Below the pieces are notes generated by a model, which saw nothing but the letters and a program-made list of their open reading frames with translations, did not search any database and was not told the DNA's origin. Positions 1 to 64,000 of a DNA stretch of 64,000 bases are shown piece by piece (within the stretch, counting starts at the first letter, position 1; the number at the start of each line of letters is the position of its first letter). The stretch comes from Marsupella aquatica (taxonomy: Eukaryota; Plantae; Marchantiophyta). The stretch spans positions 24,371,538-24,435,537 of the forward strand of contig OZ316895.1 of NCBI GenBank assembly GCA_973895155.1. The letters are read 5' to 3'. Position numbers and translations under genes: made by a program.

Positions 1-1219
1 AAAGAAATCAAGTATATTGAAACCGTCGTTTGGAATCACACTGGCTCATGTCGTGTGGATGCTGAGTAGAGTCTTTTCTCCCGGTTGTGGTGACTGCAGC
101 CCGCAAAAAGCTAGGAAGGTGCGCAAGGTGGTGCAAGAGATCTATATCCGTATCGGGATGGTGTACCATCGTATCGGGATGGTGTACCATGTATGGTTTG
201 GAGGAACTAATCCTAGCGTGATATAAATTGCTCCAAATATATGAAACTCAAAGTCTGGCAGAGTATCGGAGTAACACATACCCTCGCCGAGTTTTACCCT
301 GTCTTATCTCCTCTTTACAACAACCTGTACAGTGGTTTACAACTGGGCACCCAACACATTGGAAAATTTCTAACTGGCAACTAACACATTGAACAATCAC
401 GAAGGAAATCCGTCGTTACCGACTACAATGACTTTGTTGCAAGTCGAAGTCCATTCACACAGTACATAGGAGTAGGACGTGTCAGCGTTCTCGATATACA
501 GGTCTATACGAGGTTCACGGACAAGAAGGGAGAGTAAGTGACGCAACTTTCATGAGTTTCCCCCCATGAAAGTGGTCAAACCAGAACGATACCTGTGGCT
601 GCCATTTCCCTTCTCCTCGTTTCTGATTCGCTGTGTACTACGGGAACTGATAGCAGAAAGCAAAAGATTTTGTGGAAATATGAACATTACCACGGATTGA
701 GTACTGTTTCCAAAAGTTGGCAAGCTCGATGTTGCTCAAACTAGAAAGAGCAGGCCCAAAAGTACTCCAGCATTTTTCTGCCGTAACACCGGACAAAACC
801 CAGACCAATCAGTTGGTCACTAGTACTAATCAAGATCTAATTTACACCAAACAGAGCACACAACCGCGGACCTGACATCAACAAGAACCTATGGCCTAAA
901 AATCTAACGAGACGACTGGTAGAAATGTGAAAAACGTTTTACTCGTTTTGCTCCTGGTTTGGCTCCGAAAGCATGACTCTTCTTGAATGTCAATGGGTTT
1001 TCATCAGTACGGTGGACTCCTCTACTGACTAGGTTCGGGGTAAATTACCAAACTTTAGTGTATGGCTTCGAAATTCAAACGCATTCCTTTACTGACAGAC
1101 TTCGGTGTCAATTACCAGACGCTGTTGTATGGCTTCCAAACTCAATTGCGTTCATCTTATCTGTCTGACGTTCCAGCTATCATGTTCTGTGAAGGTCGTT
1201 CAATCATGGAAAGGCGAGG

Positions 1220-1473
1220 TTTCATGCCGGAATTCTCTTCTGGAGAAGTTGGAAGTTACTCAACTGTCAAATCCTTGGTTTGGACAATGTCTGGCCGTAC
1301 ATTCTCAATCGCCTCCGGGATACCTTAAACATTCATTTCACGGTTCTGAGAGATTCGTGCCCAAAGTGAAAATCATGGCCTCATTGAACGGGCTCTTGTG
1401 CTTGAGAAAGAGAGGAGACAGGGACTCTGCGTCAACCTACCCAGCAATGAAGATGCCTACAACCTGGGATTGA
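1220..1473 (+). pseudogene. possible F-box/F-box-associated gene fragment
   Basis: Motif IMASLNGLLCL resembles the conserved strand of plant F-box-associated regions; no intact F-box or full ORF seen. Confidence 0.25.
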
Positions 1474-2119
1474 TTTCTGGCAAAAGACATTCTCCAACAC
1501 ACATCCATACAAAAAGTCATATTTTATGTTCTTTCGAGAAGTAATGCTCACGAATATTAGTTGCCAGTTGCCGTCAGTAGGTGGCAGAACTTTGAAGTGT
1601 CAAAATTAGTACAAAGACACGAGCGACATTCGAAATAAGATTGATTTGATATATGCACGATATGGGAATGGGTCACTGATTCCTTACTGGGAGACCACTA
1701 GCTCATTAGCCCATTTGTGCTTTCCCATTATTTTGCTACAGGAGGACAGTTACTGGTGTCGTGCAGTGACCGTCAAGCTGCGCTTATCCGTCCAGGGACA
1801 TATGCAGTGATAAACTAGCCCCTTCCCGCAGATTGCACCAACAGCCGGGCATAACTTGGGAAACCTCAGCTGAATCTTTCATTCACGCCCTTCACATGTT
1901 TCAAGTTTTCTAGAGCCGTAGCAGGCAGGAAACACTACAGATGTATACATGATTTCAGCCGTGAACAACTACAGTACATTCCTGCCAGACAATATTTCTG
2001 GATAAAATTTCCTCTCATCTTAGAGGGATTGACTTTATTTCGTAAAATTATTTTCGTTCCTTGTTAAAATTGCCACAAGACATTCTATATATTTGGTCTA
2101 GAAAATAATGGATACTCTT

Positions 2120-3565
2120 TCACAGTGGAATTGATTCTACAAGATCATTCAGTGCGTTCTTGGTGCTTCCTCCATCTGCCAATGCCGCTCCTGCCGCCTT
2201 CTTCAGCTCCTGAATTCTCGCCCTCAACACGCTTCCTTCATCCGACAGGAGAAGTCTCACTGCCTCCTCAAGTCCTGCGTGTGTCCTGGGACTTGTAGGA
2301 GTTCTACTTCTTATTTCAACTGCAACTTTCAGCACATCCACCATGCATCTGCAGTTTATGAACTGATCATTAGGCAGTTGAGGCCAACATGCCATTGGCA
2401 CGCCCGAACTTATGCTTTCCATGATGGAGTTCCAGCCACAGTGCGTTACAAAGCCTCCGACAGCAGGGTGTTGCAGAATATGTAGCTGCGGCACCCATCC
2501 ACTGACCACCAATCCCTTTTCTCTCGTTCGCCCTTCAAAACCGGGGGGAATTGCGTCTGCCATGCCTCGGGATGCCACCCACAGGAAACTTTGCTCACTA
2601 GCCTCCAGAGCCCGGGCTAAGTCCTCTACCATAAGGGGAGATAACCGAGCTAAGGTGCCGATGCAGATATAAACCACTGACCGAGCTGGCCGTCCATCGA
2701 GCCATTGCAAAGAAGCAATTCCTCGGTTTTTATCCGGCACCTCAAGCGACCTATCCTTGAAGCTGGCAGCGTTAGAAAGAGGGCCAACCGAATAGAATTT
2801 CGGAATCTTGCCTGGAGACACGTCTTTCCAAGCCTTTTGTATTGCGTCAATCTGAGGGACTTCCAATTCGTAAAAGGTGTTCACAATCACGCCATCAGCT
2901 TCGTTTAAATTACGTCCTATCTCAAGGTCGGTCACTGGGGGGTTTTTAATTATTTGAAACTCCGCGGGCGGAGGCTTCGGCATATCTCTATACTCTAATG
3001 GTGGAAGACCAGGTATGTTCACGTAGCCCTCGAATTCTTCTAGATATGGAGCTCCGCCTGGGTCGCGCTTGATGATCAGGGACCCATCGGACACTAGCGA
3101 AAGATGTGCTTGTACCAGTCTCGCATGGGCCGCTGCGCAGCTATATAACAAATAGTAAGGAATGTTCAATTCCCTGGCTGATTCTATTGTCCACGTCAAG
3201 AATTGATCTGCGATGATGCAGGTGGGTCCAGGAAGTCCTGCGTTCTGATCTGCCAGCAATTTTTCCAGGACGGGCTGGAAGCGGCTTCTTGCTGATGCCA
3301 GTTCGTAGAGGGTGCCCCACACAGGGTCTCCATGTTGAGCGGAATCTTCAATTCCAAAATCCCGATACGAAATCAGATTGAAGTCAAGTCCTTGCAAGTC
3401 ATCGAAACTCCTGACCAGTGCGATCAACTGTTCGGAAGCCACTAAAGTGACCGTGACGCCTCTCATCGCAATCTCCAATGACACCCTGTACATCGCAAAG
3501 AAGTGACCTTGCAAGCACACTGGTACAACCAATGCATGCTTTTTACCTCGCTTTATATCCACCAT
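2120..3565 (-). CDS. UDP-glycosyltransferase (GT1 family), 481 aa, intronless
   Basis: N-terminal HALVVP..QGHF, CIIADQF, SVVYICIGT and the PSPG box WVPQLHILQHPAVGGFVTHCGWNSIMESISSGVPMACWPQLPNDQ; C-terminal GGST. Confidence 0.96.
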   Translation of the reverse strand: MVDIKRGKKHALVVPVCLQGHFFAMYRVSLEIAMRGVTVTLVASEQLIALVRSFDDLQGLDFNLISYRDFGIEDSAQHGDPVWGTLYELASARSRFQPVLEKLLADQNAGLPGPTCIIADQFLTWTIESARELNIPYYLLYSCAAAHARLVQAHLSLVSDGSLIIKRDPGGAPYLEEFEGYVNIPGLPPLEYRDMPKPPPAEFQIIKNPPVTDLEIGRNLNEADGVIVNTFYELEVPQIDAIQKAWKDVSPGKIPKFYSVGPLSNAASFKDRSLEVPDKNRGIASLQWLDGRPARSVVYICIGTLARLSPLMVEDLARALEASEQSFLWVASRGMADAIPPGFEGRTREKGLVVSGWVPQLHILQHPAVGGFVTHCGWNSIMESISSGVPMACWPQLPNDQFINCRCMVDVLKVAVEIRSRTPTSPRTHAGLEEAVRLLLSDEGSVLRARIQELKKAAGAALADGGSTKNALNDLVESIPL

Positions 3566-3573
3566 ATTATCGG

Positions 3574-3836
3574 GACTGAATCCGCTTCCGCAGCTGTCAA
3601 TTACAGACTTCCAGGAATTCAGGGCTGAATCCGCTTCCGGGGCTGTCAGTCACAGATTTCCCGGAATTCAGGGCTGATTCCGCTTCCTCAGCTGTCAGTC
3701 GCAGATTTCCAGGAATTCAGGACTGAATCCGCTACCTCAGCTGTCAGTCACAAATTTTCAGGAATTCAAGAGTGTCGGGGCTGAATCCACTTCCTCAACT
3801 GTTATAACTAATACAGATTTCCAGGAATGCAAGAGT
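3574..3836. repeat. 49-bp tandem repeat, about 5 copies, directly upstream of the UGT start codon
   Basis: Unit GGCTGAATCCGCTTCC..AGCTGTCAGTCACAGATTTCCAGGAATTCAG starts at 3574, 3623, 3672, 3721 and ~3779. Confidence 0.9.
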
Positions 3837-4854
3837 GCGTAGTGCGATCTGTTTCATTGAGGAGTTATCATACTTTTATACATGGAATGCAAGCCCTTTG
3901 GCCGCTGGTCAAGTGAAAGTCCCGTCAAACTAAAGCGATTCAATCTAGAACTTCTCAATTCCTCATGCTTAACGGAGATGGTGTGCGCGCAGATTTCCAA
4001 AGATTTCAAGAGTGTGGAAGGCATGGCTGCCGGTGGCTGGCAGGGCAAGTCAAATTAGAAAGACACGTTCATAAGAGATAGTACTTGCGTCCGAAGCTCC
4101 AACCTTGCTACATAGCTCACCTCGTGTCTAATTGAGTTCCTGATGTCGGACCCTTTCTGACAGTTGACTGCTTCGAATGTTCGCGCTCGATGTGCAGCTT
4201 CGTGATATTGTACAGAGCAAACCAATCGCAGCTTTTCAGGCATTAATGCAAACGCGGTTTCGAGCAATCCCAGTGGCATGGCCCGTTTTCATGGTAGTTT
4301 GGTATGTGTGTATGGACGTGCCCAAGGGCTGTAGGTGCAGGAATCCGTCTGACGATGATGTACAGGCTCAGCGAGACGTGTATGGTTGAGATGGTATTGG
4401 TTTCTACATATCCCCTCCGTGCAACAACCTGTACATTAGTCTACGACGGAAAAAGAGCTCTATTCACGTGTTACTCGTGTCCATCGTCCTTGCATTGATG
4501 CATCTTCGCCAAGCTGGATTCGGACTTCACCACAGACGACCAGCCATACAGATGCTTCTGTCCAGCGGACCCCGATCGGATCCGTGCAATAATGTTTCCA
4601 AATGGCTTTTAAAAATCAATTCGGCAATTTCTTTGTTTTCGTTTGCATCCGTTAAATTTCGCCCAAACATAATCTTGGTAGAATAGTACTTGGTGATAAT
4701 TTCGTGGGCACATTCTGTCTCAACTTACTTACTGGATTGAATGAATGTGTTCAGAGATGTCTCTTGCTATGGACTATTCTCATGACTCAAGGCTCAGTCA
4801 TTTTGTGGATAGTTTAGCCTAGTCATTCATTTGGAACTGAAACTCTCTTCATTA

Positions 4855-5022
4855 GGGCGTCTCAAATGTCGCGTCGCTGCCTCCGGTCGCGGTCAGCAAC
4901 GGATTCCCGGGAAAAAAAGTGGCGGACACAAAAATTTGTGTCCACACACTGTTGGACCCTGACCCAAACTGATAGTTTAGGCCGCAGTCTTTTTCCCCGC
5001 AACTCCAAGGTTTGAGACTCCC
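4855..5022. mobile_element. putative 168-bp MITE
   Basis: Ends GGGCGTCTCAAA / TTTGAGACTCCC (11/12 inverted match), flanked by TA on both sides. Confidence 0.45.
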
Positions 5023-6247
5023 TATTGGAGCCAGTTCTGGGTTCACATTTCTAACAGTCATTACAGCTGTCATTAGCTAATGAGGCCCAATCAAGGTGAG
5101 TCAACTGTTATTTCAATTGGCGCACTCCAGGGTGAGTTGAGTGTGGTCTCTCACTGGAACTACTCTGGATTTGAATAGGGGCTGAAACTGCCAGAAGGTC
5201 TTGGGGATGTGCTTTGCTCTAAGTCACGAGCAGTTCTACAAAAATGCTCTTAAAAATACACAAAATTTATAACCCACCATAACATAGTCCATGCAGTGAA
5301 GATGTGAGTGCATAAGATGAAATAAAATTAGCTGTTGACAAGTTTCTACGAATTAGATTTCAACCTAACATCACTAAATCATTTCTCAATCAAAATCTGT
5401 GATCTTTGTGTCAATATATATACTTATGGATCTCCAAAGGCTTTGTAACACATCACGGGCACCTCTATTTCTAGGGTCTTTGTCTTTTGTATATAGAATC
5501 CAAAGAGACACGGAAGCTACCAAAGGAGATACAATCTTGCCAATATTCTCTACAACTTGTAAATCCACATGGGGCATAAGATAGGGCATCTCGATAATGT
5601 GACACCCAAAGAGAACCTTGGCAAAAGCAATTTATGGATACAATTTAACACATAATCAATCAACAACGAATTAAAAAAACAGATTTTGCTAACTATGGGT
5701 TTTCATGGTGTTCAAATGTTTTTTGGGAGGCCATTTTGAGGCACTTTCCTCTTCCACTATCAATTGTTGTTCCTAAATGATATTTTGTTAGGATAACCCT
5801 AAAATTGAATACTGGCGCATCATCGCCTTCACTTGAAAAAATTACTAAGGGATGAATGTTAAATCCACCCATGGACAAAGTTATTCACCCAAAATACTAA
5901 TATCACCCCAGGCACGTACCCCCCTCAAATCTACAAACTTGAGGATACATCCTCCTGCTAATTCAATGAAGCATTGATCAAGGTGAAATATTATAATAAT
6001 GTATGTATGTGGTGGGTTAACAATCCCCTAAACTTACTCCTTTTTAACAACATTGAGTCATTGCTACGTATTTGTTTGTAAGATTATCATGACATATTCA
6101 TCTGATCCACCGGCCATTGGATCTCCTGCCATATACTCTATTCATGCCAAAGTACTGCGGCTCCAATAGAAGCATCAGGTTTGATTAATCCATCGATTCC
6201 ATGAAATCTTGTCATATAGAAAGCTTATTTCCATATATTTATCAAAA

Positions 6248-8525
6248 ATGGCATTAGCACCAGCTCTTGCTTCTCCTCAACCTCAACTTCTAGACTCAAA
6301 TCCCTCCCAGTCACCAGGTCAAGCTCGGACCTCAACGGCCCCTAAAGTAGCTGGTATTTCAGACACTGCTCAAACTACAAAACCTCCATCGATTACAGTT
6401 GGCATTCCGACTATCAATGCTGGTGATGTTGCAAAAGTTTCTCCGCTATTAAGTCCCACCATTAAAGGTTCACCAATTGAGTTTGCTCAAAATTCAATCA
6501 GCAAGGAATTAATCTTGAAGGATATTCTTAAAGAGAAGCAGCACCTTGTTCATGAAAATGGACTTCTGAGAGATCACTTAGGGGTAACATATTTGTTCGC
6601 TCTTTCAATGTCTCCATTTGCATAACTGAACCCAATGCAAGCACAAAGAAGTACAGTCTTAGACATTCTCTTCTTAGGAATTCTCAAGTCAAGTAGATTT
6701 TCATGAATGGGCTGAAATGGAGAATAATGTTGTTAAGAATTGAAGCCATTGTGCAAAATCGAAGTTGACAGTCCAGTAATTATGAGATTAAACTCATTCA
6801 AGACACTTTATGTACTTATTACCCAAGACACTCTGACTGCAGAGGATAGTAGAGCAGTCTGCTGCCCAAACAGATGAGGAAACTAAAAGCATGACCGAAG
6901 AAGATGGATCTGACGATGAGGATATCCCGGAGTATGGCAGTAGAAGTTCATTATCTAGAAGCAGTTTTATAGGAGGAGGATTCTCCATCGAAACCAGTGA
7001 GGAAGACTACAACTTAAGTGACTTGTCAATCCCAAAATTGAACGCTGAAGAGAAAAATGATATTGCAAGCAAAGAAAATGCCCAGCTTCACAAGGAGATG
7101 GATGAATGTAGGAGTACAAATGAAAGACTGTTAGATGAATTAAGGGCTGTGTACGATGAGTCTGACTTAAGAATTGGTGAAGTTCGACGAGATCGAGCAG
7201 ACTTTCAAAGGGATGTCATGGGTGATGCACAAAATAAGGGTTTCAAGAGAGCGAATGCTCACAAAGTTCTCAAGTACAAATTAACCTTCTCATGATGATT
7301 GCATTCAAAGAATATTTTTTAGTATAGTCACCTAGGAAAGAAATTCACAGTTCATCTGGTTGTTCCACATGTATTGATGATAGTATATCAATGTGACTAG
7401 TAAGTATCTTGCAATCGTCAAATTATTACTAAATTGAGTAGGCAAAAGTTGTAGACATATTATATGAGTATTAGACGTATCGGGAAATATGTTTGCAACC
7501 ACTCTTTGCAAGAAGTATAAACATGAAAACTCAGCATTATGATGACCTATTCCAGCCAGGTTTCTTGGAAATTCATACATTTAGTTGGCTTTGCCTTGAG
7601 GGAGGCATATCTATGAACTTTTGGTTTAATGATTGTTCTATATTGAAGAACTTGGGTTTGTTTTCAAATCACCTCTAGTGGGCCTCAAGGACAAAAGTAG
7701 TTTTGTCAGAACTAAGAGAGCTTAATGAAGGTTCATGACTGCTTTCAGAAAAGCGGTTAGTACTTAGATCGACTCAGTTGAAAGTGATATCCAAATATGC
7801 TAAGTAAAATTCAGAACATGTTGCTGCATCAGGTTTTTGGAAGCAAAGATTAAGTACAAGGTTGCAAAAGCAAAGAAAGTGCATGAGAGAAATCAAGCAC
7901 TTCATGTGGTGATAGCACGGACGGGCAAACAATTGGGTATGAAGAAAGAGCTTGCAGATGTTCTCCATGCAGTAGATTTTGAGCAACTACACATCCACAA
8001 GCAACAAAATCAACAAAGACTTGCAGATAAAAGTCACGAACTTCAGCGCTTAAAGTCAAGCCATGCCAAAGCACAAGAGGCATTGTTCATTTGATGTGCT
8101 TTTATCCAGTTTGTTGTTCATTAATATCAGTATGGACAAAATGCTACTTGCACATACAAATCCTTACATGCATCCATCAGATTGAGGTGGAAAGCTAGTG
8201 TTCATCAGAAAAGCAAAAGAGAAATAGTTTACCTTGGGCGATCATAATATTAGATCATGCTAGGTTTCTCAAAATTATTGTGAGTTTCTATTGCAGGTTT
8301 AGATGTTTGATCTCATAGAATAGCGAAGACATCTATATGTGTAAACCATATCATCTACGGGCTGGGGTGAACTGGTTTCTCAATATTCCGAAAGAATATG
8401 TATGCAGATGTCTGAGCTGATATGAACTTTATGTACTAAACTGAGAAAACATGTAAGGAACGTACTCTGTGAACAATATGCTGGTTACCCACTTCCTTTG
8501 GATCCTAAGTGATCTCCGTTTTTGG

Positions 8526-8559
<34 letters not shown>

Positions 8560-10055
8560 AAGATATTTCCCTTCAATTCTAAGTGACTCTGGTTGTGGTT
8601 CTTCCAGGCACTTGAAAGCTCATCAATCAAGCTACAAGATCTCATAAACAACAGGAACCAAACCTTAAACGATTTCAACAACTCTGAGCCTCAATTGGCA
8701 CATGTCAAGAAAGATATTGCAAGAATAACCTTGAAGAAGGTACATAGTCAATTTTTGATGTTGCTACAAATATGTTCAAGTTGAAGTATCATCATCAAGA
8801 TTGGCCCAAACCATTTGGAAGGAATCTTGTTTAGAGTTTTGAAACATGCTTCCAATTAGTCAACTGAAGTCAGATCAAAATGATCATTGATTTCATTTGA
8901 TAGGCTGTAATAATCAAAAAAATTAACTGAATGATGCTTAACTAGCAGGGACATTTCAATAAAACTGCCCAGATTGCTTAGCAATAGGCAAGTTACGTTG
9001 AGATTTAATATTTCAAGGTACTGCCCGTCTATATAGTAATATGAATAAATATCACCATATGACAGGAACGGCTTGATGAGCTATATCATATATTTGTACA
9101 AGAAAGAGATGCACAATTAGGCGAATCCCAACCTAATGTGTTAGATTACATGCAAGTGAAAGATCAAGTGCACCGCCTGAAAAAAGAATACAAGAAGTGG
9201 ACTAGTAAGGTGCGTATTTTGACAAGCTATCTGGCCTTACATTAAGGTACATAAATGAGCTTTGAGTCTTATTCTAAAACAATTATAACAGTAGCTAACA
9301 CATTTTTTTACAGCACAAATTAACTGTTGAAACCTTAAGCCAGTGACCTGCTTTGATCCCTTTTCCCTGCTTTGATCCCTCCAACAAGCTTCTTTTCCTT
9401 CCCTTTGTTGTTTCAAGTTGGTCATTGGTTGTAATCTTCCAAGGTTTTCCATCCTCTTAATTCATGCCTATCTTGTGCTTTCTCCCACAAAAAATGTGCT
9501 TCCCTCAACCATGCAGCTGTTTTTTTCTTCCCCTGCTTCCTTGTTTCAGGTAGGTTAATCATACTGACAATGCTTTAAGACAGTTGAACTTTTGAGTATT
9601 CTTGCTATTTGAGATTGTTTGGAAGATTCAAAGTGGGATCGTTGTAGGTTTATTTCTGAGGTGGATATCAATGGGGAACATCAGAGTACAAAATATTGAA
9701 ATGAGGAAAACATGATTGCGACAAAACTTGTCTACAATTCTATCATAATAGAAATTATCCAGAGAGAAACATCCTGGGTTTATTTTAGTACCCACTAGAT
9801 TTTCAAAACCACCAAACTTTTGAAGATCTTATGAGTACTGAGATAGATTAAGTTCTCTGAGTCATAGGACCAACCTGCTAAGTAAGTTAATACCTACATA
9901 CTCGATTGATTGCTTTAACTTATAGACTTGAGTGCTTTTGTACGAAACAGGCAGAGGTTGCTGAATTATGTTCCCAACAAGGAAGTAATATTCAATCCGA
10001 GAAAGATACGTCCTCTATAAATGGAACCCAACTGGTTCCTGGAGAAGCTTTCTGA
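6248..10055 (+). CDS. CCDC113: CCDC113-like (DUF4201) cilia/flagella coiled-coil protein; predicted exons 6248-6583, 6843-7273, 7833-~8079, 8608-8739, 9066-9209, 9951-10055
   Basis: Exon peptides LNAEEKNDIA..ESDLRIGEVRRDRADFQRDV..HKVLK, KKELADVLHAVDFEQLHI and PNVLDYMQVK..KKWTSK/AEVAE follow the order of CCDC113 motifs; intron phases are consistent; the exon 3 donor is uncertain. Confidence 0.8.
8528..8557. repeat. (AT)n microsatellite in an intron
   Basis: About 15 AT units. Confidence 0.95.
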
Positions 10056-10465
10056 AGTCATTCCTGGCTGATAAATTTTGTACACATAGCAACATTGTTA
10101 CCCACCTTAGTGACAGGTATTAGCATATCATAAATAGGGAAATCCATGCAAAGTAGCTTTAATTTCAAATGTTATAATTAATTAGTTTACATTAGAACAC
10201 GGGTTTACCATATTCAAAATAATATATATCTTAGATTACTGTACCACCAGCGATTACTCTCACAGTTGCCCAATTTTGGAATGTTACACATGATTTTGCA
10301 TAGGCCAGAATCATGTTATATTGATCAGGTACACATCATTTAGGAAAATAATTAATAAATATCGTTTGAGAAATATTTGGAGTGTGATGGGCCTCCCAAA
10401 CGGGTGAATCATCTCATATTGATAGTCTGTGGCTAATAGAACAAAGACAATACTCATTATCAAGC

Positions 10466-11615
10466 TGCTATATGGTGAATCCACCTTTAGATTTTGTCTT
10501 ATTCAGATTTTTTGTTTAGTATTTTTATTTTAATGTGCCTTAGCTAGGTGAATCATTTGTATTAATTTGAGTTTTTGAATTAACTTTTGGATCCCTTGTA
10601 ATTCTAGTGAACTTAGAGTATTTTGAATGTATTTGGCTCCCCTCATATATGTTTGATCTTTCCTTTTCAATGGATCACTCCTTAGTGAATTATCATTTTT
10701 CTCATGAGAATGAGAGAAGTGAGTTTGAACAATGTGCACATTTGGTGTACTAAGTTCCCTCATGGTTTAGTTTACAAAATTTAATATGGTTTTAATTGTC
10801 ATTACCTAAGAGCAAGTGAAAATATGTACTGTATGTGCACAACTCTTTAGTACCTTTATATTTTCTTGGTCATAGTGTGCTTTTCTATGCATGTGTACTA
10901 TGTCACTCACTTTTAATTACAAAATATTAATTTTTTAGCATATACTTTACATGTACTTACTTCTTTTATCATAAAATAAATCAATGAATTACATATCACT
11001 ACAAGACAAAAAAAAGGCATGTTCCAGGATGAACATGGGATGAACATGCTATATGGTGAATACACCTTTCAGTTTTTGTCTCATTCAGATTTTGTGTCCA
11101 GTATTTTGATTTTAATTCTACTTAACAAGGTTAATCATTTATATTAATTTGATTTTGAATTAACTTTTAGACCCCTTTGAATGTTAGTGAACTTAATGTA
11201 TCTGGGCTCCCCTCATAAATGTTTTATCTATCCTTTTCGATGACTCCTTAGTGAAATCTCTTTTGTCTCATGAGAGTGAGAGGAATGAATTTGAACAATG
11301 TGCGCATCTGGTGTACTAAGTTCCCCTCATGGTTTCCTTTACAAAACTGGTTTTAATTTGAGTTGACTGTCATCACCTAGAAGCAAACGAAAATCTGTAG
11401 TGTATGTGCACAACTCTTTAGTACTTTTGTACGTTTATTTGCATGTGTATTTATGGCTTTGTGTGTTATGTCATTGACTCTAAATTAGCAGATATAAATT
11501 TCTTGGCATAATTATACTTTACATGTACTTACTTCTTTTATCATAAAATAAATTAAATGAGTTACATATCACTACAAGACAAGAAAAGAGTAATGTTCCA
11601 GGATGAACATGCTAT
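10466..11615. repeat. ~580-bp diverged tandem duplication, 2 copies
   Basis: TGCTATATGGTGAAT starts both units (~10466, ~11047); both end with TTACATATCACTACAAGAC...GTTCCAGGATGAACATG. Confidence 0.85.
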
Positions 11616-14313
11616 ACTATATCGAAAGTTATCAACCATCCCCTCTATGACCAAATCCTGTAACGGTTTGAAGGTTCCTCCTGTTGCAACATCAAAATTA
11701 GATCTGAGAGCCTTCTATACTATGAGGAAAGTCTGGCACTCCTATATATTTGACACAGAATAACCTAATTGCCACACTGGGGACTAGCTGGGCTTTTAAT
11801 TGGACTCTCTGTACCTTTTGGCACCTTTGGCCATTTGAGGACCACTTATCTTGGTTGTTCACTCAGCTGTCCATCGAGTGTCCATAGAGCATGAGACAGA
11901 CAAATGCTGATTGTACATAGAACCATGGTAAGGTTGGGCAGAACAGTTATATTCCGCGTATATCTGTAAAGAATAATCTTGAGCATCTTGCACGGAGCTT
12001 GCACTATCTTGCACAATATGGGAAAGACAGAAAGCCTTATGCAAGATCAAGAGAAAAGGTAGCCCAGCATTGTGTGAAAGTGAAGGTAGCAGTTGATTGG
12101 ATTGGATTCAAACTTCAAGCTGCACAATTGGCACTAAGAGAAAACTCTCAATTTATATTTTTTCTGCCTAAAAAACAAAAGAGCAATTGATTCCATGAAG
12201 TAGCACCCTTACTTTTTATTTTTGGATTTGTAGAACTAGAACCTACCTGGTACCAAGCGCTTGTGATGCACACAACATGGCCGGGTTGAACATGGATTGA
12301 ACTGGGCCAGCTAGAGCATAATCCATTAGCCATAGACATAGAGGCATCAGGGAGATTTGAGTATCAAAGACTAGTTGTTGTTTTTTTGTCTTTGGTCTTG
12401 AAAATCTTAGAGATATTCACAGCATTTAGATGTAAACATTGATTTATCAGTATTGACACTATTTTTAAAGTGATATTGCTACATGCTGTAGTGCCATCCT
12501 GGTTTTAAATGCAATGCCAAAATATTTTCCTGCTATTGTTTTGGTATTTTTAAAACTAATGTAACACTGAAAAGTCAGTGTTTACATCAAAGTTCTTTGT
12601 AGGTTTCACAGGTGGCACCATAAAAGTTTTGTCACAGATCCAGAATTTTAATAACTATATGTTTATGCACTGACCTTGATGGCACTAGGATGAAAGTGAA
12701 GCCCGGATGGACCACCATGTTGGTCCCAACGTGGACCATATTTTGGTGGTCCTTTGAGTTTTGGGCTTATGATTTGATGATTATGAGATTTAGAATGATT
12801 TTTTTAGTTTTTCACCGGCAAGGCAGAAAAAGGAGGAGAAGGAGGAGACACAAAAATGGGCACAAAAATACACAAGCCATAATACTTCATATTAATACAA
12901 TGAAAATTAATCTAACAGAATTTACCATTCCATGATGAATAATTCAACCAAAATGACCAAAAAATCACAGTCATTTTGTTGGAAGTGTAGCTTACCTACT
13001 CCGGCCCTCTAATGCATACTCAAAACTACAAAATATTTGAATGTATGAACATCAAATGTGGGAAATTGTGGTCCATGGGGGTTCCAAAGACCAACCATGG
13101 GAACATCAATTTTGCACTTGGATACACCTAATGCAGATTTAACAAGATCAGCAAGTTGTTGCTTGTACAGAAAGTATACCATAAAGTGGACAAATATAGG
13201 AGGCCATGATCAACAGTCTTCATGGGTTGTCCATCCATCCATGCCCACATGGGAAGCCGTTGCACCCTCTAGGAACTCAGGGAGGCCCAGTTCACACCCC
13301 AACTTTTTCTTCTCCCTACCTTTTCTTTACCAGACTTTTTAGTTTGCTGCTCAGTAGGGCTTTAGTTCTTTTGCATAGTAGGGCACTCTCAAGCTTTTTG
13401 GCTCTTTAGTCTTCCTGGGTTTTCTGGCCTTTACTGGGTCTAGTGCTTTTGGAATCCCCTCTCCAAGTTTGACACCTGTTGTATTTTTGGCAGCTTGATA
13501 TATAATTTTTTGTAGTCTAAAGTAGATGACACCAGAATCTCCTGAAAACCAATGTACCTCCCGCCTTCACACCAAAACACAATTTTAGAAACTGTCACTT
13601 AGTAGGAAAAATGATCAATCTACAAAAAAGGACCAAAACAAAGTACAAAGGCGAAAAGAGAAATGAGAAATATGTCTAGAGTGGACAAACACCAACTTCG
13701 AAAGAAGATGGCAAATGCAAACCTCGAAAAAGGAAACGATCACTTGTAGTGGATCCTTTAGTTTTGACGTGGGTCCCATAAGAAAGCTAAGCTAACTTTA
13801 AGGAAAACGGAGAAAATTGTTGGGATGGTTTTGTTGGCTGTAGGATTTCTCTGTGTTGCAGGACCATTCAAATCATAGGCTGGGACTTCAGCGGGAGTCT
13901 CCAGTTCACCTTTCCTTTCCATGAGAAATTGACCTAACTCTCATCAGTAGCACTAAAGTTTCTAATTGAGGAAGGAACGAAAGAAAAGGTCTGTACTTGC
14001 AAAGATTGCAGAGTGGAATAAGGTCTCTACTGCAGTTTCATTTGCCCGACGTAGCGTAGTTCCAACTGCGTTTCTGGTGTAGTTATATGGTCGATACCAA
14101 CAAAACAAATTCCATTGGACATAGAGGAAGCCGCTTCTAATGAGCCCAAGAAACGCCGATTGCATGGCATATCAAGGGAGAAGTCCATTCCAACGGGAAT
14201 TCCTTACCCTTCAACTTGTTGGATTTCAAACAGCAATACCAGCTCGAATTGTGTTTCCCCTAAAGCAAAGCAGGGGTTTTTCGTCTGTGAGAGAAATCTT
14301 TAATGGACATGGA

Positions 14314-14556
14314 CTTCTCTCTCATTGCACCAGATCCACACACCCTCACCTCTGGTCTTGCGCTTATAGTTCCAGTGAAACACGGAGAACTACTAGAAAC
14401 GTTGACCAAGATGCTTAATTGATTCCATCAGACACTTCTCACTCATTGCAACAGATCCACACACCCTCACCTCTGGTCTTGCGCTTACAGTTCCAGTGAA
14501 ACACGGAGAACTACTAGAAACGTTGGCCAAGATGCTTAATTTGATTCCATCAGACA
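14314..14556. repeat. ~120-bp near-identical tandem duplication
   Basis: CTCATTGCA(C/A)CAGATCCACACACCCTCACCTCTGG...GATTCCATCAGACA occurs twice back to back. Confidence 0.9.
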
Positions 14557-15499
14557 AACCTCACTTTCTCTCAGAGGCAGTGAGAGAAGTCCAGTACACC
14601 ACAATAGAAGTCGGTACTTGGGATTAGTTGGAAGAAAGAATAGTATGCATTTAGTAGTGGACGGAGCTGATTGATTACAGTTTCTTAATGTATTTTGGCC
14701 TTCGTTGTGAGTTTGCCTGCCGACTTTTAACAGAGAGCGCGTGTATTTCTTTGGGAATTTCGGATTTTGTGATTACTTCTCTCATTCGATCTTCGAAGGC
14801 ATGATCTGTACAAGATGCTGTGGTTCGGGCCGGGGAAGCAAGCTTTCAGCGCCAGGTGTGCGTCTACTGCAGCGCAAAAGTAAGACAATTGTTCTCCTTT
14901 TGCCTCGAGTGGGTGGGTTGAAAAGTTTAGGTTCTTTGCCCCTCTCAGGATCTCATACCCTCCGAGCTCCTCTCCATTTGTGCGCTCGTCAAACATTTTA
15001 GACCTACACACGCTGTTCGCAAGTTGTCCAGAATTTTTTAAATACCGTTGTATACGAATTAAATGAAAGAATTAACACAGTTGTTTGACATTTCTGATTC
15101 CAAATGTTAGAAGCCGACAATTTGAGCGAGGATTTAGATTCCTTGCACTGATAAGACCATCCAGTAAGTGACTCTACGATTTATCATTCGAGTAGGCAGG
15201 GGACAGGTCAGAATGGGGCTGCCCTTAGGCAAGCCAAATTCTCCTCACTGCTTTTCCTATGACAAACAACATCGAACTCCCAATTAGAAAAATGGAGTGA
15301 GCGTAGTCTAAATATGGGAAACCAACATGTTGGAAGAAGAGAAATGGATAATTGTGAATAAGATAGGGCTGAATTTCTTAGTCTTTTAAACTTCTCAATT
15401 CGCTGCATAAAAGTGGTTCACGGTTGTGCAGTCAGGGCCAAGAGCACACCTCAAACGGGGAGCATTGGAGATGTGAGTACGGATGTTGCAGGATGAAAG

Positions 15500-17750
15500 G
15501 TACCCAGAGCAGCCATTGTACGCAAAGTGCCCGAAACTTTCTGGTGTGTCTATGGGAGACCATCAGCACCGATTAGTGTAGAGCTTGCAAAACAGCAGCA
15601 TGCTGCCTACGTGAATGTTCTGAATGGTACGCTCTGCATCTGACTACAGAAACTGTGGTGATGTCTGTTCATTAGGTCTAGAGCATACTCGCAAGTCTGC
15701 ACGAAATACAAACTGTCTCTTTTGACCTTTCACATTACCAAGATTTTAAATCTCTTTGCAACACAAAGAAGTAAGATAATTGACATCAAAGTGACTATGT
15801 TTTAGGATATGGCAGGGTTGATGCAGGAGGTCGTTGAACTCCCTCCGGACAATGCTTTCCCAGATTGTCCCTTTGTTGACGACACTGCGGTGGTTATTAG
15901 GTCAGCATTTTGAAAAAATTGAAGGGAGCAAGGGACAATCCTGTAAAATAACTGAGGCGATGAGAGCTCATTTGCTTTCATTATGAGAGCTCTTCGCCTG
16001 CCCGGGGTGTTTGTTGGTCTTTAGGTCTCCAATGTCACAGTTTCGGCTATCTGTTCTTATTTCACTATTAGTTCGTCCATATCAGCCACTGCTCTATATT
16101 AACAGACGTACACTAGTCTACATTTTGATATTCTGAAAAGGCTTTCAAGTCCGCCATGTTGCAGATTCTAAATCCGGCTGCCAACCTTACTGATTTGGGT
16201 TACTGTTTTTGTAATTCAAAAGTCACATGCTATATCACTGGTAGTGTTTTCAAAATGCTTCGAACTATGCCCTCTGAGATTTGCAAGATTTGACCGAAGT
16301 AGTGCCAATGACAACTAATCCCACATCTGCATTCCATCATGCCGAGCCCGATCAAGCACTTAATGTTGACGCAATCTTTCTCAATAGCGCTGCACCTGGT
16401 TATTCGTTATGTTAATCTAGTGGTAAGTGGGACAATTCTCAGTCGGTCATGTAAGTATGAGCCCTGTACATTGCATATTCCAGAGACTTCACGGTTAATC
16501 TGTTTTCTTTGTGCTCCGCATTGCAGTTGATTGATGGAATTGATTGGATACAGGGTGCACCTTCCAGGAGAGGAGAAGTAGCTGTTGTTAGAGGCGCTCT
16601 TAGAAGTCTTGGCGTTCAACAAGCTGATGTCCAATTTTCTTCGTTAATTGATGGCGGAGATGTTCTCTTCGCTGGAGGCATGCTATTCGTTGGCTAAGGC
16701 AGGTCGTTATTTCTAGACATCTTTGTCCAGAAATTGTAATTGCCAGGTTGCTTTAGAGCTGGTTCGTTCATGTCTGTGGAGTTTCTACAAGTCTTAACTA
16801 AGCATATTGTATCGGTCTGGATAATTATGAGATACATGGCTCACAAAAGAATTTTGTTTATTTCTTCACCCAGGAGAACAAATGAATATGGAATGAAGGC
16901 GCTAGCTGAAACATTTGAAGGGATACCCGTAGTACCCATTGAAGTTCCTCAAAGCTTACATCTGAAGAAAGGTATGTTCTTCCACTTAGCCGGGCAAATA
17001 CTTTTTCTTGTTTCCTGAATGAAACAGGCTGGCCCGTGCTGGTGCATCTGCGGTATTCTGCGTCATGCCATGAAACCCTTGCACCACTGCAAGACTCGTG
17101 ATGTGGCTTGCTCGTACTGCCTCCCGACGTCCAAGTTTGTAATTAAGAGTTTCACAACTCTACATAGGAGATGAGAAGGATACTCTATGTACATTTCTCA
17201 TGTTTAGGATCTCCATCCCAAAGTCAATCAGGTTGAAGTGATTGGATTAATCCCGAGATCTCTGAATTGACTCACTAAAGACACCAGTATGGTTTATTTC
17301 CCAGTGCATCTTAAACAACCTGTTCCATCTTTCAACGCGTTTAGCTTTGGGTTCCTTAGTGGGAACGTCTTCTTAACATTCAGCCTGCGCGATGGTACTG
17401 TCGGGTGGATAAGACCGCGTTAAGCCTGCAAGTAAGAGTCTAACAAGTGGCTTGGTTGGGTTGACCAGTTCTTTCATCTGTTGGCCTCAATCTACTTGCC
17501 TGCGAAGATACAACTGAAGCGAAAGGTATATATGTAGCCATTCAAACTGTGGCCCCATATTCAAGTCCATCATTGTATCACCAGCAGGAGCTGCCAACAC
17601 ACTGCTAGTCGGAAACACTGTCGTGTATCCCAGCGGATATGGCAAGTCTTTTGAAATTTACATATGATACGGGTGCAAGTAAAGTAGTACCAGTTAATAT
17701 TCGGAGTTTCATAAAGCTGACGGTGGACTTACATTCCTGTCTATATTTGT
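15500..17750 (+). pseudogene. dimethylarginine dimethylaminohydrolase (DDAH)/amidinotransferase-like gene, spliced, apparently disrupted
   Basis: Exon peptides AIVRKVPETF..ISVELAKQQHAAYV (~15505-15627), VVELPPDNAFPDCPFVDDTAVV (~15816-15900), GAPSRRGEV..IDGGDVL (~16554-16700), RTNEYG..LHLK (~16875-16971), AANTL and SEFHKADGGLTFLS (~17470-17745); in-frame TAA at 16695-16697 and frameshifts in the last exon. Confidence 0.8.
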
Positions 17751-20700
17751 ATCTTGAAATTTTATCACATCACCATCGGGTTGTCTTTGTTGAGAGGTGT
17801 ATTGTGAGGTATTGTAAAATATTTGACTGATTAAACAACCACTCAAGCTCCTGATCGAAGAACGTCGGATCAGTTCTTTCTGTGTTGTTTATTCTTTCCC
17901 AGTATTATTTGGTGTTTGTTGTTTGCGGATCGGTGGAGTGCTGCAATGCCCGTGTTCTTCACAGAACCTGATTATGATAAGAGAGGACATATGTCACACT
18001 GATTGCTGTTAGAAGGACAGCAATCAGTTGTCAAAGCAGTTCATTCTGGATCAAAGGCGTGAGTGAATACCGAAGCTCAAAAGCAATAAAAAGATTGAAG
18101 ATAATAACGATCAAAACTTTTGATGCGACAAATGCTCAAGGACAATAAAATAATTTTGAGGACAACTCAAACTCTAGAGGAACAAAGCAATTGACGATAC
18201 CAGAGTTTCTTCTAAACTTAGAAGAAAAATACTCGACTAGACACACGTAAGATAGCAAGCAAAGGGTGAGGACTTGGCTGCTCGTTACCCAGTTGTTTTC
18301 TTCCGTCTTTGAGAAAAGGAAACAGTCGTTGAAAAGACAGATAGCAAGCACAGAGTCTTGCGTTATTAGTAGAGCAGTTGAAGACCCCTACAGAACCATC
18401 AATTTATCCAGCGTACCACCCACACAGGCAGAAAGGTAAGTTAGAGAGGAAAGCAGAAAATCACTTCCGATAAACACAAAACGTCTACTTTTGTAGCTCC
18501 TGGACCTGACTTGTCATCCGCGCGTGTGGATGTATTTTTGGCATGAACACCAGCAACGTAGCACCTGTTTGGTATTTCCCACAATAGCCTCAAATCGAGC
18601 GTTGGTGTATTTTTCGACCATTCTGGTTGCAAAGGACTATAGTACTTAGCTTGGATCTTGCACAGGTTAGCAGGAGCCATTGATTCTCTTAACTAGACCC
18701 ATAATTGATGGTTCACTGTACTACCTCTTTATTTGCTTTGTGCTTGCACTGCTTGTGAGTTTTACAAAAACTACTTTCAAGGGAGGAAAAGTTGATTCAG
18801 GACAGCCAGTTTCAGATGTTTGAAACTTTTCGGCAGGAGCATTGCCGTCAACAACTCGAAATCCCTTCGCAATTCGTTGTTGGCTCCTACGATATGCTCG
18901 CCCCAGTAGACGCCCAAACTGTAGACTGAGAATTGAGATTTCTACTGCGGAGTCGACGAGTCGTCGAATGTGAGCACAGCATATCGCTGTTCATGACGTC
19001 TTGTGGATTTTCTTTGCTTCTAATGACGTCAAATGCGCACTGTCGTCAAAACGTCATGCAATCCCTTCGCAATTCGTTAGCTCCTTAAGGCAAAGTTGTA
19101 GAGAATTGTTACTTGGGAGTCGAGTAATTTGGAGACAACGAGATGGCGGATTATGTGGGCGGAGCATGTCTGTCCATAATCAGTCTCTTGTGGATTTCCA
19201 ATGCATATATGTGCGTCTAGCCTCGTCACAATTTCCTCAGATCTGGCCCAAGCGCTCACTTCTCGTCCTCGTCCTCGTCCTCGTCCAGGGTTTCTTTCGA
19301 TATTTCCGTCCAATTTTGTAGATTCTCCTATGTCGAGGCTCAGCAAAGCAAGCGAAGTTCAGCGTCTGTCCGTCCCTTCCTCCCTACCTCCCTCCCTCCC
19401 TCCTGGCCCTGTCCCCCTAAAGTCTCCCAAGCTCTCTATTAAATACTCTTGTGTCAATTGTTTCGCCACCGGGTATGACTGCAAGTGTGCCGGAAGTTGA
19501 GTTGTTGCCGGTTTGAGAAAAATTATCCGCGACCCCACCCCCCTCGCTTTTGTTTTGAGGAATGGGTCAACACATAAATAGGCTACACAGGGGGGAACGT
19601 ATGATGGCGCATTGCAAAATGACAGTTTGTTAACTGCGAGGCAATCCTTTTTTTGTTAGTATTCTTTAAGCTTGTTTGCTACTCACTTACAGGGCTCACA
19701 CTTGTACTTCAACACCGTGCTAGTTGTTTCCTAGCAAGAAAATTTCTAAACTGCAGCTGTCAAGCTCGGCGTCTTCAATTGAGTCGACTTGTTACCTAGC
19801 ATTGACATTTCTGAACTTTCGGCTGAGCTGTCAAGTTCATCTTTTTCACTTAGGAGTCTTCCGCAAAATTCACAACTGTTCACTGCTGCCAGCAATAAGT
19901 CTGGCTCAGAGGTTATGAGAAAAGCACTGCTACGTGTCACTAGAAAAGAAACTTGTGAGCTTCTTGCAACCGCGCACACAGATCTCCTTCATTTGAATCT
20001 TCTTCGACCCTCCCCGTTTGTTCATTGTGCTCAGCCATAATCCTGGCGAGTCTGGATCAGAGGTTCACTATTCTCAGCCATAATCTTGGCGAGTCTGGCT
20101 CGGTTATGAGACTTATCGACCGTGAACGAGCTCAAGACGTAATACGATTTCGGGCACCCTCTGACCAGCCTAGCTGGTGCTTTGTGATGGTAAAAAACAC
20201 TCAAGATTTCCATGACCTCCTCTGGGCTAGGGCTGTAATGCGTTAAAGGGTTACAGTGTATGGGTTTTAATACAATTACAAATAAATTCCCTCCGGTAAA
20301 GACCGACAACCAGACTACTAAATGCTAATCGAAAGAGAAAATCTGCCAATGGCCCTTTTCATTCCATTGACCAAGGCGTCATTAAAAACAAAGCATATCA
20401 ATGCTGGGACTTCATCTACGGCTAGTCGGGTCATAAACTAAAGTCTCACAGTAAAACTCACTCTCCTCGCAAGGATCAGACTGCCACTAAAACGGGAATT
20501 TGATGCAACTACAGGAGTCGTCATTCCATCAATTGATTAAATCTGACGAGCAAGGAAACCGATTAACTTGCATGTTCACGAAACTAACTCCTAGGAAGAC
20601 ACGGTGAGAGAAAATTAGTAGAGCAAGGAAACCAATTAACTTCCATGTTCGCAGAAGTAACACATAGGAGGAGACGGTGAGAGAAAACCAGATAGCTGCT

Positions 20701-21618
20701 GATTGAAACACAGAATGAGGAAAGAGCAAAACAGACATTAAGAAGCCAGTGAATCATTTGAAAACTTACGTAACGGTTCGTCAGCCTGGACCCCTCCTGC
20801 ACAGAGCTATTTAGTCTAAGGCTTGACTAATTTTTCAATTACGTACCATCAATCAGAGAATTCGCAAATCCAAACGGATATATACATCAAGTAGACGGAG
20901 ATTCCTCTCTTTTAATGAAACTAAGCTGTTTCACAAAAAACAATCACTGACGTCAATGAAATATGGTTCCCCTAGACGAATGGAGAGAAACACTTCCTAC
21001 CTTGTTATTCAAAGCAGCTGCGAAAATGGTCACGTATACAGAGTGCGGAATAATAAAAGAACTTGCAACGGGTCAAGGTAGCAAAGATTCTGGTTCAAGT
21101 GAAAGCATGATCGCTGAGCTTGGGCGATCGTTAAATTAAAGGTGGATCAATGCAATCTAGTATACAGGGCACGGTTCTCAAATTTCTCTCCACAGTCGAG
21201 AGCAGCCAAGTAAGGTGGGCAATCGTTGGGGAGAACTTATGCTTCTCCGGTGAAAAGCAATCAAGGAACAATGCATGAACGAGACTTTGAGAAACTCATG
21301 GGAGAAACCAATCAGAGGGGAACTACCTGGACCTACCCGAGCCCCGACGGCAACCATCGAAAAGCCGTTGCAGCTTTTGAAGGGTTAGAAACAATCCAGG
21401 TGGAGAATGCTTCAACCAAGTCGGTCCAAGCGCTCACTTCTCTTCCCACTCTAGACACGCTTTGCACATTTCTGCCGGCCTGCCAAGGGGCGGCAGGCTT
21501 TCTCACTCCTGTCGTCAGCTCTTGAAGTGAACATGCGTTGAATACTCATCCTTGCAAAACACTGGAGGAGCGTGTTTTTCACGGAAATTTCGGTTCATAT
21601 AGTGGACCTACCTACAAG

Positions 21619-23820
21619 CTAGTGAAGACCTTCAGAACCCGAGTTTCCGCCACTGGTACTGTGAAAGAAAATGCTATTTAGCCCTGAAATGAGACTAGTC
21701 GATGGAAAAGAATCTGAGGAGCTCGAATTGTCCGGGGCAAGAGTACTTCCATCCTTGGACAAGCTTATTCCACTACCTCCGGGATTAGGACCCCGGTTGT
21801 TCAAGCCCTGCAACCCATTTCTGCCTAGTCCCATTCCACTCCCACCGCCCAGTCCCATACCATTCCCAGCATTCATATTCCCTCCACCCGAGAGTTCATA
21901 TCCCGAGGTATCATTACCCGGACTGGATATCGATGAAGGGCCTGGGCCTACACCCATCTCAGACACATCCAGCGCCCCAGAGCCATCCCCATCGTTGAAC
22001 GGCATGGCCGGCGTGTGCCCTGCAAACAAACCAATGTGTCCGAACAGCTTGTCTTTCCTCGAGAAAGTTGTTCCGCAGGAACATTGCCACTTATCACACC
22101 CACAATGCTTCTCGTGGGTCTTCAGATCGGCCACAACCGAGAACTTTTTGGTCTTGCACTTGTTGCACGTCAAGATCTTGGGACAATGGCTTCTCCTGTA
22201 ATGATTCTTAACGCACAACATCGTCTTCAACGGCTGGAACTTGCGATGCTTCTTGTTGCGCTTGCAACCCACGTACGGGCACGAGAAGCGTCTCGGTCTG
22301 ATGACGGTCATGTCATGGGGCTTGTCTGGCCTCGCCAAGGCTGCCGGGGTCTTGTATTCGTCCCCATGGCCTCTCATATGCATTCGCAGGTTGGCATCCC
22401 GCTTGAATCCTTTCGTACAAATCTCACAGAAATGAGTGTGCTCGGCGAGAATCTCAACGGCTTCCATCTCCACAAGGTCGTACGAACCAGGGACAAGGTT
22501 CTCAGCGTCGCCGTCATCGTCGTCATCACGAGTACCTCCAACATCATGATCGTCCACCGGCGAGGTCGTCATACCTCCAGAGTTGACCAATCTATTGTTG
22601 CTCATGTGTGACATGTCTCCTGCCATCCCAGTGACTGATCCGCCCCTGTTGATCTCATTTCCAATCTGGTTGCTACTCCGCGGCGAACCCTGCTTGGTAC
22701 GAACCACCATACCCGAGTTCATGTTAGTCACCACCGAAGCTCCATGGTTAGCAGTGACTTGCCCTCCTCCGAAATTTTGCGCTCCACCTGCCGGGGAAGA
22801 CTTCGGTTGGACACCGAGTCCTTGACCTAGTCCTTGACCTGCTCCTGCGTTCGAAGAGGAGTTATTGCCTGAGACACCTCCGTCGATCCCGGCAATCTGG
22901 TTTGCGAGACTGGTCGCCGTGGTGGTTCCCATTTCCACACTCACCCCATTGCCTCCCCCTTGAAGTTGAAGAGGAGGGAAATTGTTTCCCATGCCGCTAT
23001 TTCCTCCCGAATTGCTATTCCCCGGCGCAGACCCGTTCTGCTGAAAGAAATTGAAGGCAGGTGTGCCAGACGTCCCGAAGATCTGGCTTAGCTGATGAGG
23101 ATCTGAGAGAGGGGGCTGCGGTAAGCTCATGTTCTGCGGTTGTTGCTGTTGTGACTGCTGTTGTTGTGGCTGCTGCTGCTGTGGTTGCTGTTGCGGTTGC
23201 TGTTGCGGTTGCTGTTGCTCTGGCTGCTGCTGTTGCTGAGGGAACATGTTCGCAGCGACTTGAGCTATCTGAGAAATGGCCGCAGCAGCTTGTTGCTGGA
23301 CGGCCAAGTTGGGCGACTGCTGGCTCTGAGCCATGTAAGGAACTATAGCCTGGAGCCGAACGATGTTCTGCTGTATTGTATTGAGAGCATTCATGATATA
23401 TTCCGAGGAAACACCACCAGACGGTGGCGCCATCGCTAGAGACGCCTGCTGCTGCTGCAGCAATTGCTGGCTCATGTACCACTGGTTCTGATTAAAGTTC
23501 TGCCCGGCTGCAACGAGCGAGTTCACATTTTGCAAGTTCGAAAATCCTGCTTCATCGCCTCCATTACTACCGTTCGTCTGGACCTTGGAGAAAGGCTGCG
23601 AAAGTGCTGGGGCAGCGAGGGAAAAGTTGATGTTTGCAGGGTTCGAATTATGTTGATTGTTTTGGTGGTGCTGTTGCTGCTGGGCCGAACCGAAACTGTT
23701 GAGCTGATGGCCCAGAAGAGAGAAATTTGGCATGTTGCCGTTGTTCCCGGCCGAAGCCCCTCCCCTCGGACTCGACGGGAGCCTCCCTTCGGTAGCCTGC
23801 CCTGCTCCTTGCTGCATCAT
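21619..23820 (-). CDS. STOP1: STOP1-like C2H2 zinc-finger transcription factor, 733 aa, intronless, with Q/N/G-rich low-complexity regions
   Basis: [93 protein letters not shown] and [28 protein letters not shown] match the STOP1/ART1 finger array. Confidence 0.93.
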
Positions 23821-26500
23821 GGTTCTGGTCCTGTACTACTTCCAGTTTACCTTTCACTCCTTGCCACCATAAGTAGCAGAACACCCTCCAAGCTGATGCC
23901 ACACAACAGCACCACATGATAAATGCTCAACTCATTTGTGTCTCACTACCCCAGCAAGCCATGGTGTGCATCAACCAGATCTATTATGATACACTGTAAT
24001 GTACTCGATCTAACCACAGATCATGCGGAAGAGTACATGACATGGCAATATATTGAGAGCTAAAAGTCGACCAAAGTAACCAGGGACAAAACCAATCGCT
24101 GCATGTCTGTAGAAACATAAATACGACATCATATGTTTCGATAGACATCATATGTTTCTTACCAATAGCTGTTTATCTATAGAAACATAGATAGATAAGA
24201 CATCACGTTCGGACAACAGTTACCAATAGGATAAATTAAGGGCACTTGAAAACTTCTAGAGAAATACAAGTCGAATGGGTAGATGAGGAATTACTGTACG
24301 AGACACTACAATAGCACACATAACAATAACAGTCCCGGAGAGACAAAACGAGACCCACTAACGGGACTAGAGTGCGAAGTTATGGAAATGAACGCACTGT
24401 ATTTTAGAATAAGAACAGAAACTGACAGAGCGGATGCTCTGTCAATTGTGCCTCTCAAAACTACTGCTTTTGAACACCACTACAGTTTGGTCGCCAGCCC
24501 AACAACGTGCACGCTGCGTCGCTGCTGCCGCTCCAAAGCACTGGTCCAGCTCCAATCATCCCAACGCAGCTACATGCGACAGGAACCACCAAGTCCTTCG
24601 AAGGTATCAAAGTCGTTCCAGACCTCACTGTGGACAGAGACAGAAGCAACTGTCATTCAGACATCCACAGTAGCCATAAGATGTTCCTACAAACGGAACA
24701 AGCACGGAGCTAGCTATCGACTTGGGTTTGACTTCCAGCAGATTTGAGCCATCAAGACTTGAAGGCATTTTCGGACTGAAACATGATCAGTAGTCTCAAC
24801 TCAGAAGGAACAAACAATCATCAGGGCCAGCCTGTACCAAACTCCACGGGACGCAACCATCGATGAAGCAAACAGATCACGATCCAATAAATACATAAGA
24901 TGAATGGAACCATCCGTCCTTGATTCGGTATTACTAAGCGAAGCGAGGCTGGCCTAGCTCCGAACTCCCCCCTAAGCATCACTATTTCTCTGACGACGAT
25001 CACACTCCTCGACAGCGCGCACAGACTAATACAACAGCGCAGACTCAAATCATCAGTCCAACCTGCAAAGGACTGCGAGCCACTGACTCGATCACGTGAT
25101 TAAACACCAGGCTCATCATCACCACCTCTCGCGGGGAGTGAAGCCAACCTGCCAGGGCCTGGAAGCCACTCGGCCACGGAGATATTCAGCAGGCTTGTCA
25201 ACGCCTATCATTGGAAAGCAGCTGAGCCAGGTATGATCAATCTAGACAGATGAAAGGAGTACGAAAAACTCCAGATTGCCCAGTTTCGACATGGCCAGTA
25301 ACCTCACCCTCTGGCAGGGCAGCCTCGCAACGACTGCTCTGAGACCACTCCCCACTCACATCACAAGTTCATCAGTCTCATCTCGTCACATCACAGCTAC
25401 ACTTGAAGTGCTTCCAAACATGCGACACGAGAACGGGATCGAAGCACATGAGTGGACGAGCTATCTCACACAGACCAGACAGACTCTCTCACAGACCGAT
25501 CCTGCCCACCTGCTTCGACGGTTTCCCCCGTTACCATCGAAGCATGGACAGAAGGTTGTTTCGACACCCGACAAGGCCGTGCCATAGATGAAGAGTCAAT
25601 CCGTCTTCGGCCCACCTGCTGCTGCGACGGGTAACCTAGCTACCATCAAAGCAATGGCGGGAGGTCTGGAGTGGAGACGAACTGAGATAGGAAGGAATGA
25701 ACGAATTTTGCAATCCAAGAGCCAGAGAACCTTTTTCCTTTCGTCACCAGTTGTTGTTGTACGTGGGGATCGGGGGTGAATCTCACCTGATCATTTAAAC
25801 CTTCCACGAGGTATTGCAAGACCCACTTCCGACCGATCTGAAGAAACCGGCTCCTCTCGGTTGTGAGCTTCAATCGTCTGCTGCTGGCCCCTCCTCGCTT
25901 CCTCCCATCGGAATGAGTGGAGTAGAAAGCTGCAAATCGCATTACCTCCTTCCCACGCCTGACCATCCCTCGAGCTCCCGGCGGCACCCCACCCAGCTGG
26001 CTCAACCTTTCTTCGCTTGCTTGGCTTGCTGCCAAATCCTGTGCTTGTTTTGTTCTCCGCACCCACTCGACCGGGTCTTTCGTAGATCTATCGTCTTCTG
26101 AGGGATGCATTGATGACTGCACGATCGGTGCTCCTGCCATCAGTATTTTACTGCTTTAGTGTCAATCAAACTACTCAGGTAAACTCTATAGAGCCCGCTA
26201 TAGAGGTGAAGATACACGCATCTCCCTCTCGCATTAAAAACACTCGTCTCACTCGCTCACTAAAAAAACAATTTGAGAATAGGTACACTCTCGAACGGGC
26301 GAACACCTTTTCTTTTTCTCCATAGAATCCTCCCTCCCTCAGGCGCGTCCCACCTCCTGACCTGTGATTACTTGCACTGCTGCACAACTGGGACCCTAGT
26401 GCTCTCATGTGAAACAAATATGCTGTTCTGGCAGAAAAGCTTTTCATTTCCCTGTCTAGTGTCTCCCAAATGTCTCCCAAATGTCTCCCAAACTACCCTG

Positions 26501-26586
26501 TATTATTAAAGTGCCCAGCACACCAAGATTAATTCTTATGCAATATTATTAAAGTGCCCAGCACACCAAGATTAATTCTTATGCAA
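26501..26586. repeat. 43-bp perfect tandem duplication
   Basis: TATTATTAAAGTGCCCAGCACACCAAGATTAATTCTTATGCAA twice. Confidence 0.9.
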
Positions 26587-28469
26587 ATTAGTATACTGGC
26601 CAAGGTATTGTATAATGTGAGCAAACAGGAATTTTGTTAACAATGAGAGTGTTGTTAAGGAGACACTAGTGATTTTAAGTTTCTCTTGCTTTTTATGAAT
26701 CCAGATAGCTAGCAAGTTTGCTAGCAAAAGGAGGAGTCCCAAAAATGTATGTTATCCACCAGGTTCTTGTTAGCGAGTCAATTCGAGATGGAAAATTAGG
26801 GGTCATGTGAGGAAAAGTTTTACTGTTTCCTTGCACATCACAATGACCCATACCGGTCCCTGTTGCCACTGGCTTACCTTAGCCTGTTGTGACCCCCCTC
26901 GTTCCCCGTTCCCCTTTCCCCTCCCCCCATTGTGGGGCACAGCTGCAGGCCCGGGAGGGGCAAAAACATATCATGCTGCGCCTAAGGCCAGTGGCCCCTC
27001 CCCTTTGGCTCGATCAACTTCTTGCCCAGGGAAAATCGCAGCATTCTGTGTCTTTTTGCGTGAACAAATGATGGGGCAAAAAACCACAAGTTTTCTTGCA
27101 ATTTCCTGAGAAAAAATGAGAGCCAAATCATTGGGGTTTTTGTGAGGGGAGTGTGGAGCAAAAAAATGATGTGGTCTTGTCCCTCCTGTGCCTGTAACTG
27201 TGCCAGAAGGGGAAGGGGAGTTGCCACGGGTTAAGGCTAGCTGGGAGGCTAGCCAATGACGCCTCACCACATGGCAATGGAACCCAGTCTCTAGTTAATA
27301 CTAGTGTGTATACAAAATGGAGGATGAGTTAATAATTGATTTTGTTTGGGGGGCACATTGATAATTTGGGTAGTTTGGGGGACACGTTAGTATAAAGCTA
27401 GTACATTGCAGAAATCAAGTTGTTTACTCATATTCTATGCTCGAAGACTGCAAGCTCATCAGTGATCGCCCTACACAATGCCATCACTCAGGAAAACAAG
27501 ATCCACTTACCATGGTTACATACTGGTTTTCTTCTCATTTCAAGCTCTTTTGTTTTGAGTTTTCCCTTTGGCTTTTTCATTTTGGTCTGCAGACTGATAC
27601 TGTATGCTTAGTTGGTTGCCTTTGTACCCCTTACAGCGGCAAGGTTCCCTTCATTCAATGCCTACCATACATACAAATGGGAAAAGAAGAAAAATAGTAC
27701 ATAAGTATGCTGGGGCCAGTGGACATCAAGGTCTCCAAGAATGGCAGGTGATGTGCTTGCCTTGGGAAGTTGTAGGCCATGATGACTTGCATGTGACTGG
27801 GTCAGTAAACCTGCTTTAATTTTCAATTCCCAAAAGACCTGAAAAATTAAAACTTTGATAACAACGATATATACTATCAAATTCTTGGTAGAGCAGATAG
27901 AGTTTAGGTGCCTTTCCTTAATTTCTTAAAACTCCACTTGGGCTGTGCAGCCTTTGCTTGCTCAATTTAAATATTTTTACCGCTAACGAAGAGTAGGTAG
28001 CAACTGAATGTCAACAAGACCTTTGGTGAAAGTTTACGTAAATAAAAAAGTTCCTAATTAAAAGTTTATTCTCTTATGCCGTCAGACATGATGTCACTTT
28101 TGCTGAAAAGGGTACACGAAGATATTCCTAAATTACATTCTCTTTTGTCGTGCCTTACGCTCTCTGCTTATTCAGCAATTAGTGAACGACTATTAATAAA
28201 TACAGCTACAATCAATTTGTCATGATTATTTATGGTTTCAAAAAGAGCTCAGGGCTGGGTTTCCCATCTTCAAACAATAGGCCCAAAATGAGTTCAAAAC
28301 AAGAACTAAATAGAAATGTTCAATTCTGGCTCGAGATCATGAAGTCACTTAAATGATTTATTTTACAATTTTCTTTGGGCCTTTGTGAACCTGGAAATCT
28401 TCCCTTTATGTCCTTGTTGCGTTACCTTCATTTCAGGAGTTTTTATCCTTGGACCCCATCCGTTTCAGG

Positions 28470-29518
28470 CAGATCTTGCTGGGTGTATGCACGCTTTCAC
28501 CCTCTCCCTCACCGAGACACCTGACATGGACCGAGCTCGGATTCTTTGTTCCAGAGGGAAGGGCACAGGAGGATGGCTTCAGGCCAATCCAGTCAATCCT
28601 CATCTGCGGATGTCTTCAGCGGAGTTCTCGACAGCCATGCGTCTTTGTATGGGGCTGCCTCACCCACTTCTTGTTGGTTTACCTCCTTCTTGCACTTGTA
28701 GGAAGCCTTGTAATGCCACAGGTGTTCATCTTCTTCGGTGCAGTTTGGGCGGCGAAACCATTTTGTTCACGATGTTGTGAGAGATACGACTGTTCAGGTT
28801 CTCTCTGGCTCTTTGGTCAGCATGCGGTGGGAGGTGGTGCTTGAGTTACCTGGTCCTCCATCACAGCAATTACGGGTGGATCTTACCATGGTCCATGAGG
28901 GTCAACGTACTTTGGCAGATGTAGTAGTGGCAAACCCATTGCGCCAAGACATCATTGGGACAGCGGCAACAACGGCCGGGGCAGCGGCATCATAGCGGCA
29001 ACAACGAAGGAGGCCAAATATGCTGCCTGAGCTTCATCTGATAGCTTCCTCCCCCTTGCCCTTGAGATATTTGGGCATCTCCACCATCAATTCGACGGGC
29101 TTCTTCGACAAGCTGCTCACGATGTTCATAGCCGGATGGGTCCCACTGGACCCCCGCTATCTATTCTGACCACACACTTTCGCCAACGCATTTCAGTCAC
29201 CTTACAGCATGCTCAAGCTCGGCCCATCCATCGTCGATCTCTGACAGTGAGTGCTAGTGTGCCTCCACAACGGCTAGCCCCCTAGAGGACATTCCAGTCC
29301 CACTTGTCGATTTAGTTTTGACACTAGATGTGGACCATTAGCTATTAGCCACATTATCTAGGAATGATACGGACCTCGGTCCATTTGCGGTCATTTTAGT
29401 TTCCCTTTCTTGGTTCTTAGAGGTTTCTTTTGCTCACTTCTTTTGCAATTGGTTTTGCCCACTTGGGACCTCTTTTGTTTATTCGTTTGTACTCTTTTGG
29501 CCCTTTTCTGTAAAAAAA
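28470..29518 (+). mobile_element. 5'-truncated, decayed non-LTR retrotransposon with a restriction-like endonuclease (CRE-like clade)
   Basis: ARILCS..GTGGWLQANP...LRMSSAEFSTAMRLCMGLP, CxC..HLLRC..GG..HDVVRD zinc knuckle, RVDL..LADVVVANP (PD-D/ExK-like), FLPLALEIFG, FRQRISVTLQ; frameshifts and stops; T-rich 3' region ending in a short A run. Boundaries approximate. Confidence 0.75.
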
Positions 29519-32500
29519 TTGTGTATATTTCATTTTATGGGAAACTTATGTCACTTGTCAATTAGTCCAAAGGAGAATGATCTACCCACCTGAGTAATTC
29601 TTCACAACCTATTGCTTCCATAATACCGTTGAGACTACATAGTTCTATTCAAGGAGAAACTAGACCCATCCAAGCAACAACGGGGAAGAACTTATCACAT
29701 CCGGACGCACAAACATAACTACTGTAGTGCTCCTGGTTTGGGATTGGTATTGCATTTTGCAAACAGTTGTGCGGAGTATAACCCTGTGAGACTACACTAG
29801 ATAAACACACAATCAAGCCAAATATAGAAGATTTATACAGCATACTGGTAACTATCATTCTCGGACAATTTCATTTGCTATTTGCATCAGAGAAAGACTT
29901 CACAGGTCCCCTGGGGGAGGGATTATTACAAAGTCAGGATTATCTCAAAGCAGCCATGTTTTGAAGGCACGTTTTGCCTAAATTTTACCTGGAAAATGCA
30001 GTCGTGACTCACTACCAAAGTGAATTTCCACTCAGTTGGTCAAATCCTTATCGAACTAAGTCAGAGGGTTTGTCACCAGTCTTAGGATCCACTTTTAGTC
30101 AAAGGAAATCATGCACGCAAGCAATTATTATTACAATTTAATATTTGCAACGGAAGGCCAACTCGCCACTCACAGTCCTTTCCTAAAATGAGAAAAAGAA
30201 TTGCTGTCCCTCCTTATTCTTGTTGGAGGACAGTGCTATGGTACAATTTGTTGGACACTTCGTCATTCACTTTTGTTATGATTGTCGTATAGTTTTGGGG
30301 GAAAAAAGTCAGTGGGTTCTGGGGGAAAAAGTCAGTGGGTCGGTCAGCCTGTCCACCCACCAGCTAAGCTAAAAGGTGAGCTGAGCTGAGCAGAGCTAGC
30401 ATGCTGCTGTCATCCGAGTACAAAATGTGCATGCCACGAAGCTGCAGTGCAGCAGAGAGGATCCTACTACCAAGGTACAGAACTATCCAACGTTGAGGTA
30501 TTTGCACCTTCCAAGGATACGGTAATTAGTACTTCCCATACTTTTCAGCGTCTGATAAGACGGTGAGTTGATACACCATGATAGCACAAGCCAACACGAT
30601 AATTTACAGTACTTCTTTGATCCACTTCAAGTACTGACCAAAAGTCCTCTTAAAACAAGGAAATCACACAACATCAAGTTGTGCAACTGGCTTGCAGACT
30701 AGAAAGAGGAGCATAGCCCCGATGTCCATAAAACACCAATGGAACAAGCCAAAGAGGACCGAAACCCATACAAGCAGGCAGAATACCGCAAAATGGCGAA
30801 AGCTGTGGAAGCATAGATAGCCCAGAACGAAACTTCTTACGCAAAGCAAACGACCCCGCAAAGCAAACTAAGCAATCAAAATTATTATGCACAATAATCA
30901 AAGATGTGATTGCTACGTCCTACCCTATTACCAATTTAAGGAGAATCATTAGTTTTGGCGACTGGTGGGGAAAATTACATGTGAAATGTGCATGGTCACG
31001 AGTTATCAAGTGTTGGATTACCCAGCATCCCACTACGTCAAATCTGATGATCGATCTGACAATCTGATGGAGATCGAACTGACATCTGTTCGAACCCAGC
31101 ATCTGTTCCTTCACACAATATAACATTCGCCACCCCACTCCGGCCAATTAGAAAAATAAATCGTAAGAGTTACCTTGACCCACTAACCCCAAGGCCTAAA
31201 CTAGCAAACACTTCCAGTAATCACGGATGACAGACATTGATATCGAATTTTGCGAGAACACGAGTCAAGTACTGTAGTTACCTACGTCTCTTGTTTTCGG
31301 CTTACTGCGATGGCTGATAGCATGAAGCTAGTAAGTGGACACCATTATTCCAGCTGCGTGACCATATTTGGAGTCAGCACAATTATGAGAGGAAAAGAAA
31401 TGCAGATAAGATCTGCAGACTCCGGAGCCGTGCTCGATCTTGTCCAGATAATCCCTCCCCTGGGTGGGATTGAGTTTCCATCAGGAACGATCTTGTCCAG
31501 ATAATTGCTCCCTGAAATTCATGAGGAATGACTGAATGAGGAAGGTCACTCAGCTTACCGGTCCGTCCTCAAATCTACAGCAGTCGAAGGCAAGCTGCGT
31601 CATTCTAATCTCTCATGATGACTGCGATCATTCGATCCCTCTTTTCAACCACGGAATTTAATACTGACCATTTACAGTAAGAAATAGAATCCTTGTGGTT
31701 GGAATATCCAAACTTCAACCGGAAGCAAGGAATTCAATCACGGCATTCTAGGTTTTTTTTTATAATTATGGTTTTGTTTGCAGAACATCAATATCTGCGA
31801 GGAAATAGAATTCCATGTCACATTTGGCAGGCTGCAATGATCCTCGCTGACTCACCCACTTGGCAACCAGGCACATGTCGACACTTTTGCACTCACTGTG
31901 GTGGGGCACTGAAACCAAAAAGTCTCCTGTCGTTTTTAAGGGCTCGATCAGTCCCGAGCTTCATCGTGAAGCGAAAACTCCAAGTCCGGCCCTTGTGTGC
32001 CGCCAAAAACAATTGAGACACTCCAAATCCATACTGGCACAAAAGGTGATTGGTTCCGTGGGAGCCGTTGGGCTATGAGGACCACATTGGGGACCCATGT
32101 ACTTTTGGGCCCTTAGTTTGCTCTTTGATCCTCATGGGTTTTCCCTTACTTTTTGGCTCTTTGGTCTTCATGGATTTTCCCCTTGTTTTCTACTCTTCAT
32201 TATTGGGTCTGCTGGGTTGAGATCTTCTCTCCTGGGATAACGTTTTTTGTTCTTGGACACTTTGCCATACATCTTTAGACAGAATCATCACATTAATAAT
32301 CAAGAATAATACAAGTTTTGGACAAACAAAATTCATTAGTATGCAAACAATGATGGGTTTGGGCATCGCTAATTTCATGTCTTTTTTTGTAATCTTGGTG
32401 GGGTCCCCTTTTGATTTGCATAGATGTTATCATCATTTTTATTTTCTAGCTGGATTGTGTCACTACGATAAACATCATTTGATAGCATTTCATCACAGGG

Positions 32501-33842
32501 AACCATTTTTTGGTATTTTACATTGTAACTGTCAGGATTTTATAATTCTTTAATTATTTATAGTATTTAACCTTACTTTTCAACCTATAAAAATTCAAAG
32601 GACAACATCAAGGACAGCCCACCCACATTGCTTGTTCAGTTGTGTGTTGCTGATCCCTCTTGCAATTTGACTGAATGTGTTCATCATTGTGGCCCTCAAT
32701 GGTGGACCTTGCTACCCATCACCCTCACAAATCCCAGCAGTCCTTGGTGCCCAAATGTCTACACAACTCTTTGAGCAAGCAACTTGGTACCTCTAGCACC
32801 TCCGATGACAACTCCCATACAAAGCCGTACTTGCTCCCTAACTCGACCGTTGTTCAACGGTCCTCAAAATTTGCACAAGCAACCAAACACCTAGATAAGT
32901 AACCCATAGGATCTAGGAACTCCAAGACTAGTGTCTCAACTCAAACTCAATAGACATTGATACGTAGGTCAGCAAATAGAACCTCGGTCTTGGGCCCGGG
33001 TAGCCTTGCCATAAGCCGAAGCCAGAACCAGCACCTAGTGTTCGTCCAGAACAACCCCTGTACAGTGTTGCTCATGCTTCTCCACTTCCTATTTGTCACT
33101 GGCTGACCGCCCTATCCCCAGGACATGCTCATGGCCCAAATAAGCTAGCTTGTCCCAAAGCTTGTCATAAACGCAGGTTCGTACTAGTTTGGCCCCGACT
33201 CTAGCAACCATCTTTAAGGTTCCACCCAACTGAGAGTCTAGGGGTCAAATGCACTTGGACCTCAATACCCATGCCTAATTTTCCTTGTCTCCCCAATGCA
33301 AGCTCCCGTGGGAAACTGAACATGGCTTGGATGTTGCTTCGACATGATTTGACAAGAGGGCGAGATAGCCCCCGCAAACCTCAAGACCCAAAGTCACCCC
33401 AGACCCAACTGAGCTCAGGAGGATGTAGTCCTCCTCAAGAGTTTTTCAATGCATCCATTAAGTCCTCCAACAAACTTCCCATTGAGAAGTTATCATCGTT
33501 TTCGTTTGGTGTTTCTACTTAGTGTTGCAACTCTCACGGCTCACAACTTGGGCTTGCCCTTGGCCCTCAGGGAGACACCACTCCCTTCACATATACTTTT
33601 GGAGACCTTCCATCCTCGGACCGGCTTTGGTCCCCTTTGTTTGGCCATCAACTTGGACTCTAACCCACACACATGGACACGCAACTAAATTGTTATGCCC
33701 ATACGAGCCCTATGCCAGTACGTGTGTTGCACTATGCAAGGAGGACCGGCCCATAGGGAGTCGGCTAGGGCATTTATGGGGCAACAGGAAGCACATATAT
33801 GCTAGGGTGCACATTTCTTCCATCAATGGTTAGGGAAAATAG

Positions 33843-34553
33843 TTAATCAAATCCAACGGCAATGAATCTTTCCCACCTAGAGAAGCTTTTTTGTATTTGG
33901 ATCAGCCTATTCATTAAAAATGTATTATTATTTGATTTATGTACATTTGGGCAATGAAAAGTGTACTTTTGGGCATGGAAAAGTGTACAATTGGCCTCAA
34001 GAGTGTACATTTGGGCAAATTTCCCATTTGCTAGTTTTGTTGAATCAATTTGCCACCGAACCAAAGTAATTACTCCCCAATGGAAGTTGGGAAAGTATTG
34101 TGATTCCACCACATCTTTCACAACAATCCCTACATGGTCCTTGCCAAGGATTTCATCATCAACCGCTGCCATTTCTTGAGGCACAGTGATGGTCCCCGTG
34201 GCAACCCTATTGGTTTGATCTGAACCAATGTATAGTTCCACCAACTCTGACATCCAATTTGACCATTGGAAATAGTCACAATTAGTTTTAGAAATTTCAG
34301 CTAAGGGAGACTCCACAACAAAACTCCGCTCTATGTTGATATCATCACCCGCATTCTTCTTTGAGAAACTCTTTCTACTTCGGACATCTGCCACATCCCA
34401 GAGAACCCAGGAGTCTTCTGCCTCGTCAATTATTTCAGCCCCAATGTGTTTGTAAGGTAAAACCGTACTCCCATGAATGACATCAATGACCCTCACACTG
34501 ATCACCAAGTAAAATGTTGTGACATCTTTCCATTGGATTTGTATTGAAAACAA
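33843..34553 (-). CDS. exon encoding TNP1/En-Spm (TnpA-associated)-like domain(s)
   Basis: VRVIDVI...VLPY....IDEA..SWVLW followed by VELY...RVATGTI...DEILGKDHVGIVVKDVV...LVRW resemble tandem CACTA TNP1-type beta domains; an AG acceptor immediately precedes it on the minus strand. Confidence 0.5.
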   Translation of the reverse strand: MFSIQIQWKDVTTFYLVISVRVIDVIHGSTVLPYKHIGAEIIDEAEDSWVLWDVADVRSRKSFSKKNAGDDINIERSFVVESPLAEISKTNCDYFQWSNWMSELVELYIGSDQTNRVATGTITVPQEMAAVDDEILGKDHVGIVVKDVVESQYFPNFHWGVITLVRWQIDSTKLANGKFAQMYTLEANCTLFHAQKYTFHCPNVHKSNNNTFLMNRLIQIQKSFSRWERFIAVGFD

Positions 34554-34744
34554 CTACAACGTATTCACTTACACAATTTCAAATGTAAAGTATTAGTTAA
34601 GAATGGTCCCAAATAGGAAGCAGATAGGTGTCAACCCTATCCAAGGACAGTGCGCAAATTGGGATTATCCCCATCAAGCAAAATAGTAGGTCCCTCAACA
34701 ATCCCTATCTAGCCCTAAGATCCTTGATCCCAATTTAGACGTCG

Positions 34745-35715
34745 GATAGGGATGATCCATGTTCAATCCCTGTCCAAACAGCGGATAGGGTCTATTAGTG
34801 TCCAAACGGCTGTCAAAATGGCGGATAGGATCTGTCACTATCCAAATGGCGAACAAGGATCATCCCTGCCTAAACGGCGAATAGTGTCTGTCACTGTCCA
34901 AAAGGCGGACACGGCTGATCCCTATCTAAATGGCAGATAAGATCTATTTCCTGTCCAAACAATGGACAGGGATGACTCAAGGTCGTCCGGATCACTCAGG
35001 GTTCCTATCAAGTAAAACTTTTCATATTGGGGTCCCATCAAGCAAATACCTCAAATGGCAGACAGGGATCATCCCTATCCAAACGACGGACACGGATCAT
35101 ACCTATTGAAAGGTTAGACAGGGATCATCCCTGTCAAAATGATGGACAGGGTCTATCACTGTCCAAACGGCGAACAGGGATCATCCCTGCCCAAACGGCG
35201 AATAGTGTCTGTCATTGTCCAAAAGGTGGACATGGCTGATCCCTATCCAAATGGCGGATAGGGTCTATTCCCTGTCCAAACAACAGACAAGGATGATTAA
35301 AGGTCGTCCGGATCACTCAAGGTTCCTATCAAGTAAAACTTTTCATATTGGGGTCCCATCAAGCAAATACCTCAAACAGCGGACAGGGATCATCCCTATC
35401 CAAACGGCGGACACGGATCATACCTATTGAAAGGTTAAACAAGGATCAACCCTATCAAAATGGCGGACAGGGATCATCCCTATCCAAACGGTGGACACGG
35501 ATCATCCCTATCCAAATGGCGGAGAGGGATCATCCCCATCCAAACGGCGAATACGGATCATTATCCAACCAGAGGATCCGAAATGTAGAGGATCCTCTAC
35601 AGTCCTCTAGTTCATACGGTCCTCTACAGTCCTCTATGGTGGACAGGGATCATCCCTATCAAAAAAGCAAATAGGGATGATCCCTATCCAAACAGCTAAC
35701 AGGGATGATCCATGT
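34745..35715. repeat. array of ~28-bp units with palindromic core GGACAGGGA-tca-TCCCT(G/A)TCC and a 321-bp higher-order duplication
   Basis: Many copies of GGACAGGGATCATCCCTATCCAAACGGC; the block starting GGTCGTCCGGATCACTCA occurs at 34981 and 35302. Confidence 0.9.
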
Positions 35716-36559
35716 ACAGACATGACTCTACACACTAATTTAATGTTTGACCAAAGAACGGTTGGATTGAGATGATCCCAATCGTGAGTTGGGCTGGGAT
35801 CTTTTCACTTCAACCCTAACTTAGATATACAATTCCTAAATTTGCGAATATCAATGGAATATGCTACAATTCTGTAATTAGGTTTAAAGTTACCTGTAAT
35901 GGAAATGATTCTTGAACACAAAACTCACTTTAGTTTATGTTGTCAAACCAAGGAATAAAATACTATGTTGAAGGGGTAGTTATCAGTAAGCTGGTAAACT
36001 AAATGCTTCAGGGGTGTGGAAGAAATTAAAACTAGATGTTCTGTCTGGAAAACAAGAGTGGCTCAATGGGGCTCCGTAATGAACGGACCTGGTTGAGAAA
36101 CTGAATGAAAATCTAGAAACAAAAATACAAAATGAGGACCAGTCGGACCATGTCACTTGCTTATCAAATGATTTACACGACAAATACGTATTTACTCCTA
36201 CTAAAATCGTTTGTTATTGTATGACGGGAACATGGAGGGACGCTATTAGGATTCTATTGCATGTACGATGAGTATGTTTATTTCCGCTCCCGGAAATGTA
36301 GTTTTTGATCAAGTCTACCGACTAGTCCCGTTGCTTTTGATCAAGTCCCATGGACTAAGCCACACACACACTCCTACTGGTCGCTGGTGGAGTGCTGTCA
36401 CCACCCCCCCTACTCACATTGTCGACCAATCCATGTAAGTATTCTTTAGACACTTCTTGGGGAAAGAACACAATCGTGAACCAGAAAAGATAACGCCACA
36501 CCAAAACTTGAGGAATCAAACCAAATCCATATCTTTTGGCAAAACGTCGTAACACATTG

Positions 36560-39040
36560 CAAGGACAACCCGGCCTCTTGCCGTCTGCCCAACTACTGCC
36601 TCACTAGGGCAAGTGCTACACCTCTACCTCACTACTCTGGCTTGATTCCCTCTTCTGGCTATGAGCTAACTTCCCTAAGCAAACAGTAGACTGAGTTCCT
36701 CCCTAACTACTCTGGGGCTCTCCCCCTAATTACCAAAAAATATACCAAAGCACCCCTCATGGGGCCACAACGATGGCGGCTTACCCTAGCGGCGCCGCTA
36801 AACCCTTCACTAAGAAACCCCTAAACTAAAAGCATGCGACACACACATGCTTCTAAAACCCTAAACACTAAACTAACAATGGGGCCGACGGTGCCTTCGA
36901 TGGCGCCCCAACATTACTCCGTGAACCGTGAAATTGCAAGGAACTCCACAATGGCCAAAACCAGATGCCCTCCACGTGCACTTCTGAGTTCACCCCTGGA
37001 TAGCCCTCCTCCTCCTGATCATGAATCACTCAACCGCTCTTGAAATGGACATCGGACGACCAAGTTACGGCCGTTTTGTATCCCGTAAACCCCCTGGGCC
37101 CTCAGTCTTAACTAATACGTGGAGGACGTGCAAACGCTCGAAGGGTAGTTTTTATTCATTTTGAACTAATAATTATAATTATCACTAGTAATAAGAGAAC
37201 TTTTAATGGTAAAATGGAAATAACAAGGGGTAAACACGAAAAGGGCCCGATCGCAGGGGGGTCCACTTCTTTTACATGGAGTGAGGGCCCAGGGCGTAAA
37301 CCCAACTTCGTCGGGCCCTAACTTGCTCATCCTGGCTTCATTTGAGGAGCGTCGCCTCTTGTTGGAATCAGCTCTGCGAGCTCTTTCCAACAAGCCTGTG
37401 AGTGACCCCTCACAAAAAAGTTGGAAAGTCAAGGGGCCGTACAACCACGTCCGTACGACCACTCTAATCCTCCTCCTTTTCACTCACGGTGCCCTCGCTT
37501 GAGCCCCGTGAGTGGGCCCCCTCATCACTCTCCATTGGAGTGAGTGCCACTTCACTCCTCTTCTTCTTCACCGGGGTACTCCTTGTGCTAATGCTCCCCT
37601 GCTTCCTCAAATTGGCCAAGGCCTACCACGCCTTGATGTACCCCTCACCAATGGTGTCCTTCCATAAGGCCGCCTCTTCACCGGACCGCAACTCCAACGA
37701 TAAAACCTGCCCGGTGGCCATGGGAGTCCCAGGGGTGACAGATTGGGGTGGCATTCCCGGGGTCCCCGTGTTGACCTGAGCCTCTCGTAACAATTTACGT
37801 ACCTCCCTGAGCTTCTTCTCTAAGCTCTTGCTCTTCTCTTGACTCTTCTTGGCTGCATCCAACAGGGGTCCATACTTCCCACTGACTTCCTTCACCACCA
37901 TCTCAATGGTCTTGGAGATCAAATCCGGGGAGAGTGTGGAGCTAGGTGTGCAGGGGCTCTTCCGTTTCCCTGGACTCAAGGCCTCACTCCTCTTAGCCCT
38001 TGTCTCAAAGATCACCATTTGACTCCGTAGTACTCCCACCTAGGCCCTTAACTCCACCACTTCTCCAGAATTCTGCTTCTCTTTGGCCAATGCCTGTTTC
38101 AATACTCCAACCTCTTCCGCTTCCTTGGCCTTGGTGGACAAGGCTCCCTTCAAGTTGGAGATCTCTACGTGAGCTGCTTGGAGAAGCTTAACCTTCTCAT
38201 GAATGGCCTCCTCCTTGGCCTTGATCACCTCCTTCATAGACAGGGCACTCTGCTCCAAAGTCTCTACTCTGGCGGTGGCCTGCTTGAGAGAATCTCTCAA
38301 TCCGTGGACTAGCTTGAGTCCCTCATGGACTCCCTCCCGGAAATCCCGTAACTCCGCCAGGTAAACATCAGGAATGTCGTAGACCAGGGGCTCCTCCGGA
38401 TTTCCCACAAGTGTATCAAAAGCCACTCCAATGTGGAGTCCTCGTCTTGGCCATTCATGAGAAGAGAGAGAGACTTGTTGCCAGTCTAGTCTTGCTCCTC
38501 CCCCAGTCTCGCGCCTCCTTTTTCCCGGGTTTTGTTGGTGGGCTCGCGGCCCTATGCAGGGCTCGCTCCCCCCTCGCGGTACCCTCTTCACTCGTAGAGC
38601 CCCATTTAGCGCCCCCGTCCCGGCTGCGCCTCGGCTCGCCGGTTGCCATTTGGCCCCCCTCGTGGAAGGGTATAAGGTGCCTGCCCTGCCCCGGAGTGCT
38701 GCGCCCCGGCAACAGTGCGCCCCATAGCCGGCATCCTTATGGGGTTTAAAATCCCCCCCTTTTACTCCCATTTTCTCCCTGCGCCCATCCTGCGTGCCCC
38801 GGCTGCTCACCTTGGCCGCCCACTCGTGGCTCACCGGCTCGCCTCCTTATGGAGGCTTGCCCTGCAAACGGGGGATTTTAATTTCCCCCCCCAAAGGCTC
38901 CCTTTTATTCCTCTTTTTACAAGGGGGTCTCAACGATAGCTCAAGCAAAACGGTAAGTCCTATGGGGTTGGCCCTAGCGCTTGTTAAGGTCCCAAAATAT
39001 TTGCCCGCTTAGGTCGCCCGCAAATCTTAGAACTGTTACA
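36560..39040 (-). mobile_element. LTR-like unit (Gypsy-type solo LTR?) containing a decayed coiled-coil ORF (38834-37623)
   Basis: Minus strand begins TGTAACAG at 39040; GC-rich; ORFs 38040-38834 and 37623-38039 are in frame across one TAG; TTTAGGGTTT motifs near the other end; left boundary and TSD not found. Confidence 0.45.
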
Positions 39041-39894
39041 AGAGAAAGAATATAAAGTCACCCGGGGCACCATCAACCTATAATGGCGGAATTAACTAAA
39101 AAAATTTAAAAACGGCTTATTTACAGTGGCTATTAACAAGGCACACCCTTCTGCAACCCATTATTCATGATTTTGAGTGATAGGGACCCCGTCACAGACC
39201 AGCCCGAGTATCTTATACCATTTGTTGAAGATCGCTCTTACGGATAAGACAATGCGTGATCAACCTTAAGCAATGGCGGAGTTTAGGGTCGAGTGGATTA
39301 GGTAGCGCACTCAACAAAGTTGGGCGGCGCACTTTAGGGCAGCCTTGCATTTAGGGTTTGCCTCGCACGGCTACATGTATGTCTTGCCTCCCACGTACGT
39401 TTCACTCTGCCTTGCCTTGCCTTGCCTTGCCTTGGGGGGGGGTAAAGGAGGCAAGATGTCCCACTTGGGCCTCATTCTTCTTCCCTCCTCCGCTCGCTCT
39501 CCTCCCTCCTCCGTCCGCTCAGGCTCCTCTTCTCCACTCCTGCTCTCTTGCGCTCCTTTGCTCCTTTGCTCCTCCGCCCCATTTGCTTCCAATCTCCCAA
39601 GGACCCACTCGTTCACTCCTTTGCTCCTCCGCCTCCGCACTAAAGTTTTTCCCCGTAGCCGCCATGTTAATTGCCCTATATCTAACGCTGTGTGATCCTC
39701 CACATGTCCATAAAGCCACGTGTCACAAGATGGATCCATCTAGACCTATTCAAGTGTGTCTGGTCTGTGAGCCAACAAAGGAGACAGACCTCTCATCCAT
39801 TGAGGACGTGGTAGAGACGGCCCTCAAGGATTCCAGAGCCTTTCAATCGCTCAATCCAAGTGAGTATCTCAGTGACAAGTTTAATATTTGTGTG

Positions 39895-40350
39895 GTGGAC
39901 AAAGATGATCCCTGTCCAAGTAGAGTCCAAATAGAAGATAGTGATCTTTATTAGGAATTGGACAGAGATTATCTCTATCAAAATGGATAGAGATCATCCC
40001 TGTCCAATTGGATAGATATCATCTATTTCCAAAATGACGATAGAGGATGTCCAATGAGAGGATCCGAACTGTCCTATCAGATGATGCTAAGGACCTTTAT
40101 TAGGAATTGGATAGAGATGATCCCTATCCAAGTAGAGGATAGAGATGATCCCTGTCCAATTCCTAATAAATGATGTCAGTATCCTCTGATCGAACAAAGA
40201 TGATCTTTATTACAAATTGGATAGAGATGATCCCTATCCAAGTAGAGGATAGAGATGATCCCTATCTAATTCCAAATAAACATTGTATGTATCCTTTGAT
40301 CAAACAAAGATGATCTTTATTACAAATTGGATAGAGATCATCTTTGTCCA
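39895..40350. repeat. intronic array of the palindromic GGATAGAGATGATCCCTATCC motif, ~110-bp higher-order period
   Basis: Repeated TTGGATAGAGATGATCCCTATCCAA; same motif family as 34745-35715. Confidence 0.85.
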
Positions 40351-41708
40351 AACTGTGAGACAACCTCATCTTTGTCGATTAGAAAAGTAAGATTTCCAAA
40401 CTAATATGCATGGATGGGACTATTGCAAGGAGCGATCTGAATGCATTGAAACCAGCAATTTCAGATGCAGATTGCTCTAAGGGGGTCTTGTTGGAGCATA
40501 GCAGAGAAGAATTTCGTTGGGGCCTTGAGTTCTCTAGAGTTGATTTTGATTTCCTTAGACGTCAATGAGACAGGATCCCATTTTGTGCATAAAGGTCAGA
40601 ACCGCAGATCAAGAGACTCTTGTACTCGGACCTGTAGTCTTCATTGGAATTGAAGGAAGAGGGTTTGTTTTTGCATTCTCGAGCTCCATGAAAGGATAGA
40701 AAGGGGTATTCTTCAGAGTTCAATGTTGAGTGGTCTGCAGCTGGAGAACTTGGCGTGATGGCAATGGGCTTTTTCCCTAAGTCATATTCAACTCAAAAGG
40801 CGATTGGTGGAGTGAAGGGGATTCATCCACTTAACATCATGTATGGGTTTCAATATGTGAAGCTGAATATCCATAAACACCAACAGAATTATACATTTCC
40901 GGTGATATGGATTTTAAATAATTTGCTTGACAAGGCAGGACTCCTATCTTTGGAATCAGGTGTTCTCCTTGACAAGCAAATTGCATTTGCGGAGGAGTTT
41001 GCAATGGATAATGAAAAAAAGTGGGTAGAATCATTACCCAGCCTACACCTACAAATGTTGCACCAATAGTGGTAAACAATCCTCCAGTAGTTGTTAACAA
41101 AGAAATTCCGAAGCCTAGAAAAATATCTCAGGAGACAACAACAGGGACTACAAGAACAACAGTCAGGACAGCCACCAAACAAGTGGTAGAGAAGCGAACA
41201 CAAAGAGAGAGGAAAGAGCGCGAGAGACCTGAGACATTGTCGAAAGAACCCGAGAAGAAGCCAGTAGGGAAGAAACAGAAAACTGATGAGAAGGAAATGA
41301 TGTTCTCCAGAGAATACCTTAGCAGTACTATACTTTTGGAATAAATGAACCATTTTCTATTCCAGTGGAGAAAATTTATCCTGCTCTGACAAGATTATGT
41401 TACAGGATGCGCAATAGTGCCCATGTGAAGCACATTGCCAAATCCATGGTGAAAAACCCTGGACATGAACCTCACGTTGCGGACTTGCCGGGGGACTTGC
41501 TTCCTTACAATCCGAAGCTTAGAAAACAGCTCCATTTTGATAGCACGAAGAGCAACCGCAAAGACTTTCTTGTAGGAGTGAAGAAAGGAGAGATTGTTTT
41601 CCTTGCCATCAGTGGGCAACATTCTGCTAGGGCGGCCAAATGGGTTCTCAAGTGGGCCAAAACTGATGTCAAGCTGATAGTTTTGGCAAAAAAGTTAAAA
41701 TATAGGAA

Positions 41709-42346
41709 GGCCTCATTCACAATTGGAGGACCCAAAAGGAACGTCACACTCAGAAGTGACCATAGTTTATTATGCTTTAGGACATCATTTGTAAGGTGTA
41801 ATGAGATGATATGCAAAATTTGATGTACTATACTTAATAAACATCCTATAGGTTGGTAACATTAATTAAACTATCTAGCATTTGAGACTTTGAAGCTTTC
41901 CTTATATGTCCTTCAAAGATCGATAAAAGGACTTGTCACGCAACGAGTCACATCATTTCAGGACTCGAAAGGACTCTAAAACTTGCATTTTAGACAATGA
42001 AATTTTACCAAGGCATGCATACTAATAGAATAATCTTATATTTTAAAACTCAAATATTGACACACACTAAACCTTTATGTACAGGACAAAAATAATCAGT
42101 AATTTTGGCTTATTTAGGGCCATCAATAATAGGATCCCTTAAAAAAGTTAAAAACTTGATTTATCTACATGGTGAGGTAGGTTACACCATGTAAAATAGT
42201 CTTGTGAAAAAATTAGACTTAAATGTCTTGAGATAAAATCATGATGAAGCTTTTTCCATGTTACAAAAGTCATTTTTCACTAAAAAAGCATGTTTTTGAG
42301 TCCTGAAAGTGGTTCCTGTGAGGTACACCCAATTGTGAATGAGGCC
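41709..42346. mobile_element. 638-bp non-autonomous DNA transposon, 18-bp perfect TIR, 4-bp TSD GGAA
   Basis: GGCCTCATTCACAATTGG (41709-41726) / CCAATTGTGAATGAGGCC (42329-42346); GGAA at 41705-41708 and 42347-42350; excision restores KYRKSRLLSD. Confidence 0.92.
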
Positions 42347-42453
42347 GGAAGTCTAGATTATTGTCAGACCTTACACCATCGACTATACTGGTTGAGCACT
42401 CAATGAGATCAAATGTCATCAATTCGACGATGGTGTTTCAATCGTGCTTCAAA

Positions 42454-43118
42454 CCCTGGGCCCCCAACATTATTAATAATGGGCTGGACGTGCGAACGGA
42501 TGAAGGGTGCAAAAAATCTGATTTGAGATTAATTTTTATAATTGGCTTAGAAATATCAAGGGATGGTTTTATTCAAAGAACCTTTTCTAACTAATATAGG
42601 CTTATATAAATGTCACCCAAGTTAATATGCTTCAAGAGGTGATGTAATATGGATGTGACACGCGTCACAATAGGATTGGTCCTTGTGGTCACCCTTTATT
42701 GGAACATGTGTATATGACATATAATTATGCTTGCAACATCTATGATTCAGAGTAGTTTAGGACTTTGGAGCTTTTGAACCCTGACTACCCTGCCATGTGG
42801 TTCAAAAATGCCCCAAAGTTGAAGTTTGGGGTTAAAGGGTCACGAACACAAAAATGTATGTACCCAAAACCCTTCTAAAACACTCCCATCAGTTTTAGAA
42901 CCGTTTGCACATGATAAATTTATAACTTTTCAAGGCTTTCATAAATGGTGTAAAATGTGAAATTATAATATCTCAAAGGGGCAGATTTATTCTCCAAAAT
43001 TAAGTTTTTAAGAATAACAAGAGAAATTTTTATAGGCTTCCAAAAATAATAAGGGGTACTAGGGAGGGGGGTGTACGCACGTATACCTCTTTAGTTTACA
43101 AAGGCTGGGGGCCCAGGG
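42454..43118. mobile_element. 665-bp non-autonomous DNA transposon, 13-bp TIR, 8-bp TSD GCTTCAAA
   Basis: CCCTGGGCCCCCA / TGGGGGCCCAGGG; GCTTCAAA at 42446-42453 and 43119-43126; excision restores SCFKDTIVHARKQF. Confidence 0.92.
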
Positions 43119-43244
43119 GCTTCAAAGATACAATTGTTCATGCAAGGAAACAATTCCTTGAATGTGGAAGACCAAGAAATCCAAAGCAAGGGGACAACCA
43201 ATCAAACGCCCAAGACAATCAGAAATTTCAGGTGAGTTCTTGTT

Positions 43245-43428
43245 TGGACAGAGATGGTCTCTGTCCAAGAGGTTGACCGTCGGTTACATTGATTTTAGTT
43301 CAATATATATTTTGGGTTATGACTTGGATGGAGATGGTCTCTGTCCAAGAGTGAGACCGTCCATTCTATAGATTTTACTTCATTCTACTTTTGGTTATGG
43401 CTTGGATGGAGATGGTCTCTGTCCAAGC
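43245..43428. repeat. three intronic copies of the palindrome TGGA(CA/TG)GAGATGGTCTCTGTCCA, ~80-bp period
   Basis: The first copy is a perfect 10-3-10 palindrome; lies in the intron starting at 43232. Confidence 0.85.
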
Positions 43429-45936
43429 AAGCGATTGTGTGTTGTCAAATCTCATTGATTGTAGAAAACTTACAACATTCTCCCCTAATTTTAGACTGTA
43501 GGATTATTTGGCATTGGCAAGGATGACCATGGGGAGAAAAGACTTGAAAAATGTATGTACTGGTTACTTTTTGCCAAGAATGATCTTTTCAACTTATGGC
43601 GGTTAGTGTGCCAGATGTGGATTGATGCATGGAAAACTTCCTGATGGAGCTGGTACATAGGGAAACAAAAGGTCCGAAAAGGCAATAACAGTCGCAATGT
43701 TTCATTGTTTTGATGGTGAAATCTCAAATAGAGATTTGACCAGAATTTTGAACAAGGTGAAGTTGGGTCAGGTTTTATTGAAGAAGGATCCGACTAATAA
43801 GTCAGATGTTCCAGCGATGGAGGAGTTTGCAAAGGAGGTGAAGATATTGATCAAACTGAAGTCTCTTATTGGAGATTACTACTTCAAGAAGGATCCAAAA
43901 CACTTCCCAATAGATATTGATTGGGTTAAAGTAATTGAAGTCCTCCCATTATTGGGTCCGGAGTCGAAGTTGAACAGGTGCCAAAGAGCAACTGGTGAAG
44001 TATGGTTGACAAATTTATTAAAATCTAATCATACAAAGCAGAGTGATGCCAATGACATTGGTGATGCGTCTAGATGATATTTACTGTCAAAAGTTTGGCG
44101 GTGGGACAAGTTCTCGGACCCAACCGTGGATCACATTTTTTAAGACTGTGGATCCGGAGTCGTTGGAAGAACAATCTCCAACATGCCCTCTTGCAATTGT
44201 TGATTTCAGCCGACTTAGCAGAAGGAGTGGACTAAAGCAAAGATTTTGGTCCTCTTCCAGTATATAGTAGAGCTACCTCGGAATCCTACCATCGTTGTGA
44301 TGATAACTGTCCATCCGGGTTATCTTGTACTGAATGTCCTAAGCGCTCTTTGTAAATTAGGACATTAAAAAACTCTAAGTATTCACATTGAGTATGGGAG
44401 TTGTTACCGAGATGATCAACCTCACCCTCACGACTCATGTTGGAAGGGAGGAATAGAAGATCTAAGAAATATGATGACCCCAAAAGAGGCGGCAATACTT
44501 CTGCACATGGCACCTCAATTTGAGACTGTCGGCGCTCCGGGTGGGTGGGTGAATCCTCACGCCAAACCCACATGGATGATCCAAAAGATCATCCAAACAC
44601 TGTCCGAGCCGGGGGATTTGATTCTTGACTTTTTCTTTGGCAGTCAAGTGATGAAGGCATCCCTTTTTTCTCAATGTGAATGTTTTGTTTATTGTGACTC
44701 TCAACATTAGAGACATTTTGTGGAAGCATACGCTTCGTTCCTTTGTGAGAGGGTTCCCACCATCAAAGATCGTTATGATCGCTAGCTATGTCAGTGGAAG
44801 TTCTAGACATTGGGAACCCTCTTCTGCCGCTGTTGCTATTCAGGATGAATTAGATGGTGATCAAGAAGATGGAGCTGACCAATCAGTCAAAGACGATGGG
44901 CCATCGGAGGGGGCATACGTGAAGAATTTGGATGACCAAGTTGGCGAGGGTGAAAATATTGACCTTGTGGAAGACAATATGATTGTTGGATCTGCACCTT
45001 GCAGTTCACCAGTTATAGATGTTGCCCCCATGGGCCCCAACGAGGGCCAGTATGATGATAACTTGGATAGAGATGGTCTCCATCCACAAGTGCCTAGACA
45101 AGAGATGGAAGTTGATACGTTTGAAAAGCTTTCTTCAAACAACCTTCTCAATCAAGGTGCGGAGAGGCATGGTGAGTCCAATGAACTTGACACATTGGGA
45201 TTGAGACCACAGCCCATCCAAGTAGCTGACATTCCCGTGAATGAAGCAAGTGCATCCACGACTGCTGACAACCAGGCAGGTGCTTCAATTTGTCCCGATA
45301 CACTCTTTTCCGCTTCTGATGGCAAATTGGTGTTTGTTCGATCACAATCAAGAAGTCCCGTTATCCTTCCACTCTCAAAAAAGAAAGGGAAGAGAGTAGG
45401 ATCAACTGGATATAAGTCACTTGAATATGATCGTCGATGTTACGTGTGGAAAAGTGGACCCGATGTAGGAACTGAAGTTCCGTTGGATGCTGCTCAATCA
45501 ATTTTGAACAATGACTTGTACAAAAAGCACAAGAAAGATCCAACTTATAGAAGTGGAGAATTGGGATTGATAACTCCGGTTTGGTCTGCACCTTATTGGG
45601 TAGAGGGTACCTCCAATGTCAATTATGAGATCTAACAAGAGCTCGGTGATGATATCTTGATCGATGAATATGGATCTCATTGTTAGCCAAGGGCTAAGAT
45701 TGAGCCATGTGACCTTAGTTATCAATTTGATATAATGTAGTATAATTATACTTCAAGCCTAACAATTAGAGCATAAGTATCAATATCAATCTCCTCTTTA
45801 CGGTTTCTCAATGAATACGATTAGTATGCATATTTTCTTTGTGGTTGGCCTCTTGTGTTTTTGAATTGAGACGATCTCTATCCAAACTTCAAATGTGTTT
45901 TTTTTTCTCTAAGATTGGTATTTGTTGCACTTGCAG

Positions 45937-46848
45937 AACCAAGACCTTGTTCCATCAAGCGCAAATTGCTGATTTTGGATCTTAACAAAATACTTTGGGA
46001 TTCGGTTGAATTCCAAAGCAAGGGCAAATCCAGAAATGTTGTGACCCCAAGTGGAGTTCATTGGGATAGAAAAAATGGAATTAGTCGCATGTATACAGAA
46101 AGGCCAGGGCTCCATGAGTTTTTAAAGTTGGTTTTTGACCAATTTGACGTTGCAATTTGGACATGTGTTGGGGTACAACGAACAGTGAAAATGTTGAACA
46201 TGATGTTCACTACTGAGGAGCGGCTTAAACTTAAGTTTGTATTCACACAGGTGGAAGCCTTTGACACAAGCATTCAAAGGCGTGACATTACAAACGGAAA
46301 GGCAAATGTGCTACTGAAGGATTTTCGGGTGGTATGGAGTGGGTTTGGAAATCTATATGATAAAACCAACACCCTCCTTGTGGATGACTCCGCCTAGCCT
46401 TAAGGCATTTGCCAATCCAAGCATGACTGGACTATTTTCAATGCCCTACACGCATGCCAATCGTGGATATAATTTTCTTCTAACAATTCTTTGGCCTTGT
46501 CTTGAGAAACTAGCACATGCAAGTGACATTAGATGTTATCTTCTTCTGAACTCTCCAATGTGGTCTCTATTGCACATAAAGAGAGAGAAGGTAAAAAATG
46601 AAATTACTTATGATCAACTTAGTAAGAGATGTGCAACAAAAATTGCGTTTACGCATAGTGTGTTGGACCTCAATAGCAATGAGATTCCTTGGAACGTGAA
46701 GCACCGTATATGTAGTTTACGTCCTGAGGCAGAACTTGACAATGCACTTGTCACCTCACTTGCTAAAGCATTTGTAGGAAGGGACTATTCAGGTCCGTAT
46801 AGAGAAAATCCCAAACATTTTTTACGGGAGATTATAGCCATTATTTAG
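45937..46848 (+). pseudogene. FCP1/NIF-family HAD phosphatase-like ORF with one frameshift near 46395
   Basis: RKLLILDLNKIL, RPGLHEFLKLVFDQFDVAIWT, LLKDFRVVW, NTLLVDDS then, in the shifted frame, KAFANP. Confidence 0.8.
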
Positions 46849-49800
46849 GAACAACACCACCAAATTTTAGCTCCCTGAAGATAAAGGGGCTTGCAACCAT
46901 GATAATAGGGTAGATAGTAAAGGAGACAGGGGCACGTGCTCAAATACACATTGTAAAGAGCACTTTGTTTAGAGATCTGACTCATGTTGAGCCCCTTAGA
47001 TAGAAGAAATGCATTGTAAATTTGGAGATAGTAAATTGTATATTATTTTATAATCTATTTGGAGTTATCTCATTTTGTTACACATTATCAAGGGTACTTG
47101 GGCTTCCTTGTGCTGAAATGATTTTATAAGTATGATCTCTATCCTACTATTATTTGTGAATTAATAATAATACAATATGTATTATTCATTACTATAATAC
47201 TAATATGATTTGGCCTATAAAGTGTACATTTAGGGACCAAAAAGTGTACATTTGGGTTTCTTAAAGTGTACATTTGGGGACATGAAAGTGTACATTTCAA
47301 GACTGATTTGTGAAGAAAAGAAAATACACTTTTAATGAATAGGTTGATTTGGACGAAGGACAAAAAAATGCGGGATCCCTTATTGTAGTTGTAGATATAA
47401 CTTCCTAGCTAGACGTCCATAAGTGGAGTGCCTTAGTTAGCTTGTTGTGATCAGGCTGATCCTATGCTCATGCCTATGCCCTCAGAACCCGTTGTCAACT
47501 AGGGGTTCCAGACAGTCACACCTGGGCCGCGTCATATCTCGTACGCTAGGTGTCCATTGCGCATGAAATAAACTTCTTTAGCCTTGGACCCAAAAGGAGC
47601 TCTCACTCAAGCCCTCAAAACTCAAAGTTCATTCGGGGATCCGGACGGTCCACCCTGAGCTTGACCCTTCTCATGACCCAACCAGCTCCATGCTAGTCTA
47701 AATCCTTAGTGTGCATCACTAGCTTAGTGCATCGCCTTGGCTAGTGCAACGCCTTGTTGCCCACTAGTCTCCCAATACTTAGTCCCCACCAGATGGCCGT
47801 TCCTGAGGCCTGGACCATAGAAGAGCTCGGCGTCGGTGTCAGCGACGCTGGAGCTAAGGGTTGTTGAGTTTCGCAACTCCCTCCTTAATATAGCATGTTG
47901 AGTCTAATGCTTTCCTATTTTAACTTCTTCCTTAACTTACTTTCCATTCCGGGTTTCCTTTTGACCCATGTTTTATTAATGCACCAACCTTGTGTTTGGC
48001 CTTCAGGATCCCGACCCCAGATTAGGCACTTTTTGCTCCTTTGTAGCGATTTAAGTATAACCCTGTGTTTTTCTGTTGGTTTGGTTCCTTAAGATGACTT
48101 TACTCTTATAAGCCACTAGCCAATCTTTGAAAGTAAATAGAGATAAGGAAAAAAACTAAGACCTTGCAAAAATAGATTCCGTATCGGCAAACATCCTGGT
48201 CATGCATTCAATTCAAATATGTTCCAAATTTGACTTGCCCCAACCTCTTTCCACCAGCTTGCACCCTCACCTTCAGCTATGCCCCCAAAGTGATTGTCTA
48301 GAGGCTTCAATCTAGGCATAATTATAGTGGGCCGTGAGAGTAACTTTTGGTCACCATTATATATATACTTAGTTGGATTTGGCAACCTAGTGTACTTGCT
48401 GTTCCTTACTCTTGTTGGTTGTCCATTCAACTGGCCATTGTTTCATGATTGTCAACTTTTGACTGTGGTCAATTTTCCCCCTGGCAGAGACAGCCATGCC
48501 TCTCGAGGACTGCAGTTAACTATGCCCCATTAGAGCACTGTTTGTTGTTCAATGACCCTTAATTGTGCACTCCCCCCCCCCCCAACTGACCACTGGACTT
48601 ATCAAAGCTGCAATAACTTTTGCATGTTACCTCTCATTGTTGAATCATCTGGGGATGGCTCGCAAGTAACTACAAATACTTTCCCAGTCAATCTTTTTGT
48701 TGATAATTAGTTTGAGTACCCCTTGGTTCTGTAAGCTTGTTTTATTGAACTATTTGGAGCCATGAAGAGTTGCACATTGCAATAGATAGATAAGAGAACA
48801 AAGATTAAATGGAAGATTCTAAATAAAGTGAATTTTAAAGGTAGTTGGGAAGATTTCATTGAAAGAAAATAGCCAGGGGTACATTCATGGTAATACCAAG
48901 GGTACTTCCCCATGGAAAATGTTTTCCTTAGTACCTGGATGTCTATACAATACATGTAACATTACATATAGTTCATGCAAAATATTATTTTGTCCATAAT
49001 AGTTGAAAAATCTTAGAATCCCTTGGTATTCCTCTACTCATAATAGTTCATAATAGTTATGGTGTTTCTTAACTTTGGTTGCTACTCCTCTTACTATCCA
49101 TAATAACCAAGGCTAGGGTTTCTTAATTCCATGGTAAGTGTTAGAGAAGTTGAAAAGTTTCCTGGGTTTCTTATGTTATCTTGGTAATTGTTAGAGTAGT
49201 TAAAGAGGTTCTTTCTACTTGTCATTATTTGAAAAATATGTAGATTAAATAGAAAATTGGAACAGATTACCAAAAAACACTTATATGTCAATCAAAATTC
49301 ATCCAAAGATTATTTTCTTTCACCCCTATTTTACCCATTTCTTTATGTACTTGAAATTTTATATTTTATATTTTATTGTTTTTAAAGTTACAAGGTGTAA
49401 CAGTTTTTCTTTGTCTGCCTCAAACACGAGTAGTCAAATTTGGGTTTTCTTGCATAATTAACAGTTCTTGTTTGTGACAAATATTGTCAATGTGATTGCA
49501 CGTGCATCCTGGAATTTGGGAAGAAATTTCACATGGGGTTCCGTAAATGTAACACCAAGAGAAAAGGAAAGTTCAACTTTGGATCCACTAGTGGCTTTAC
49601 TCTACTCCAAAATTGACCCAAGATTAGGTTTGACTGGCCCCACCATTCACATAGAACATTGCTGCTTTTAGATAATTGTAGGACCAGGCCGTGAACTTGG
49701 AAAGGAGACTTTGCTTTAACACCTAGTCACTCAGTTAAAATATTCTTAAAAATCCCATAAGTTGGGCCCTCTTTGAAAAAGTCGTAAGAATGGGCTCATG

Positions 49801-50542
49801 ATAAGTCTGCCCGTCCAAATGTCGATAAACCATTATCGGCATGAAACACAGTCACCATTTTTCCTTAAGAGGACCAGACCTAGCAATATGACTTAGTTAT
49901 GCCTACTCAGAATTAGTCTACTTGCTCACAACTCTACTTGAAAGCAAGGTTATCGTAACTGTCACACCTAGTGATGCATGTAGACTTTAGAGACCATGCT
50001 AGTGAGCGTTCGTTTTCATTTTTTTGATGATACATGTGGCTGTTTTTTATTATTATGTTGACTTTATTTCAGCCTACGAGGACTGTCTTCTTTGTTAATT
50101 TTCCAATTTAAATTTATTGAAGGCCCTCAATATATTATATGTTTCTATAATTCTGTCTATGCACACCGTTCGATAGCCCATTTTTAGATTATTTATTTAG
50201 TCCCCCCCCTTCTGAGCACAGGGTTGGGAGCCCTTGACCTCTGACTCCCCAACCATGACAACTACCAATGTGCTATGGAATGTTCATGATATTATATTTA
50301 GCCCTTACTAGCCCTGGCATGCGCCTCCTTCCCACGGGCCTTTACTGTTTTGAGACTTCCAGACTGATGGGATTTGATTCTTCCCCTCCAACCATATAAA
50401 TATAACAATAAAATTTCCAATAGTTCATATCAAATGATATTTTTAATAAACCTCAATTTCAATTTCATTGATAGAATACCGCAGTTTTCATATACTTTTT
50501 GAAGAAGTTAAAATAAGAGCATTAGAACAAACATGCTATATT

Positions 50543-50885
50543 TGTTGAGCATAGACGACATTCACAACGGCAAGCCCATGAACCATCCACCGCACAATAG
50601 TCCACACAGAGAGATACGTGGTTCACCTCCACATGAGGCTACGTCCACAAGAACACACAAGAGCTTTACTGCACTCTAGACCGACCGGCCATACCAAGCA
50701 TCCACAGCACAAGCTCTCCCTATCTCTCAACTAGCTCCGTAACAATGAGCCTAAGTTCCACTAGGGTCTGGCATCAGCCCTGGCTATATGCACAACAGCA
50801 CTACCGTAACCTTAGCTAGGTCCTAACCCGAGTTAGCCTAACTGTGGTTAGCACAAGAGTCACAAGACTAGAGCAATATCTAACA
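50543..50885 (-). repeat. 3' LTR of the copia element (343 bp)
   Basis: TGTTGAGC...CTAACA, followed on + by AACTCCCCCTT (PPT AAGGGGGAGTT on -). Confidence 0.96.
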
Positions 50886-51092
50886 AACTCCCCCTTGACT
50901 CTTGTCTTGGGGATTGGACTAAATGCTACCATATGGAATCCTCAGCGGGAAGTTCTAGACAATCACCAAACCAAGTCTCCCTCTAAAAACCACAAGGGTT
51001 AACTAAGGGTTAACTAGAACTAAGCCGTAGCCTAACAGGAATGAGTAATCCATATACAAATAGTCACACATTGCTAAATAACTCTACTTGCA

Positions 51093-52006
51093 CTACAACT
51101 GCAAAACCTGCAAAGTAGCACGGTGTCTTGAGAAACTCTCCAAATGAATCACTTTGGTAAAGGCATCAGCGGGATTGAGTTTTCCATCAATCTTGACTAG
51201 CTCAAAAGTTTTATCAGACACTGTTTGCCTGATAAAATGGTACCTGATATCAATGTGCTTCACCCTGCTATCCATCACCTGGTTAGCAGCCAAGTGAAGA
51301 GCACTTTGACTATCACAGTTTAGAGTCATTTTTCCATGCTCTAAACCCATCTCCGCGATCAACTTATCCAACCAAATTGCTTCCTTTGCAGCTTTTGCTG
51401 CTGCAACATACTCTGCTTCTGTAGTAGACTGAGATATGCACTTCTGCAAGGTAGATTTCCAACTGATACATCCTCCTCCAAGAGTGTATACAAACCCAGT
51501 TGTAGATCTCCTTGTATCCAGACAGCCTCCATAGTCAGAATCTACATAGCCAACTAACGTTCTATTTGATCTATTATCAAATAGTAATCCATAGTCCTGT
51601 GTTCCTTTCACATACCTGAGAATCCATTTCACAGCTTCCCAATGTACCTTCTCTGGATTTGACATGAATCTGCTAACCTTGCCCATCGCTAGGGCCAAGT
51701 CAGGCCTAGTACAAGTCATCAAATACATCAGACTGCCTACTGCCTTCTCATAAGGAATCTTAGCCATATATCAGACCTTTCTCCACAGCATCCGTAGGAG
51801 AGAAAGCTGATGATAACTTGAAATGTGAAGCTAAAAGAATACTCACTGGCTTATAGTTCTCCATGTTGAATCGTGCAAGTACTTTCCTCACATACTGGCC
51901 TTGACTCAAGCACAACTGTCCAGTCTCAGAGTTCCTAAAAATCTCCATCCCTAAGATCCTCTTGGCCTTACCAAGATCCTTCATCCTGAATTCAGCGCTC
52001 AATTTT
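51093..52006 (-). pseudogene. copia RT C-terminus and RNase H
   Basis: FRMKDLG, PYEKAVGSLMYLMTCTRPDL, GYVDSDY, STTEAEY, CDSQSA, KHIDIRYHF, NPADAFTK; frameshift near 51765. Confidence 0.93.
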
Positions 52007-55000
52007 TGTGATGCCTAGACAGGAATCACTCGGCCGGTTAAGTGGGTAAAGCAGGAAGGCACCCTAGGAACACCTTAGTATAGGGACAAAACAAGGAAAA
52101 TATAAACAATTAGGGGCAACCATGGAACCCGGGCAGAGGCCGGAGGTAAGGCTGAGGGTGAAAACCCGATTAGGGTTAGGGTGTGTTAAGCGTCGGCGGC
52201 TAGGAAGGATCAACGGGAAGAAGGACCGGCAGAGGAGAGGGGTAAGGAGCGCTTGCAGGAGATGGTGGCTCATTTGTGAGCACGAACTAGGCAGACGACT
52301 ACGGGAGGCCAACTACTATCAGCTGCTTAGGCAAGCACTCGGGGAGAGAATAGATACCGACGATCGACCTAAGGAGGGTATGAGCAACGTCAATCAAGCG
52401 GCACATTTCTGGGGATGCCTGTTCGAACGGGCAACTGAGTACATCAAGACTTACGAGGACGAGGAGTCAGAAAGGGCAGCTCGAGAACGGCAGGAGCTCG
52501 CTCGATTGTGGGAGCTGCAGAAGACGGCTTTCTTAGGAGGCGAACTCATCAAGGACGAGTTCCTGTGGACGCCTACTTCCAATCAACTCGACGATCTTCT
52601 GTTTTGCAAAGACAGCGTCGTCGGCATCCGAGAGGCCATCAAGAACTGCAACGACATACACTGGGAATTAAAGGGTAGCACGGAAAGGTGGACCCAGGCA
52701 ACGGTGCTAGGAGAAACCTCCACGGCAGCAGAGATGAAGAGGAAGGGGGCCGTCAACGATGAAGCCACCCCGGCAAAAAGAACGAGGTCGGCGGCACCAA
52801 AGAGGCCAGCCGAGCAGCAGAGCAGGAGGCAGGGAGAAGCCGAAGAGGAGGAGGTCGATCCCATCAAGGCCATTCCAACCAGGGATAACACCTGGAAGGG
52901 CTGGGCGGCAACCCTACCGGTGGAGGTGCAACTACATTTTGCACGGGAGGAGGATGCATGCTTTACGGCCATGCAGACCAAGAAGTACCAAGGCTTCATG
53001 GCCGGATCCGGCTTAGAGGCCTTTGTAAGATTACCATGGCTGAAGCCAGAGGTACCGGAGTCAGACCTATTAGAATTCGTGGGTCATGGGAACCCGAGAC
53101 CAATTGCACGAGGATATATGGGAAGGATTTCTATCTTACTCCCAAGGGAATTGCCGAAGTGTTTGGCTTGCCGATAGGCAATAAGACCAAAGTTGATACC
53201 AGGAAGACCTTGCCTGACAAGGAGTTCCGGTCATTCCCCGGGCCATCAACGAAGAATGGCTTCTTCCGGAACACCTGCACCAACCCGCACATAGGAGAGA
53301 TGATCGACTTCTTGCGGGTGACCATGCATTGTAACTTGCCGAGGGCAGAGATCAGCAAGGCACAGGTCTATCTGGCAGAAAGGCCAGACCCAAGCCGGGA
53401 CTACAACGGGTACCTCCTCAACCAATTGAAGAAGATCTTAAAGGAGGAGCAGCAGGTAATCGGCATGGGGAGCGTGTCGCGGCTTGGCTATCACATGCCG
53501 CTGTTGTGCCGGTATGCCAGAGGTCAGACTTTTGCCCCGGTACTTCCCCTGCAGGTAAGGGCACCCGAGGAAGCTCCAACGCCGAGGCCGTTGGCTGAGA
53601 AGCCTCAACCACCTGTTAGTCCTACGATCGAGCAGGTGTTTAGGCCCAGGAAGGAAGACTTGCCGATGCAGCAACCAGGCATGCAGAGTCTGCTGAAACT
53701 ACTGGAGAAAGAAAAGAAATCGGCATCGGCAACAACAACGGCAACGGCAACAATGCAGGACACTACTACAGAGGTAGGCCTACACCGGCTCACAAGAGAA
53801 AACCCCTTTGCTGGAGACAAGGAGAGAATCAGGCCGGAATCCAAGCCAGGTGTTCGAATGTACGTGGGAACCTCAAGCTCCGAATCTGAGGCAGAATTGC
53901 CTGAAGCTCCTACCGACAAAGAGGAGAGGGAGAAGCCGGACGTCCAAGAGGTAGAGGAGGCAGTGGAGGACTGCAGCCATGATAATTCCGGCTATGGGTC
54001 GGACCATCATGTTCCAGGAGTAAGGACCTGTGGCCGGTTTGTCCCCACACTTCCAAGGGTAGTGCGAGGGGACCCCAACCAGCAGAGTAGCCCTGAGTCT
54101 CCCCCACCAGATGTTGCTCCCCCGAGCTTCGACGGCATAAAACAGACGGTGCAGGAATTTCAGGAGCGAATCAAGCAGGAGGAGGAGGCCGCCTTGGCTA
54201 AGGAAAAGGATTTACCAGGAGGAGATTGGCCGGAGGACATCAGGCGGCTAGCCGAAAAAGGAAGCAAACCTCTAGCCACGATTGAAGAGATCCGCAGGAC
54301 GGCTTGGGAGCAGAGGCCACGATGGGCGATGCCGATCACTTCTACTTACTCCACCTACGCTAAGAATAGAGCCATGGAGTATGGTGAGATGTGTGGGGAA
54401 CTTGCGCTCGGCATCTTTGGAGAGGAGTTGGAGGTAGGACCCTTTTTCCATAGGGAGCAGTTGGAGAAGCACCAATTAGAAGAAGCGGTGGCTTTAGAGA
54501 GAAGCAAGAAGGACGAGGTCATTCGGCGGCTTAGGAGGATGGAAGCCGAGATTGAAGATCTAAGGGCGGCCAAGAAAGCCCAAGATGAACTGCGGATTAA
54601 ACGACATGAGCTGAACATCATGCAGGGGCAGTTGGACACCGCGCAGGCTGATAATCAGAATATCAAGGATAAACTGACTCAGACGCAGGAAGAGTTGGCC
54701 GACACGATCAAAGAGAGGGAGAAGTGGAAGCAAGAGCTGAAGAATACAGAGGAGGCCCACATAACAGCCAACAGCCGGGCCATGGCGGAGACCCAAAGAA
54801 AGGAATGGGCGTTGAAAGGGGAGCTCGAGAAAATCCGCGGAGCCCTTGAGCAGAAGGAGGTCGAGTTAGGGAAATCCTATCAAGGGATTATGGCGCTGCA
54901 GCAGGAGCTTGCGTCCCTGACGACCAGCTTCAAGGCCGACCTAAGGGAGAAGGATGAGATGCTCGAACAGACTTACGCCAAGATGAACCAGATGGAGTCT

Positions 55001-56641
55001 ATCATCATTGCAGAGCTCGACAAGGAGCTAAGAGCAACCCAGGAGGAGAGGGCTACCTTGAAGAAGGAATTGGAGGAAGCCCACAGGGAGCAGGAGGAGG
55101 CCAAAAACGAGCTGGAGGGGGCACGTAAGGACCTGGATGAAACCCAAGAGGAGTTGGAGGAAATCACGAGGAAGATGGAGAACCTACAGCGGCGGGCCGA
55201 CAACCAAACATAGCGGCTGAAGAAACAAGCCGCAGTATTTAAATGCTTAGCTGCAGCAGGTCCATCTCCCGTTGGGACAAACCAGTTACCAGGGGTGGTA
55301 ATTGCCGAAGAACAAGCCGCGCCACCTGCACCAGTGCCGGAAGTAAGTGGGAAGGGGAAGGGACCAGCTGCCGAGCCACCAACGAAGAAGAAGCAGAAAC
55401 CTTCAGGGTCAAGGAGTAATACGACTTCACAGGCCGTGGTGATCAAGGAGGTAGACCCAACACCGACCCCAGACAGGGTCACGGCTAGGGATCCAACTAC
55501 CCTAGGGGAAGGGGAGGCCGAAGCCGAGGGAGTGGCTGAGGCCGAAGCCATGGGTATTGCCGAGGCCGGTGTCGAGGCTGAAGCCGAAGGTGGACCCAGT
55601 CAGGCCGATGGAGAGTTGACTCAGTCAAGGGCAGGTAATCTGTCAGAGAATGAACCTACGGCAGTGGCTGAGGAGGAAGCGTTGGGGGCGTCCATTAAGG
55701 ATCCACCACCGGTGTCGTGACGGTGCAAGGGCGCCGTTCCTTTTAGGGAGGGCGGACGTGGAGGGAGGAGGCGTGAGTGGGCAGGGCGGGCGCGGATCTC
55801 CACGTTTAGGATTAGGATCAGAACCAGGAGCGGCCCTGACACTTAGCTTAGTGGGATTGCGGTCCCACTGGTAGGAGCAACACTTGTGCTCCTGCCTTGC
55901 TGTACATAGGTAGATTCGGGCAAGTAGATTACTGTTAAGTAGATTAGGCTTACGATGCAAAGAATGGCGGATCCACTACCAGGATAAGTACCTGGGCAGC
56001 GGGGAGCTCAGGGCCTCTTCTTTAGCAAGTTTTTAGTTTGCACCAGCCGGGCTGGGATCAAGTAGTACGAGAAGCTCTCGGTTAGTCATACAGTGACCCT
56101 TGTGTATATTCATGTTTCCTCATGCCTAAGAGCTGAATAGAGTTGGCCTCACGGCTTAGTTCGCAGAACTTGTGTATGAGATGTACTGTTTGTATGGCAA
56201 GTGCATGGTATGACTCAGTCAGAATGAGTCATTTTGCTATTTGTGTGTCGCATTAACTTGTGTGAAGAGTGCCCACATCAACAGAAGGAAGGAAAGTAAG
56301 CAGGGGAGTGAGAGTTGGATGTGTCGAGCTGAGAGAGGTCTTAGCGGCTTAACCAAGCCTATTGGGGATCATTCCGGCGGCGGAATCCAAACATACCTAA
56401 CAAGACGGAGGGGAAGACAGGGGAAGACAGGGGAAGGCCTATATTAGGCCGGCTACGTATCTCATGACCCGATGAAGGATCTATCCAGTATATGTGTGTA
56501 AAATGTTAATAGTAGTAGTAGAAGGTTAGCAGCGTCCCATGCCGCTAAGCCGCGGAAACAGCCTCGCCAAGCACGAAACCTGCGGGAATCGGCTTGAGCT
56601 GGGGGGTTTCTTGGGTTTAGGGAGCCATGGGACGCACCACA
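52007..56641 (+). mobile_element. 4635-bp solo-LTR-like insertion (TG...CA) inside the copia RT
   Basis: Starts TGTGATGC, ends GCACCACA; TSD ATTTT at 52002-52006 and 56642-56646; removal restores RT SLKAKLSAEF; no internal direct repeat and no RT/IN seen. Confidence 0.88.
52122..55720 (+). pseudogene. ~1200-aa ORF with a plant mobile domain (PMD)-like region and a long coiled coil; one frameshift (~53080) and one in-frame TAG (55211-55213)
   Basis: Joined frames give LLEFV.SWEPETNCTRIYGKDFYLTPKGIAEVFGLPIG, similar to the PMD motif RWRPETHTF...TITLEDV..LLGLPI.G; heptad E/K/L-rich region ~54450-55210; ORF 55295-55720 is in frame with ORF 52958-55213. Confidence 0.6.
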
Positions 56642-59207
56642 ATTTTGCCTTGAGACTGTCAACCTCAAATTGATCTTTAGCCACAATTAGCATGTCATCC
56701 ACATAGATCACCAGAATGATGAAACCAAATACATCATTCTTGACTGATTTTGTATACACACAAGGATCATACACCATCATTGTAAAACCTTGAGCAAGCA
56801 TGAAATCATCAAACCGCTTGTTCCACTATCTGGGAGACTGCTTCAATCCATACAAGGATTTGAGCAATCTGCAAACTAAGTTCTCTTGGCCCTTCTTCAT
56901 AAAGCCTAGTGGTTGTCTCATGAAGATCATCTCTTCCAAGTTGCCATAGAGAAAAGCAGTAACAACATCCATCTGATCCATCACCAGATTAAAAAACACA
57001 ACAAGCTGACACAAGATCCGAATTGTGGAATACTTAGCCACCGGTGAAAAGACCTCACTGTAATCCACTCCTTTCTCCTGAGTGAACCCCTTGGCAACAA
57101 GCCTTGCCTTGTAGATCTTATCTCCACCCTCTGAAGGACTATCTTTCAACTTGTAAATCCACTTGCTGTCCACCACTTATTGACCTCTTGGAAGCTCCAC
57201 CAGCTCCCATGTCTTGTTGTCACTCAAAGATTGCAACTCCCTCTGCATTGCTGCATTCCACTCATGCTTATGCTCTGAAGCACAAGCCTCACTATACGAA
57301 GAAGGCTCTCCTTCTTCCAAGATCAAAGCCACATCATCTTCATCAGGTGCAATGTCAATATCATCTAGCTTAGATGAGTCTGCCCATTGACCATACCTGG
57401 TAGGAGCTCTAGTAGAACGACTGGAAGTTCTTCTAGTAGATGACTCAGGCTGATCTGTTGCTGCTGCTGGTTCAATTTGAGGTACCCCAGCAACAATTTG
57501 CTCCTCTTGTTCCATCACAGGAACCAGCTCCAAGCCTGGAGCTTCTCCATCTCTCCTGTCATGAACTGCATCATGACTAATCTCCCCCTCAACCCGGTCC
57601 GGGATGGGAGATTTCCCCTTGTCAGTATGGGAGTCTTGAGAACTCTCCCCTTCCTTTGATGATCTGGATTCTTAAAGGACACATCTCTACTGACAATTAG
57701 CTTACAGGTTATTGGATCCCATAACCTATAACCCTTCACACCTTTCTGATAACCAAGGAAAATGCACTTCTTCGACTTGGACTCCAGCTTGGATCGAAGC
57801 TGGGAAGGTGTAAGCACATAAGCATCACATCCAAAAATCCTCAGATGTGAGTAATCTGCTGGACGCCCGTACCTCATTTCAAATGGCGTCTTGAATCCAA
57901 TAGAACTGGATGGAGAAAAATTTACCAAATAAGCTGCAGTGTTGACAGCTTCAGCCCAAAACTCATGTGGTAAGCATGATTGACTCAACATACTCCTCGA
58001 GCGGTCCAATAGTGTTCGGTTGAGTCTCTCAGAGACACCATTCTGTTGAGGAGTATAGCTTGTTGTGAGATGGCGGGTAATCCCCTGCTCCTTACAATAC
58101 GTTCCAAATTCACCGGAACTGTATTCACTGCCGTTATCTCAGGGGGGTCACTATATGAAGGGTCATACATCACGTGCGACGGTTTGGGTCATTTATGACC
58201 CCCCTAAGTCACTTTCTAGAAAGTTGTACGGCACCAATCATGTGATGTCACGTATGCATTTTGCAATTAAACAACCCTATATTTCCATAGAAGACTTAAT
58301 AAGTCTTCCGCCAAAACCATTTAAATGGCCCTATACTTCGTCGCACATGATATGCCACTTCCATGGAAGTGACCCCCCCGAGGCCGTTATCCGATCGAAG
58401 ATATCTCACCTTATTACCAATCTGATTTTCAACTTGGGCTTTCCACTCCTTAAAAGTGGCAAAAACATCAGACTTATTGTGTAGAAAGTATATCCACACA
58501 TACCTTGAGTAATCGTCAATGAACGTGACATAGTATAACCGTCCAGAATGTGAGGGAGTAGGGGCGAGACCCCACACATCACTATGTACATACTCAAGTA
58601 CCTCCTTGCTGGTGTGAGTTCCAACTCCGAAGGGTTTTCTGTGCTGCTTCCCTAGCACACAGTGCTCACAAAATTCCAACTTACAAGATTGCAAATTAGA
58701 AAGTAATCCTTTCTTCTGAAGAATAACCAAACCTTTTTCACTCATGTGGCCCAAACGGAAGTGCCACAGCCGGGCCGTCTCCTCATGAGATAAGGTTACA
58801 TTGGCTTCATCATAGACTACACTGCCCTCCATAACGTATAGATTGCAATATCTCTTTCCCTTCAATACAACTTTAGTACCAGTTAAAACCTGAAGGACAC
58901 CATTAGCAGAACCCCACTGATGGCCATTTGCCTCTAAAACTCCAAGTGAAATGAGATTTTTCATCATGCTGGGAATATGTCTCACATTCCTCAATGTTCT
59001 CACAGCACCATCAAACATCTGAAATCTTACAGATCCAAGTCCAACAACTTGACATGGGATTTCATTTCCCATCAACACTGACCCGTTGGAAACCGTGTAA
59101 GAACTGAAACAATCTCTTCTAGAGCAAATGTGAAAGGTACATGCACTATCTAGAATCCAGTCATCACTACCTGGATTTGACACTACGTTGAGAGCATAAC
59201 CTTGACA
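56642..59207 (-). pseudogene. copia protease, GAG-pre-integrase, integrase and RT N-terminus
   Basis: WILDSACTFH, LWHFRLGHMS, CEHCVLGK, VHSDVWG, RSDNG, FWAEAVNTAAY, KARLVAKG, MDVVTAFL, LYGLKQ, YVDDML; in-frame stops at 57177 and 56826 plus frameshifts. Confidence 0.93.
58138..58382. mobile_element. 245-bp MITE in the copia integrase, ~60-bp imperfect TIR, 8-bp TSD GCCGTTAT
   Basis: CTCAGGGGGGTCACT / AGTGACCCCCCCGAG; GCCGTTAT at 58130-58137 and 58383-58390; excision restores RSDNGSEY. Confidence 0.9.
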
Positions 59208-60068
59208 TCACAATATGTCATCATCATCGAGTAAATCTACCTCATGCGAGCTCGATGCTGCGTTCGCAGAGGCAGTAGGGACCTTTACTCGACAATCCCT
59301 TTTCATGTGGCCTGGCTTGCCACAATTCCAACATGCAAGAGGCTTCCTCTCTTGCAATTTTCCTCTGGATTTAGATCTCCCCCGTGATGTAGATCTAAAC
59401 CTGTTCTGCCCATTCGTGCGCTGTGTTGCTCTTCCCCTATTCACATTGAGTGCAGTGCCAGAAGAAGATGTTATCTGTGATTGACCCAGCTTCTTCTGAG
59501 CATCATCAGACAGTAAAGAGCTTACCACCTCATTATACGAAATGGACTTCAGATCTCTGTACAAGAGCACCTGTTTCAAGCCCTGATATGACGGCGGTAA
59601 GGAGCTTAGCAGAAGCAAGGCCTTATCCTCATCTTCAACTCCTTTTCCCAGGTTTGACAGATCAACCGCTAGACTGTCAAACTCATCCAGGTGATCCTGC
59701 ATCTTGCTCCCTTCCTTGAGCCTGAGGCTCATCAAGAGAGACTTCTTGTATAGCCGGTCTGACGCATCTTCCCGGTAGTACTTCTCTCTTAGAGCCTTGA
59801 ACAGTGACGCGCAATCCGCATAATCATCCAGCTGCTTGATGATGTGCGGCTTGAGATATAGCATCACTGCATTGACAGCAATCACCTGCTCCTGTCTCCA
59901 TTGCCTCACTAAAATCTCCTCCTCTCCATCATACTGCTCTCGCGATGAAAGCAGATGAGCTAAGCCCATGGCCCGTAGAACACCCTTCACTTGCTTCTCC
60001 CAGAGCAAGTAATCAGTACGACCATCGTACTTCTCCACCTCAAACTTCACTCCTCCAAATCTAGCCAT
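59208..60068 (-). CDS. gag: copia Gag (UBN2-type) with CCHC zinc knuckle
   Basis: MARFGGVKFEVEKYDGRTDYLLW, LLLSSLPPSY, CWNCGKPGHMKRDC; the open frame extends upstream to 60257. Confidence 0.92.
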   Translation of the reverse strand: MARFGGVKFEVEKYDGRTDYLLWEKQVKGVLRAMGLAHLLSSREQYDGEEEILVRQWRQEQVIAVNAVMLYLKPHIIKQLDDYADCASLFKALREKYYREDASDRLYKKSLLMSLRLKEGSKMQDHLDEFDSLAVDLSNLGKGVEDEDKALLLLSSLPPSYQGLKQVLLYRDLKSISYNEVVSSLLSDDAQKKLGQSQITSSSGTALNVNRGRATQRTNGQNRFRSTSRGRSKSRGKLQERKPLACWNCGKPGHMKRDCRVKVPTASANAASSSHEVDLLDDDDIL

Positions 60069-61745
60069 CTCCCTCTTCTTCCCTACTACCGACAGCTCTG
60101 GTAGTAACACAGCTTCCTCCACTGCACGCCGCACCGGTGATCGTACCAGTGTTATAAGTTCCTCCTCAAACGGTAGCAGCTCTTCCTCAGACTCCGTCTG
60201 ACTGTCGCGATCCTGAAGCTCCACCGACGCCAATTCTTCCAGTATCCTCTGAGTCACTCATATGAAACAATCACGAAAAAACGTCTTTTTTTGAAACTTC
60301 TCATAAAACTCAAAACTCAACACCGCCGCGTAGCCCACGAAGCTAGAAGTCCAATACTGAAATCCGAAATCAAATTCAAAATTCGACGGAAAAGTTATTC
60401 AAATTTCGGTCGGGGTGGGTAAAACCTTGGGAAACTCCCGCGTTTTGACCACCTCGGAGAATAACCGAAATATCAAGTACAACCTGTCGTCGGAATTGCG
60501 ATGTGATCGGTGCGCCGCGTTGCTAACTCCAGTGGCAACGTCTTCACCAAAAAAGAACCAAAAAAGTTACCGTGCGGCGGACAAAATCTTTGTGTGACGG
60601 TCAAAAAACAGCTCTCTGTTTTTCGGGAATATTCCCGCACAATCCAACAGGGCTCACAGGGGGCTGTTCCCCCTGTCGGAGCGGTTAAAACGGAGGGTCA
60701 CAGGGCCCGGGATGAGGCACAACCAATGAGGAGGAGGAGAGAAAAAATAAATTAAAAAAAACACACTCTAAAGGGGTCTTAAAGCCCCTGGCAAAGGCGC
60801 GCGTATTCGTGGCCAAAATTGCAAAAAACGTGAAAAAATGGGTTTAAAGGGGTCAAAACGCGCATATTTTTACGTTTTTGGGCCGTATGTGGGCATTTTG
60901 GCTGTATTTGGGCCCAAAAAAGCACTTTTTCACGCTTAAAGGGGTGTGGGAGGCCGGTGTGCGCGCCGGGGCGTATGGCGAACCTGGTTTGTCGGGTATT
61001 GGGGCCGTATTGGGGCAAAAAATGCCCTAAATTAACCTTAAAAATGTGCCCAAAATGACACAAAGGCCGTGTTACAAACCTCAGCCGCCTCCGCTTTGGT
61101 TTCCAATGAGAAAATTGATGACCGCCGACATGAAAATGTTTCCGAATTGCACCGGCACGTCTGAAGCTCCACCAGAGAAAGAACTTCTGTTGCGTCGCCT
61201 TCACTCCGCGTCAAGTGCCAATCCCGGACTCAAAACGACCGTCTCGCCACGATCTCTCCGTTGAGCCTCAGCACTTTGCGTTTCTTCCTCCGAGTCAAGC
61301 GTCACGACGAGTAATCCGGTTCAGGGAAAAACAAGCACCATAGCTTGTCAAAAAACCAGAATGCCTCCTTCACTCGTCACGACGCACTCGTTCCGCAAAC
61401 GTCAGCAAACTAGATACCAAAACGACCAGCACGCTCCAACCTTCACCTTGAACTATGATATGCGACGCCCCGCACACCGCACAACTCACACCGTTGAAGA
61501 AATGATCTCTGGTTTCTCCCCCGAAATACCGTCGAACACGAATAAACCCTGAACGATGCAAACTTCAATTCCTCCGCACCACGGATACCGATCAGCGAGC
61601 TCTAACCACCGTTAGAATGCCCTCTCACTAACCTATCCGCTCAGCCACACACAATCGAGTTTCATGCAACGAAACTTTGAATGTACCATCGACAATGAAT
61701 GCTGGAAAAACCTGTCACGAAAAAACCTCGTCACCTCCCAGGCAT

Positions 61746-61757
61746 GCTCTGATACCA
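61746..61757 (-). other. primer binding site complementary to initiator tRNA-Met
   Basis: TGGTATCAGAGC on the minus strand, 2 nt inside the 5' LTR. Confidence 0.95.
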
Positions 61758-61759
61758 CT

Positions 61760-62103
61760 TGTTGAGCATAGACGACATTCGCAACGGCAAGCCCATGAAC
61801 CATCCAACGCACAATAGTCAACACAGAGAGATACGTGGTTCACCTCCACATGAGGCTACGTCCACGGGAACACACAAGAGCTTTACTGCACTCTAGGCCG
61901 ACCGGCCATACCAAGCATCCACAGCACAAGCTCTCCCTATTTCTCAACTAGCTCCGTAACAATGAGCCTAAGTTCCACCAGGGTCTGGCATCAGCCCTGG
62001 CTATATGCACAACAGCACTACCGCTAACCTTAGCTAGGTCCTAACCCGAGTTAGCCTAACTGTGGTTAGCGCAAGAGTCACAAGACTAGAGCAATATCTA
62101 ACA
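61760..62103 (-). repeat. 5' LTR of the copia element (344 bp)
   Basis: Matches 50543-50885 with about 9 substitutions and 1 indel by manual comparison. Confidence 0.96.
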
Positions 62104-62902
62104 ATATTCATGACCATTCTGAATTTTAGATGGAAAGACTATGAGCATAAGTTGAGTGCATTTTGAGGTGTAACTCTTTGAGCAGTGTCAAAGCCACAAT
62201 GAGGAAGTTTATGAGTGTAATTAGGGACAATCACATTTACACATATAAGCAAGTTTAGGGCATCTCAGCTACACAAGAACAATCAGGCTTGCATCTCACA
62301 TCTGTAGGGTGGGTTGCTGACATGCTGGATCAAACAATCCTGACTTAGAGCAGTTTAGAAGAAGATTTAATAAGAAAATTTGGCGAGGTCGAACAACATT
62401 CCTCTATGAAAGAATGTATTCAGAGAGAACCCAAGACAGTTTCTACTACATATCCAGGAAATATAATAGCCCACCATCAGTTTTCTGGAACAACATTGGT
62501 ACTACTCCCCCAGTTCTGTGACTGACATTTCTAGGATATGAAACCTAGGAAAATATCTATCATTATTTCACACATACATAGGAAATGAACCTTATATATG
62601 CTTAGGGTTGGCCACACAATATCTAATAATTCTTCAAGATTAGTTGTGGCCAAGAACTTGACAAGCAACATCCAGGAAATATATAATTATAGACAAGGTC
62701 AACAGGCCAAGCAAGTGCCACTAAATGATTAAAGGAGGATTTGTCAGTAGAAGAAAGAGGCCCCAAAGTTGGACAAGAGTTTGAATAGAGGGTATAGTTT
62801 CTTGATCTCAATGGCACAGGGTCCCACTAGTAACTATGTAACTTGTGAAAGAATAAAAGCACACAAGAATCCCACCCAAACCCTTGACTAAATTATCAAA
62901 TA

Positions 62903-63216
62903 TGTTAAGATATTATCGAACAGCATGATGTCACAGGGAAAGGGAACTAGTGTACAATGAACATACAATGAACATTGACACAAAGATATGTGGTTTGTCC
63001 CATCTGGGTTACATCCACAGCTGTAATCATTATGCACTAACGCCCGACATCCACCATTGATAGCCTAGCAAGATACAAGTTGCTCTATGAATGTTTCTCT
63101 CCCCTTTCTATCCAATCTTCAACTCCTTAAGACTGATCTGTAGTATGAGCACAATGAAGTCTGGGGGGTTAACTTAGTTTATATTTTGGGGCACCATATG
63201 TGATCCTAACCTAACA
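62903..63216. mobile_element. possible old copia-type solo LTR
   Basis: TGTTAAG...CTAACA ends, length similar to the neighbouring LTRs; internal GATATGTGGTT...GGTTACATCCAC resembles GATACGTGGTT...GGCTACGTCCAC; AAATA flanks both sides but is offset by 1 nt on the right. Confidence 0.4.
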
Positions 63217-63969
63217 TAAATACACCTATTAAATTATAAACAGAAATTATTTCAGAATATTCAATATGGATGACCTAATTTACTTTATAAAAGATATATG
63301 TTAACTAGAGGATATTTTATAGACTTGAGTTTATAGTATCTTTTTTTTTGTCTCCTACGCTTAAATTTTTTTTTAGCTAATTTCTATAAAAATACATATA
63401 TTAGATTGCACTTGGTCAACCCCCCCCCCCCCCCCCCGAGAATGAAGTGCTCTCCAGGGTATAGGTCCTCTCCACTAGTCTAACCTCAACTTTCCTTAAC
63501 CATCAGTGGCTAACATGACTGTGCTCTAGTTAAGTAACCTAAACAGGTGCTAGACTTAAGTACCAACAAAAATATCTAGAAATAAAAGACCAAGGCTTGA
63601 AGATTTGATGAAAAAGGGCATTCACTAGATATATGATTATGAGCAATGAAGGAAATTCAAAACTGAGAACCATCTGAATGTGCAATGAACTATAAACCAG
63701 GCTATCCTGAAATCAATGGCACAAGGGCGGCACAAGGGCCAGGGGCTTCCATATGCCCAAGTAAGCATATCTCAAAAAAGACACATGGAGTTTGAGGACA
63801 TCCTTATGTAGCTGTCTACCTGAACTATGGAGGTACTATCTTGCCTTTTAGCATCACTGACTATTACCGTGGACCTGGATGGACCAAAGAACATTTCACT
63901 CCAAAAAAAATGGGAGCCCTTATACAGAGGATAGTGACTATATGAGTAAAGAGTACCTTAGCCCAAGTT

Positions 63970-64000
63970 GTCATGATCCATCCGAGTCATGATCCATCCG
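63970..64000. repeat. 16-bp tandem repeat running off the window end
   Basis: GTCATGATCCATCCGA GTCATGATCCATCCG. Confidence 0.7.

Follow-up and report, generated by a model that had tools for sequence, protein, structure and literature searches.

Does a plant mobile element carry a DNA-methylating enzyme of bacterial type, and if it does not, what does the protein do? The question is raised by a stretch of 64,000 nucleotides of the liverwort Marsupella aquatica (assembly GCA_973895155.1, contig OZ316895.1, positions 24,371,538 to 24,435,537; the window in the following), which an initial annotation, made from the letters alone, had described as harbouring a horizontally acquired, spliced gene that fuses a ParB-like domain to an amino-methyltransferase.

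The locus holds a plant gene that exists in many copies, of which the present one is broken; it joins what is likely a ParB-type domain to a bacterial-type DNA-methyltransferase fold (Table 1). That the gene is spliced was corroborated by the Calypogeia gene model P0025 and the metagenomic locus L001 (99-207), which both have a phase-0 intron at the same position. The fusion of both domains in one ORF also held, as the relatives P0074 (1009 aa) and P0077 (1219 aa) carry SGQHS, VDFxR and DFFSGG in one unbroken frame and the intron is common to P0025 and L001; both methyltransferase motifs were found in one ORF in 13 of the 80 relatives. The proposed gene end at 45635 had to be moved: the stop at 45633-45635 is premature, homology of the C-terminus reaches 45677-45680 (tblastn of P0002/P0012/P0072) and the coding region ends at the next stop given in Table 1. 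At the other end, tblastn of the relatives yielded none covering the start at 39730 or anything before ~41250, where the gene model is putative, and 40692-41066 gave no Pfam, PHROG or NCBIfam match.

Table 1. Positions, within the window, of the gene copy, its insertions and the surrounding element.
Feature	Position	Strand	Remarks
Divergent open frame belonging to this element	33846..34553	-	236 aa; Atlas matches only below 0.9
Left imperfect inverted end and 22-bp subterminal repeats	33901..34018		tandem 22-mers
Palindrome array	34620..35786		20 copies, mostly 28-bp period
Probable nested insertion	36121..39201		palindrome-free; one run X1 contig joins 36120 to 39202
Putative exon 1	39730..39859	+	ATG to GT donor 39860; open frame and GTGAGT donor in the sequence
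Putative intron 1	39860..40464	+	GT...TTTCAG; 9 copies of the 25-bp palindrome, 39895-40351; predicted splicing
N-terminal coding part, decayed, with a Lys/Thr-rich linker	40465..41320	+	frames with stops
ParB/Srx-like exon	41252..43231	+	interrupted by both MITEs; SGQHS at ~41610
MITE1	41709..42346		638 bp; 18-bp perfect TIR; 4-bp TSD GGAA
MITE2	42454..43118		665 bp; 13-bp perfect TIR; 8-bp TSD GCTTCAAA
Phase-0 GT-AG intron	43232..43501	+	270 nt; 3 palindromes at 80-bp spacing
Helical middle domain	43502..44045	+	frameshift-aware alignment to P0025, P0002, P0074
Beta-class amino-methyltransferase-like domain	44046..44780	+	motif IV strand VDFSR ~44200; motifs X-I 44555-44645; Pfam PF01555
Acidic tail of low complexity, then a small conserved domain at the C-terminus	44781..45686	+	ends ...DEYGS; true stop 45684-45686
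FCP1/NIF-like HAD phosphatase gene	45937..46845	+	frameshifted near 46390; first motif DLNKI
Right 22-bp subterminal repeats and imperfect inverted end	47214..47348		

The copy in this window is dead. As had been proposed, it is decayed, with two insertions, five frameshifts and four premature stops. Both insertions are the TSD-bounded MITEs that had been described: their inverted ends and duplications, the best among all registers tried, match exactly, and neither MITE is seen in other copies, the empty-site joint of MITE1 (41704>42347) being present in 4/4 runs of public contigs and that of MITE2 (42445>43119) in 3/4. The TSD of MITE2 has a hAT-type length. Removal of both MITEs, each together with one copy of its duplication, leaves the predicted continuous frame, which begins at 41323 and stays open up to the GTGAG donor (43232). 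Frameshift-aware alignment places frameshifts near 43550, 43625 and 44045 and a stop at 43658 in the middle domain, and a frameshift near 44217 and stops at 44366 and 44708 in the methyltransferase-like domain; at 43625, other copies in public contigs differ by 4 nt. The stops at 44075, 44141, 44201 and 44216 were considered as lesions and rejected, because they are off-frame and appear when P0001 is read in one frame.

A ParB domain is suggested by the motif layout and by language-model neighbours; a fold match was not obtained, and the arginine of the GxxR P-motif is missing. Once the MITEs are removed, the region aligns with P0074 69-249 at 38.6% identity (189 aa) and with Calypogeia P0025 at 51% (157 aa), and its Atlas neighbours score 0.92 (ParB_N on 11% of members), 0.91 (DUF3723, 31%) and 0.90 (DUF6551, 96%). 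The ParB-like piece had no sequence match in Pfam, PHROG, NCBIfam-ParB or PDB, and no helix-turn-helix was identified. A structural model of the ParB-like part only (4 sequences) had a mean pLDDT of 42, no Foldseek match under E 3 and a best Z of 5.2 from helices only; a prediction of this quality is uninformative and does not count as evidence against ParB. The motif reads SGQHS, with serine at the arginine position, in the window and in 3/3 relatives covering it. It was shown that this arginine is needed for NTP binding and that its exchange to alanine abolishes nucleotide binding (bioRxiv 2025.10.10.680097). Judged by its sequence, the region is likely a ParB-type domain.

For the methyltransferase-like domain, the motif X-I signature noted initially was recovered: Pfam N6_N4_Mtase matches 44369-44707 with 29.4 bits (E 9.6e-07), above the cut-off of 26.7. 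Moreover, the model of P0074 463-758, a relative with which the window is collinear, has a permuted Rossmann-like fold of the order IV...X-I and matches CcrM at Z 16.9 (rmsd 3.8, 223 aligned residues), and CcrM, M.BceJIV, M.RsrI and N4CMT at Z 15-17 (N4CMT 15.4; Foldseek E 7e-07), which supports the claimed beta-class amino-methyltransferase domain by way of the relative's modelled structure. Fold and motif order are thus those of CcrM, M.RsrI, M.MboIIA, M.PvuII and M.BceJIV (Z 15-17), whereas the family differs from these beta-class enzymes in lacking (D/N/S)PP(Y/F/W), in a motif I shortened to DFFSGG and in an identity of 8-13%. The strand LAIVDFSR, which had been reported in place of DPPY/SPPY, lies at ~44190-44213 in the frame used by the relatives. 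The catalytic motif is indeed absent, but this is not due to decay of the present copy: [DNS]PP[YFW] occurs in 0/78 relatives, and the doubt about catalytic activity expressed at the outset was justified. Among the 28 relatives in which the motif IV strand is visible, DFSR was found in 9, DFAR in 5, DFTR in 3, DFGR in 3 and single variants in eight, so that a consensus of the type D-F/L-x-R replaces the canonical motif. Motif I reads DFFSGG in 23/32 relatives, one residue shorter than in M.RsrI, and the majority letters of contig run X1 restore it at 44627-44644; motifs X-I are predicted to permit SAM binding. Exchange of SPPY to APPA abolishes N4CMT activity (PMC8885841). Since motif IV DPPY/SPPY is missing family-wide and the GxxR arginine is absent from the ParB-like region, the protein is likely a double pseudo-enzyme.

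The strongly conserved motif IV aspartate (D496, 29/30), H554 (21/26), E556 (25/26), G558 (25/25) and Y560 (22/25), and the SAM loop would also fit an unusual active enzyme. In such a DNA or RNA base-modifying transferase the active site would have been rebuilt from the D of DFxR and the HxE[FY]GxY strand, and 4mC, 6mA or another SAM-derived mark might be written at palindromes of the element. The conservation of K668 (30/31), D689 (27/31) and G693/G694 (29/32 and 31/33), the complete fold in the relative's model and the restored DFFSGG are in line with this, which we nevertheless regard as somewhat unlikely, given that PP followed by an aromatic residue at the stacking position is found in none of the 78 relatives, that TSPPY/SPPY is the motif of those 4mC enzymes that are known from plants and rotifers and that motif I is shortened. 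With the catalytic motif absent in every relative examined, the protein is likely a DNA-binding helper of a transposon and not a working methylating enzyme.

The relatives share 25-45% identity in open frames of 700-1200 aa, which implies selection on the protein. A search among 1.84 billion representatives gave 70 matches; of the 30 proteins looked up, 5 were named, all of them from liverworts, and named prokaryotes were 0. Four Calypogeia models sit on four different large contigs. No match resulted from word-index searches of proteins with two pieces of the window, from locus scans of metagenome or viral contigs with the window read-through, from ParB-motif scans of GTDB genomes and IMG/VR or from tblastn of P0074 against 50,697 phage records; a second metagenome scan returned one locus, L001. 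P0020 was a repetitive false match and was dropped. In a tree of 21 rows, picked from about 80 for length and without a prokaryotic outgroup, so that it cannot test a donor, the window groups with Calypogeia P0010 in a clade of 11 rows (support 96/95), and Riccia rows stand on long branches. That the plant recently acquired a ParB-methyltransferase from a phage or bacterium by horizontal transfer would agree with both domain types being typical of prokaryotes and phages and with weak PHROG methyltransferase matches (best E 7.8e-05, ~45 residues); with no prokaryote among the named matches, none in the genome, virus and phage collections, a spliceosomal intron common to the relatives and deep divergence inside the family, it is not supported, very improbable and already largely refuted. 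As no prokaryotic relative was found beyond the generic fold, the initial term 'horizontally acquired' can refer to an ancient origin at most.

The gene lies within a high-copy element of ~13.4 kb with imperfect inverted ends. Its presumed carriage by a mobile element is borne out by thousands of divergent contigs in 4/4 runs and by a depth far above that of identical flank contigs, the empty-site joint reaching ~20-100 times their depth (contig depth is not equal to copy number). The left 33-nt arm is 85% complementary to 47316-47348, and a 6-bp direct repeat, TTTGGA, found post hoc, lies outside the register 33902/47347; an empty-site joint of the whole element was not among the rows of public contigs listed. 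The downstream phosphatase-like gene matches Pfam NIF (E 5.2e-09) and TIGR02245 (E 1.4e-13), and in the Riccia model P0080 NIF and the methyltransferase-like part are parts of one protein. The divergent left frame has no Pfam match; a CACTA TnpA/DUF8039-type domain was considered for it and found no support in Pfam, PHROG or Atlas searches. None of 80 open frames scanned in 33004-48089 encodes a transposase; for this reason, and because of the imperfect ends and the repeats that make up both flanks, superfamily and borders are unsure. Target duplications of 6 bp are typical of Polintons. The possible 6-bp duplication, together with the missing transposase and the imperfect ends, might be taken for signs of a relic of another amplified unit, i.e., a Helitron, a Polinton-like element or an endogenised giant-virus segment. 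This is quite improbable, as the element contains no viral, capsid, polymerase, helicase or integrase family, has inverted ends with subterminal repeats and finds its algal precedents in DDE transposons. The element is likely a DNA transposon.

A 25-bp palindrome recurs in this element, with 23 sites within 3 mismatches compared to 0 in 100 shuffles. A profile, trained on these 23 sites, counts 35, all at 34620-47146 and nowhere else in the window. The palindromes are candidate sites for the predicted protein binding and are confined to the element; the homologous intron of L001, read by eye, has no such palindrome. In our preferred reading, to which we assign a probability of about 0.5, the present copy is dead, and the protein encoded by this gene is likely without catalytic function and serves as a DNA-binding accessory factor; the sites that it recognises would be the 25-bp palindromes of its own element, itself likely a DNA transposon. 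The element would be a cut-and-paste transposon moved in trans, as no transposase is encoded here, and a protein dimer would bind the dyad sites in the element's introns. SAM might still be bound through the kept DFFSGG loop, and the protein, together with the neighbouring FCP1-like protein, may act as a scaffold or reader for self-marking, anti-silencing or autoregulation. Alternatively, the protein might be a passenger or work via protein contacts, and the palindromes might be where the missing transposase binds, or a minisatellite that was amplified locally. Tandem arrays with periods of 25, 28, 80, 110 and 321 bp and the ParB motif without arginine would suit this, as would phage ParBs, which reportedly can be activators free of a DNA-binding domain (PMC13229309). 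We hold it to be unlikely, since separate 22-bp subterminal repeats already occupy the positions expected for transposase sites, the palindromes are internal to the element and surround its genes, and red algal elements, too, have arrays of palindromes next to their ParB genes.

Accessory genes with ParB-like and N4C/N6A-methyltransferase domains are already published for algal transposons. In Ectocarpus, Sola1-1_Ec32 carries such a gene, proposed to bind and modify its own element (PMC12477816). By description it resembles the present case in its two domains, its length of ~1100 aa and its place in a large DNA transposon (21.5 kb, against ~13.4 kb for the element in the window), but it belongs to a brown alga and not to a land plant, and its Sola1 transposase, AACCG ends, 282-bp TIR and 4-bp TSD were not seen in this element. 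The red algal Plavaka accessory genes PAG2/PAG3, including PAG3 of a Bostrychia Plavaka, which lies beside inverted-repeat arrays (bioRxiv 2025.02.11.637652), likewise combine PF01555 methylase and ParB-like transposon cargo with tandem inverted-repeat arrays beside the ParB gene; there, methylase-SET and ParB-2OG oxygenase are on separate genes, whereas here both are united in one protein, and an FCP1-like gene comes next. The 4mC enzymes MpDN4MT1a/b of Marchantia and N4CMT of bdelloids likewise are eukaryotic proteins whose beta-class fold stems from prokaryotes, but they are active host enzymes keeping TSPPY/SPPY (MpDN4MT1 without extra domains), and the family described here is repeat-borne and lacks the motif. 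Phage fusions of a ParB-CTPase fold with an N6N4-methyltransferase (bioRxiv 2025.10.10.680097) have the same domain order, but keep the GxxR P-motif. The plant protein has GQHS instead, contains a long helical insert and an acidic tail, and is encoded by a gene with introns; no sequence relative was found.

The algal cargo genes have been proposed to serve self-binding or self-marking by transposons of brown and red algae, and by analogy the window would extend this ParB-methyltransferase architecture to a land-plant lineage. Both domains have lost their canonical catalytic residues and yet are conserved. A bolder idea, which we consider improbable, is that transposons of the liverwort lineage carry a cassette of three parts for their own regulation: a ParB-like clamp with a rebuilt non-PPY methyltransferase that reads their own palindromes and writes a non-canonical mark, plus an FCP1-like phosphatase. 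If this were true, the phosphatase would tune RNA polymerase II on the element, and land plants would own a prokaryote-derived, VANDAL-like anti-silencing system with new catalytic chemistry. With the 25-bp palindrome as candidate target and P0074, P0077 and P0002 as intact relatives, self-recognition is directly testable, and such genes should not be counted as plant 4mC/6mA writers.

The initial annotation had read here a ParB-like domain fused to a DNA methyltransferase-like domain, with a frame continuous to a GTGAG donor once two target-duplication-bounded MITEs are removed. Excision of both MITEs with one duplication copy each indeed restores a single open frame from 41323 to the donor at 43232, and the inverted ends and target duplications agree with empty sites in other copies, seen in public contigs of related DNA from four of four sequencing runs (X1-X4) for MITE1 and from three of four for MITE2. 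An Ectocarpus table gives Sola1 elements a target duplication as long as that of MITE1. With the 43502-44830 read-through as HMMER query, 70 proteins were retrieved from 1.84 billion representatives; one of them, P0020, was rejected as a repetitive false match. An organism was named for five of the 30 proteins looked up, i.e., four from Calypogeia fissa and one from Riccia sorocarpa, both liverworts, and a second Riccia model (P0080) came from a later search. In two relatives collinear with the MITE-free window, P0074 (1009 aa) and P0077 (1219 aa, from a 3866-nt contig), which represent transcripts or intronless copies, SGQHS, the motif IV strand and motifs X-I lie in a single uninterrupted frame. 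Moreover, in the Calypogeia model P0025 the junction between the ParB-like exon and the following one coincides exactly with the window's predicted intron, a metagenomic locus (L001) carries a 109-nt GT-AG intron at the identical position and six more database proteins start with intron-derived residues just upstream of this junction, together arguing that both domains belong to one ORF. The intron common to the relatives also speaks against a recent transfer from a prokaryote, as does the lack of any match in GTDB, IMG/VR and phage records; we consider such a transfer extremely improbable, and an ancient prokaryotic origin of the family plausible.

The methyltransferase-like assignment was substantiated by sequence and fold. 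Positions 44369-44707 score 29.4 bits, above the cut-off of Pfam N6_N4_Mtase, and weakly match M.RsrI, CcrM and M.MboIIA. For P0074, AlphaFold gives a confident model at residues ~270-750, and in this predicted model residues 463-758 resemble CcrM (Z 16.9, rmsd 3.8, 223 aligned), M.BceJIV (Z 15.9), M.RsrI (15.5) and bdelloid N4CMT (15.4), Foldseek also matching beta-class amino-methyltransferases. An AIVDF strand lies ~30 residues into the domain, which we take to be where motif IV falls in beta-class amino-methyltransferases. The absence of DPPY/SPPY noted earlier stands, but not its attribution to decay of this copy: [DNS]PP[YFW] occurs in 0 of 78 relatives and a DFxR-type strand is found instead (DFSR 9, DFAR 5, DFTR 3, DFGR 3 and eight single variants among the 28 in which it is visible), marking a family state. 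Motif I reads DFFSGG in 23 of 32 relatives. High conservation of the motif IV aspartate, of an HxE[FY]GxY strand and of the SAM loop argues against a simple dead fold and would also fit a rebuilt active site that writes an unusual mark. However, given the missing [DNS]PP[YFW] and the TSPPY/SPPY carried by active eukaryotic 4mC enzymes (excerpts of bioRxiv 2021.02.12.428880; PMC8885841), such a site appears rather unlikely.

The ParB-like piece has no match in Pfam, PHROG or PDB, and its model is poor (pLDDT 42), matching nothing at such low confidence. Its Atlas neighbors (0.90-0.94) fall in clusters including ParB_N (11% of members), DUF3723 (31%) and DUF6551 (96%), the latter two being presumably ParB-like, and judged by eye its layout resembles ParB boxes I-II. 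The P-motif is GQHS in the window and in all three relatives covering the position, without the arginine on which NTP binding depends in ParB-fold proteins according to excerpts of bioRxiv 2025.10.10.680097, which like those of PMC13229309 treat ParB-fold fusions.

Frameshifts near 41321, 43550, 43625, 44045 and 44217 and premature stops at 43658, 44366 and 44708, all from frameshift-aware alignment, together with the two MITEs make the window copy a pseudogene, as the initial annotation had suspected. The stop at 45633 is also premature and the proposed gene end at 45635 has to be moved, the conserved C-terminus running to 45684-45686. Several lesions are private to this copy, since most contig depth in X1 has a sense codon in place of each of the stops at 44366 and 44708 and encodes DFFSGG as the family does, and the 4 nt at 43625 are missing from other copies. 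The CpG observed/expected ratio is 0.33-0.55 in element coding pieces versus 0.74 in two host genes, as would be expected for methylated repeat DNA.

The gene rides on a repeated element, as first proposed, which is present in many copies: the depth of the first empty-site joint is ~27, 62, 100 and 20 times that of identical flank contigs in X1, X2, X3 and X4, respectively, ratios that support only "many copies", contig depth being no copy number. Inward of each inverted arm lie 22-bp tandem repeats, and a 6-bp direct repeat, spotted post hoc, lies outside one register of the ends; both flanks are repeats as well, making borders and superfamily only tentative. None of the 80 open frames in 33004-48089 encodes a recognizable transposase, and an amplified unit of a kind other than a DNA transposon is quite improbable. 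P0080 joins the methyltransferase-like part to an FCP1/NIF-like phosphatase, the linkage also seen in the window, which suggests a putative conserved cassette.

Features of the window and their coordinates
Feature	Position	Strand	Remarks
UDP-glycosyltransferase frame	2123-3649	-	intact, PF00201; 49-bp tandem repeat at 5' end
CCDC113/CCDC96 coiled-coil gene exons	6185-8094	+	presumably cilia-related, consistent with a plant having flagellated sperm
STOP1/STOP2-like C2H2 zinc-finger gene	21622-23835	-	intact single frame, Gln-rich N-terminus
Divergent frame	33846-34553	-	inside element; family unassigned
Imperfect inverted arms	33901-33933, 47316-47348		85%; enclose ~13.4 kb
Probable nested insertion	36121-39201		very high depth, GC-rich; a single contig joins its flanks
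Coiled-coil frame in probable nested insertion	37626-38846	-	no Pfam match above noise
ParB-methyltransferase-like gene	39730 (putative start)-45686	+	
MITE1	41709-42346		18-bp perfect inverted ends, 4-bp target duplication
MITE2	42454-43118		13-bp inverted ends, 8-bp target duplication
Predicted GT-AG intron	43232-43501		phase 0
FCP1/NIF-like phosphatase gene	45937-46845		within element; DLNKI instead of DxDxT
Copia-type LTR retroelement	50542-62104	-	gag, integrase, RT Pfam matches; LTRs 97-99% identical; broken at ~51770-56500 by GC-rich insert that contains frames of 369 and 774 aa lacking Pfam matches

At ≤3 mismatches from the search pattern, the window contains 23 instances of a 25-bp palindrome (consensus TTGGATAGAGATGATCCCTATCCAA) versus 0 in 100 shuffles, and a profile trained on these sites finds 35, all in 34620-47146 (0-1 in 20 shuffles), with none in the remaining ~50 kb of the window, in the MITEs or in the nested insert. 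They lie mostly in the gene's two putative introns and upstream of the divergent left frame; that they have nothing to do with the ParB-methyltransferase-like protein is unlikely in our estimate. With a probability of about one half, we favor a non-autonomous DNA transposon carrying an accessory protein, both prokaryote-derived domains of which would have turned non-catalytic and which, as a dimer, may bind the element's dyad sites, the palindromes being the candidates, as a scaffold or reader leading to self-regulation or anti-silencing.

The eukaryotic amino-methyltransferase clades in the available part of PMC4738411 include a ParB-HTH-fused chlorophyte Dam family and inactive DIRS1-borne domains, and no land-plant family of this kind is among them; a literature search, its coverage mostly outside subscription journals, found no land-plant description either. 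The feature is real and this copy is dead; the land-plant variant is new, its kind of transposon accessory gene is known and its function is only proposed. Over 41321-45901, long X3 contigs represent a diverged subfamily (~85% identical) whose depth stays uniform at 2100-2400, ~80-100 times that of the flank; this suggests that the subfamily is young and homogeneous and would be a good place to look for intact copies.
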